DNA of 64,000 nt from Hydrolagus colliei. Lineage: Eukaryota. Shown here one piece after another: positions 1-64,000 of the stretch. The notes beneath the pieces are model-generated. The model made no database searches and was not told the origin of the DNA. It saw only the letters and a program-made list of their open reading frames with translations. The number at the start of each line of letters is the position of its first letter. The stretch's first letter is position 1. The stretch lies in the NCBI GenBank assembly GCA_035084275.1, contig CM068742.1:70556001-70620000 (forward strand), read 5' to 3'. A program made the translations under genes and the position numbers.

Positions 1-1554
1 TACTTGTATGGCTCATTTTGCAGGGCCTTGTGTAGACGTTCATTAAGCTGTAATCTTGTGGCGGGGTTAGGGCAAGGGGTTGGGGAGAGAGGAAGGATAG
101 GTATTTTGAATATACATTTGACTAAGGAACCATTGGTGCCTAGTAATGCTAAACGTTTGTCAGGACCACCAGTCGCTAATTATTACAACCATTTCTTGAA
201 CGCTTGAAATCTCATACTGCTGCTGGAAAGATAAATTTTGTTGTGTGTTTTTTTCTGTCCCTCTCCTCATCCATTTCAGCAAACCCCAGCTAAACCAACC
301 TGCTAAGAAAAGAAAATAATTTCCCTTGTGCAAACATACGGCCATGTAATAGATGTGACCTTTACCCGTGCAGTATTCTGTCTCCCATGCCTCTCTGAAG
401 CCTCTTTGAATTTACTGTGTATAATTCAGCACTTAAATACAACAATTTAAATGTGAAGTTGAATAAAGGACAGAAAAAGAAACAAGTTATGTATGGTTAG
501 GTGAGACATTTGTTGGATATAGTTATGCGAAGAACTATTAAATGTTTGGTGTCAGATTTGTTTCCACACATCATTGGTATCCTCTTTGCCAGTATTCCCT
601 TTGTCAGTTTCAGGTCAGGTCGAGCACCTCTGTAGAGATGGATTGACTGGTACTGTATTGTAGACAATTACTAAAGCAGGTTTATTACTGCATTAAATAC
701 ACTTTACTTTAAATAACAAGTGGTCATGAGAACATTGTTTTTATTTGGGAAAAGAAACCTACAGTAATTCTAAGGGCAGGTTAAATTACAGATATCTCTA
801 ACAGCAAAGGATGAAAGCCCCCATAACTTCAATGTGTAAATCGTGAATGTTACAGCTGCTCATGGCACAACATAAAGAAAGTTCAATAGTAGGTGAAAGA
901 TTTGGAGTCTGTTTGGAGTTCAGCTTCTTATTCTTACTTGTTAAATATGATGAAAGTTGTTTGCATTACCTGGTGCAATTGTCAAGGTAGGATGTATGTT
1001 AGCTTTTCAAGAAGGAACTAGATAGATAAAAGGTAATAATGGGGAAATAGGTAAATGAGACTGATATGGCTGTGCACAATTGGCTACCGCGTTTTGCCCA
1101 CAAATGACTGTACACACTTTACAATATATTCTGTGAAGCTCAACAACATGATCAGGCACCATATCAAATGCAAGGCGGATTATAGTAATATTCCTTCCAT
1201 TTGATAAGGGGGCCTTTCATGTTGGGAGAACGTCTCAAAGCGCTTCACAGGATCTTCTTGGTGTTAGCACCAGCCACATATCTAATCTATGTGGAAACAG
1301 GACTTTCCTGGCCTTACCTGCTTCAAGACACTTAATTCAACCAAGAAACACCAACATAGTGCTGAGAGATGAGGTAACATTTCAATAAGCAAAGCTTTTT
1401 GTGGGGGGGAAAAAAGCTCCAACAAACACGAGCAAAAATTCAGAATCTAGAACATATGTTAAATGGTAATATTTATTACTCACAGAAGTAAAGGAAAGAT
1501 AATGTGGACTAACCAAAGCATTGAATATACTGAAGCATCAACAAGTAAAAATAA

Positions 1555-1866
1555 TCATCATAATAATATTACCATGCATATTATATTGCGCTTTTCACAC
1601 CTTCTAGACGTGTCAAAGCACTTCACAGAATATACTGCAAAGTGAATTGACTGTGCCTTTGTGGGTGAAACATGGCAGCCAATCGTCCACAGCAGTGTCC
1701 CACAAACATTGGATTGAAATGGCTAATTTATTATTAATTTTATTTCTTGAGATTATTATTAGGTATGTATAATAAGGAAAATTGCCCAAGGTATCACCCT
1801 GCCTGGAATCAAACCCAGGTCTCTCGCTTGTAAGGCAAGTGCTCTACCACTGAGTAACAGAACTCC
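1555..1866 (-). mobile_element. tRNA-derived SINE (short form)
   Basis: Reverse complement of the same family. Confidence 0.85.
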
Positions 1867-2061
1867 ATAAAAACTAGACACTATGGTTACCAACCAAGAA
1901 TTTGCCCAGTTTCACAGAAAATAGTAGTCTGTTGACCTCTGGAACTTCCTCTCTCTATCCCTCCATCTCACCCTCTCTGTCCATCTATAATTCAGGCCTT
2001 AATATCTACCTTAAAATCCCTTGCTTGGTGTCTTAAAGTGTCCAAGAAGCTACCCTATGTG

Positions 2062-3441
2062 AACAACAACAACAAAATTACATTTATAGAGCGCCTTTCA
2101 CGTCAGGAGGATGTGCCAAGGCACTGAACAGTTAGGTCAGGACCCGAGCAGGGAGAAAAGGGATGGGGTAGCGGCAGGGGGAAGGAGAGTAGGAGAGGAT
2201 GGAGAGTTAGGAGGGGAGCAGAAGAGCAAGGTCTTGAGACCGGTCTTGAAGGACGAAAGGGAAGAAGCGAGGCGAAGGGATTGCGGAATGGAGTTCCAGA
2301 GTGTGGGGGCAGAGAGGCTGAAAGCCCGGGCACCGATGGTAGCGTGGTTCGGGTGGGGGACATGGAGCAGACTAGAGCTTGCTGAATGAAGGGGACGGGC
2401 AGGCTGATAGGGAGACAGCAGGTCGGAGAAATAGGCGGTAGAAGGCCATGAATGGCCTTGAAAGTGAGGATGAGGATCTTGAATTCGATCCTCTGGGGGA
2501 TGGGGAGCCAGTGGAGACGGGTGAGGGTGGGAGTGATGTGGTCAGGGAGCCTAGCGCGGGAGAGTACACGAGTTGCAGAGTTTTGAATAATCTGCAGCCT
2601 GTGAAGGGAGGAGCTGGAAAGGCCGACTAGTAGAAAGTTCCCATAGTTAAGCCTAGATGTGATGATTGCGTGGTTAAGTGTTTCGGCAGCATGGGGGGTG
2701 AGGTAATGGCGGAGTCTGGCAATGTGGCGGATGTGGTGGAAGGCAGAACCGGTCATGGTACGGATTTGGGGGAGGAAGGCCAGTTCAGGGTCGAACAAAA
2801 TGCCCAGATTCCCGACTGGCTTCGAGAGTATAGCCTTGAATGCTGAACTTGCCAATGCCTGAGGTGCAGAGGAGCTGATGTGAGCCAATCAGGAGGGCCT
2901 CTGTCTTGTTAACGTTTAGTTGGAGGAAGTTGTCCTTCGTCCAAGACTCAATGTCAGACGCAGTCAGAAGACCAGTAGTCCTGGAATCGAGGGTGGAAGT
3001 GGAAAGGTAGAGTTGGGTGTCATCCGCATACATGTGGAAATTTACCCCATGACTGATGTCACCGAGGGGGAGCATGTAGAGGGTGAAGAGGAGGGAGCCA
3101 AGGACAGAGCCCTGGGAAATGCCACGTGAGACCGTGCGAGAGTTGGAGGAAACAAAGTGAAGGCGTGTGAGAGGTATGACCGGAACCAATCAAGGACAGA
3201 GCCTTGAAGATTACTGCTGTGGGCAGCATGGAAACCCTATTGGAGGGGTTCAAAGAGTGAGAGGGTTGAGCGGAAAGAGCAGAGCTGAGAGGCAACCTCA
3301 AGGTCCACTCTTTTGAGGACCTTGGACAGGAAAGGAAGGTTGGAGATGAGCCGGTAGCTTGAGAGCTGCGACGCATCAAGGGAGGGTTTCTCTAGGATGG
3401 GGTGATAGTGGCAGTTTTGAAGAGAGTGGGAATGTTGCCAG
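2062..3441 (-). mobile_element. L2 LINE 3' portion
   Basis: [38 protein letters not shown]; 3' stem-loop plus (TTG)n tail at 2062. Confidence 0.92.
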
Positions 3442-3589
3442 ATGAAAGGGCATTATATAAATATATAAATGCAAGTTGTTGTTATTGTAAGAACCTAAGA
3501 AATACTGGATAAAAAAAGAGCAATTTCCATCTAATTCACCTTCCACAATCCTGGCGGTTGCATGCACATATGTTCCGAACTACCTATGT

Positions 3590-3992
3590 ACAGACACCCT
3601 CGGGACCTTCGTTATCCGGCACCCTCAGTACCTGACCGATGCCGGTTAATCAAATATGCCGAATATTCGAGCGGCAAGTTGCCGAAAATCAAACAAAAAA
3701 AATTAACTTATTTTAAAACATACCATATTAATAATAGACTAAATAATAATAGAATAGTGCATGGGTACTTACCAATAAAGCATTCCAGCACACTCGGTAA
3801 AATGATCTGTAAAAAAGCATTCCAGTAAATTCCGGCAAATTTAATAAGTGCATAAGCGCAAAGTGAGCATACCGCGAGTGTCCCGGATGGCCACGGTATG
3901 AGATCCGGTTGCTGGAATGGTGAATTGTATTGGGAGACACCGGTTGGTTGAGTTTGCCATTTGATTGGGCACCGGATAAACAAGGTTTATTG
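3590..3992. mobile_element. Non-autonomous Tigger-like element
   Basis: TA-flanked imperfect TIRs (cctt..ttatccgg / ccggataa..aagg); CpG-rich interior. Confidence 0.5.
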
Positions 3993-4029
3993 TACTTATA
4001 TCCCATAATGTTATTTCCGAAAAGAAAAC

Positions 4030-4520
4030 GACCTAATCTGTGTTTGAAAGAATTAACACTTCCTGCTTCAACTATCTCCCTAAGGGAGCCTGTTCCACAG
4101 GTTCACTATTTGTTCACTAAAATAGTGTTTTGTAGAATTGTTCTAAATTTAACCCCACTTCAATCCCAGATCATATCCTCTGGTTTTATTATTCTGGATG
4201 AGTTGAAACAGCCTGTCATGATCTGTATTGTCTTGCCCCTTTAGAATCTTAAAGACAGCAATCATGTCACATCTCAATCTTCTCTTTTCCAGGGTGAACA
4301 GGCCCAGTTTCCTCTGTCACTCCAGTTTCCTATAGTCCAGTCCTTCCATTCCCTCAATCATTTTGTTTGACCTCTGTAACTTCTCCATTTCTCCAATATT
4401 CTTTTAGTACTGCGGTGACCAGAACTGTACACAGTACTCTCAGTAAAGTCTCAGCAATGATTTACACAAATGGCAGGATTGCCTCACTATTTTGGTTGAC
4501 TACTGATCTTTTGATAGTTG
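4030..4520 (-). mobile_element. CR1 LINE fragment (degenerate)
   Basis: Reverse strand shows vqfwsp / LFTLEKRRLR-like remnants. Confidence 0.55.
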
Positions 4521-7500
4521 GCAATTCTATGCCAAGGATGCACTTGAGAAAAGCAATCCGTCCGATAAAATTATATGGATAGGAAATTCTTTATGCAAAA
4601 CATGGAGTAGATTTAAGGAAGTCCAGAAGAGGTAACACAATCTTGAGGAATGCTAATGGATGAGTTGAAAGGTTTTTTTCAGTAAATACTGTGATGACTT
4701 ATTTGAAAGCCAAATGTTTATAACTGATGGCAAATGTCTCAAAAGTTGGAAGCCTTAAGATTTTCCACTCCTTGATGCTCAAAACCTTAATATCCCTTTG
4801 CAGCCTGTGAAGAAGATAAGGATTTATCTGTCTTTACTTGTCAGAGAAAACAACATGCAGTATATATAATAGGAGCACTGTAAATATTCACATTTGAATA
4901 GCTCCCAAAACAATGAAGTTGCCATATTATACCCCTATTTTAACATGCTGCGGATTCTCAGAATTGTTGGGTGCTTTCATATCTTTCATACAGTGAATGC
5001 TAAATGAATGGCCAACAGGCAACCAATGGGAATAAAGGCCCCTGGTGCTATAGAACTGTAGGCAAGCAGTAAACACAGAACTAATCAGTGCACATAGCAA
5101 TGATGGCACACTTCCAAAATTATGTAAGGAATTAAATTAAATTGGCACAGCATGACTGCCATTTTCATTTATGCATTCATGTTTCCATTGCACTAACGTA
5201 GCTGTTATTTTCTTTGGCAAGTTAAATTAGCGTATAATAACTCCAGCGGAAGACATACAGAAGGATGCCCACTCTCCCCCATTTAAAAGTGTTGACAGCT
5301 CCTGGGGAAGGCTTGCCCCTTCCTCTTCTTTAACAAAGAGAGCCTCGAGGGAAGCGGAGTGAAAGCAGAGTTAGGGCAGGTGACAATCTCCAATGGTGAG
5401 TCCATGATACCACATGAACGATAGGAGCGGTAAAAATGAAGAATTATGATAAGGAGCTAAGTGGCCAGTCAGTGAAATTTCCTCCGCAGATTTATTTGTA
5501 AATGAAAATTGCATGAAATCATTCTCAACCAACGGGTATCCCCAAATCCCACCGGATAAAATAATCCAACTGAAATTGAAAACCTGAAAGAAAACTAAAG
5601 CTCCAGACAATCCACTTTCTGTGTTTTCCAGAATGAGTAACGCATGCATGCACCTGAATCATTGACGTAGGCCGACATCTGTAACTACAACAGGTCAATC
5701 ACCTCCCTGCAGAGAGTGAGAAAACTGGCCTGCTCGTCAATTCTTGCGTGCCTCCTGGTGGCTGATTCGAGCATAACTTTGTCGTACATGTGGCTGAGAA
5801 TGGGTGGATTCTACAAAGGGATAGAAAGAGGGAATGAAAAGAAAAGCATTTTTTTTCCAATGAAACGCAAGAAAGTTATGAGTATCTTAATACAGAACTC
5901 CCTGCGAGCCTTTTGGGGTGCAGCACAAAAGACTCTTTACATTTGATGTAGGGCCTTATCACAGGGTGAAGTGCAGTGACTGCATGTGTAGGCAAATGCA
6001 GAAGCAAATTTGCGCACAGTAACATCCCACAAACAGCCATGAATTGAATGACGTATTTTATGGTGAGGATTGTTGGCCAGGACATTGAAAGAAACTCCCC
6101 TCTCTTTTTGAGTAATAATAATAATCCTTGCATTTGGTGTAGTGCCATTCACATTGGGAGGATGTGCCAGAGGTTATTCACAGGATTTACTGGGTTTTTT
6201 GGATGAACATGGCAGCCAATGTGCACACAGCAGTGAGCCACAAACAGTAGTTAAGCTAAAGTCTAATTGTATTATTTGAGGGGGTATTGTTGGACAAGAA
6301 TGTAAATGTTTCCTGGTAGTAACTTACCAGCCAGTGGAAATCTGAAGTCCGCAGTTCGTTCTCTGCTGTGAGTAGTCAAAGATTATATTACTGTATTCAA
6401 CCATTCAGCTAGCTTGCTAACATCAGACAAATTAACATTACAAGAATTGCTTATCACTAAGTGTTTCATGCGCAGCGTGAACAGCAGGAGACTCAGAATC
6501 ACCAGCTCGAGAACGTCGTTGGTCACTGCTCCCAGACTGCGCTGTTTCCATTTATCATTGCACTCAACTGCCTACCGCAGAGTCATTATTTCAATGCAAC
6601 CAATTAATTTGATATTAATTGCCTGTTTTAATCAACTTTGAAAATGAAACATTATCGAATGCTTTGCACACTTTGTAAATTAAACAGTTTAGGTTGTCAA
6701 TAATGATTTCTGCCTTTACATTTTGAAGGGTGCCGTATTTGCCCGACCAAAGTGAAAACTTAGGTCATCAGTTAACAGCTCAGGACAGGAATGAACTATG
6801 CACTCAAGTTTTGCACGTGCACTTTGGGAGGTTTAGGGGGACTACAAAAACATCTGTGACTTGTAATTTGGGCTACAGCAATAGAGCATTTTAAAAGAGA
6901 ATAATTGTATAAATGTTATCGGAAGTCAGCCTCTGTGTATCCATAACATCGATTTAATCCAAAAATATTTTGAAAAGTAGCAGCAGTGTCCCCATATATA
7001 GAACTTGCACAAATTGTATAAGGATTGGATTTGCGTTCTGAATGAATGCGCATTATTCTGGGGATGTATCCCCTCAGATTTAAATTGTGGCGGACTGTAA
7101 TTCGTGGTTGAATTACAGGCCTAATTGGGAACACATAAAGATGTTGAGTTAGCTTCTGCCGCAGCCAATTACCATACCTATTCAGTGCATCCCAACGAGA
7201 GCCGCTCTTAAATCTCCTTAATCGGATACTACAACAGCCCATTGATTCTGAAACCTCCAGTCTGTTACACTACAGCTGAGATTAACTGTAGTGCAGCAAT
7301 CTCTTTGTTCCCAGCTCTGATTTATTTGGCTCTGTGATGGTGCAGCCACAGTCTGCTCTCCACCGCAGTAGATAAATTCTGAAGCTTGACTTTATTATCT
7401 GCCGGCATACATGTATACCTCCAGCGCAAGTCACAAGTGCCCAGCGTAAGAGGCACTCAAATCTTTAGGGCAAATATTTAGTATTAAAATATTGCCTGAG

Positions 7501-8064
7501 GCGCCTGCAGTCCATCACACCGTTCTGGTCCCAACTTCAACCATGTGGGAGGCATCGGGATACACTTCTACTCATGGGCAAGGAAAATCAATGGGAAAGT
7601 CTTCAGCAGAGACATTTTAAATGGCAACATAGTCAAACAGCTGGATAAAAGGAAGCAGTTATAGAGGACATGGAGAATGTGATGAGGAATGAGCTGCTCA
7701 TTTGTTTTGTTTTTTAACCTCTCTTCAATTATTTTTATTTTGTTTCTTCCTCCTCTGTTTCCCACTCTGTTTGAGTCTCTCAATGACATGCAAAGACACG
7801 ATATAAGTTGAAGTCATCGCTGATTGTTCTTTTGTTTCTCTGCTTCTCATCTACACTTCATTCTTCATCTGCTATTCATTACTTACTCCTGAGTTCCCAC
7901 TGGCCTGGACGCTGGGAATAAACAGTGTAATTTTCACTATGCAACAAATGAATGGATAACAAGCTAGTCCTAGAAAATATAATTATCTTTAAAATCATCG
8001 AGAATCTCACAATAGGAATCTCACAGACAAGGCAAAGTTGGTCAATCATGGCTAAACTAGATTG

Positions 8065-8370
8065 TGGAGCTCCTGTAGCTCAGTGGTTAGAGCACTCGCC
8101 TTACAAGCGTGAGACCTGTGTTGGAATCCAGGCTGATTAGGGTGAAACCTTGGCAAGTTTCCTTACTCCATATGCCTAATAATAATCCATCCAAAAAAAA
8201 ACACAACAATATAAATTGGTCATTTCAATTGTATGTGACTGTTTGTGGGGACACTGCTGTCCGCAATTGGCTGCCGCTTTTCACTCACAAATTTACAGTA
8301 TATTCTGTGAAGCTCTTTGAGACATCGATAAATTGTGAAAAGTGCTATATCAAATGCAAGGATTATTATT
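8065..8370 (+). mobile_element. tRNA-derived SINE with L2-type tail (short form)
   Basis: A box tagctcagtgg, B box gttggaatcc, tgtttgtgggacactgctgt..caattggctgcc core, tail aaatgcaaggattattatt. Confidence 0.9.
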
Positions 8371-9269
8371 AGTTTTATTATTATTTTCAATGGTGATCCT
8401 GGCGAAATTGGGAACCTGTATGGAAACAGATATACTGACAGAGGGTTAAGATGCATAAGTGGGAATGCAACTATTAGAAGAAATAAAGGGATAATGCACA
8501 GTTAAGAGAAATCTGGATGAAGACGGCCCTTCGCCCCATTTTATCTACTATTTTGGATTTGTTTTTGTGACAAGATTAACGCAGATTATTTGTGACATTT
8601 TTGTGGAAAGTTTGACTTTTTTTTAAGTGAGAAAACATGACCAAGGCAAAACTTCTATTCTGTGAATGAACGAGTGAGTGAATGAAGTCCACATTTTCAT
8701 TTATCTCCCAACCAAAAGCTGATAAGAATCTCTTTGGAACTGAACTCACATAGACAAACAATCAGACACACAAAGCAGCTAAAAGAGAGATCTTTTACAG
8801 CTTTATCACTAACCAGCACGTGTTGGGCAAAATTCTCTGCATAGTGGAGAACTAATGGTCCTTGGTGGGAGGCAAAAACATGGAGTGCAGACAATAAAGG
8901 CAACTATAGAGAATTGCAGTCTTCTCTGCTTCAATAGTGCTGTGAAAATGCTTCTCACTGTCATGCACACAAGCTTCCATAAAACCTATTCAGGACTGCT
9001 TAAGGTGCAGTGTTCTCATACAATTCATTCCCCACTCTTCACGTTTGAAGGTTATACAATGTTTCCACTATATGAAACAGAACCTCCTGAGTCCCAGCTC
9101 CTGTGCCTGATGGCTTTGATAAGAAACAGTGCAGAATTGATCAGGCGAACTGAAGACAGTGATGGGTCTGAGGGATGGATTCTGATCATGACAAAGGAAT
9201 CCCATGAACTATTTTCCTCAATTTATTTCTCACCCAAGAGTGCCACAACAACACACATCTCCAACCTAC

Positions 9270-10384
9270 CCAGCCGCGGGGGCCGAGGGAGGGAGGGGGC
9301 GACTGACTGACTGACTGACTGACTGACTTTTTGAAAGGTAACTGACTCCACCGGCAAGCTGCCGGGTCAGGAGGCCTGCGGCCAGCCGGTGGTGGCGACT
9401 GACCAACTGACTGACCGATTCACACACACACAGCCTACTACAGTGGTTGACCTCAATGTCTGTGTTCCTACATTCCGTGCTCACCAACGCTATTGTCAAC
9501 CCGTTCTGTGAACTACACATTGATCTAACAACATCTCCCTCGTCCTGTCCCCTTCAAACTCAGCCTCTGTTCCTAACAATTTCCCTTCTCAGACTACAAT
9601 GTGATCCAGAGATTGGCTCATATGTGTTCGTATGTCGGACATCCTGCATGAAGTCCACATAGTGTTGCCAAACCTCTGGAGTGTAGAAAAATGCCAAAGA
9701 GAGAGAAAAAAAGTGTAATAGCTTTAGTTGCCACCGTAAGGTTTCCACTATTACACTCACCTGATGTTCCACAAATCCTGAGGTACCAGAAACACAGCGA
9801 AAGAAAAATGGCGCGAGTTTCAGTGGTCAATGTACTGTTCCAACCAGCACAGACTTACCTTGGGTTGATGGCTGAGGTGAAACCCAGAGGTGATCAAGGT
9901 CACAGGCATGGACAGGCTTCCAGGTCAACTTTTGAATAACTGAGGAGAACCAGCCAAGCAAGAACCCACAGAAAGGAGCCTCCTCATCAAACCTGCAAAT
10001 GATGAAATGGAGTGAGAAAAATCATCCACAAATACAACAAATTGTATTTTCTCACAAAGATCAGTCAAACTAGCAACAACGATGAATCCCATGGGGCTCC
10101 CATTACCCAACGTTCAGATTCTTTCCCTTCACCACCACAGAGAAACACCATTGCACATGATTTACAGTCCACCCGAAGGACAATTACAGACTTTCAGCCC
10201 TGAGCTGACTGAACCACCCACTCAAGGCCAGAACCAACTCAGCCAAGTTAACAATTCAGCCAAGTCAACAACCCCAACCGTGATCCCAACTCCGCCTGAC
10301 CCAAGGAAACTCCACTGAGCCAGGCCTGTCAGACTCTGACCCTCCACAACTGCGCACAACCAACCTCGGCAAACAGACACTGAT
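9270..10384 (+). mobile_element. Possible decayed 5' part/ORF1 of the Tx1 element
   Basis: Contiguous with ORF2; faint YVGHP...CRK..C..KKCN zinc-knuckle-like remnants near 9630-9725. Weak. Confidence 0.3.
9301..9328. repeat. (GACT)n microsatellite
   Basis: About 7 perfect units. Confidence 0.9.
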
Positions 10385-12026
10385 GGTGCCCCCAGACGAT
10401 CCACCTATTCTTACCCCAGTGGGTCGGTCTTCTCACGAATAGATTTTCTATTCGTTTCGAGAGGACTAGAAGTTGTAAATACTGACGTTCAGCCGGCGTT
10501 TTTTACCGACCATCGCCTCCTGCTGACGAGCTTGCTAGTTCACGGAAGCACGAGGAGAGGTCGAGGGATGTGGAAGCTGAACGTGAAGCTTTTGACCCGT
10601 AAGAATGTAGAGGAGTTGTGGAAAGAGTACCGAGGGTGGATAACCTTGAGGGACTTCTGTGACTCCTCTACAGAATGGTGGGAAATGGTGAAGAGTCGAA
10701 TCAAAGAATTCCTTATCCAAAAAGGCGTTCAATTGGCAAAGGCCACGAACCTGGAAAGGGATAGACTGCAGAAGGAGTTGCAAAAGCTCCTAAAGCAGCA
10801 GCTAGAAGGTACAGATGTTAGGGAGGCAATTAAAGAGGTGAGAGACCAGCAAGGAGTGCTGCTCGCCTCGGCAGCCTCCAAGATCTTTTTCCGCTCCTGA
10901 GTGCGCACGATAGAACGAGACGAGAAGTGTACCAGCTACTTCTTCCGGAAAATGAACAGAGGTAGCTCTGTGATTTCCGGGTTGAAGGATGGAGACGACT
11001 TGGTGTGCACAGAACAGGAAGACATGAGGAGGATCACAAGATCTTTTTATGAAGACCTGTATCGCGAAAAAGCCACGGAGAGCATGGCCACTCGGGATTT
11101 TCTCTCTGCCCTCATTGAAGTGGTGGACGAGAGGAGTCGAGAACATCTGGATCGGCGCTCTCGATTGAAGAACTAACCAAGACGGTAAGTTCCCTCAAGA
11201 CTGGTGGAACTGTACTTAGTCTTGTGGGACGTGATCGGACTGGTCCTCCTGGAAGTGTACGAGAGTATGCTTCAGGAAGGAATCATGGCTGACTCGATGC
11301 GGAAAGGTAACATCACCTTGAAAAAGGTCTCCAATTCTTTAACTCCGCCTTCATGCGGAGTGTGGGGTGCAGGAGAGAGGGGTGGAGACCTGCTTCATCA
11401 ATCTGGACCAAGAGAAAGCCTTTGACCGAGTATCTCATGACTACATGTATGAGGTACTTGCCAAAATGGGTTTCGGACAGAGAATTCGAGATTGGGTCCA
11501 CCTGCTCGATAGAGATATCTGTAGTGCAGTGATGGTTAATAGGAATGAAATGCTGCCTTTCCCCGTGAGGTCTGGAGTAAGGCAGGGGTGCCCCCACTCC
11601 CCAACCCTGTTTGTCTGTTGCATCGAGCCCTTTGCACAGGCAATCAGGAGGGAGCAGAGCATCAGAGGTGTCACCATCCCGGGCAGCCGAGGCATGCAAG
11701 CCAAGGTGTCCTTGTATATGGATGTTGTCACGGTTTTTTGCTCGGATCATCGATCGATCGAGAGCCTGATGAGCATCTGCAATCATTTTTAACGGGCTTC
11801 AGGTGCCAGAGTGAATCGCCAAAAAAGTGAGGTGATGTACTTTGGCAACTGACAAGACCACACGCGGATACCTTTTGAGGTCAAACCAGACTACATTAAA
11901 ATCTTAGGAATCTGGTTTGGGGCCACCACATCGAGGGAAAAGAACTGGGATCAACCTATAGTGCGAATTTGGCAATGTTTGAGGCAGTGGCAAGAACGCA
12001 AGCTATCAATCACTGGGAAGAACCTG

Positions 12027-13086
12027 GGGCCATAGTTGGTTACTAAAAAGGCCTGTAGTTGCTTACTAAGCCTAGTTGGTAACTAATTGGTATTCATGAA
12101 ACATTACTAGCGTTAGTTACATTCTAAGTTTCTTACTAAAGTTGGTGTTGACCCAGGGTAACTAAGTCACTAGTTAGCAACTATACCATTTTATCACTGA
12201 CCACCGACGTGACAACATGGCCAGAAGAATCATGGAATTGGTAGAACTTTGTCGTGCTATGCGAAGAGAACGCATATTCCGGGACAGGAGGAACCCAATA
12301 GACATATTTAGTGATGCAACAGCGATACAGATTTTCCCAGGAAGGGATAATGCAAATCACAAACTTAGTTGCGCCCGATATTGAACATTCCACAAGGAGG
12401 AGCTCCGCCCTTCTACCATATCAACAAGTCCTAATTGCACTACAATATTATGCATCGGGAATTTTCCATATGCTCGTAGGGGATCCACTCCAAGTATCCC
12501 AACCTACAGTTTGCCGAGCCATTCATCGAGTTACCAATGCGCTGTGTAGAAAAATTTACGACTTTGTGAAATTCCCGGACGAAAACAGCAAATTAAGGAT
12601 GGCTTCTTTGATATGAGAGGCTTTCCAGGAGTAATTGGATGTGTTGATGGAACACACGTATGGATAGTAGCTCCTCACGAGAATGAAGTAGACTATGTTA
12701 ATAGAAAAGGATACCCCTCTATTAATGTCCAAGTTATCTGTGATCATAGAGGGAAATTTATAAACATAGTGGCACATTGGCCTGGATCAGCACATGACAG
12801 TAGAATTATTAGGAACAGCCAAGTATGGGACATTATGGAAGGTGGAATGGTTCACAGCTGTATCCTAGGTGACAGCGGATATCCGTGCTGCAATTGATTG
12901 ATTCCAATTCCAGTTACTCAAGTATGCAACTAAATTCTCCTAGTATGTAACTAGTTAGCAAGGTTCTTAGTATGGTTTCATGAATTACAATTTAGTTGTC
13001 AACTCCATAGTTGGCTACTAGGCATTTTAGTATCCTACTAAAGCCTAGTTGGCTGCTAAGTTAGTAAGGTTTCATGAATATGGCCC
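12027..13086 (+). mobile_element. PIF/Harbinger DNA transposon, internally deleted
   Basis: TIR GGGCCATA...TATGGCCC; 3-bp TSD CTG (12024-26 and 13087-89); subterminal TAGTTG/CAACTA and TTCATGAA repeats. Confidence 0.93.
12217..12897 (+). pseudogene. HARBI1-like Harbinger DDE transposase, frameshifted and 3'-truncated
   Basis: MARRIMEL..RERIFRDR../QRYRFS..ALQYYASG..VSQPTVCR../[46 protein letters not shown]. Confidence 0.9.
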
Positions 13087-14478
13087 CTGGTGATTAGGTG
13101 TGAGGCGATCTCTGGGTTACTGTATGTGGCGCAAGTTTGGCCCTTGACCAAACGTGGTGCCACCGCAGTCACCAGAGCTATCTTTAGGTTTGTCTGGGGC
13201 TCTGGGATGGATCGTGTCCCCAAAAACATCTGTTCCTGCATTGTGCCTTCGCCAAACAGGTGTGGAACAAGACAAAGTGGCTACTCTCGCGCTTCATCCT
13301 GGGAGTCCCTCTTTCAGCTCACACTGTGATATATGGCCTCTTCCCAGGGACGCACGAGGTGACCGACCTACAATGCGCCTGGAGGGTCATCAACTCGGTC
13401 AAGCAAGGCCTTTGGGTCGGCTGGAACCGAGAGACTTCCGGGCGTGGAAATAGGTCAGTGTCGGCCTGCTACAGGATGGTGATGGTAAGAGCCTGGGAAT
13501 ATGTTAACAGGGACCCCCTGGAGATAGGTTCGGACGAGGCCAAGGATAGGTGGGGAGTGACCTAGTATGGAAGATTTCGTGCCTGTGGGGGAATGCCACT
13601 GCCTAGAACGTCGGGGACTCTATACGCAGCGCTTGTGGGGGACGCTCGATCTGTAACCAGAGAGTGACCACAAATGAATGTTTTTGTAGAAGCCTCTCCC
13701 TATAAAAGGGAGAGCATCGGAGTAGTTTTTTTGTTTGTATTTTGTTTTTGGCCTACCATCCGGTAAGGGAAGGATGGTGGAGCTGGGATTAGCCCCTTCA
13801 TTTATATTAGCGCCTTGGGATGTCCTCCCGACGTGAAAGGCGCTATATAAATGTAAATTGTTGTTAAATTGTTGTTGTTCATAACCTCTCCCTGTAAATA
13901 AAGGCAGCAGTGTAGAGAAGCGACTTATAAGGAGAATGTGGATAATAGGTGTCTTATGATTTGTGTCAAGAATTACAGGGTTTTTTGGGGGGGGTTTCTC
14001 CACAAAGATGGTGGGTTGGTTTTTTTTAATGTCTGGTTTTGTTTTTTGCGTGGGTAGCGAGTCAGGGCCGCTGCGGGATTGTCACGGGAGAAAAGGGTTT
14101 TTGTTTTGCTTATGTGGGTTTTGTGTAACGGGAAAAAGTTTAAAAAAACAAATTACATGTTTTTAACCCCCAAAAAAATATATTTATTTTAAAAAAATGA
14201 TGAAGCAAAAGCAGTCTTGTTCCTGGGCCGGAAACGAGGGAGGAAAGAGAGTTGCAGCATCAAATAGAATGCCAAATCTCTGCACTGACTCAATGAGATG
14301 GACAGAATAATTAGGAAGGTTGATGTAATTGGAGGAATTGGTGAGGAGGAGGGGTTGGCAAGTGGAGGAAGCTAGCTTCTGTTTCCTCCACTGATTTGTT
14401 AAACTAATGGAACTTGAGGCTCATTCAGAAGGAATCTGAGATCTGACAAGACAAATGACCAGAGGAGAACATCAGTAG

Positions 14479-15510
14479 ACAACAACAACAAAATTACATT
14501 TAAGCACCTTTCACGTCAGGAGGATATCCCAAGGCGCTGAACAGTTTGGGACCAAAGGGCAGGGTGGGGGGTGGAGAGGGGATGGAGAGAGGTGGGAGAG
14601 CAGCTGAAGTCACGATCAAAAAGGAGGATCTTGAGACGGGCCTTGAAAGAGGCAAGGGAGGAAGTGAGGTGAAGATGGAGTTGCAGAGTGCGGGGGAAGA
14701 TAGGCTGAAAGCTTGGCCATCAATGGTAGGGTCGAGCGGGAGACATGGAGTGGAACGGAGCTTGCTAAACTGAGAGGGGTTGCAGGATGGTAGGGAGTCA
14801 GCAGGTCAGAGAGATAGGAAGGGAAAAGGTTATGGATGGCCTGGAAAGTGAGGACAAGGATCTTGAATATAATCCTCTGGGGAATGGTGAGCCAATGGAG
14901 CAGGGCGAGGGTGGGAGTGGTGGGTTTGCAGAGTTTGGTGCGGGAGAGGACACAAGCTGCAGAGTTTTGGATGATCTGCAGCTTGTGAAGGGAAGAGCTG
15001 GGAAGGCCGACAAGGAGGGAGTTTCCATAGTCAAGCCTTGATGTGACAAGTGCATGGGTGAGGGTTTTGGCAGCCTGAGGGGTGAGGCAGTTGCGGAGTC
15101 TGGCAATGTTACGGAGGTGGCGGAAGGCAGTACTGGTTATGGAGTAGATGTGGGGGAGAAAGAACAGCTCAGGATCGAACAAGACACCCAGGTTCCTGAC
15201 TGGCTTCATGAGATGGCGTGTGCAGCCATGGATGCTGATGCTGCCAGCGCCCAAGATGCGGAGGCGCTGACATGAGCCAATCAGGATGGCCTCAGTCTTT
15301 CAGATGGAGAAACTTGTCCTTATCCAGAACTCGATGACAGACAGTCAGAACACCGGTAGTCCTGGAGTTCAGGGTGAAAGCGGAGAGTTGGGTATCATCC
15401 ACATACGTGGAAATTTAACCTGGAATAAAGGAGGGCGAGTGTCATCAGCATATATGTAGAATTTAACCCAATCTGTGAATGACATCAGCAAAGGGGAGCA
15501 TGTAGATTAG
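14479..15510 (-). mobile_element. L2 LINE 3' portion
   Basis: [23 protein letters not shown]; (TTG)n tail. Confidence 0.9.
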
Positions 15511-16069
15511 TGGTGGAATCAGGTTGACCAAAACAACAAAATGTTTATTGATTCAATATTTCTTGATTTTTGCCATAAATATTAAATCAAAAAAGGTTGG
15601 CCATCACTGGGGTAGAAGAAGAAAAAGAGTGATTCTATAGTACATTCTAATGTTCAAATTAACACCATCGGGATGAACCTCTACCCTCCCATGTACCTTC
15701 AAAGCTCTCTCCCCTAAATAGTTTAGCAATTATGTACCTGTCTGTGGTCAAATATTTACAAAGTGGGGGAGGGAGAAACTTAAACTGCAAGTGGTACTCT
15801 GAGCTCTGCTGTTATTGGACATTTTAGCTGAATACTATGTTTGGAACATTATTGCACAGCGCATTTTGGTATTTGGAATATTAATCACACATATCGAATT
15901 GGCCACTGTTTAAGTGCTAAGTCACCCATTCAGCAGCAGTCAACACAAAACGACTGTCACAGAACACATTAAACAATACGTTTCATTGTTACTCCTGACA
16001 CAGTTAACGTTCTCTGGGCAATGAAATTCTTGTTCACACGAATATATCAATCATGTTTATGTGCCTTAC

Positions 16070-16285
16070 CTTAGCATTACGCTTCAATTCATTCAGTTTC
16101 TTCTTGACCTCCCAGTGAGGTCCTCTGTGAGTCTCTGACACAGGATTGACCCAGGAGGTCACCGCTTGCCAGGCGTGCCTCCTCAACATAATGGTGAGGC
16201 TCCCTCCTCCCCCACCCCCTGTTGAATGGGTCCTGTCTACCTTCCTGGACAGCCTGCACCAGAGTTTGCTGTACAGCATGCTGAA
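16070..16285 (-). pseudogene. Myb/SANT-like DNA-binding domain fragment (Harbinger ORF2/MSANTD type)
   Basis: LVQAVQEGRQDPF (frameshift) RRHAWQAVTSWVNPVSETHR..EVKKKLNELKRNAK, followed by donor aag|gtaagg. Confidence 0.65.
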
Positions 16286-16289
16286 CTGG

Positions 16290-16695
16290 GCATCCTGTAG
16301 TCCTCTAAAGTATTGGATAGAGCACTCGCCTCGCAAGCAGGAGGACCCAGGTTCAATTCCCAGGCAGGGCAAAACCTAAGCTAGTTTCCTTACTCGATAG
16401 GTCTCTGTTTACCCAGCAGGAAGTAGGAACCTGGTTGGTAGTTGATTGCAGATCGCTGCCTGTGAGTAATAATTCCTTCCAAAAATTAATTTTGAATTAA
16501 TTCAAATAATAATTTGATCACTCGATCCACAACTGTTTGTGGAACACTGCTGTGCACAATTGGCTGCCACGTTTTGCCCATAAAATAAACAGTCAATTTA
16601 CTTTGCAGTATATTCTGTGAAGGTCTTTGCAACATGTCAACAACGTGATAAAGCGCTGTATCAAATGCAAGGATTATTATTATAATTATTATTAA
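16290..16695 (+). mobile_element. tRNA-derived SINE (long form)
   Basis: Same family plus central tgtttacccagcaggaagtaggaacc module. Confidence 0.85.
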
Positions 16696-18413
16696 TACTA
16701 TCATCTTTCACATAAGTTTACGATTAACAAGCCGGTTGAGATAGGTGAAGCATTAACATTTCAATTAAATAATCCACTGTATGTCTGGCTGTTACATTTT
16801 GACACCCTTCCGGTTGGCACATCACAAAATCCAGAGTATCAGCCACACACCCAACAGCAGACGCAAACGTACCCACAATCAGAATGAAAAAGCACTCTTC
16901 TGGAAAACACCAATGTCAATGAAGCCTCGCACCTCCTTCAGATGTTAAACTACATTTTTACAGTACACACTTTACAATCACTACACTTTACAGTAAATCA
17001 TGTGACATGCTTTGAGACATGTCAAAGACATAATAAGGCGCTATATCAAATGCAAAGATGATTATTATTAATAATTGTGGGACATTGCTGTGCATAAATT
17101 GTTCTCCATGTTTAAATAGAAATACATGTATTCTATGTAAATTCTATGTTTGAAAGCAATGTCTGTGAAGCACTTTGAGCCATTTGGATAACAGAAATGT
17201 TATATGGAAAGCAACGATAATTGTTATTAAACATGCCTTGGGAGATAAAGTACATCTCCTTGGGTGTACTGAAGTTGAGGGACTGAGTTCTTACATGTCA
17301 GCATGATTTACATGGGCTTCCCTGCAGGAAACCAACTTTATATCTTTTTCCAATGACAGTGAGGCATTTCCTCAACAGTCTCTCCTTTCAGTCCATTGTG
17401 CTTAACATCCATCATTTCTCATCAGTACAGAACAATGCCCATTCTGTTGCAAGATGTGCTACTGTGGACTTGAACAATATTGTGGCAATCTTCAAGTTTT
17501 GATGTTCCTTTCACAATTTACCATTGAAAATGTGTATCATTTTCTGAAATATAGAGACACACGTATTTCTCTTAAAATCAAGCTAACAATACAGTGAACT
17601 TTACTGCTTTTTGTAGCTAGTCGTTACAAAATGTGATTCTGAAACAGTTAATTATTATCGTTATCAATAAAAACGATCCATGTATTTTATACAGCCCCCT
17701 ATCATGGCATCGACGTTCACGGGATTTTACTGCAAAGAGCAATGGTTGTGTATTTTGAAGAAAACCACGGCAGCCAATTAGCACACAGCAATGTCACACA
17801 CACAGTCACGACCAATTTTACCTGGGAGATTGTTGGTGAAGACAGCAGGAGAAACTTCCATCTCTTTTTGAATAGTGCAATGTGATCTTTAATGTCTATC
17901 TGAACAGGCAGACCCAAGACATTGGTTTAATGTCTCATCTGATGGATGCAATTCTGACAATGAAGTACTTCTCATGCATTGCATTATAACAACAACAACT
18001 TGCATTTATATCGCACTTCTCATGCAGGGTTGCATCCCAGAACTCTTGACAATGGTGGAGCACGAGGCCAAGCCAGTCGAAGAGGAAGGTCAATAGGCTT
18101 TAAAAACAGACAGGGGATGGAGTGGCAGATGAATTTAGAGAGGCAGTTACAAATCATAGCATCTGAAAACTCAGTGAGGGCAATGGAGAGGTCCAGTCTG
18201 GAGGTGACAAAAGCATGAGGGAGTGAGATAGGGACAGAGCTGGGCAATGTGGAAAAGGTGAAGAAAAGAAGATTTGGTCAGGGACTGAATATAAAGAAGG
18301 AAAGAGAGCAGTCAGGTGAGCAGAAAGCCAAGGTTACATACAGGCTCCATGAGATGGAGAGAGCTACAGATTGTAATTTTCACCCTAACATTTCATTCTT
18401 CCCATACAATTGT

Positions 18414-18700
18414 GGAGTCCTGTAGCTCAGTGGTTAGAGCACTTGCCTTACAAGTGTGAGACCTGTGTTCGAATCCAGGCATGTCAGGGTGAAACCTTAA
18501 GCAAGTTTCCTTACTCCACACATCCAATAATAATCCCTCCAAAAAAAACACAACAATGAAATTGGTCATTTCAATCCACGATTGTGCACAATTGGCTGCT
18601 GTATTTTGCCCACAAATATTCACTTTTAGTGTGTTCTGTGAAGCGCTTTGAGACGTCTAGAAGATGTGAAAAGCACTATATCAAATTCAAGGATTATTAT
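18414..18700 (+). mobile_element. tRNA-derived SINE (short form)
   Basis: ggagtcctgtagctcagtggttagagc..gttcgaatcc..tail. Confidence 0.9.
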
Positions 18701-19199
18701 GATAGGGTTATTATTACAATTACAGTTTGAGGCAGATCACCTGTTGTAACTTTGTCCTTCATATCCACTTCATTTCTTTAGTTGTTTGTGTATTCATGTT
18801 TTGGTGAATTCAGCTTTTTTTGCTCTCTGAAATGGACAGGAAACAAGGTGGAAAAGCTTAGGTCATTGGTGTATTCAATAAACCACTGACATTTCTGAAA
18901 CTGACTTTTGCTGTAAAAATATCAACATTTTAAGATTCCTTCTTTCTGAGGCAAGCTTCTCAGCTCTTATCTGCACTTTGAAAAAAGTATCTGAAAAATC
19001 AAAATACAGTAATAATAACCCTTGCATTTGATATAGCAACTTTAAAGGCCCTATACAAATGTAATTTTGTAGTTGATGTTCACATTAGGAGGATGTCACA
19101 TAGCATTTCACAGGATATTACTGTGAAACATAGAGACTGTATATTGCCCTGCAAACCACTATGAAATAAATTACAAACTTTATTTGGGGAATTGTTAGC

Positions 19200-19488
19200 C
19201 AGAGCACAAGAAGAAACTCTGTTTTCAAATAGTGCCACAGCACTCTAGCCCTCTACCCCACTTGAAGGGCGCTATCTAAATGCAAGTAAATCAATTTGTT
19301 GTACAGGATATTTAACAGGCAGACAGGATTTCAGTTTAACATCTCAGCTGAAGGACAGCATCTTGTACATCGCAATGCTCTCCCAGCACTGTACTGGGGA
19401 GGTTGGACTGTGAGTTCAAAACACTGACATGGGACTTGAACCAAAAACTTTCTGAGTCAGACAAGAATTCTACCAACTGAGCCAAACT
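19200..19488 (-). mobile_element. Older Deu-domain-type tRNA SINE
   Basis: Same head and body motifs. Confidence 0.7.
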
Positions 19489-20487
19489 GATACCTAATAT
19501 AGAATCTATCAAAAGTATTGTGTGGAAAGGTGTTTCCCTGAACATCCATTCAATATTCACACTGGTTGCTTTATCATCAATCAAAGGATCGTCCCAGAAT
19601 GTCAGATGTGGGGTGTAAAACTGAAATGAGCTGGAATTTTGACTCATCGCTCAGTTAAAGAAACGGAGAGTGAACCATAAAGTGTTGCAATTCTGCACTC
19701 GATTTCCCATCCAGCTCTTCACAAAGTTGTCAGAAGATGGCACCACAATCACACAATAACTGCTGACCACTGGCTCCGAGCATAGATTAATAAAGTGGGT
19801 GTCAAGTCAAGTAGCTGTGGTTTGAACGGTCAGAATGTCAACACCTGTGTTGTGTTTCAGAATGCACTTACTTCATTGTCTCCACTAAGCCATCCGAGGA
19901 GAGTGACCATTATCTACAACAACACCAACAACTTGGATTTAAAGAGCAGATTCCCCTCATGAAGAGTAGCATCCCAGAAAGCTGACAGTGTCGGAGCACG
20001 ATCCCTATGCTCTAGATCTGAGGTTGATAAATTATACATTCTTGCTTTGATTATGAACCCTGGAATCTGTACTTTGAATTGCCATGTTGTTGCTTCTGCT
20101 TTCCCCAATGCTAATCTCACAAGCCTTTCTGTACCATATGCAATAGACTGTAAAATGGTTTTCTCTACAACTGTTTGTAGCTGTCACAACTGTTTGTATA
20201 ACTGCAATGGCAAACACTATGGCGATCCAAAAGGTAGTCAGTAACTCAAAGAGAACAAGATAGATAATGACCATATTTGACCATTATTAAATGAATATAA
20301 ACCAGTTACAACATCCAGTACTTACACTAAAATATACTGCAAAATGTTCTGCGATGTCTCAATGATGTGATAAGGTTCTCTTTCAAATGTAAAGATGATA
20401 AAATTGGACCACCTATTCTGCAGCACTTTCAGACATCTAGAAGACATTAAAAGCGTTACATTAAATGCAAGGATTATTATTATTAAA

Positions 20488-20605
20488 AACAAAACAGAAG
20501 TCTCTGGGAACACTCAGCAGGTTAGATAACATCTATGAAGAAAAGAAAAGTGAGTCAACGTTTTTGGGTCCATGACCCTTCGTCAAACCTATTTTGCGTT
20601 TTTAT
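20488..20605 (-). repeat. Second copy of the Penelope-type hammerhead repeat
   Basis: Reverse: ttgacga-agggtcatggaccc-aaaaacgttgac..acctgctgagt. Confidence 0.65.
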
Positions 20606-20974
20606 TACTATTATTTACAAGTCACCTTTGATGCTTTTCTTAATATGATTTGGTGAACCAGTATGGTGTCTAGGGGGAAAGTAAAAATGGTAAATGTCAG
20701 ATAAATGCCAAACCTTAGGCAATTTTCCTTATTCCACATGCCCCTGTTTACCTAGTAGTACGTTGGAACTCGGTTGTTAGTCATTGGCAGATCGCTTTTC
20801 CCGGGATAACAATCCCTCCCTAAACAAATGTGGTCACTCAATCCATGACTGTTTGTGAGACATTGCTGCATGCAATTGGCTGTTATCTTTTACCCACAAA
20901 ATGCAGTCAATCCACTTTAAAATGAATTAACATACATTTTGAATATAAAATATATAATTCAGTTATATATTTCC

Positions 20975-21235
20975 GGTTCGATTCCCAGCAGGGCAAAAAC
21001 TTGGGCAAGTTTCCTTATTCCACATGCCTGATAATAAGCCCTCAAATTTTTTTTTATTAATGGGTCGTTTCAATCCACGAGTGTTTGTAGGACACTGCTG
21101 TGCGCAATTGGCTACCGTGTTTCGCCCACAACTATATGGTCAATTAACTTTACAGTATATTCTGTGAAGTGCTTTGAGACGTCTAGAAGATGTGAAAAGT
21201 GGGATATGAAATGCAAGGATTATTATTATTATTAT
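20975..21235 (+). mobile_element. tRNA-derived SINE, 5' truncated
   Basis: B box ggttcgattcc, core and tail. Confidence 0.85.
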
Positions 21236-22760
21236 TCTGCAAAGCACTTTAACCATTTCAACTACGCAAAAAGTCATTACATCAAATGCAAGTATTATTA
21301 ATATTGGAACGATAATAGGGAAAAGCAAATAAAAATGTAATAATCAGTGTCAATTTCACTGTCTACAGTATAGATTGGATAGAATCACATAACCATAAAA
21401 ATGTATGGCATAGAGAAAGCCAACCCATCCCCAGCTTGGGTGCAGTTTAGTATTTAATTCCTACTTCAATTTGGAATGAGGATTATTCTGCTCCATTCAC
21501 TGAATGTCGAAAATTCCCGAGTCAAGTTAAGCACCGGTTTACTCAGTTTGCTGTTTTGCGGTTTTGTTGCTTTGCATTCATAAATAACAGCAATGCAATT
21601 TGAATAACATTACACATGAGACCCACAGACAATGGTGACATCAGGCACACAAAGACATTGCCTTGATGGTTGATATGCATGAAGCAGCGCAGCTGACATC
21701 AGAGAGTTGATTCATGTTAGTGCTATTTCAAAGCCACCGTGTCGTCCAGAACACTGAACCCACTTCGGCAGACGTTCCAGAGATGCTGCATATACCTACA
21801 AATACATAGTCAATACACTTTACAGTAAAGACTTTAAGATGTTTCATGAGCCCACGATATACCTCTTAGTAATAATAATAATGCTTGCATTTGATATAGC
21901 ACTTTTCATGTCTTCTGGATGTCGCAAAGTGTTTCACAAAATATATTGTAAAGTGAATTGACTGTATATGTGGGCAAAATGCAGCAGCCAATTACACACA
22001 CCAGTGTCCCATGAACAGTCTTGGATTGAAATGAACTATTACTGTTTTTACTAGATCTCAAAGCGCTCCAGAGAACATACTGTGTAGTATATACTCTTCT
22101 CATTGCAATACTATGCAAAACATAATTAGCATCTAAGCCACCTTCTGTGTGGCGAATCAAAAACAATCTAGATACCCAAGGTCAGAAATTCTCCTTAGTT
22201 TTAGTTTGTAATACATTGCAATACATTCATTTTTTTTCCAGTAACTATAGCCCTGTTTTCATTCATTATTAAAAAGAACCACAAAAAAGGAATTACTGTG
22301 AAGAGTTTCCACATTTCTGCTTGGAATGTTTATGAAATTTCGGCTATCTGGGGATTGATTTTTGACCGGAATTCGCTGATGCGATCTTGAAAAATGATTT
22401 TCTAATGTAATTTTTCTGAATTAGAATCTTACATTAGTAAATTTACTATGAGAAAATGACTGTCTATCACCCGTGTGCCTGCTTGTAGCATATCTTACCC
22501 AATTTATAATGTTATGTAAGATGTCATTAGCCTTGAGTGGCTTTAGCTCATGCACTCTGGGAGCCAGCAGTCTATCTGTTCTTCTGAACTGAACAGCTGT
22601 GGGTCACCTGGTGTCTTCAAGATGAAAGGAATCATGCATTCCTCCAGGGAACTGTGCATTTACATGGACAATGTTTCTGCAGAATGATTAAATGAGATGC
22701 CTGCAACCGAGGAATGCCATTGAGTTACGGGCAGGTGCCTGAATAACTACACAAGTGCAG

Positions 22761-23485
22761 TCAACAACAACAACAACAACTTAAACTTGTAAAGCGCCTT
22801 TCACGTCGGGAGGACGTCCCAAGGCGCCGCACAGGAGGCGTGTGACCCGAGCTGGGAGGGGAGTGTTCGGGAAGGGGTGAAACATGTAGGGGAGGTCGAA
22901 AAATTCGGGGTGGGAACAAAAGGCACGGTCGAAGAGGAAAGTCTTCAAACCGGCCTTGAAAGAGGAAAGGGAAGAAACAAGACGGAGGGATTGGGGGATG
23001 GCATTCCATAGGGTGGGAGCGGAGAAACTGAAGGCCCGGCCTCCGATGGTGGGGCGGTTCGGGTGGGGGGCTTGGAGCAGGTCAATTCCTGCTGAACGGA
23101 GGGTCCGGGTGGGCTTATAGGGGGAGAGTAAATTGGTTAAATAGGGCGGGGCAAGGCCGTGTAAGGCCTTGAAGGTGAGGACGAGGATCTTGAACTCGAT
23201 CCTCTGGAGGATGGGGAGCCAGTGGAGACGGGCGAGGGTGGGGGTTATGTGGTCGTGGAGGCGGGTACGGGATAGTACACGGGCTGCAGAGTTTTGGATG
23301 GCCTGCAGCCTGTGAATGGAGGAACTGGGGAGGCCGACGAGGAGAGAGTTTCCATAGTCCAGCCGTGAGGTGATGTATGTGTGCACGAGTGTTTCAGCAG
23401 CGTGGGGGGTCAGGTAGTTGCGGAGCCTGGCAATGTTGCGCAGGTGGAAATAAGCGGTGCCGGTCAAGGCACGGATGTGGGGTCA
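22761..23485 (-). mobile_element. L2 LINE 3' portion, young copy with an open 228-aa frame
   Basis: Uninterrupted ORF2 C-terminus, CpG-rich, intact 3' stem-loop and (TTG)n. Confidence 0.95.
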
Positions 23486-23521
23486 TTGATTTCCTGCACG
23501 GTTTCAATAATATAGTGATAC

Positions 23522-23808
23522 TATTAATCCTGGCATTTGATATAGCGCTTTTCACATTTCCTAGACATCTCAAAGCCCTTCACAGAATATACTGTAAAGT
23601 GAATTGACTGTATAGTTGTTTGAGAATAGCCAATTGCGTACAGCAGTGTTCCACAAACAGTCGTGGATTGAATGATTGATTTATTATGGTTTTTTTGAGG
23701 GATTATTATTAAGCGTGTAGAGTAAGGAAATTTATCCAAGGTTTCGCCCTGCCTGAATTCAAACACAGGTCTCACGATTGGGCTCTAACCACTGAGCTAC
23801 AGGACTCC
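23522..23808 (-). mobile_element. tRNA-derived SINE (short form)
   Basis: Reverse complement head, core and tail. Confidence 0.88.
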
Positions 23809-24553
23809 AGTTGGATGCTATCTAGTTCTGGTTAAAACAATGCAGGCTCTGTGCCCTTCTATTGTTCTGATGGGTAAAAGAGAAGGATCGTTCTCAGAGC
23901 GCTTCCATCAACTCTGTTATGCAGTGCAACATGTCAAAATAGCTGACTCTTTGATTTCTCCTGTCGATGTCAGAAGGTCCTGGATTAAAGAGGTAGAGAG
24001 CAATGTCGACGTTTACTACCACTGACAATAGCAATGCTAATCAAGCCCATTCCTTCCACAATCAAAGAGAAGACGCTAATATTCAGTCCATATCACATCC
24101 CTGTCCGCACCTACGACTGATGCTCCAGTGTTGGCAATGACACATTTGCCTTGCTCTCAGTGCAGTTCCACCTTTTCTGTTTAAAAATCTAGGAAATCCC
24201 ATTCTTCTCCTGTAGCTCAGTGGTTAGAGGACTCACGAACAACAACTTTGATTTACATAGCGCCCTCCACGTTTTGATCTCTTGAGGTGGAATAGTGACC
24301 GCAAATATTTTTGGTAGAATTTTCATTACATCTCAGCGGAAGACAACACACTGATTCTCACTTTCACTGAAAAAGGCAAAGAGAGCTTCATCTTAGAGTT
24401 TGTCATTTCGCTCCTTGAATGGTAAGCCAACAGACTTCTGTGTGGAGACAAACATCCTTTGTTTTGTATTTCTAGTGTTCTTTGTTTTCAATCTAGTATT
24501 AATTAGGTTGTGAATACTGTTATAAGCAAATTGACATTTCCCTGCACTTGTGA

Positions 24554-24585
<32 letters not shown>

Positions 24586-24608
24586 CCCTGTTCCCTGCAC
24601 CTCATCAG

Positions 24609-24648
24609 CCTGTCACTGGCGTTGCCTAGCTCACAAGTGACCAAGAAG
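24609..24648 (+). other. Candidate 40-nt upstream (probably 5'UTR) exon of the EGF gene
   Basis: Long polypyrimidine/(CT)n tract then catcag| acceptor; donor aag|gtacgt; contains no ATG. Confidence 0.35.
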
Positions 24649-24959
24649 GTACGTCCTTAAACATATGATAGGAAGAGAGATGAGCAAAGTGCATGAGAGT
24701 AGGAGGAACCAGTAATCTGTCCCAGACTGGGTGAAACACTGTGAGGAATTTCCACAGTTGTTACTTGACTGAGAAAACCCAGGGAGGGCATCGAGACCTT
24801 AAGGGGGTGACTGTGCAGATCGCCTCGAGCATCTGGATGTTAAGGACGCTGTACAGGCGCCTTGACCCTCACCCCCCCTGTAACCCTGAGAGCTGCTGAG
24901 CCACCAGAGTGCAAGCGATCTGGGGTTTGATTGACTTGTTCCCCTTGAAATTCACGTGA

Positions 24960-25200
24960 GTATTTTCTCTCTCTCTGAGCGCTGCAGCGACTGACCGGCA
25001 TCTCGTGCTGTTGATTTGCCCCGGGTTCCCGAACTGAGCCTTTCTGTGCATCAGCCGAGGAGCGGATCAGAGGTTCGCCTCCCCGCCCACGGTGACGGCT
25101 GGACCCACGACCGTCTTGTTGCTCCTTGTCCTCGGCTGCCCTCTAAATGCAGACACGCACAGGCGGTTCAGGTACGTGTTGATGTGTTTAGTGGGTGTGA
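24960..25200 (+). promoter_or_regulatory. Small CpG/GC-rich patch at the 5' end of the EGF gene
   Basis: Local CpG enrichment against a CpG-depleted background; GC box ccccgccc at 25081-25088. Confidence 0.4.
25089..25171 (+). CDS. NPNT/EGFL6-like gene, putative coding exon 1 (signal peptide)
   Basis: Reads (T)VTAGPTTVLLLLVLGCPLNADTHRRF, a hydrophobic signal-peptide-like core, and ends at donor ttcag|gtacgt (phase 2). Lies in a CpG-rich patch. No in-frame ATG: ACG at 25089, GTG at 25092, in-frame TGA at 25035. Confidence 0.6.
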
Positions 25201-25410
25201 TTCTCTCCTCTGTCAATCGCCTTATTGTTTTTTTTTGCAACACAATGAGCAAAAGTGAACGTTTCAAGTTAAGGAACTGGTGGGAAGACCTGAAGGGGAA
25301 CGACTACCCCCCCCCCCCCCCCCCCACACCCCCCCCCCATTTTAATGCAAATCTATGTCTGAAATTGTCCTGTTTCTCTGTGTACACACTGTGCAGCCCC
25401 TCCGGCAGAG

Positions 25411-25517
25411 AGGTGAGAGGGTTGGAGACACCCCGGGGTGGCCGGGTGCTGTGTGTGCCTTTGGACAGTCTCTCTCCTGCTGCTATGGGTGGAACAATGT
25501 CAGTGGGATCTGTCAAC
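25411..25517 (+). CDS. NPNT/EGFL6-like gene, coding exon 2 (N-terminal Cys module); 5' boundary uncertain (25397 or 25411)
   Basis: PGAVCAFGQSLSCCYGWNNVSGICQ matches the NPNT GLCRYGGRIDCCWGW..GQCQ / EGFL6 PGVCHYGTKLACCYGW motif. Perfect donor caac|gtaagt (phase 1). Confidence 0.8.
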
Positions 25518-26504
25518 GTAAGTGGGGGCAACATGTGGGAATTCTCACAACTCTCTCAGCTTCCCCCTGTCTGTCTGTCTGTGTCTGTCTGTCTGTCTGT
25601 ACAGATCGACTGACATTATCCTCGTTTGCACCTGACCCAGATCTTACCTTCTGCACCTTGCTGTGTGGAGTTAGCTGCAGGTAAGTAAGCAGCCCTCTGC
25701 AAACCAGTACTGGACAAGTGTATGTGTTATTTACTCAACCTCATCTCCCTAATATATACATATATATATCCCTAATGTATCCTAAATGAAGGCTGACAGG
25801 GTTCCTAAAAAAAACATTAAAACTACCAAATGCAACCCTCCAGTTTTCGAATGGATGCTGTGCCCTTTATTAACACTCAACCCTGCTTTGCTGCTTCTGA
25901 GTAACTGAGTAAATTAGCTAAAACTGTCCATTGTCAGCCATCAGCAGATTTTTTTTTAAATCTAATAATAATCCTTAAATTAGATAGAGCGCCTTCAAGT
26001 GTCATTGACGCATTTCAAATTGTCTACAACAGCCTGGATTGAGTGACCAAAATGATTTTTTTTTAATTAAAAGATTGAAGTAATCCGATAAAGCTGAAAA
26101 GTTTGGTTAATATACGGGGTTGGAAATGTTTACAGCAACTCATTCAACATAATTAATGTTTATAATTTCGAACCTCCCTTTAATTGATTTATATATCCAG
26201 AGTATGTGCACAAAAAACAATGGGTAGTCGGCCTGAGTGACTCTTAGACTAATTGTTGCCATAGACAGAAGCCTGAAAATAAAGAACTGAAGCTTCGATC
26301 TACATTTGAACCTCAGGGTTGTATTTTGTACACACTATTACCAAACTGCCAGTGGATCTTTTAACAGTTAGGATCTATGAGGGAGAAAATCTGCCTGAGT
26401 CTAGATTTGTTTCTATTTTCTTAAAGATTTAGGCTTTAAGATTATTGAATTCAGTTATAACCTTCAAGACTGTTTTCTGGAGTTTGTAACAGAAACCTTC
26501 AAGA

Positions 26505-26951
26505 AAAATGGCTTTGAAATTTTCTCTTGAAAAGAGGAGGCTAAGGGGGACCTGATAGAGGTCAGGTCCCCTTTAAAATTATGAAAGGTTTTGATATGGT
26601 AGACATAGGGAAGATGTTTCCACTTGTGGGGGAGACCAAAGCCAGGGCCATCAATATAAAATATAATATAAAATAATCACAAATAGATCAAATAGGGAAT
26701 TTAGAAGAATATTCTTTACATAGAGAATAGTGGGAATGTGGAACTTGCTACCACCGGAGTTGTTGATGTAAATAGCACAGATGTATCTAAGGGGAAGCTA
26801 GATAGGTACATGAGGGAGAAAGGAATAGAAGGTTATGCTTATTGGCTTAGTTGAGGAAGGGCAGTAGGAGGCTTGTGGAGCATAAATGCTGGCATAGACC
26901 GGTTGGGCTGAATGGCCCCTTTCTGTATTGTATATTCAAATGTATTCAAAT
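26505..26951 (+). mobile_element. CR1 LINE 3' fragment
   Basis: FSLEKRRLRGDLIEV..KIMKGFD motif, 3' ggctgaatggcc stem and short tandem tail. Confidence 0.8.
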
Positions 26952-27594
26952 GGCTTCAAAATTAACACAGGTTTAAAGAACTTACCAAATTCAGGATTCT
27001 CTGAAATGCTATTATAATAGAGTAAATGTAGACCTAGGTGGAATTTCTACCCCTTATGTTGATGTAGGATGGAGAGTCCAATATTTGTTTTAGCCATTAC
27101 TGCACTGAATTAGGTTCACGATAATTTTTTGCTGTGTTTTATTACATAGTTGTAGAAGGTTTATCACAAAGTGATTAACTACAGTAACAAAAAACTAAGT
27201 AACAATAATAAACTGTTTTTTATACAGCATCTTTCGTGCAAAAACAAATGTCTCAAAGGACTTGACAATGTAATAATAATAATAATAATAATAAAAAACC
27301 TTGCATTTTGATATAGCACCTTTCACATCTTATCCAAGTCTCAAAGTGTTTCACAGAATATACAAGTGAATTGACTGTATATTTGTGGGCAAAATTGAAT
27401 ATTATACAGACAAATACAACACATTTCTGGATCAGAGGTTTCCCACAACAATCAGTTAAGCGGCCAATTCATGTGAACATTTGGTGGCTTTATTTGAATT
27501 AGGAGAGGAATATAAACAATGAAAAATGACACAACTTGTCCATGTTGTCCATGTTATGAAAAAACGGAAGAAAGAATCTTGAGTTTCATTTTCA

Positions 27595-28291
27595 GGTTCA
27601 ACCCCCAAATGTCCTTCCTCCCCCACTCCGGTCCCTCACCAGCACCAATTCTACCACCTCCGACAGATCTCCCGTCTCCGACAATACCTCACTCCAAAAG
27701 CCGCTGAAACCTTGGTTCATGCCTTTGTCATCTCTCGGCTGGACTATTGCAACTCCCTCCTTGCCGGTCTCCCTGCCACCACAATCCACAAAATTCAGCT
27801 AATTTAAAACTCTGCCGCCCGCATACTTACCCACACCAAGCTTTGCTCCCCCATTACTCCAGTCCTTGCCAGACTTCACTGGCTCCTTGTCCCTGAGAGG
27901 ATCGACTTCAAGATCCTCACCCTTGTTTTCAAGTCCTTCCACTCCTCTGCACCCCTCTACCTCTCTGACCTCCTCTTTCCCCAAACCAGCACCAGCTGCC
28001 TTCACTCCACTGGGTCTGGCCTCCATGTCCCCCGAATCCTCCGCTCCACCCTTTGTGGCCGTGCCTTCAGTCACTTCGCCCCGAGGCTCTGGAACTCCCT
28101 TCCTCACTCTCTTCGCTTCGCACCCTCTCTTCCCAGTTTCAGGTCACAGCTGAAGACCTTTCTCTTCGACCGCGCCTTTGGTCACCTTTCAACCCCTGGA
28201 TCGGTCCTGGGATCCATTATTGTGAAGCGCTCTGAGATGCCATCCGGCGTGGAGGGTGCTGTATAAATCGAAGTTGTTGTTGTTGTTGTTT
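27595..28291 (+). mobile_element. L2 LINE 3' portion
   Basis: SRLDYCNSLL..LHWL..RIDFKIL; (TTG)n tail. Confidence 0.92.
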
Positions 28292-28961
28292 GGTGCACAA
28301 CATTTAATGTAGGTCTAAACTATGGTAAATTAAACCAGCCCACTCTGAAGATGTAAGCAACTGCAAGCCCATTATGTGCCAACATATCACTTGAACAATG
28401 CATGGTCAGGTGTGCCCTTAAGTAAAGAATTTTTAGTAAAGAAAGAAGATCATAACAATAAAAGAGCAGTACACCGACATCAAGGATCAAAGCACACTTT
28501 CAGATACACTTTTAGCTTTTCATTGAATTCCATTTGTTTTATTGTCTCAAATCCTTTCCATTGTTGGCTTAAACTCTCAAAGTAACAAATAGCATTCATC
28601 CTTGTTGCTGTGAAAATGGGTCTAAAAGTTCTTCCTGTCCATTCAAGTTTGTGTGGAGGAATCCTGGCAGTTTATAAGTAGTTTAAAATGTATGGGAAAA
28701 AAGGATCCTAATGTTAATGATAATAGCTAAGCAGGGTGAAACCTTGGGCAAATTTCCTTACTCCACACAGCTGATAATTATCCTGTTTTTTTTAATTTGG
28801 ACATTTCAATCCACAACTGTTCATGAGACACTGATGTGTGCAATTGGCTGCCACGTTTTGTCCACATAGTCAATTCACTTTACAGTATATTTTGTGAAGC
28901 ACTTTGAGACATCCAGAAGACATGAAAAGCGCTACATCAAATGCAAGGATTATTATAATAA

Positions 28962-29525
28962 TGAACAATCAGGTCAGGACCCGAGCAGGGGGTGGGGAGG
29001 GTTGGGCTAGAGGAAAGAGAAAGAAGAGTAGGAGAGGGGGGAAGAGTCAGGAGGGGAGCAGAAGGCACGGTCGAAGAGGAAGGTCTTGAGACCGGCCTTG
29101 AAGGAGGAAAGAGAGGAAGTGAGGCGAAGGGATTGCGGGATGGAGTTCCACTGTGTGGGAGCAGAGAGGCTGAAAGCCCGGCCACCGATGGTATGGCGGT
29201 TAGGGCGGTGGACGTGGAGCAGGCCAGAGCCTGCTGAGCGGAGGGGACGGGGGGCCTAATAGGGAGACAGCAGGTCGGAGAGATACGCGAGGGCAAGGAC
29301 ATGAATAGCCTTGAAGGTGAGGACGAGGATCTCAAATTTGACCCTCTGGATGACGGGGAGCCAGTGGAGACGGGCGAGGGTGGGAGTGATGTGGTCGCGG
29401 AGCCTAGTGCGGGAGAGTACATGAGCTGTAGAATTCTGAATAATCTGCAGTTCGTGAAGGGAGGAGCTGGGAAGGCCGACGAGGAGAGAGCCTAGATGTA
29501 ATGAAGGCATGTATGAGTGTTTCAT
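28962..29525 (-). mobile_element. L2 LINE fragment abutting a SINE tail
   Basis: [20 protein letters not shown]. Confidence 0.88.
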
Positions 29526-30281
29526 GGGGGAGCTCTGGAGGGGAAATGGGGTAGCTCTGGGCAGAGGACAATAATAACAATAATCGTTAGTTTTATATAT
29601 TGCCTTATTATGTTGAATAGTTGAAATGTTTCAGGATTTCCAGTGAAGTGCATTGGCTGTACATTTGTAAGCGAATGTGGAAGCCAATTTGCACACAGCA
29701 TTGTACGACAAAAAGACATGAAGTGAATGAGCAATTCTTCAGTTGGCCAGAACTGGGAGAAATTCCCTTATCTGATCAAGTAGTGTAATTTTGTTGTGGA
29801 GCTAGCGGGCAATATCTGGAATAGGTTAGCTTGTGAGGATACATCGGTGCAGACATGCATTGCAAACCCTTTACTTTTGTAACAATTCCTGAGAAACTCT
29901 GCTGTCTGCAAAACCATCTCAAAGTTTATATGTCAATACTTTCTTGTAACCTACAGAGACTGACTGGTTTGCATAAGGTCCTCAACTTATGTCAATAAAA
30001 CCCTCTGCTCACTACTGAATAATACAACAACACTTGCATTCAAAACATTGTTGCATTGAAGAAGTAATCAGAGGATAAATCTTTCAGCAAAACCATAAGA
30101 TTCTGCTCCCAGTCGAAAGTAACTATTGTATATTAACACTTGCAAGCAATGTTAATTGAAACAACTTATTGTAATTGTGAAATAATTGGCACAAAATATC
30201 ATGAAATTGGTCAATTTAAATATTCATACTATTAACAAAGGTTGACTAACAGCTGTATTAAAACAGGTCCTGTATCTTAGT

Positions 30282-30682
30282 GGAGTCCTGTATTTTACTG
30301 GTTAGACCAGTTGCCTTGCAAGAGAGAAGATCTGGGTTTGATTCCCGGGCAAAGCGAAATGTTTGGCAAGTTTCCTTACTCCACATGCCTGTGTTCACCT
30401 GTGTTCACTTAGCACCTAGTAGGAACCCGGTTGTTAGTCGATTGGCGGATGGCTTTTCTGGGGTAACAATCCCTTCAAATTTTTTTAAAATAATAATAAT
30501 TTGGTTTCTTAATCCACCACAGTATGTGGGACACCGTTATGTGCAATTAGCTGTTGCTTTTTGCCCATAAAACACACAAGCAATTTCACTTTACAGTATG
30601 TGAAGCATTTTGAGACGCCTAGTAGACGTGATAAGGCACTACTGCAAAAATTGCAAGGAATGTTATTATTATTATTATTATT
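30282..30682 (+). mobile_element. tRNA-derived SINE (long form)
   Basis: Head, central module, core and (ATT)n tail. Confidence 0.85.
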
Positions 30683-30729
30683 AGATGAGCTTTCAATGTG
30701 TTTCATATTATTCTTTGTTTAACTTGTAG

Positions 30730-30822
30730 CTCAATGTTCTAAACCGTGTAAACATGGAATATGTACTGGTCCGAATCGCTGCACTTGCTTTAAAGGATTC
30801 AACGGAAAGTACTGCGACACAG
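30730..30822 (+). CDS. NPNT/EGFL6-like gene, exon 3 (EGF1)
   Basis: ttgtag|...acag|gtgaaa; 93 nt, phase 1-1. PQCSKPCKHGICTGPNRCTCFKGFNGKYCDT resembles NPNT PVCQPRCKHGECIGPNKCKC. Confidence 0.92.
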
Positions 30823-31171
30823 GTGAAAATTTTACTAAATATTCCTCACTGTTTACTTTTTATTTCCAAAGTGAAAAGCAGCTGAAGTGTTGTGGACCCT
30901 ATTTACTGGCTAATAACAGGGTTTTAATATACAGCTATATGTCGTGGAATTGAAATTTAGCAGTGGTAATATTTCAGTAGTTGTGACAACATGAAATGTG
31001 CTGGTTACGCTTATGGCAGTTTTTTTTTCTGTCAATTTTTGTGCTCCTATTTTCTCTTCTCCTGAAGAGGTTTTGGCTCAAATTTCCATCACCCAAGTTG
31101 CCAATAACCCAGTACGAGCCTTCACAGTCAGTGCTGACATTTGAAAGCCAACATCATTCAGTCTGCTCAGT

Positions 31172-34100
31172 TTAAGAACATAAGAAATAGGAGCAGGAGT
31201 AAGCCATTCGACCCATCGAACCTGCCCCACCATTCAATCATGGCTGATATTCTACTCTAACTCCAGCTCCCTGCCTTATCCCCATACCCCTTAATCCCTT
31301 TATAAATGAGAAATCTATCTAACTCAGTCTTGAACATGTTCAAGGACTGAGCATCAACAGCCCTTTGGGGTAAAGAATTCCATACATTCACCACCCTCTG
31401 AGTGAAGAAGTTTTTCTCAACTCAGTGTGAAAGGGCTGACCACTAACTTTAAGACTGTGACCCCTGGTTTTAGATTCTCCAACCAGGGGAAACAATCTCC
31501 CACTATCTACTTTGTCGTGCCCCTTAATAATCTTATCGGTTTCTATAAGATCCCCTCTAATTCTTCTATATTCCAGAGAATATAGGCTCATATTAATCAA
31601 CCTATCGTCATAACTTATCCCCCTCATTCCAGGTACTAACCTAGTAAACCTACGCTGCACTCCCTCCAAGGCAAGTACATCCTTTCTTAAATAAGGAGAC
31701 CAAAACTGTATTCTAGGTGCCCTATACAGCTGCAGCAAGACATCCCAACGCTTACACTCTAACCCTTTCATAATGAAAGCTAACATATCATTAGCCTTCC
31801 TAATTGCCTGCTGCACCTGCATACTAGCTTACTGTGTTTGGTATACAACTACACCCAAGTCCCTCTGCACGCTAACACTTTCCAATCTCTTCAATCTCTA
31901 AAAAATAATCTGCTCTAATGTTTTTGCGACCTAGGTGGATGACTTTGCACTTCCCTACATTATAGTTCATCTGCCATCTACCTGCCCACTCCCTAACCTA
32001 TCTATATCGTGTTGCATTTTTTTAATGTCATCCTTGGGATTAACGCTTCCTCCTAGTTTCGTATCATCAGCAAATTTAGATATATTAAGCTTGATGTCCT
32101 TATCTAGATCATTGACGTAGATGATAAATAGCTGACTCCACTAGTCACATCCCGCCAATCTGAGAAAGACCCATTTATCCCTACTCTTTGTTTCCTACCC
32201 ATTAACCATTCCCTAATCCATGATAATATGTTCCCCCCAATTCCGTAGGCCCCTATCTTTTGGATCAACCTTTTATGCGGCACCTTATCGAATGCCTTCT
32301 AGAAGTCCAAATAGACTACATCCACGGATTCACCCCTATCTAGTTTACTCAAAATATCCTCAAAAAATTCTATGAGATTCGTCAAACATGACTTCCCTTT
32401 TGTAACGCCACGTTGACTTGGCCTAATTATATCATTGCTCTCCTAAATACTCCACTAAAACATCCTGAATCAAGGATTCTAAAATGTTTCCTATCACCGA
32501 TGTCAGACTAACTGGCCTATAGTTCCCCATCTTTTCCTTTCCACCCTTTTTAAATAGTGGTGTGATATTTGCAATCTTCCAATCCATGGGGACTGTTCCA
32601 GAATCCAAGGAATTTTGGAAGATCAGACACAAGGCCCCCACTATCTCATAAGCAACAACAACAACAACTTTGATTTATATAGCGCCCTCCACGCCGGACA
32701 GCGTCTCAGAGCGTTTCACAATAGCGGATCCCAGGACCGAGCCAGGGGCAGGGGTAGAAAGGTGTCCAAAGGCGCGGTTGAAGAGAAAGGTCTTCAGCTG
32801 GGTTCTGAAGCTGAGAAAAGAGGGGGCAAGGTGAAAGTAGTGAGGAAGGGAATTCCAGAGCCTCAGAATAGTGGCTGAAGGCACGGCTGCCGAGGGTGGA
32901 GCAGAGGATTCGGGGGACATGGAGGAGGCCAGACCCAGTGGAGCGGAGGCAACGGGAGCTGGTTTGGGGAGAGAGGAGGTCAGAGAGGTAGGGGGATGCA
33001 GAGGAGTGGAGGGATTTGAAGACAAGGGTGAGGACTTGAAGTCGATCCTCTCAGTGACAGGGAGCCAGTGAAGTCTGGCAAGGACTGGAGTAATGGGGGA
33101 GAGAAGTTTGGTGCTGGTGAGTATGCGGGCGGCAGAGTTTTGAATGAGTTGGATTTTATGGATTGTGGTGGTGAGGAGACCGGCGAGGAGGGCATTCGAA
33201 TAGTCCAGCCGTGAGGTGACGAAGGTGTGGACCAGAGTTTTAGCGGCTTTTGGGTGAGGTATTGCTAGAGACACATTGCTTATCCATCCTATAAACTATA
33301 AACTGAAAACCTTGGGATATTTAACTCCCACCCTAGATCTCCCTGTAGTCATGTTTCAGTGATGGTTACCAAATTGTACCCATATGTGTCTAATTGTGCC
33401 TTTAATTCATCCGTTTTATTCCGAATGCTTCGCGCATTCAAATATAAAGTTTTGAATTTCCTACGATTTCCCCTACTCTATGATTTCCTATCTACTTTGC
33501 CAAGCTTTTTATCCCTAGTTAACAGATTTTTAATATTCATATTCACCAGTACCCTATCACTGGGCTTCTTTTCCCCGCTTGACACACTCTGCTCATCTCC
33601 CTCGTTAATCAGCTCTCCCACTTTCATCAATCCTAATTTTAATTGTGATGGATTACATCTGACTATGATTTTACCCCCTCCCCCCCACCCCCCTTAGTAG
33701 TTTAAAGCCCTGTCTACCTCCCTATTTATTCGTGTCACCGGGAGATTTGTCCCAAGCCTGTTTATGTGGAGTCCATTCCTTTGGAATAGCTCCTGTTTCC
33801 CCCAATATTGATGCCAGTGGCCCATAAAATGAAACCCCTGCCCTCTGCACCACTCTTTTAGCCAGGCATTCAGATCCTTCATTTTCTTTTGGCTGTACCA
33901 ATTAGCCCCTGGCTCAGGTAACAATCCCGATATTAATACTTTCGATGTTTTATTCATTGGCTTAGCTCCCAATTCCCAGAACTGGCGCCTCAACTCGTCC
34001 CTACCAGTCCTACCTACATCATTGGTCCCTATGTGAATTATAACAATTGGATCCTCTCCCTCTTGCTTCAGATTTTTCTCCACCCCGGAAGTGACGTCCT

Positions 34101-34720
34101 TCACCCCGGTCCCAGCAAGGCAACAGAGTCTTCTTGTCTCCCTGCTACAGCCGCAGAAAAGTGTCTCAGTCCCCCTGACTGTCTCATCCCCAATTACCAC
34201 TATATTTCTTCTGACTATTCCCCCTTGTGTGGCCTCCTGAATAGAGGTGTTGGAGTCAGTTTGCCTATCTTCCTCACAGACTTCCTAGTCCACACAGGTT
34301 GCAAGTATTTCATACCTGTTGGACAAGGATAAAGCCTGGGGATCCTCTGCCCCTATCTTTCGGGTCCCCGTACCTGCCCGTCTGATCGTCACCCAGTCCT
34401 GTCCGTGGCTGGAAACGGGATCGATTTGTTCCGTGGGCCTCGGGGGAATGACTGGCTCCAGGATTAAACTGTTCAGGAAGCTCTCACTATCTTTGATGCT
34501 GCGCAGTGTCTCCACCTGAGACTCCAGTTCAGCTATTCTTAGCTGGAGCTTCCTCAGTTGTAGAAACTTGCTGCAGATGAAGTCGCCCAGGCTCAAGTTT
34601 CCCTCCATCAACTCCCACATACCACATTCCTCACACATCACCTGCCAGGCCATTCTCTCCTCTCACTCTCTTTTTCCTTATATTATTATAATATAATAAG
34701 CTTGCACCTACTCTGCACCT
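31172..34720 (-). mobile_element. CR1 LINE retaining both ends, with an internal deletion and an L2 insertion
   Basis: ORF1 Zn-finger/leucine zipper (34285-34653, CEECGMWE..LQLRIAELESQV) and SGNH esterase (33694-34200, VIGD..HIGTND..GLH). ORF2 fragments NYRPVSLTS, QFWSPYLRKD..LEGVQRRFT; 3' end ttcttatgttctta. Confidence 0.92.
32652..33270 (-). mobile_element. L2 LINE 3' portion inserted in CR1
   Basis: [33 protein letters not shown]; (TTG)n tail. Confidence 0.93.
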
Positions 34721-34949
34721 AATTCCAACTCTCACCCAATTCCTTCTCACTCTGGTTTGCAAAACTGATTTTGAATATGAATGGCATAATAAACATATAG
34801 CTTTGTCTTTGGCACCAATTGAAACTTTCCTTCATTAAATTGTGGACTTTTGCTTATGGAAACTATACAGAATACAGATAGAGTAGACAGTGATCATGAT
34901 AGATGTACTTAGGAAGCTCTCCAATATTTTTTGGGGGGTTCATATTATA

Positions 34950-35126
34950 CAGTCAAACCATTCAAGGAACCGCCTCCATTCAACAACCACCTCCTATTAG
35001 CAACCACCCTGGAACATTTCAGACAGCTCAGTTTGCACACAAACAAACCTTTATTCAGAGGCCACCCTTATATAAAGGCCACTATGGCCCTATCCCCTGA
35101 ATGGTGGTTGAAGACAGATTTAACTG
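34950..35126. mobile_element. TA-flanked MITE (Tc1/mariner-pogo type)
   Basis: ta|cagtcaaacc ... gatttaactg|ta, with internal accacc/ggtggt repeats. Confidence 0.6.
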
Positions 35127-36379
35127 TACAGTAAACGTGTTTGTCTACAACTTCCCTATAAAATACAGAAAATTTTCTAAATCCCATGAAGCAATTGCAG
35201 ATATTCTCCTGAGGTGAAAGTTGTTCTATCAAATGCAAGAATTATTATAATGATTACTATTCTTATTATTATTATAGCTTTGATGTCGTCACTACTTTAA
35301 AACAGCACCCAACTTTGCTATGTTTGCGCACCATCTGGTGAAATAAAATTGGTGGCTCAGAAAACCCAATGGCTATGCTCATTGCCATTTATATCACACA
35401 CTTTCACAGAGGGCAGCATCTCAGAGCAGTTAACAGTGTTGGAGCCTGACGCTGAGCCTGGTAAGGGATAACCGTAAGCACTTACTCTATCTACTCTTCT
35501 GGGGTAACATTAGTGCCCCTATCTCTTAGCAGGTAAGAATTATGCTTCTTGGTTTTACCTTTGTTCCCAATCTTTTACTGTGCGCCATCTTTTTCCTTGC
35601 CAACCGACAAGTCATTCAGATGCTTTTTGCAGTTCTTTGTACCTCTTTATGGCTTGTAAGATCCCAGTGCTTTTTAGGGCAATCAATCCCAGTCTCCTGG
35701 CCAACAATCCACTCGATAGATTGATCATTCACCTTCAAGCTGTTTGTGCAATTCTTACTGCCTGGAAAATTACTGCAGTGTTTTCCTACAAAAACAGTTA
35801 CTACACTTGACAGCAATCAATTTAAAGCTCTTTGAGACACGTCAACGTGATAAGGCACTGCAAAAAGGCAAATTCGTTCTTGAACTTTTCTGGGTGCACA
35901 AATGGAGATTGACTTGGATATTTGTTCAGTCCTTGACACAGTCCTGCAAACAGTATGGAACAATGGAATTCAATTGGTCAGCAGTTGACTGAAGCATGGA
36001 GCACTTTTGAACTGATACAATAAGCAGGTAGTTGTCAACATTATGCCTTAGTAACAGCTAGACATTTTTATTTATAACTCAGTCATTAAACCAAATGTAA
36101 CAGTATTTGTTTCCTGCCATTGATCTCACTAATTCTGTCTGTTATAAGTATTATCCAGACCCTAGAGAGGAAGGAGATGATTTTGTCCCCATCTTCATGC
36201 AGCCAGTCTATAGACATGGAAGTTAGTTTGAAGTGATTGCATTTGATTTTCCCTCCCGAGTGGGTAGGTATTTGGGCCTAGGTTTTGCTGAATGCCAATT
36301 GCACATGTGAAATCTACAACTCTCCATCTGAAACTCTGTAGCTGTGTGGCACGTCACAACTTTGTAAACAGGGTCACAA

Positions 36380-36778
36380 TAATAACCCTTGCATTTGATA
36401 TACTGTAGTACCTTCATGTCAGAGAGACGTTTCAAAGCACTACACAGATTTTACCGTAAAGTGTAGTGAATATCTATTTTGTAGGTGAAAGCAGCAAATA
36501 ATTTGCACACAGCAAAGTCCACAAACAGCCACAAGGTAACTGACTAATTTTATCTGGACGATTGTTGGCCAGGGTAATGGGATAAACTCCCATCTCTTTT
36601 CAAATGGTGTCATGGGATCTTTAACATGCATCTGATCAGGCAGATAGGACTTTAATGTTTCATCAGTCGGATGATCCCTCTGGCATTAGAGTGCCAGTTG
36701 AGACCGAATTCAAGTGCTGACGTGGGGCTTGAACCCAAAGTCTTCTGACTCAGAGGCAAGAGTGCTACCAACTGAGCC
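36380..36778 (-). mobile_element. Older Deu-domain-type tRNA SINE
   Basis: Reverse head ggctcagttggtagcactcttgcctctgagtcagaag..ggttcaagcccc, then gttaaagatcccatg..tggccaaca core. Confidence 0.8.
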
Positions 36779-36914
36779 GGGTTGACACGTGGCACCTATA
36801 AAAGGTGGTTAAATAAAGACTAATTTTTCCTCTAAATGCTGGAGGTTGTAAAATGAAACAAATGCTCACTACGAGGTCATGTATTAAAAAGTCATTTGAT
36901 TGCTTTATTTTAAG

Positions 36915-37037
36915 ATATAAATGAATGTGGGCTGATTCCCCGACTCTGTTCCCAACGCTGCATGAACACACATGGAGCCTATCGCTGCTATTGCAGTTAT
37001 GGTTACCAGATGAGCCCTGAGGGGAAGACCTGCTCCA
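36915..37037 (+). CDS. NPNT/EGFL6-like gene, exon 4 (calcium-binding EGF2)
   Basis: ttttaag|...tcca|gtaagc; 123 nt, phase 1-1. DINECGLIPRLCSQRCMNTHGAYRCYCSYGYQMSPEGKTCS. Confidence 0.93.
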
Positions 37038-37094
37038 GTAAGCTGACATTTCTTTGGCTAATAGTTCCTATTTTCTAAGTAATAATAATAAAAT

Positions 37095-37528
37095 AATCCA
37101 GGTAATTTTGGCATTTAATACAGTGCCTTTCACATCAGGAGGACTTCTCAGAGCATTTTACAGGATTCACTGTGAAGTCTAATGACTGTATATTTTGTGG
37201 GTGAACGCAGCAGCCAATTTGCAAATGAAATGTCCCATGAACAGCCATAAAGTTAACGACCAATTTTTAACTGGAGGATAGTTGGCCAGGACATTGGGAA
37301 AAACTCCCCTCTCTCTTCGAATTAGTGCCATAGGATCTTTAACATCAACTGATCAGGCAGCCGGGAGCTTGGTTTAACATTTTCATCCAAAGAATAGTAC
37401 TTCCAACAATGCAGTGTTCCCCCAGGTCTGCGATGGAACGTCAGCCAAGATTATGAGCTCAAAGTCCTGAATTGGGGCTTGAACCCAAAACAACTAACTC
37501 AGAGGTGAGAGCGCTGCCAACTGAGCCA
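37095..37528 (-). mobile_element. Older Deu-domain-type tRNA SINE
   Basis: Same family as 36380-36778; the two copies flank EGF exon 4. Confidence 0.8.
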
Positions 37529-38681
37529 CTTTCTTTCCCATGGAATACTTCCCAGCTTCAGTCTGCTGCCCTGGGGGTATCTGCTGGTGAAAGGGTGCAA
37601 AAGTGGGAGAAGAGGGCGATCTTGTTACAGTAGAACATCAATGCCCTTTGATGTGGACAACCATCAACAGGGGCTGGGCATTGTCCTGACATTATTCCCA
37701 TTTGATTTTACCTGCCACTCAGCAAACCACAGCTTCACTCACGCTCAGTGCACCTCCAAACTTACATTCATCCTTCATTGCGACCTGTTAGTTAATGTGC
37801 AACCGCAATTGCTGCCCGATACAGCACTAAAAGAGCCTATAATATAGACAAAAACACCCAAGAATCCATGCAACAATGATTATTATTATAACTAAGATGG
37901 AGATATTAGAGGGATGAGTGTAAGTTTGAGCAGAGCTGCATGAGTGAAAAAATTACTTGTTCATAGGCTTGTGAATTTTTAAAAAACTGAAATTCTTGAG
38001 ATTTGTTCAAAAGAATTTCATAGAAAGTGTCGAGACAACTGAAGTCCTGCATTAAAACCAGATGTTGACTTTCACATTCAGATCAAATTAGGAAACCTGA
38101 GTGACAGCGTGTGCTCGTCTCCCAGCACACTATGCCCTAGATTGGTGAGGGTGGCTTCACACACACCTTGTATTTTCAATGAGAACTCCTTCAGCTCAGC
38201 CAAGCCCTGATGAAAGCAAAGGGCAAAGCAAGCTACTTTGTGCCATTCATACGGTTCTCTTATTTGCAAAATTCCTTTCAAGTGCTTTGGAAACAAATAT
38301 GCAACCACCATAGTTTTATATAGGAAAACAGGAACAAGATAAGGCCTGAAATTCAGTCCTTTGAGCCTATTCTACCAACTGGTCTTTGAGAATCATATTG
38401 TCTTGTTTAAATACAGGCATGTGACATTCCAGCATTGTGGACATTAGCAGTGTTTGCGGTCTCCTATTCCAGAATTGTCCGAGATTTCTACTGAAATAAT
38501 GACGGCTGTGAATCGCTGAAAGGTGGAATGTTAATGTAACAATATACATACACATCTCAAGTACATGCCTTTGCATATGAGCTTAGCACCATACCAGACT
38601 TTTCAAAATACAAGTCTTTTAAGTCACACATGGATAGGTTTGTGGGTGTATTTTTTGGAGTGTGATATCCTTTCTTTGCAG

Positions 38682-38801
38682 AGACGTCCTCATGTTCTCA
38701 GGCCTGGTGTCAGTACAGCTGCCAGCAGCTGGTGAATGGAAGAGCTCGCTGCCTGTGTCCCAGAGGTCTCCAGCTGGCTTCAGATGACAGAACGTGTGAA
38801 G
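38682..38801 (+). CDS. NPNT/EGFL6-like gene, exon 5 (EGF3)
   Basis: tttgcag|...gaag|gtgagc; 120 nt, phase 1-1. KTSSCSQAWCQYSCQQLVNGRARCLCPRGLQLASDDRTCE resembles NPNT CSMANCQYGC...CQCPSPGLQLAPDGRTCV. Confidence 0.93.
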
Positions 38802-39649
38802 GTGAGCCTTAGGCTAGTCTGTCAGCGCAGTCAAGCCTAGTCAACTTCATCAAAACAACTCCACATTCAGGAATCATTGCTGATTAGATTCACTAACAGG
38901 AAATTTTATTCCTCATAATCTGCTTTTACACTATAAACGTGTCTCCAAAGGCAACTCCATGGGCAAAACCTTAACAAAATTCCCTTACTCCACATGCCTG
39001 TTTACCTAGCCGTAAATTGGGAATCGTTTGGCTGATCGCTTTTGGGAATAATAATTGCTTCAAAAATATTCATAATAATAATTTGGTCACTCAGTCCACG
39101 TTTGTGAGGCACTGCTGTGTGCAATTGACTTCCCCCATTTCACCCACACACAAAAATATACAGTCAATTCACTTTACAGTATATTCTGTGAAGCGCTTTG
39201 AGAAATGTTAAGGTGCTATATCAAATGGAAGGATTATTATTATATTCTAAAATAGCCAGTTTCACCAAATTTAGATCTTTCAAGGTCCCAGACTGCGCCT
39301 CATCTTGTGTTCCCTCCGCACACAGCAGCTCCAACTGGGGTGTGAACAATTGCAGAGGCTGAGCGAGTTGATCTGGTGATGTTCCTCGTTTGCCACAGGC
39401 AGCTTTCAGGAATACCAGCTCCTCTTTTGCTCTAGATTTTGGGATCCCAGAACTGAAACGTACAAATGATACTGTACAACCCAGTTATTGCATACCCCAA
39501 TATACCAAACTAATATCCTTGGTGAGTAAGGATGCGGAGATATATACAAGAAGGACAAAGAAATAAAATTAAACAATGTTCTGTACACTTAATCGCAAAG
39601 CTTGGATGCACACTCCATGTCACTGAGCCAGTCCGGAACCCTGGCGTGC

Positions 39650-40275
39650 CATGACCTGCTCTGCCACTCCCCTCAGGCCATTGAAACCCTCATCCACACA
39701 TTTATCACATCTAGGCACGACCATGCCAACTCCCTGCTCGTCAGCATTTCCAACACTTCCCTCCACAAGCTGCAGATCATCCAGAACTCTGCAGCTCATG
39801 TCCTCTCCCACACCAGGCTCCATGAGCCTATAACTCCCACCCTCACCCATCTCCACTGGCTCCCCATCTTCACTGGCTCTCCATCCCCTAGAGGATAGTT
39901 CAAAATCCTTGTCCTCACCATCAAGGACCTCCATAGCCTTGCTCCTTCTTACCTCTGTGGTCTGCTAATCCCATATTAACTTGTCCGCTACCTCTACTCA
40001 GCAAGCTTCAGCCGGCTTCACGTACCCTACCCGGCCCGCCACACCATTAGCAAACAGACCATCAGTTTCTCTTTCCCCACCCATTGGAACTCCACTCCAC
40101 AGCCCCTTTGCCTCACTCAATCCATTGCCTAATTCAAGGCACGAATCAAGACCCACGTCTTTGACCATGCCTTCGGCCACCTTCCTATCGTTCACCCACC
40201 ATGTTCCCAAATCCGGCCCAAATCCAAAACCCTGACTTCTCAACACCTTAGGACACCTCCTTCCAATGTAAAATT
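39650..40275 (+). mobile_element. L2 LINE fragment
   Basis: ETLIHTFITSRHDHANSLL..LHWLP. Confidence 0.8.
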
Positions 40276-40350
40276 TCATTTGTATAGGATAATAATCTCT
40301 GCTTGTTCCTATGTTCAGCTCTTTCATTATTGCTTGCTTTTGTCTTTTAG

Positions 40351-40485
40351 ATATAAACGAATGTCAAAAAGGGATGGTTACATGCCCCCAAAGCAAAATA
40401 TGCAAAAATACTTTTGGAAGCTATTTGTGTGTCTGCATGGATGGCTTTGTAATTGGAAATGAAGATGAGAATATCAAATGTAGAG
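40351..40485 (+). CDS. NPNT/EGFL6-like gene, exon 6 (calcium-binding EGF4)
   Basis: cttttag|...agag|gtacaa; 135 nt, phase 1-1. DINECQKGMVTCPQSKICKNTFGSYLCVCMDGFVIGNEDENIKCR. Confidence 0.93.
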
Positions 40486-41351
40486 GTACAACAACAATAA
40501 CTTGAATTTACACAGCACATTTCACATCCAGTACCACATCATAACACTTCACAGAGTTTGCGTCAGACATCAAGCAAGAATGGTGGGGCAGGAAGGAAGA
40601 GGGAGATGACTGTAGTTCAAAGGGGTGGGTATTTAGGAGGATTTTAAGGGCAGATACAGAGGTGGGGAGGCAGAAGGAATTAAGGAGTGGTTAGAGATAT
40701 AAATTGTTGGGTTCAATACAATAAAAATTGGGACTTGTAATTCTCTGTACTGTGATCTGTTATCTGTAGCCTGTGACCTGTACTTTATGACCTGTAATCT
40801 ATGACCTGTCGAGCTCATTTACTTTTCTTAATTCAACCATGGATTGCGAAATGACACTGTAACATCACAACACAGTCACTAATAAGTTTTATATATTTCC
40901 CCAAATCCATACCACACAAGTCACTCTCTGCACATGCTGTTATGGACTCACCTTGAGCAGTCATGAGCTCTAAGGCACCTTGAACTCCAATAATAATCTT
41001 CTGTATAAAAATATTTTCTTTAACCTTCTGCTTTTATCTTGTAATGATCATCCTCAATTTGCATCTTCTTGTTAATGACTCACCAAACAGTGGTCTGTGG
41101 TCTCTCTTTATTAAAGCCATTCCCGAGTTTGAAAAGCTGTACCTTAACATCCCCTCGCACGCTAACACTATCGTTCCATGTGACTGGTCATCACATATCC
41201 TCTGTTTGCCTCTACTGGATACATATCTCACCTCACGTGAAGCCAAGATTAAAAAAAAGTGCCTTAGGATCCATTGGAACAAGAAGTGCTGAGATGTCTG
41301 TTTTGAGTTTAAAATCTGTGCTGCTCATTTTTTGCCTGATTTGCTTTCCAG

Positions 41352-41557
41352 ATAAAGACGAGTGCCTCCTGGGAGATCACGGCTGTAGCAGACATGGTCT
41401 CTGCATCAACACATATGGCTCATATACTTGCAGGTGCCAAGAAAACTTCAGAGGAGATGGATTTGTCTGTAAGGACCAGCAAATGCCCCACAAGTTGCGA
41501 GCATCTCTTTTTCACTACAGGATGTTAAAAAGAAAAAAGATTTCGCGCGATCCATAA
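41352..41557 (+). CDS. NPNT/EGFL6-like gene, terminal coding exon (cbEGF5 with RGD plus basic tail, stop TAA)
   Basis: tttccag| then DKDECLLGDHGCSRHGLCINTYGSYTCRCQENFRGDGFVCKDQQMPHKLRASLFHYRMLKRKKISRDP*. Confidence 0.88.
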
Positions 41558-43514
41558 AACGTCAGTTTGAAGTCAAGTTGGAAGAGAAATGTAAAACAAA
41601 TCAAACGAAAAATGTAAATAGTGACAGAAGAATGCACGTCACAAAATCGCTAAAAGAGGTTAAGAGCACAGTGCATATCACACCAAAATATGCAAATCAA
41701 AATGGGTATACTCGGTGTAAGAATACATTGGTTTCCAAGAAAAAACAGCGCAAATTAGAACAAACCTACTGTATGGGTTACACATGTGTTACATTCCTGC
41801 GCTGATTTGTACAGCTACATGCAGCAGCCCCATTTCTGGACATTGTGAAAACACTCGAGATCGAGATTAGATTGAGATTTACTGTTTGAGAAATACGATG
41901 TATTTGATGGCATACATTATGTTGAAATGCATTCATCTCAAAGAATATACAGGCTTGATGTGGAATGGCGTTCTTCTGTGCAAGAAACGCTTATGTTTCC
42001 ATCTTTGTTATGAAAATGACACACAGGTTCCTTCTCTTCCCAAAGCAAGAAAAGTTAAGACGACATTTTGTTCACTTTAGCTTCTCTCACCAACCTGCAC
42101 CTAATACTCTTCGGAATTAAATAAGAAGAGTGCGTCTCTCTAGGGAGAGTGTGCAATCCACTCCAGACGCAAGGAGATTTTCTGGGAAAGGTGGTACACT
42201 TATGTTGAACTCTCAGTCTGGTTTGCCTACTCTTAAGCACGGTGATGGGTTTCTGCATGTGTCAGACATCCCTCTGACCAAAGATAAATTCATTTTTAGT
42301 CTCCAGTAATTTCCCAACACACCCTTTCTTGTCTTTTTCTGTTTAATCGATGCTGCCATAATTAATGCTTATTTGAATTTTCTATTCCAAGCTGCAGTTA
42401 TGCTGTCGCACAATATACTTTCTCTTGCATTGAATCCATGATTTCTCATACCAGGGCCTAATTTGTGCTATTCCCATACTTTATGGAAACAGTAAGTGTA
42501 GATCTTGTTTCGCTGTCCAATCTGCAACATTCATGAAGCAGATCATTGCAGTTTCTGAAAAGTAAAGTAAGGCTGCAGAGTAAAAAAGCTATCATTCCAT
42601 TTTCATCTTTGGCCTTTTCTTTACTCTGCAGTTAGTACATTTAATAATAAAATAATAATCCCTGCATTTGATATAGTGCCTCATCAGGTCACTGAGAGAG
42701 ACTTCTCCAAATGCTTCATAGGATATACTGTAAAGGTGCAGTGACTGTGTATTTTCTGGGCCAATGCGGCAGCCAGTTGTGTCCCATAATCAGCCATGGA
42801 GTAACTGACTTATTTCTGGTTCATATCTAGTCACTGCCTGGTGGGCAGGGGGAGAGAGTGGGTTGGGGGTCACACTGAGCTGTTGGCAAATAGTGTTATT
42901 CTTGAATATTGCAAAATAAGACACGGGGAGTGGGGGTTGGGGGGGGATCAAGGGTTGCAATTATCATTTCCTGTCCCTTTTTTAGAATATCGCAAATTAG
43001 ACTCCCCTATCTCTTAAGTATAATCCTTGTCTTTGATCTAGGTCTGATCAGACCTTCAACATCAACAACAACAACAAAATTACATTTATAGAGCGCCTTT
43101 CACATCGGGGGACGTCAAAACACCTTAAAGCACTTCACAGGATTTACTTTGTGTATTTTTTGTAGCTGGACATATAGGTGGAAGTCATTCATCCTTTTCC
43201 GGGACTTCAACGCGGTATAACCTCTTACCCTCCCCTCGTGTTACTATTTTCCCAAAACAATGCAGGACTTAAAAATTAATGGCAGACAGTACTACCGATG
43301 GCAGGCCATGCGGTTTTAGCTGTCTAGACTCCCAGCAGTACTCCAACTCACACTGTAGGCCCCCAAGCCTTGGCTCTTGCCAACCTGCATCTAATATTTT
43401 CTGGAATTAGGTAAGCAGATTAAGTAAAGGGACATTTTCCAGCAAGAGTATGCATTCCATTCCAACAATCTATCACTGGGATTTTCATGGTGGGTGGGAT
43501 GTAAGAAACTTTAT

Positions 43515-44562
43515 ACTGAGAGTAAAGAAAGCAGGAAGCAGTGAAGGTATATTACAATGGATACACAATTGGTTGACCACAAGAACCCAGAGGGTGGAGG
43601 TGCAGGGAATGTCATCAGATGGGAAAATGTTACTAGTAGAGTTCCACATGGATCGGTTTTGGGATCTCTTTTGTTTAATATTTTTATAAATGATCTAGAA
43701 CTAGGAGTCGCAAACACAGTGGCTAAGTTTGTGGATGACAAGAGCTAATGAAGGTGGGAGACTGCAAAGATGAACAAGGTAGATTACAGAAGGAGTTGAA
43801 CATATTTGGCAATTGGGCAGATCGGTGGTGGATGAAATTAGATGTGGAGACACGTAAAGTACTGCAAATGGGGACAAAAATTCTGGAAGGGACTGTTATT
43901 TGAACAGAAAGAAAATAATTTGTATGGAAAATGAAAAGGAACTGGGGGTCCTTGTTGACAATAAATTGAAGCTCTCCCAATTGCACTTTGTGGCAGTGAG
44001 TGAAGCAAAGCAGATGTTTGGGATGTATCAAAAGATCAATAGCAAGCCAAAATACTGGGGTAATCCTGCCACTGTATAAATCATTGCTGAGACTTTACTT
44101 AAGCATACTGTGTACAGTTCTGGTCACTGCAGTACAAAAAGCATATTGGAAAAATCGAGAAGATACAGAGGAGGGCAAACAAAATAATTGAGGAAATAGA
44201 AGAACTGGACTATGAGGAGCGACAGAGGCAACTGGGCCTGTTCACGCTGGATGACATGATTGCTGTCTTTAAGATTCTAAAGGGGCAAGACAATACAGAT
44301 CATGACAGGCTGTTTCAACTTGTCCAGAATAATAAAACCAGAGGATACGATCTGGGATTGAAGTGGGGTTAAATTCAGAACAAATCTACTCAAACACTAT
44401 TTCGTAAGGATAGATCTTGATAATTTTTAGGGAGAACAGGTCTGTTAGGTTATGGGGAGAGAGCTGGGCAGTGGGATTGAGTTGCTCTTTTCAAAGAGCC
44501 GGCACAGACTAGATGGGCCAAATGGCCTCCTTTTGTGCCGTAAAATTCTATGATTCTATGAT
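43515..44562 (+). mobile_element. CR1 LINE RT-to-3' fragment
   Basis: [24 protein letters not shown]; LPLYKSL; ends attctatgattctatgatt. Confidence 0.85.
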
Positions 44563-45013
44563 TGTACGATTTTGCATCTAGCATTTCTTATGTTCTTATG
44601 TTTGGTTCTCTTAAGAATGGTGAAGGGTTTCCACATTTGTCAGTTACTCAGCTGTCCAAAAAAAGCAAGCTTGGTATCAAATCATCACATATTAATACTG
44701 GGATATGTACGTCTATTTGGAAACCTCAGTGAGAGGTGTATACAAATGTAACATGTTTTTTATTCTGTTACAGACATTGGTAAATACAATCGCCAATAAA
44801 CTTCTAAGTATGTACTGAAATGTAAATTAAATAAAAACTCTTTTATATATTTTTTAAAATCTGGGAATAAACTCCTGTGTCAAAAGAAAGCACTGAACAT
44901 AAAATGGATTAGGCCAATGTTAACGTAAAAGAAAACTCTGAAAGAGGTTTGAAAAAAAAAAAATCCTCCTTGTATCTGTTAATATTTTCTCTCTGAAGAG
45001 TGAATTCCACTGA

Positions 45014-45153
45014 CAATTCTGACGAAGGGTCGTGGAACAGAAACGTTGATTCACTTTTCATTTCTCCATAGATGCTGCCTGACCTGCTGAGTTTTCCCAG
45101 CAATTTCTGTTTTTGTTTCAGATTTCCAACATCTGTGGTATTTTGCGTTTTTG
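45014..45153 (+). repeat. Penelope-type short repeat carrying a degenerate minimal hammerhead motif
   Basis: ctgacga-agggtc..-gaaacgtt-gatt, then gatgctgcctgacctgctgag. Confidence 0.7.
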
Positions 45154-45419
45154 TTAATATGAGAGGTATGGAAACTTTAAAAATAAATTAAGTTGCTAGC
45201 TGAAATACACCTTTGGAATGGTTTGCATTAGCAAAATAAATAATACTATTTTCAGCAATCAGCATGGTTTTACACTTGATAATATCCATTTTATAAGCCT
45301 TAGCAAGAACCTGGACAAAAAGTTAATTTTTTTTAAATGAAACGTATTCATGTGGAAGAAACATTATCTGCACTAGCCCTGGGCCAGAGAGGCACATCTC
45401 CTGTTGTGTAATCACAGAA

Positions 45420-45675
45420 GGGCAAAACCTCGGGCAAGTTTCCTTACTCCACATGCATAATAATAATCCCTCCAAAAAAAACTATAAAAAATTGGTCATT
45501 TCAATCCACAACTGTTTGTGGGACACTGCTGTGCGCAATTGGCTGCTGCGTTTTGCCCACACAAATAGAATCAATTCACTTTACAGTATATTCTGTGAAG
45601 CGCTTTGAGACGTCTAGAAGATGTGAAAAGTGTGAAATCAAATGCAAGGATAATTATTATTATTTATTATTATTA
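45420..45675 (+). mobile_element. SINE, headless short form
   Basis: Core and tail near consensus. Confidence 0.85.
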
Positions 45676-47819
45676 TAACAACAGCCAAAGCCAAGCTGCT
45701 TCACCCACAGGGAATATCTGATTGGGGCCCAAAGAAGAAAAATGGGAGGAGGAGAAACTGAACACAGCAAATGTTACATTTATTCCAGTCTAGTCTTGAG
45801 GTTGAAGTCTTTTGAGTGAATTCAACCAAAACCACAACAGCTGCTTATTGAGGAAAGCAGATCCTTTTTATTCTCCTCATAAAAATTACACTGCAATGTT
45901 CAATCTGAGTGTGAAATATTTGAGAGGATTGATTGTTGAAGCATTTCGGGAAGACAGACTGGTGTGGCATTGACTGGAATATTTTGAACTTCAGATTTGA
46001 TTAATCACTCATTGTAATCAGTTTCTAATGTGCTGCGGGGGGAGGGAGGGGAATGATTATTATTTCTGGTGGTGCTATACAGTGCGCTATATAAATGTAA
46101 TTGAGATGCCATCCGGCGTGGAGGGCACTATATAAATCAAAGTTGTTGTTGTTGTTGTTGTTGTTGTAATTTGTTGCTGTTGTTATTGAGATCTGACAGA
46201 GCAAAATTTCAAATGAGAACAATGGCAGCCAATATGACGGTCGCACAGCTTGGTTCAATGGGACTGTAGGATTTCATAAGAAATTCCATTCAAATAAGGC
46301 TCAATACATCTCTGCTTCAATCAAGTGGTTCATCTTACCCCATCCCCTGTCGTTGCCCCCCTCCCTCCCCCCGAAAAAATCGCACTATCCTCCTTAGAGG
46401 ATTACTGTGTGTTCAATTGCTAGGTACTGGTTTTCATTTCCACTTCTGTTATTTCCAATGGCAGTCATTCGGTTCAGACGTAGCAACTTATACGTAAGAG
46501 CAAACGTTTGGAGACCTCAGAGTGTGTGTTGGGGTACTACTGGAATCTAACCAAGTAAACCATATAAAATCTTCCTCGGAGTTCTGTCTCTGCATACAAG
46601 TACCTCTCATTCATCCATCCCCTCCCTCATCTGACAAGATATTGGCAGCTACAAAAAATGAGGATGATCCCAATTCACTGAAGCTGTGCAAGGCTTTATG
46701 GAATTTCCCTCCAGTGACCGGTAACTTTGAGTTGTACTTGACAGGCAAAGCATGTGCTTGCAGAGTCAGTGGATTCAGAGTCAGAGTTAATTTGGATTCA
46801 GGCAGCAATTAATGAGCACGATGGAGGTTCTGCGATGGAAAAGGGATTTCAATCGCTGAAATCCATGCAGGAAACTGAATTGTGTTACAGCCCTAATAAC
46901 TTGAATCATTCCCCTCCCCACTCCCATATCACAGCACATTAGAAACTCATTACAGTACAATGAGTGGTTATCAGATCCAAAGTTAAAAATATTCAAGTCA
47001 ATGCCACAATTAAGTAGACTGTAGACTCAATACAGCAATTTATGGACAACTTAAAAGTATCATATTTTTCCAGATCAAGTGTTCCCAAGATAGTCAGTCC
47101 ATTTGCTCTGGTTCACATTATATTCCCCTTACAGCTGGTGGTGACGGTATGTAATGTAATCTTCTGAGTCATTAGTACAAGGAAAGAAATGTGCAAAAAA
47201 AAAAGAAGGGATTTCAAAGCATTTTCCCCACATGAGCACTGAAAACCTGGCACACAAACCCATTCTGTGACATCTTGTCATCGCACGGGGAGAACCCAGC
47301 CAGAAATTATAAAAGAATTGGAATGTTGTACGCAAAGCTTCTTTCAAGCTATACTCTAGGGGAGGGGGGCGGGGGGGGAAAACTTCCCAAATAAAAGTGA
47401 AAGGGGTAGACAATCCATTGTTTTCCTATGAATTTGATATCACGTAATATAATGCTACAGGTAAATCTAGTGGACAAGCATTAGGAGTTTATTCTAAATA
47501 ATACGTGTGTGTGTGTGCATTAAAAAAATCTATCAAAAGCACAGCCTCTCTTCTGTTGCATCTGTTATGTGAGATTGAACAAAGGACATCACTTGGGGAG
47601 TTCAGTGGCTCCAGCTGCTGTATGAATGGTGTGAACACTGGTGTCTACCAATTCCCACTCTAATGTGATGAACACCATATAATAACACCCTAATTGATTA
47701 ATTAGGGCATGAAACAATGCACTGAACAAACCTAAACACCAGCAATCACCACTTGCTAGAATACTTCCAACTGACAAAGCTTTGGGGATTGTAGATGAGC
47801 TTATAGTTTTGTATGCTTG

Positions 47820-48402
47820 CCAAATTCTCTCTTTTCTACCTTCTCCCTGCCTCCTCGTCCTCTTCGACCTATCCGCTGCCTTCAACACCGTGGACCACAC
47901 AGTCCTCCTCCACCGCCTCTCCTCCCACCTCAACCTTCAAGGTTCTGTCCTCCACTGGTTCCGGTCATACCTCTCACACACCCTCCACTTTGTGTCCTCC
48001 AACAGTTTTTCCTCCAGCCCTCACATTGTCTCGTGCGGAGTTCCTCAGGGCTCTGTCCTTAATCCCCTCCTCTTCACACTCTACATGCTCCCCTTGGTGA
48101 CATCATCCACAGACATGGGGTAAATTTCCTGGCACTAGAATTGCTGATGACACCGAACTCTACCTTTCCGCTTCCACCCTCAACTCCAGGACTACCAGTG
48201 TCCTGACCGCCTGCCTGTCTGACATTGAGTCCTGGACGAGAGTCAACTTTCTCCAGCTGAATGTCCGCAAGACAGGCCCTCCTGATTGACTCATGTCAGC
48301 GCTTCCGCACCTCAAACGCTGACAGCATCAACATCCAAGGCTGCATTCTACACCTCTCTAAGCTAGTTAGGAAACTGGGCGTCTTGTTCGACCCTGAACT
48401 GT
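47820..48402 (+). mobile_element. L2 LINE RT fragment
   Basis: DLSAAFNTVDH..GVPQGSVL. Confidence 0.88.
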
Positions 48403-48837
48403 GCCAGGCAGAGATTTAATAACTCAACACAAACTGGGGATTGACCATGCAACCTACTGGTCTATATCGCTTAATGCTTTACCAGAATATGTTTTAATAT
48501 AACTAAAAATATATTTAATGTCAGAGTTTGTTAGTGCATCAGCACTGTGTGTGATATTACGATGGGACACAAGCTCATATTTTCTATTTATTTGTACAAA
48601 CTCCTGACCTCAGGTGCTGGTTCCAATATCAAGCCAAGGCAACACAGAAAAGAATAGAGAAAACAAATCACTCCAATACAGCTCTAGGCTAGCTCAAAAA
48701 ATCCAGTGACATAGGATTGGAGCAGGTTATCTGCTCAACATTTTTCCAGGAATTATTTAAAAGGGAGATAGGAAATAAAATGATTGGGATGAGCTTAGGT
48801 ATAATGCCCTGTCCAGTCAAATGACAAGCTAATAATA

Positions 48838-50020
48838 CAGGTAAACTTCTGTTTAGGACAGGGTTGTGTTCCTGAAAAACGGTATCTAGATTGAAATGTC
48901 CTAAATCAAAATGTGATTTCTCATGCAGTCCCATTATATAACCAGAGATGCGTTCCTTTCACAAAATTTCCGGACCTTAAACCCACTAAATAACACACAA
49001 AACCACATAACACAACACACAAAACACACAAATTAACACACATAGGCAAGAAGGGGTACTTGGGGTAACTGTACGGTATTGTACTTTAATACTGGCAAAC
49101 TTTAATACAGTACACTACTGGCAAACTTTAATACGGGCAGTGTGACAGTGGCAATGGCACTTGCAGCTTCCCCACTCATCTTGATGTTGTGAAGCCCATA
49201 GCGTCTTTTAAACCTCCCTCTGCTAGCACTGAAAGATGGTGCCGTTGAGCCTTCTCCTTCCTGATCATTTAACTCCTAAATGATTTTGCCTTCTTTTGGA
49301 TAACCAGGGTGTTGAGTGGTATATTACGCTGGTTCTGATCCTCATTCCTGACACTCAGCATTCTTTCCATGTTTTCCATCACATCACTCCTATGTTTTGC
49401 TAATCTGCTTGCACCTGTGCTGTAACACACTTTGAACTTGCCTGTATATTGTCCTTATTCTGTTTTACAGTAGCCACTGTCAACCTAGCTAGCCCAAAAG
49501 CCCTCTCGATGTCCGTATCTTTTTCACCACAATCGATGCGCTTTATCACCTCTAATTTAGCATTTAAAGTGCTGGCTTTGCGTGGTTTCCGGCCGCTAGC
49601 GGTATTAGCTCTGCTTATTGCACTTACTATAAACTTGCTATAATCGTGGTAGAGGCTGTAAATCGCTCAAAGTTGCTCAGGAATGTTTGGAAATTACTGT
49701 AATACTTACGTGAAGTGGTGTCGCTTCAAAATCAGCTGGCTTTTAAACAATGACGTGGCGACATGCTATTGGCCAGTTCAAACGCTTGGATATCAGGTGC
49801 GAGCGTGATTTACCCGCGAATACACTATGGACTGTGCATATGGACAAAAACCGTGAAATGCGACTGCGATATTCAAAATATGTACTGCGCATGCGGAAAC
49901 AAAAAATTTGTTCATTAAAACAAATCCAAGTGTCCTTTATCAATCAAAAGGTGTTAAAAAAATTATGGCCCTTCAATCGAAATGTCCTAAATAGAAGCAT
50001 CGTAAATAGAGGCTTACCTG
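48838..50020 (-). mobile_element. Tigger/pogo DNA transposon, internally deleted
   Basis: TA-flanked TIRs caggtaaacttctgttt / aaatagaggcttacctg. The - strand (~49150-49600) encodes a CENP-B-type HTH remnant: KLEVIKRIDCGEKDTDIERAFGL..FSASRGRFKRRYGLHNIKMSGEAASA. Confidence 0.9.
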
Positions 50021-50026
50021 TACTCA

Positions 50027-50270
50027 GGAGTTCCTGTAGCTTAGTGGTAGAGGACTTGCCTCGCAAGTGAAAGGAGGTGGGTTTGATTCCTGGGCAGGGC
50101 AAAATGTCTGGTAAGTCCTCTTACTCCACACATCTCTGTTTATCTAGTAACAAGTAGGAACCCGGTTGTGAAGAAAAATGTTGTAACTTAATCTTTACAG
50201 TATATTCTGTGAATATACATCTCAAAAGGATGTGATAAGGCTATATCAAATGCAAATATTATTATTATTA
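50027..50270 (+). mobile_element. tRNA-derived SINE (long form, core deleted)
   Basis: Head plus central module plus tail, directly after the Tigger TIR. Confidence 0.75.
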
Positions 50271-50414
50271 CTCAGTCAAGGCTTACATGTGAATAATTGC
50301 CACTTGGGCAAGATACTATTTGGCATGTGTGGACCATATCATAGTGCAACAAAAAAAGAATTCCAGCCCATTTGGAAAGAAAAATCGTGGTGGTTGTAGG
50401 ATCTTAATTTTATC

Positions 50415-50682
50415 CTCTCTGCCACACTCTGGAACTGCATCCCACAGTCCCTTTGCCTCACTTCCTCCCTTGCCTCAGTTAAGGCCGGTCTCAAGAACCC
50501 CTATTTGATTTCTGCTGCCCTCCTAACCCTCTCCCTCCTCTTCCAACTCTCTCTCCCCTCACCATTACCCTGCCCCTCCTCCTTGCTCGGGTCCTGTCCT
50601 GACTGTTAGTGCCTTGGGATGTCCTCCTAATGTGAAAGATGCTCCATAAATGTAATTTTGTTATTGTTTTGTTTGTTGTTGT
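50415..50682 (+). mobile_element. L2 LINE 3' end
   Basis: cacactctggaac.. gccttgggatgtcctcc..gtgaaag.. and TTG tail. Confidence 0.7.
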
Positions 50683-53600
50683 TTATAGTATTGTTTAATC
50701 CTACTGAACTCCATGATTTAATGGTAAAGGCACTGCCAAGGCTGCGTTGTTATACAACAACTTGCATTTATATAGTGTCCTTCATGTGGGGTGGTGTCTC
50801 AAATCAGAGGGCAGAAGGTTTCAGGTTTGAATCCCATGATGGGTTGAATTAACTGATTTGTGCAGACACTACATCAAAAACGCTGCATTTTTTTTACAAA
50901 ATGCAAAAGAACCCTTGGTAGTTAGAGACATATGCTTGTGGCCAGGTAAATATTAAAATATGGAAATACTTGAATGTCAGTGAACTGCGTGATTCGTCTC
51001 TTCCCTTGCCTCTCCCGGTCATTTTAAAATCTGAAGATTATTTCTCAAATTAAATAAGGCGTCTTCATTTGATCAAAAGTGCACAGTTGTCATTAAGGAG
51101 ACTTTTTCAACTACAGCCTATTATGATGTATAATCGTGTGTGGCAACCAAAAGTAAACAATCAGTACAAGAGAGGTTTGGATGAAAAAGGTTCTTCAGCC
51201 CATTTGATCTCATCCTTCCAGTTTATCCATCATACTATCCTCCCATGATAGCATCAAGCTGCTTCTTGAACAAGTCATTCAACCACCCTTCCAGGTAACC
51301 CGTTTCAGTCATTATTTGCCCTCTAAAGAGGAGTTCTGGCGTCTTGTCCTGAAATTGCTCTTTACAACCCTCAACACATGCGCTCTTTATATCTGAAACC
51401 TCCAGTATTATCATATTGATAGTCAAGGAAATGTTGCATCCACAGTTCATTATGTGTGTTTTTCCATTGCCAATGCAGAAAACAATTACCAGTTCCATGT
51501 TTACTTCTTTCAATCAGATAGGTGTAGAAATGTATGACACAGTAGGAGGCAGACCAGCCCTTATTTCATGCCAGTGTTTATTCCTTTAAGAAGCTACCTA
51601 TCCTAATCCAAATTTATGAAACTCTATAAAGATATAATCATTAAATAGAATGCAAAGGTTACAGAGCAAGAATTCAGGGGAGAAGAATCAAGTCCGGATG
51701 GAATTATGTGTTCATTTTAAATGTTAAATGCTTTAAATGTTAAATGCTAAATTACACATAGGCTTAGAGATGAGAAATGTGTAAGGAATATTAAGTAGGA
51801 AGTACCCTTATTAAGCTGCTAGTACCCTAGCTTCTGAATCAGAAGGCTGTGGGTTCAAGCCCCTCATCAGAACTTTGAACGCATAGTGATTCAGTACAAG
51901 GGAACTTTCTCTTGACTATTTGAAAAGAGAAGGGAGTTTCCGATCAACAATCCTCCGGATAAAATTGGTCATTCATTTCATGGCTGTTTGTGGGACATTC
52001 ATGTGTGCAAATATTTAAGAATCCTTGCATTTGATAATAGTGCTATCGCATGGTACAGCTGTCTCATCCAGCAGCTTCACAGGATACATTGTAAAGTAGC
52101 ACAACGGCGTGTTTGTGGATGATCACGCAGCCAATTTGCAAACAGCAGTGTCACAATGTCTCACAAACAGCCATTGAGCTAATAAACAATTTTATTAAAT
52201 TCACAGTAATACATCACCACACTTTGCAGTAAATCCCATGAAGTGCTTTAAATCCTATGAAGTAAATCCATCTTGATGTAAAAGGTGCTAAATCATATGC
52301 CAACTTTATTAACAGTTTCTAATCCATAAAATAACAAATGGGTATTTTTGGGGGTACTCTTCTGTACATTAATGGACAAAAATCAGGGTGGGAAATTGAT
52401 ATAAAAAGCATACAGTTGGTAAACATTTGGATTTCTTGAAACGTTTTACTCAAGAAGCAAAACACTTAAACATGTCAGGTGGGTGTCAGAGATCCAATGG
52501 CACCACCTGTATTTGAAGAGAAAAAAGGGGTTTCTCCCAGTGCCCTGGCCAAAAATCCTGCAATCATTTTACAGCTGTTTGTTGCAACCTTGCTGTACAC
52601 AAACTGCCTGCTGTATTTGCCTACAAACATGCAATCACTTCAGCTTAAAGTAATTCCTATTACATACTTTCAGACATTTCAATGTGATATGTACAAGATT
52701 CTGGCTTTTTTTTAAAAAAAAGCACCTTCACAGATTAAGGCAACAAAGCTGATGATATTTTTTCACATCAATAAAAGATATGTAATGCAATGTGGTGTGT
52801 GCACTCTGAAACCTGCGTGCATTGCAAGGTGAGTTTGCCAATGCACGCACCCCTCACTGTTGCCAAATAAACATCTGTACATTTGATATCTATGAACCAA
52901 TTTAGGCTAAAAAAAATTGTATAAACAGATGGATTTTTGCTTCAAGCTGGTACTTAACTGTGAAAAGAGGTAGGAAACTATTTTGGGACCTTAGAAATGT
53001 GCTACATAATGTCAGTATTTTAGCAATATAACCAGTTTAAACTTATTGTCCATCCCATTTTGTGTTATTTTGGTGAACAAGACTGGTGACATGAAAAGAT
53101 AGAAAGCAAAAGCTAACTATAGGAAACCATAATTGAAATTGGCAGAACTCATTTACAGTATATGGGTTTAATATTAAAGAGGAATTTAAGGCAAGTTTTT
53201 AATTCATGACAAGTCTAAAGCACGAACATAAAAACATGAATAGCCAGCCAAATACATCTGTTGTCTTTTTATTGAATCAAGGCATACGATTTCCTTTAAG
53301 ATCCTTAGCTTTATCCCTGTCCCTTTTAAATATGCAAATTACCTCTCTATCTTCAATCCTTTGTGGCATTGAAATCCATCTTTTCATAACCCGTTGTGTG
53401 AATATTTTGCTGAGGTTTTAAATGTATAGCTCTAGTTTAACAAGTAGTTTGAATTTGAATCCACCAAATTTTGAGTTTAAATGACCGGTGCTATTTAGGT
53501 GTTGGGTCGAGTGGCACGAAAATGTCATGTACATGAACAGTGGGTGGAAGTTGGCAGAGCAATTTGAAATGAAAGGAGTATGAGTGAGTTGGGATAATTT

Positions 53601-54307
53601 GAGTCCAACAACATTCCTCTCAGAATGTTAAATGCAGTTTTGAGACCTATAAATTGTGCATGTGTCCATACCTAGTCAAGTTATTGCACATTGTGGCTTT
53701 GTGCACATATTCAGAAACCAAAGTAGAAGCTTAGTGGAGACATTTTGTATTAACTATTCTGTTCTGGGTTTTCTTTTCCAATTCACATCTTTCATTTGCA
53801 ACTTAATTCTGTGTGTTTTTTTTTGCTAGTGATCATTGTGGCTGCTGTGGGGAAAATTCCCCTTGCAAAGCTGGATGAGTTTGCCTTTGAAATAGCTCAC
53901 AAGACTAAATATAGGAGGCAGACACATTAAAGAGTTTCATTCACTGTAATCCTAAAACCCTTGGCAGGATCTATCTATTGTAGTTATGATTTCCACTAAC
54001 ATTTCTAAGTGAGAAGTTCAAAGCTAACCAAACATTTTCTTAGCATTTGCTTTTTAAAAAGAAATTGATATCACATATTTTAGGGTCAGTACTGCCTCCC
54101 ATGTGGATGTCTCCTCTAAAAGTTGGTTTGTGTACCAAATTTGATTCAGTCTTACCTTATTCAGATAACATAAACATCCCAGGAGAACTGTACAGCTATG
54201 TAAAAATAGCATAATGGCAATACGTGGTATTCCAATTAAAATATTTTTAACAAGCGTTTATTCCATCAACTGGTACTGACTGAAAATGATATAATCAAGA
54301 ACAGTTT

Positions 54308-54313
54308 TTTATT
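54308..54313 (-). terminator. Candidate polyadenylation signal of ANAPC10
   Basis: AATAAA on the - strand ~250 nt after the stop; a second lies at ~53268-53273. Confidence 0.5.
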
Positions 54314-54561
54314 TTAATTTTAAAAAGCACCTGTATTTGCAGAAGGTTTAACCCAATCCCCAAATTAGCCGCCCCCCCCCCCCCCCCCCATATGCAATAA
54401 TTTGAATCCAATGTTAAACCAATACATTATAAAAGATTGTATTGGTGTAACTAAACCATTCTCTCTAGGTGATATGTACACTAACATTTAACGCCAGGAT
54501 TTTATAAGCTTGTAAACTTTCAAAACAGTGCACTGTCCAATGCAGTCAATGTGATTGTCAG

Positions 54562-54792
54562 TCACCTAATGCAGCGGTACATCATGAAATCTATTGTGGT
54601 ACATCTGGGAAATTTGCCAATTGAACTTTCCTCCACTGGAGTATAGACTTTAATTTGTCTCATGTGAGTGTCTCGTCCATTCTGATGATTGGCCAGCACA
54701 GCAATCTGAATCATAAAGGTCCGGATGGGCTTCTTGTTAACATCAGCAAGAGGTATGTGAATCCAGCCACTGGGCTCGACCAGTTCTAGTTG
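54562..54792 (-). CDS. ANAPC10: Anaphase-promoting complex subunit 10 (APC10/DOC1), last coding exon
   Basis: Acceptor atttacag|, then QLELVEPSGWIHIPLADVNKKPIRTFMIQIAVLANHQNGRDTHMRQIKVYTPVEESSIGKFPRCTTIDFMMYRCIR*. Near-identical to the vertebrate ANAPC10 C-terminus, including the IR tail. Confidence 0.97.
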   Translation of the reverse strand, partial: QLELVEPSGWIHIPLADVNKKPIRTFMIQIAVLANHQNGRDTHMRQIKVYTPVEESSIGKFPRCTTIDFMMYRCIR

Positions 54793-56019
54793 CTGTAAAT
54801 GAAAAGAAACCATCAAAAATGTGTTGTCATTTGTTTTCAACATAAAACGCAATTTACCATAATAATAATCCATAATATATTATCAGCAACAGCTTCATGA
54901 AATAAGGGGAAATTAATCTTTTAATTTTTTTAAATAGTTTTCACACCTACTAATTTTGTGGCAAGGTTTTGAGTCCACCTATCAGATGAGTTGTGGAACT
55001 AAGGGCCCAGGCATTGTTCAAAAAGAAAACAAAATTTCTCCCAGTGTCCTGGCCAACAATTCCCCAGATAAAGAATAAAATTGATTATTTGTTTTGTGGT
55101 TGTTTGTGGAGCACAATTGTGCACATTGATTGCCATATTTACCCACAAAATACAATCTCACAGCATTCTTCAAAAATGTCTGAGGGGATTTGAGAAGTTT
55201 TGATATGATAAGATTAAGGCGCTATACAAGTTTTTGTTGTAAGACGCCATAATCTAATCCACATATTATTACTATCATAAGAACAGGCACAATCTCAGAT
55301 GCAGAGTGCAAGGAAATGAGAAAACTGGATAGTTCTTGTCCCATAGACAAAAACACACAATTGATGATTTGGAAATGATCTTTATAAATGTATTGCACAT
55401 AGATTGCATGACATAGCTCATGCCAAATCTCAGCATCTTGTCCTCCACCCAGTGCACTAAACTACAATCAGTGACTCTCTCCACCCTCATTGTGTAAACA
55501 AGCAATCTAAGTGAAGCCAAACACAATACTTTGTGAAGTGATGTATGGACACCACATGTAAACAGAATTGCATTGTAGATGAAAAGCACCATAAATATGG
55601 TACATATGCCTTTAATTTATATAAATGTAACACCGCTGGAATGTAAAACCAGGAGTCTGTTTCCAGAGTAAATGTAATTGTTTTATTTGAAATTAATACT
55701 TGAGAAATTTACTTTGAGGAACAAGAGACACTATCAATCGATAATCCAAAAAAAGCCTTTGATTTAATCTGAAGGTCAGTTGCTGCCCTACCAGGGCTGT
55801 CATTAGGCTGATGTGTCTTTGGTTTTAAAAACTGTCCAACTAAGAACAGATGGTGCAGTTCACTGAAGCACTAACATGTGCCACAAGGTGGCAGCATAAC
55901 AGAGATCTACATCCATTCCCATGTGGTGAATTACTGAAGTCAGTGATATTATAATAATAATACTTAGTTATATAGCGCTTTCCACGTCTTATCGGTGTCT
56001 CAAAGCACTTCACAGAATA

Positions 56020-57140
56020 CAACAACGTCCCAAGGTTGGGACCAGAGTAGGAAGTGGGGAGGGAAAAGGCAAGAGGGAAGAAAGGGGGGAAAAGAGGTAG
56101 GGACCAGAGCAGAGGGGGAGGGGTCGTGGTTGGGGGAAGGAAAGTAGGAAAATTGACAAGTGTATTTGTGGGAGAAATACTATCACTGCACAAAAAGGAT
56201 AACCACCCTAACACTCTCCCCTGTACCTTCCATCAAATACCTGTGCGCTATTCGCATCTGGAGATAAACAATACAATTTCATGTTTATATGGTACTTTCA
56301 CATTTGAAGGAAGTCGCAAGGAGCTGGACAGGCAAAGGTTTGCACCCAAGCTATGGGTAGGGGAGGACGGCTGAACGAACAGTAAAGGAAGAAGATTTTG
56401 AGGTAGAGATAAAAGGAAGTGAGGGAAGGGATGAGGCAAAGGACTCCCAGGTGAGCGAGCTATAGAATGTGGCAGATTGCTGAATCCTGATTTTGGATGG
56501 TGGGGAAGACGAAGCATGCCAGTACCCACTGACCAGAGAGAACAAGCAAGTTGGTTGGGTTTGAGGTTGCAGAGGTAGGATCGGCTGAGAGCATGAAGGG
56601 ATTTAAAGGTTTGGATAAGAATCTTGAATGTGATCCACTGGGAGATGGGGAGCCAATACAGCCGGACAAGGATGAAGGCGACATGCCCACTGAGCCTAGA
56701 GTGGGAAAGGACACAAACTGCAGAATTCTGTATAGTCTACAGCTTGTGAAGGACAGCTAATCCAGCCTGGGTATCATAAATCCATGAACTAGGGTTTTGG
56801 GTGGCCTGAGGGAAGAGGTAATAATAATAATTCCTGCATTTATTATTCCAATGCCCTCTTCACCAGTCTCCCATCCAAAACTCCACCGCCCACATTCTCA
56901 CCCGCATCAAACTCCACACCTCGATTACCCCAGTCCTTGGAAAACCACACTGGCTCCCTGTCACAGAGCAGATCAACTTCAAGATGTTCACTCTTGTGTT
57001 TAAATCCTTCCACCTCCCGTTATCTTTGACCACGCTTACGGTCACCTCCCCCCTCCTCCGGCTCAGTCTGGGCTCTGCCATTGTGAAGTACTCTGAGATG
57101 CAAAGAGGGCGCTATAAATGCAAATGGTTGTTGTTATTAT
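56020..57140. mobile_element. Two degenerate L2 fragments in opposite orientation (- ~56020-56820; + ~56850-57140)
   Basis: LHWLP and LQNSA remnants; TTG tail at ~57130. Confidence 0.65.
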
Positions 57141-57439
57141 TATTATTGCTACATTTAGTATAGTGCCTTATCACTTCTTTGAGACGTCTCAAAGTGCTTC
57201 ACAAAATATATTGTAAAGTGAATTGACTATGTTTTGTAGGCAAAACGTGGCAATCAACTGAGCACAACTGTATCCCACAAACAGTCATGGGTAGAATGAC
57301 CAATTTATTATTATTTGAAGGAATTAAGTTAGTGTTGGATTGCGGCAATGATACAGAACTGGGCAAAAACTGAGTGGGTGAGGGCACATGTGATAGATTA
57401 AGACTAGTCTAAAAAAATTTTTTTAGGTTCCTCAAAGGC

Positions 57440-57800
57440 TCCACTAAGTGGAGTGTTTGTCCATATCTAACTCCCCGCAACCAACCACACACTTTTCTTC
57501 TGCTGATCAATTTAAGCTCTCGTTATTAATTCACAGATCAGTCTATATACTCTCTCCATTTACACCATTAAATCTGTACATCATTTAAAAACCTCCATCA
57601 CATTTTCCCCCCCTTTCTCAGATTCAACAAAAAAAAACTTTCCAAATTTTGAGACTCTCCAGGTAACTATAAATTCTCATTCCTGGTACTGTTGGAGTGA
57701 ATCTCCATTGTACCCTCTCCATTACTGTGTCAAACCTTCCACAATGAGGTACCTAAAACAACAATAGTCCAAGTGCAGTTTAACCAATGTTTTGTACAAA
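57440..57800 (-). mobile_element. CR1 LINE fragment (degenerate)
   Basis: Reverse-strand remnants of the CR1 ORF2 C-terminus. Confidence 0.45.
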
Positions 57801-60564
57801 CTAAATATTTATACACACATTTAAAATGACCTTTCTTTTGTATGCTAAAAATGGCATAACTACTGTTGGAAGAAATATATAAGAAAAAGTCATACACACA
57901 CTTCTTATTAACAAATTCAAAATGTTAAAAGTTAAATGTTTTAAAACTTCTTTCCCCATATTCTAGTTGTTTCCACCATAAACAGAGTACCTTGTATTTT
58001 TCCATAAGAAAAGAGGGGTGTATATAGTGTTGAAATACAGTGTACAATCACTGGGCTAATAAGCCATAAATCTCCAACAAAAGCTAAATGCATGGCACTG
58101 AATTAAAAATTGTTTAGCTTGGCTGCATGGGGTTTTGACTATTTTGCAACATAATAAATCACCAATGCACCAGGTGACTGGAAAATATTCCAGGCAATAT
58201 TTTTATTACACCTTATTTACATATTCACTTCAGTCTTTAATTCAGATTGGAGTAATTTAATATCAACACAAGGTGTTTGAGCAGGAACAACCAATAGGTC
58301 ACGAGAAAGTATAAACATTTGAATATACATTCAGGCTTCAGTATTACCCCAGATTTGGTATTTCCACTGCTTCAGGCATGAAAGTATGGTCCCAAGTAAA
58401 CATTGCATTTTATTCTTAGTTACTTAAAGAATAGTATAGTAAACATGCAGAAAACATTACAAAAATGAGAAATGCTAATTTTGTAATTTACATATTTTTC
58501 CAAGGTCATTTGAGAATGCTAAATTGGACTGAGCTTTCACAATGCAGACAATAGTAACATTTTCCAAGTGGTTGAACACTTGCTCTAAAACTGTGGAGAG
58601 CCAACAGCAACCTATTATGCACCAGCATAACCTGCCACCCACATCGCTGAGGAAACAGCTTTCAAACACATGCATTCGACTCAGAACCTACAGAATCCTT
58701 TAACACCCATTCAATTTTTTACAACACTTCATTTAGTTGAAAATGCTAAAAAAAAATTAGCTTTCAGTTGTTCCTGCAATGAACCTACTGTTGATGGATC
58801 AATTGTGAACTCCGCTGCTATCTAACATATGCAACTAAAAGACGATTTTAAAACAAAAGTGCCTAACGCACTATATTCTTCACGGTTGTGAAACACATTG
58901 AGCCATAAAAACCGTTGGAGAAGTTCCCACAGTGTGTGCATATAGTATTCATTAATCTGAAAATGCAATATATTGTTGTGCAATGTAGAATTAGAAGCAA
59001 CTTTTTCTTTTCAGCTTTATGCTCCCAAGATTCTCTAAGCTAAATCCAAAACACCAAGTGGAGAAGACAGTAAACCCATGAAAAGCACACACTCTGATAA
59101 ATGTACAGAGAAATTGGACGAATAAATAATGTACTATATTATGAATCAATTACCATATAGCTTGCCACTTCAAAAGAAAATTGCAGAGATCCCATCTCAG
59201 AAGTCTCAGAGAACCTTGCAAATCCATGCAACAACCTGCTGTCAGATCAGAGCATCAACCACTGCAGGGGAATTGATTTCACCAAATGCATATGTGCACA
59301 TGAAGTTAACATCTTAACTGCAACAGGGTCATTCCGCAGGACAAAAATAACCTTTAATTAGTATATGTTATGGTATTCCTGAGCGGGAGGGGAAAAGTTG
59401 AAGATCGGGTGAAGATAAATGGCAAGAGTTGTCACACACACAAAAAAAGGCTGTGAAACTTTGTGGAAGTTTCTCTATACATCCTGAAAATTTCAAAGGG
59501 ATCAAGTTGTTGGGTCCACAGAACAAAATATTGCAAACACTCCTCTTTCCCTAAGCTTCTAATGAACCACACACATTTAGAGTCTGAATTTGACATTCGG
59601 TCAACACAAAGAATGTAATTTTTGAATAATGCAACTTATCTAAAATCAAAATTTAATTCACAACTATTTGTTGTGAACAGATTTGTAAATATTAGCAGCA
59701 CTGACAATCAAAATATGGTTCATTAACTTAGCTACTCTGGATGTTGTACTTCAAACAAACAATACACAAATGTACTTTAAATTTTACTGCTAAGTAATTA
59801 CTTTTGAAGAAACATTGTTTAATATTAAATAAACAATCAAAAATTCAGGAATTTGAAAAGAAAATACTGTAACAAGATGCAGGGTTTGCACTGAAGTTGT
59901 AATTAGACAGATGAACAGTGGTAATTTTACAATATGTTGAGAATTATAGTGCTATTGAAACCGCATGCGAGAAAAAGTTAATGTATAACAAAAATATATG
60001 CGCAAACACATACACACCCTGTTGGTAAGTGTAAAGTAAATGGGATTTACCAATAGATTAAGTATTACTTCAAATATTAAACTACAGTACTATTGTTTTT
60101 TTTCCCACTTCACTTCTTCGAATCTTAACTTCCTAATCTTAACTTCCATATTTCTAAATTTTAAATATTAAGGTAAAATGTAAAATCAACTAGTTATGCA
60201 GCTTTAGTACTAATCTATGGCAAAACTCCCTCCTTCAGGTTTTCAGTTGAAACATGAACTGAATTCAACAATTTGCCAATTTCTGGAGAAATTAATCTAC
60301 ATAAACACAGTAAAATTTAGACTTGGGTGGAATTTCTTCCCCCCGAAACACTGTGAAATGCTTAAGAAGGGTTTTGATGTCATTTCAAATGGGGATTATT
60401 TTACAATTTTGGCAGCTCCAAACTGTGCTGAACTATTCCTTCCTGAGGAAAAAAATAGCGAAATTCTGATTTCTCCATCCCACCAAAGCTACATTAATAG
60501 ATGTACTATTATTAAGAAATATTATTATTAGTGTTGCATATTCTATCAAATCTGTTTAGACATT

Positions 60565-60930
60565 ACAACAACAAAAAATTTAATTTGTATAGTGCCCATA
60601 CATTGGGAGGACATTCCAAGATGCTGGTCAGTTGGGAATTCAACCCAAGGCAGGGTTTGGGATTAGGAACAGTGGAGAAGGGTGACCAAAAGTGCGGTCA
60701 AAGAGGCGGGTCTTGAGATGTACCTTGAAGGAGGCAAGAAAGGGAGCGAGGCGAAGGGATTGTGGGATGTAGCTCCAAAGGGTGGGGACAGATATCGGAA
60801 TGCCGGGCAGGGGAAGTGGCGCAGCCCGGAGCCTGCTGAGCGGAGGGTGCGGACAGGTTAATATAGCGTTAGTAGATCACAGAGGTAGGAAGGACCAAGG
60901 CTGTAGAGGGCTTTGAAAACGAGGACCATG
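60565..60930 (-). mobile_element. L2 LINE 3' end
   Basis: (TTG) tail at ~60565; PTLW/FKV remnants. Confidence 0.7.
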
Positions 60931-62909
60931 AAGTGTCACAGGTATTAGAAATATAAATAGAACAGCATGATCAAGGAAGATTCTTATAAGGCTACTTTGA
61001 AATTTACTATTGACCCCATAATTGCCTTAGCAACTTGGATAATGTATGCCTTTTCAGAAACAGATAAGAAGGGTTTGTTTTCCGGGGAAGACAGTATTGC
61101 AAAGATATTGGTTTGATTCCGAGTAGATCAGGGCGAAAGCTTGGAGAGAGAGAGAGAGACACACACAAATCGATCATTTCAATCCACAACTGTTTGTGGG
61201 ACACTGCTGTGCGCAATTGGCTGCCCATGTTTTGCCCACAAATATACAGTCAAATCACTTCACATTATATTCTGTGAAGCGCTTTGGGACGTTTAGAAAA
61301 GTTGAAAAGTGCTATAACAAATGCAAGGATTATTATTACACACATAAGGAAATGGCCATGTAGATGGCACGCATATGTGAAACTCTGGTTAAATACCCTA
61401 AACAGAGCATACAAAATTCTAAAAAGACAAACCCAGAACAATATTTTCAGACATGCAAAGACAGCAGAGCAAGAGGTCCCAAGTCCAGGGTTACAAAAAT
61501 AGCATTTTAGGACACAGATCAGAAAGTATTTATTTACCTAGAACATAATTAGTGACTGTTATGAGTTACCAGGAATTATATTTCAAGAGCTGGTCTCGTT
61601 CAACAGTTTAATGCTATAATGGGAGGAAGGTAGGCCGAGTGTTGTAGAGGTACAAGATCAAATGGGCCATCTTCCCCTAAACCTCTCTTACGAACTTGGG
61701 AACCTCAGCCTCATTATTGTAAAAAAATTTCTCTTAGGAATTTACATTTAGTTTCAAACAACTATAGCTTCATACGCTTCATTTTCCATTTACAGTATTA
61801 TACAGATTGACAATTTTTTTTAAAAGAAAGTTTTAAATGAAAAAAAATCTGAGTTATCTCAAATATATGGCAGAGAGATGAGACACTTCACTGAGAAAAC
61901 AGAAACTTCTCAGCTAATGTTACCTTTTTATATTGAACAAGAGGGAGTTTCATAACTACACTCTAAAATAGCAGGCAGCCTACTATGTAAATCATATGAG
62001 AGGATATTATAGTTTACATGATCCAGAGCCCAAAAGAAGACTCTTCACATATACATTTCAAGGGTTTCCTTTTATTGAAAGCTAATTTTGTAAAACAAGT
62101 ATCTATCATGTAAATGCTATTTCTTGGAACAATGCTGAAATAATTACTTTGACACTTTTACTGGATTATATTTATACAATGGACTGGACTGCTTTATGAA
62201 GAAAGAAAAAAATCCTGCATGTGTTAAATCTAGCTATGATCATGAGTTGCATCAGTATGGTTAACCCAAAACCAAACAGTGAGATGTTATTTATGTAATA
62301 AGTGGCAACTAATATTTGTAATGAAACGTTACTGAGTTCTAAGGTGTTTAAACAAGCTTCCTGACCCTGTGAGATCTTGTACCGCTGGGTTATTATAAAC
62401 AATCTATCATACAAATAACTGGTTGCTCTTAACAAAAATAACTAATAAACTTTGAGTAAGTAATTTATAAAATGTATAAATACAGAAAACATAAATAAAC
62501 TTGGTAGATACAACCTGACCAAAGCCATGTACAGCTTCAACATGCCTTCTAGGGATCTAAACTCAAATGGTTGGACAATATAGCCAGCAGCTGTTTGCCC
62601 TCTTTATTGCTGCTTTACACGGTTGACACCAACAACCCTAAATCTTTCAGGCACAAAATGGAAGCAAATGGAGGAAATAGAAAATGATGAAAAGCTGAGG
62701 TCCCAGTACAGATTCCCTGGGAAACACCACTTATCACACCACAGCAATCAGAGATTGTCAACTTTATCTCTACCCTCTATTTCATGCCTTCTAACAATTA
62801 CCAAGCCATATCGCAAGGTTTCCTCCGATTCCAGGTACACAGCAGGTAAGGTTCTACAAATCAGCTGAATGGGGTGGGAGGAATAAAAGGAGGGAATTCC
62901 CATTCCTGT

Positions 62910-63222
62910 GGAGTCCTGTAGCTCAGTGTTAAGAGCACTCGCCTTACAAGCAAGAGAGCTGTGTTTGAACCCAGGCATGTAAGACTGAAACCTTGGGCAA
63001 GTTTCCTTACTCCACAAGCCTAATAATAATCCCTCAAAAAAAATACACAATAAAACTCAATCCACGACTGTTTGTGGGACACCGCTGTGCTCAATTTGGC
63101 TGCCGGATTTCACCCACAAATATAGTCAATTGACTTTACAGTATATTCTGTGAAGCGCTTTGGGATGTCTAGAAGACGTGAAATGCGCTACTCCATTTAA
63201 ATGCAAGGATTATTATTATAAT
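62910..63222 (+). mobile_element. tRNA-derived SINE (short form)
   Basis: Full head, core and tail. Confidence 0.9.
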
Positions 63223-64000
63223 AATGCTCCCATGGAATATGTATTGGTCACACGCTTAATGGGGAAGGAAAGTTTGAGGTCGGAGGAATACTTCATGTTC
63301 AAGTTACTCTGAGATACTTGTGAAGATTACATAGACCTTACAGCACAAAAACAGACTATTTGACCTAAATAGTCCATGTCGGTGTTTATACTCAACAGAA
63401 GCTTTCATTCATCCCAATCCCCTCTCCTAATTGTCCAACTGTCTAGAATCAAGTCTCAAGTGAAGACATCTCAGAGGGGACCAAATAGATGTATAATTTT
63501 TTTATATAATGGGGGATTGAATAAAATAAACCCAGATCAATGCTTAAGAACGCACCAAGACAATAGAACAGAAGGTTTAGAGTTGCAAGGGCAATTTCAG
63601 AACACATGCTCGGAAGACTTTTTTTTAAAAAACACAGACATAACTACAGACATAACAGTAATAACTACAACAGGTTGCCAGGAAGAGTGGGTGAGACCAG
63701 GACGCTCAGTGGTTAGAGCACTCGCCTTACAAGCATTAAAAAAAACGCTTGATGCTCTGATAGCAGGATGGCTAATTTGGAAGGATGAGATCAGAATGTA
63801 CAAAGTGTTTTCTTCACCCAAACCAAATTTGTGATCACGTGGAGTCACCATTATAGACCAGTAGAATTTAAAAAAAGATAAAACAGATCAATGGGGGGAT
63901 ATCTCTGCTTTAACAGATTGGGCTAAGCCTTGTCACAAGTCCCTCATTCTAGAAAAAAGCAAAACATCATGCAAGACATTTTGGAAACTAAAATAAATCC

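Follow-up and report, generated by a model that had tools for sequence, protein, structure and literature searches.

The family to which this locus belongs is described as two genes, NPNT and EGFL6, in the accessible part of PMC7956348, which also reports that NPNT has three calcium-binding EGF domains, that CS-E binding and ERK signalling are properties of its EGF repeats, and that its MAM domain binds heparan sulphate. EGFL6 (MAEG) combines a signal peptide, a CCxGW module and five EGF domains (three of them calcium-binding) with an RGD-bearing linker, found in all 14 rows compared, and a MAM domain. The gene described here, from a 64,000-nucleotide stretch of the Hydrolagus colliei genome (the window), shares the N-terminal half of both. 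It is about 50% identical to EGFL6 over about 260 residues, whereas EGFL6 continues into linker and MAM and forms a group of its own; compared with NPNT, the mucin-like linker, the linker RGD, the LFEIFEIER motif and the MAM domain are all absent. EGFL7, another small secreted EGF protein, is an analogy only (Atlas cosine 0.86, below the 0.9 bar), and differs in its EMI domain and fewer EGFs. The nearest counterparts are short fish proteins filed as Si:ch211-194g2.4 (XP_033889795.2 in sterlet, A0A8C1U4U7 in carp, A0A8D3EFC6 in turbot), which like the window protein are about 290 residues long, with a CCxGW module, five EGFs and a basic tail. Features that set the H. colliei copy apart from these are the ACG in exon 1, the GAG acceptor of intron 1, an EGF5 that contains RGD, and Leu in place of a tail Tyr.

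Exon structure and the C-terminal end

Seven joined exons give 867 nt, that is, 288 codons and a TAA, with zero internal stops. Every intron is GT-AG and introns 2-6 are in phase 1. The features are as follows.

25089..25171, plus strand: coding part of exon 1, signal-peptide-like, with a phase-2 donor at 25172
25394..25419, plus strand: cluster of intron-1 acceptors, CAG ending at 25396 and 25408, GAG ending at 25410 and 25419
25411..25517, plus strand: exon 2, four-cysteine CCxGW module (profile score)
30730..30822, plus strand: exon 3, EGF1, 93 nt (Pfam EGF)
36915..37037, plus strand: exon 4, EGF2 with calcium-binding consensus, 123 nt (Pfam EGF_CA)
38682..38801, plus strand: exon 5, EGF3, 120 nt (Pfam EGF)
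40351..40485, plus strand: exon 6, EGF4 with calcium-binding consensus, 135 nt (Pfam EGF_CA)
41352..41557, plus strand: coding part of exon 7, EGF5 (calcium-binding, RGD), then 28-residue tail and TAA (Pfam EGF_CA)
42116..42121, plus strand: ATTAAA, first polyadenylation-like hexamer 3' of the stop, putative (motif)
54562..54792, minus strand: last coding exon of ANAPC10, the convergent neighbour (PF03256, E 1.2e-25)

The chain proposed in the initial annotation, running from a signal peptide through a CCYGW module and EGF1-5 to a stop, with phase-1 EGF exons of 93, 123, 120 and 135 nt next to ANAPC10, is thus borne out as one unbroken frame, with coordinates, phases and neighbour all in agreement. 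No HHIP exon was seen on reading 1-12000 and 14000-64000 by eye. The encoded protein is laid out as a signal-peptide-like stretch, the CCxGW module, EGF1-5 and a basic tail, with all 34 structural cysteines present. Pfam EGF families match exons 3-7, EGF_CA passing its cut-off in exons 4, 6 and 7, and the calcium-binding consensus is found in EGF2, EGF4 and EGF5. The hydrophobic core of exon 1, gauged by hydrophobicity alone, is equalled by 180 of 127948 8-mers. Exon 2 scores 53.8 bits against a short-clade CCxGW profile from which it was held out, and the same profile gives 24-31 bits for five EGFL6/NPNT proteins among those listed. This module may resemble the four-cysteine N-terminal (FUN) module of fibrillin; its profile had 0 matches to PDB sequences at E 10, and Foldseek with the whole model listed generic EGF arrays only.

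At the 3' end, the bases following 41474 are AC and not GT, as first noted, and the frame continues 28 residues (estimated earlier at about 27) beyond the last cysteine, with no linker between EGF5 and the stop. That no MAM-like exon precedes ANAPC10 also withstood closer searching: a MAM profile built from 74 EGFL6/NPNT proteins was run over the window, translated in six frames and divided into 3329 pieces; it gave no match there (best E 0.33) but detected four out of four held-out 35-residue control pieces (E 2e-14 to 2e-6). When the C-terminal 230 residues of 82 long proteins served as TBLASTN queries, none of the top 25 matches fell downstream of the gene; these comprised the EGF exons and weak upstream matches (20790-21065, E 0.01; 23276, E 0.057). 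Nor does PF00629 (MAM) occur among the first 26 database matches listed.

The tail itself, of the basic and aromatic kind seen in the orthologue group, holds 9 K/R versus 2 D/E. Orthologue tails are basic in 23/23 and 26-36 residues long in 19/23, and heparin-binding-type patterns occur in 18 of the 23 against 6.4 expected, the rows being related to one another. The window tail scores 11.3 on a profile of these tails; 13 of 10000 shuffled sequences do as well, as do 2 of the 34196 stretches taken from the window. Its score on an HMM built from the same tails is only 2.5 bits. A tyrosine invariant in 29/29 bony-fish rows is the residue replaced by leucine. The helix modelled for the sturgeon tail is of low confidence (pLDDT 52-55), and the last exon alone, used as a query for homologues, returned no candidate.

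A third paralogue beside NPNT and EGFL6

Sequence comparison indicates that the window gene is a third paralogue of nephronectin/EGFL6 that dates back at least to the divergence of cartilaginous and bony fishes, and almost certainly the orthologue of the fish gene Si:ch211-194g2.4. In BLASTP against a set of 143 proteins, the spliced model matched a 296-residue sturgeon protein best (61.5% over 247), and the first 23 matches were all short forms. The window protein and the fish short proteins form one group with 100/100 support in both a 35-row and a 19-row tree, and in the latter the AU test rejects grouping the window protein with NPNT or with EGFL6 (p 7.1e-5 each); both trees are unrooted, and their NPNT rows are from amniotes only. 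EGFL6 is a single group under LG+G4 (19 rows) but not under LG+C20 (35 rows), where row P0110, excluded from the smaller tree, falls among the EGFL6 rows. The EGFL6 group of the 19-row tree contains two cartilaginous-fish rows, and medaka and Takifugu each possess both a short form and EGFL6. The sturgeon and teleost proteins of about 290 residues share the layout of the window protein and have homologous tails; as sturgeons and teleosts have the short form too, it did not arise as a truncation in this genome alone. The compact third family member proposed at the outset therefore finds support in the separate group, the AU rejection and the conserved short form. Structure and embedding searches (Atlas, PDB, Foldseek) returned only generic EGF proteins, EGFL6 and NPNT.

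That linker and MAM exons were overlooked and the gene is simply NPNT or EGFL6 seems scarcely tenable. Many orthologues do carry a "nephronectin" label, and a candidate phase-1 donor at 41469 scores 0.0 versus 0.1 for one real donor (the matrix being approximate). However, using this donor would split the codon of the last EGF5 cysteine, the orthologues terminate at the same place, and both the AU test and the MAM profile search, with its controls working, speak against it. Judged by the refutation named at the outset (an orthologue of NPNT or EGFL6, or an already named gene), the proposal is partly refuted: the gene is neither NPNT nor EGFL6, but its orthologues are already in databases under placeholder names or mislabels (Si:ch211-194g2.4, "nephronectin", "nephronectin-like"). 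The surprise is limited by those existing entries. Our literature search, which went by titles and the openings of abstracts and covered few subscription journals or supplements, found no study of a third paralogue.

Among cartilaginous fishes, Callorhinchus has on record only an 87-residue fragment, identical to the window protein at 65 of 71 residues, and our protein database searches found no full-length short protein from this group. The same type of search, which was non-exhaustive, turned up no short form in tetrapods.

The 5' end of the H. colliei copy

Position 25089 is ACG, not ATG, and exon 1 contains no in-frame ATG, unlike the annotated short-form orthologues, which start with Met. 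The in-frame near-cognate starts are ACG 25089, GTG 25092 and ACG 25095, the last, with G at -3 and at +4, in the best context. Downstream of the ACG there is no unusual hairpin that might aid initiation (z +1.4 and +0.9). Genes initiated exclusively at non-AUG codons have precedent, for example TRPV6 with ACG, in the accessible part of bioRxiv 10.1101/2022.05.02.490320. At intron 1, the CAG acceptors ending at 25396 and 25408 shift the frame and lead to a stop at 36918, and only the GAG acceptors preserve it; among acceptor types GAG is used least often, according to the accessible part of PMC2699507. The ACG start, the frame-keeping GAG acceptors and the RGD in EGF5 are features on which the initial annotation was silent. 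A search of sequencing data for transcripts of the gene listed no RNA set that contains it, and one run, X1. A contig from this run has identical letters at the start and the acceptor; it spans intron 1 with no splice joint and is therefore genomic, not RNA, possibly belonging to the very data from which the window derives. The ACG start and weak acceptor together place expression of this copy in doubt. Either it uses non-standard initiation and splicing or it is newly inactivated; it may be weakly made or newly dying, and we judge the odds that it still yields protein to be slightly better than even.

A young unprocessed pseudogene, with the orthology right and the copy dead, is the less likely outcome. 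It would have changed ATG to ACG, and an AG duplication at 25409-25410 would have put the good CAG acceptor out of frame, so that transcripts stop in exon 4 and decay. There are two separate 5' defects, both also in the genomic contig, one 2-base gain could account for the equal offset of both CAG acceptors, and the fragmentary Callorhinchus record would fit. Against this, the frame of exons 2-7 is free of stops and frameshifts, no cysteine has been lost and the splice dinucleotides are all intact, and the chance of this is 0.40, 0.16 or 0.024 at 0.5%, 1% or 2% neutral divergence (a rough estimate with an assumed indel rate); inactivation would therefore need to be of very recent date, and a small target would need to have taken both hits. 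An older frameshift in the 5' part of exon 2 is unsupported (53 of 1000 shuffles for the module frame, 455 and 92 for the other frames), and the Arg at the junction and the 15-residue spacing agree with orthologues (15-18 residues in the 6 examined). The idea that a conserved Ser where exons 1 and 2 join proves an old frameshift was dropped, as teleost junctions are often Arg and the frame test is not significant. It is improbable that the 5' end is instead mis-modelled, with the ATG supplied by a further exon upstream, or with translation from ATG 25147 and the GAG acceptor at 25412 giving a 268-residue form that has no signal peptide. The 268-residue frame is open, the upstream sequence offers a candidate in-frame acceptor (ending at 25054) and what looks like a strong donor (near 24650), and the N-terminus varies among teleost annotations. 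Yet exon 1 lies where the signal peptide of the sturgeon protein does (CC at 51 versus 54) and resembles it by eye around the cleavage site; no short exon that combines an ATG and a strong phase-2 donor occurs in 22000-25040, as judged with the approximate donor matrix; and the two hydrophobic cases among 39 upstream phase-0 ATG-donor pairs do not look like the orthologues by eye.

Proposed function and meaning

EGF-borne RGDs serve integrin binding in EDIL3 and MFGE8, and the window protein does contain an RGD, in the last loop of EGF5. However, it occurs in 0/72 tail-bearing relatives, which have A, F, H, L, S, T, V or Y at the same position, and GD/GN is ordinary EGF consensus there. Binding of integrin through this loop is thus very unlikely, and the "integrin ligand" proposed earlier, in a protein that has no linker, is not upheld.

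On balance we favour reading the locus as the Si:ch211-194g2.4 orthologue encoding a predicted secreted matrix protein: since it ends after five EGFs in a short basic tail, it would likely bind matrix sugars, namely sulphated glycosaminoglycans, and not integrins. For the short clade generally, a secreted, glycan-bound role is somewhat more likely than not. The putative signal peptide would export the protein from the cell, calcium would stiffen EGF2, EGF4 and EGF5 into a rod, the EGF array may bind chondroitin sulphate E or signal, as reported for that of NPNT, and the basic tail may stand in for MAM as a heparan-sulphate anchor. With the RGD linker absent, the protein could give an integrin-independent signal or compete with NPNT/EGFL6 in the basement membrane. 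Output in H. colliei would be at a low level only, from ACG/GTG at 25089-25095 with a GAG acceptor. A wider scenario is speculative and, taken jointly, unlikely: of three ancestral jawed-vertebrate genes of the nephronectin family, the third would have exchanged its linker and MAM domain for a basic helix that binds glycans. It would act in the basement membranes of fish as a modulator of NPNT/EGFL6 that is blind to integrins, and would have been lost towards tetrapods but kept at low dose in chimaeras through a conserved ACG and a weak GAG, which would also account for the sparse annotation in cartilaginous fishes.

Lacking the RGD linker and MAM, the third gene is a naturally occurring means of testing what the EGF half does on its own. 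The H. colliei copy gives a date for the paralogue; it may be an uncommon case of a secreted protein initiated at ACG, or else a gene in the first steps of loss. Expression studies can be misled by the "nephronectin" label in many fish annotations, and in zebrafish npnta or egfl6 mutants the short form would be a candidate compensator.

Gene structure and family placement

The seven-exon layout proposed in the initial annotation recurs at the same positions, open through 288 codons to a TAA stop. All introns are GT-AG, the first in phase 2 and the others in phase 1.

Features of the window gene and its surroundings
25089-25171, + strand, exon 1 of the spliced model
25411-25517, + strand, exon 2 of the spliced model
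30730-30822, + strand, exon 3 of the spliced model, Pfam EGF
36915-37037, + strand, exon 4 of the spliced model, Pfam EGF
38682-38801, + strand, exon 5 of the spliced model, Pfam EGF
40351-40485, + strand, exon 6 of the spliced model, Pfam EGF
41352-41557, + strand, exon 7 of the spliced model, Pfam EGF
42116, + strand, ATTAAA hexamer 3′ of the stop
54562, - strand, end of ANAPC10

A calcium-binding consensus is present in EGF2, EGF4 and EGF5, a pattern shared by those EGFL6 and NPNT sequences that were compared. ANAPC10 is indeed the neighbor, on the opposite strand; reading of 1-12000 and 14000-64000 by eye showed no HHIP exon. Reverse-transcriptase remains of retroelements (PF00078) lie at 11343-11789 (+, E 1e-17) and 47713-48120 (+, E 9e-11), and by eye the introns are filled with many further LINE- and SINE-like pieces.

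The window, cut into 3329 six-frame pieces, gave no match to a MAM profile built from 74 proteins (best E 0.33), a profile that recovered 4/4 held-out 35-residue control pieces; this agrees with the earlier view that this domain is missing. NPNT and EGFL6 have a linker and a MAM domain, whereas the window protein has neither, and for this reason we do not file it under either name. In trees built on the CCxGW module and five EGFs, it forms one group with the short forms (MAM-less fish proteins of about 290 residues) at 100/100, both under LG+C20 (14 of 35 rows) and under LG+G4 (7 of 19 rows). The 19-row tree also recovers an EGFL6 group (96/94), including sawfish and bamboo shark, and an NPNT group (100/98); EGFL6 is unresolved in the 35-row tree. 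A tree constrained to join the window protein to either NPNT or EGFL6 is worse by 74 log-likelihood units (p-AU 7.1e-5), so that the suggestion of a third family member stands. Medaka and Takifugu each carry EGFL6 alongside a short form, and two papers (PMC12074719, PMC3253110) describe npnta as a separate NPNT orthologue of zebrafish. Judged by its sequence, the window gene is a paralogue of NPNT/EGFL6 and a member of the group named Si:ch211-194g2.4. We infer that the gene was duplicated no later than the cartilaginous/bony fish split. Both trees are unrooted and take their NPNT sequences from amniotes alone.

Relatives, range and naming

The five EGF exons, aligned and used as query, matched 32 of 80 candidates, namely 11 short fish proteins (246-305 residues), a Callorhinchus milii fragment of 87 residues identical to window exons 3-4 at 65/71 residues, 6 EGFL6 and 14 other multi-EGF proteins. 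The fragment makes a chimaera the likely source of the window. The sturgeon short form, as query, matched 146 of 568 candidates. Among the 120 matches listed, the best 26 are ray-finned fish proteins of 234-350 residues without MAM, 25 of them with a named source and one clustering with Astyanax. Against 143 proteins, the top match of the spliced model is a 296-residue sturgeon protein (61.5% identity across 247 residues), and the first EGFL6 ranks behind 23 short forms. Two annotated teleost isoforms (P0018, P0029) lack the EGF4 exon and so encode only four EGFs, in 246-248 residues.

A CCxGW-module profile searched against 1.84 billion representatives gave 25 matches: 15 short-clade-like (2 from named teleosts, the others teleost-looking by eye), 8 EGFL6-like, 1 repeat artefact and 1 unfetched. 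The matches listed for the EGF-exon, sturgeon and CCxGW-module queries include no short form from sharks, lobe-fins or tetrapods, nor from gar or bichir. Loss is suggested rather than shown, because word filters and 50% clustering may conceal relatives and gar and bichir are also absent.

The gene is a compact paralogue, as first proposed, and its orthologues are already in databases. Their names vary with the source, and even inside one 90% cluster, between nephronectin, nephronectin-like, EGFL6, NPNT and Si:ch211-194g2.4. A search for literature on Si:ch211-194g2.4, 'nephronectin-like', family evolution or synteny, covering titles and the starts of abstracts, mostly in non-subscription journals, found no study of this gene. 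The short paralogue is real, ancient, MAM-less, database-annotated and apparently unstudied.

The basic tail and a proposed function

Past EGF5, 28 residues of open frame lead to the stop. In 23 orthologues this tail is basic and 18-54 residues long (26-36 in 19), with an aromatic-x-aromatic-basic core. The window tail scores 11.3 on the orthologue position profile, equalled by 13/10000 shuffles and 2/34196 stop-free window stretches; an HMM of orthologue tails gives it 2.5 bits only, and one position that is Tyr in 29/29 bony-fish rows is Leu here. Patterns of the heparin-binding consensus type occur in 18/23 tails against 6.4 expected from shuffles, a single line of evidence given that the rows are kindred. 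These comparisons indicate that the tail is old, rather than an accidental read-through. In the AlphaFold2 model of the sturgeon protein, the N-terminal module has four strands, the five EGFs are present, and the tail is a helix of low confidence (pLDDT 52-55).

The only RGD of the window protein, in the last loop of EGF5, is shared by 0/72 tail-bearing relatives; we therefore take it as incidental, and the proposed role as an integrin ligand is not borne out. According to a review (PMC7956348), the NPNT linker binds integrins, its MAM binds heparan sulphate and basement membrane, its EGF repeats bind CS-E and act in ERK signalling, and MAM removal releases the protein into the medium. Compared with NPNT, the short paralogue retains the EGF half alone and adds a polybasic tail. 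It may be a secreted rod, stiffened by calcium, which the tail and EGF array would hold on sulphated glycans and which would signal, or compete with NPNT/EGFL6, without integrin engagement.

The 5′ end and the state of this copy

The start of the window copy is unusual. Downstream of an in-frame TGA at 25035 there is no in-frame ATG, and the frames opened by the in-frame ATGs before it, at 24693 and 24837, last for 13 and 20 codons. Near-cognate ACG (25089), GTG (25092) and ACG (25095) occupy the position of the sturgeon Met; nothing unusual was found in a hairpin search 3′ of them. Near-cognate codons initiate at about 1-10% of AUG, and TRPV6 initiates at ACG only, as stated in a preprint (bioRxiv 10.1101/2022.05.02.490320). 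Upstream, within 24560-24650 (+), a TC repeat is followed by a strong-looking donor (AAG/GTACGT), which suggests a non-coding exon, free of ATG, that could splice to an acceptor at 24979. From 25038 to 25613 (+), the frame of the signal peptide meets no stop in 191 codons and so spans the whole of intron 1, including a C-run at 25307-25338; it has no Pfam match and is probably open by chance.

For intron 1, splicing to either CAG acceptor (last base 25396 or 25408) shifts the frame and leads to a stop at 36918, and only GAG acceptors ending at 25410 and 25419 preserve the frame, GAG being the least preferred acceptor (PMC2699507). A single genomic contig of sequencing run X1 (depth 45.7, covering 24620-25560) has the same ACG and acceptors. 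It differs by 15 gap letters, likely within the C-run, and by 25413 G>A (Gly to Asp, first full codon of exon 2), which we read as another allele or individual. The run speaks against an assembly slip; it may be the window's own source, and so is not independent support.

A 2-base AG duplication with an ATG-to-ACG change would make this a young pseudogene, and the duplication would account for the intron-1 acceptor. However, in exons 2-7 none of the 34 structural cysteines is lost, and the frame and the splice dinucleotides are intact throughout, a state that by a rough count is unlikely past 1-2% neutral divergence, and the Arg at the exon junction and the spacing are consistent with the orthologues. 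On balance we lean slightly toward protein output from this copy.

Teleost intron-1 read-through frames (P0203-P0213 and P0218 compared with P0016, P0019 and P0035) apparently contain two phase-2 acceptors 9 bases apart, corresponding to a 3-residue indel among annotated orthologues. Acceptor choice at intron 1 may be loose across the short clade.
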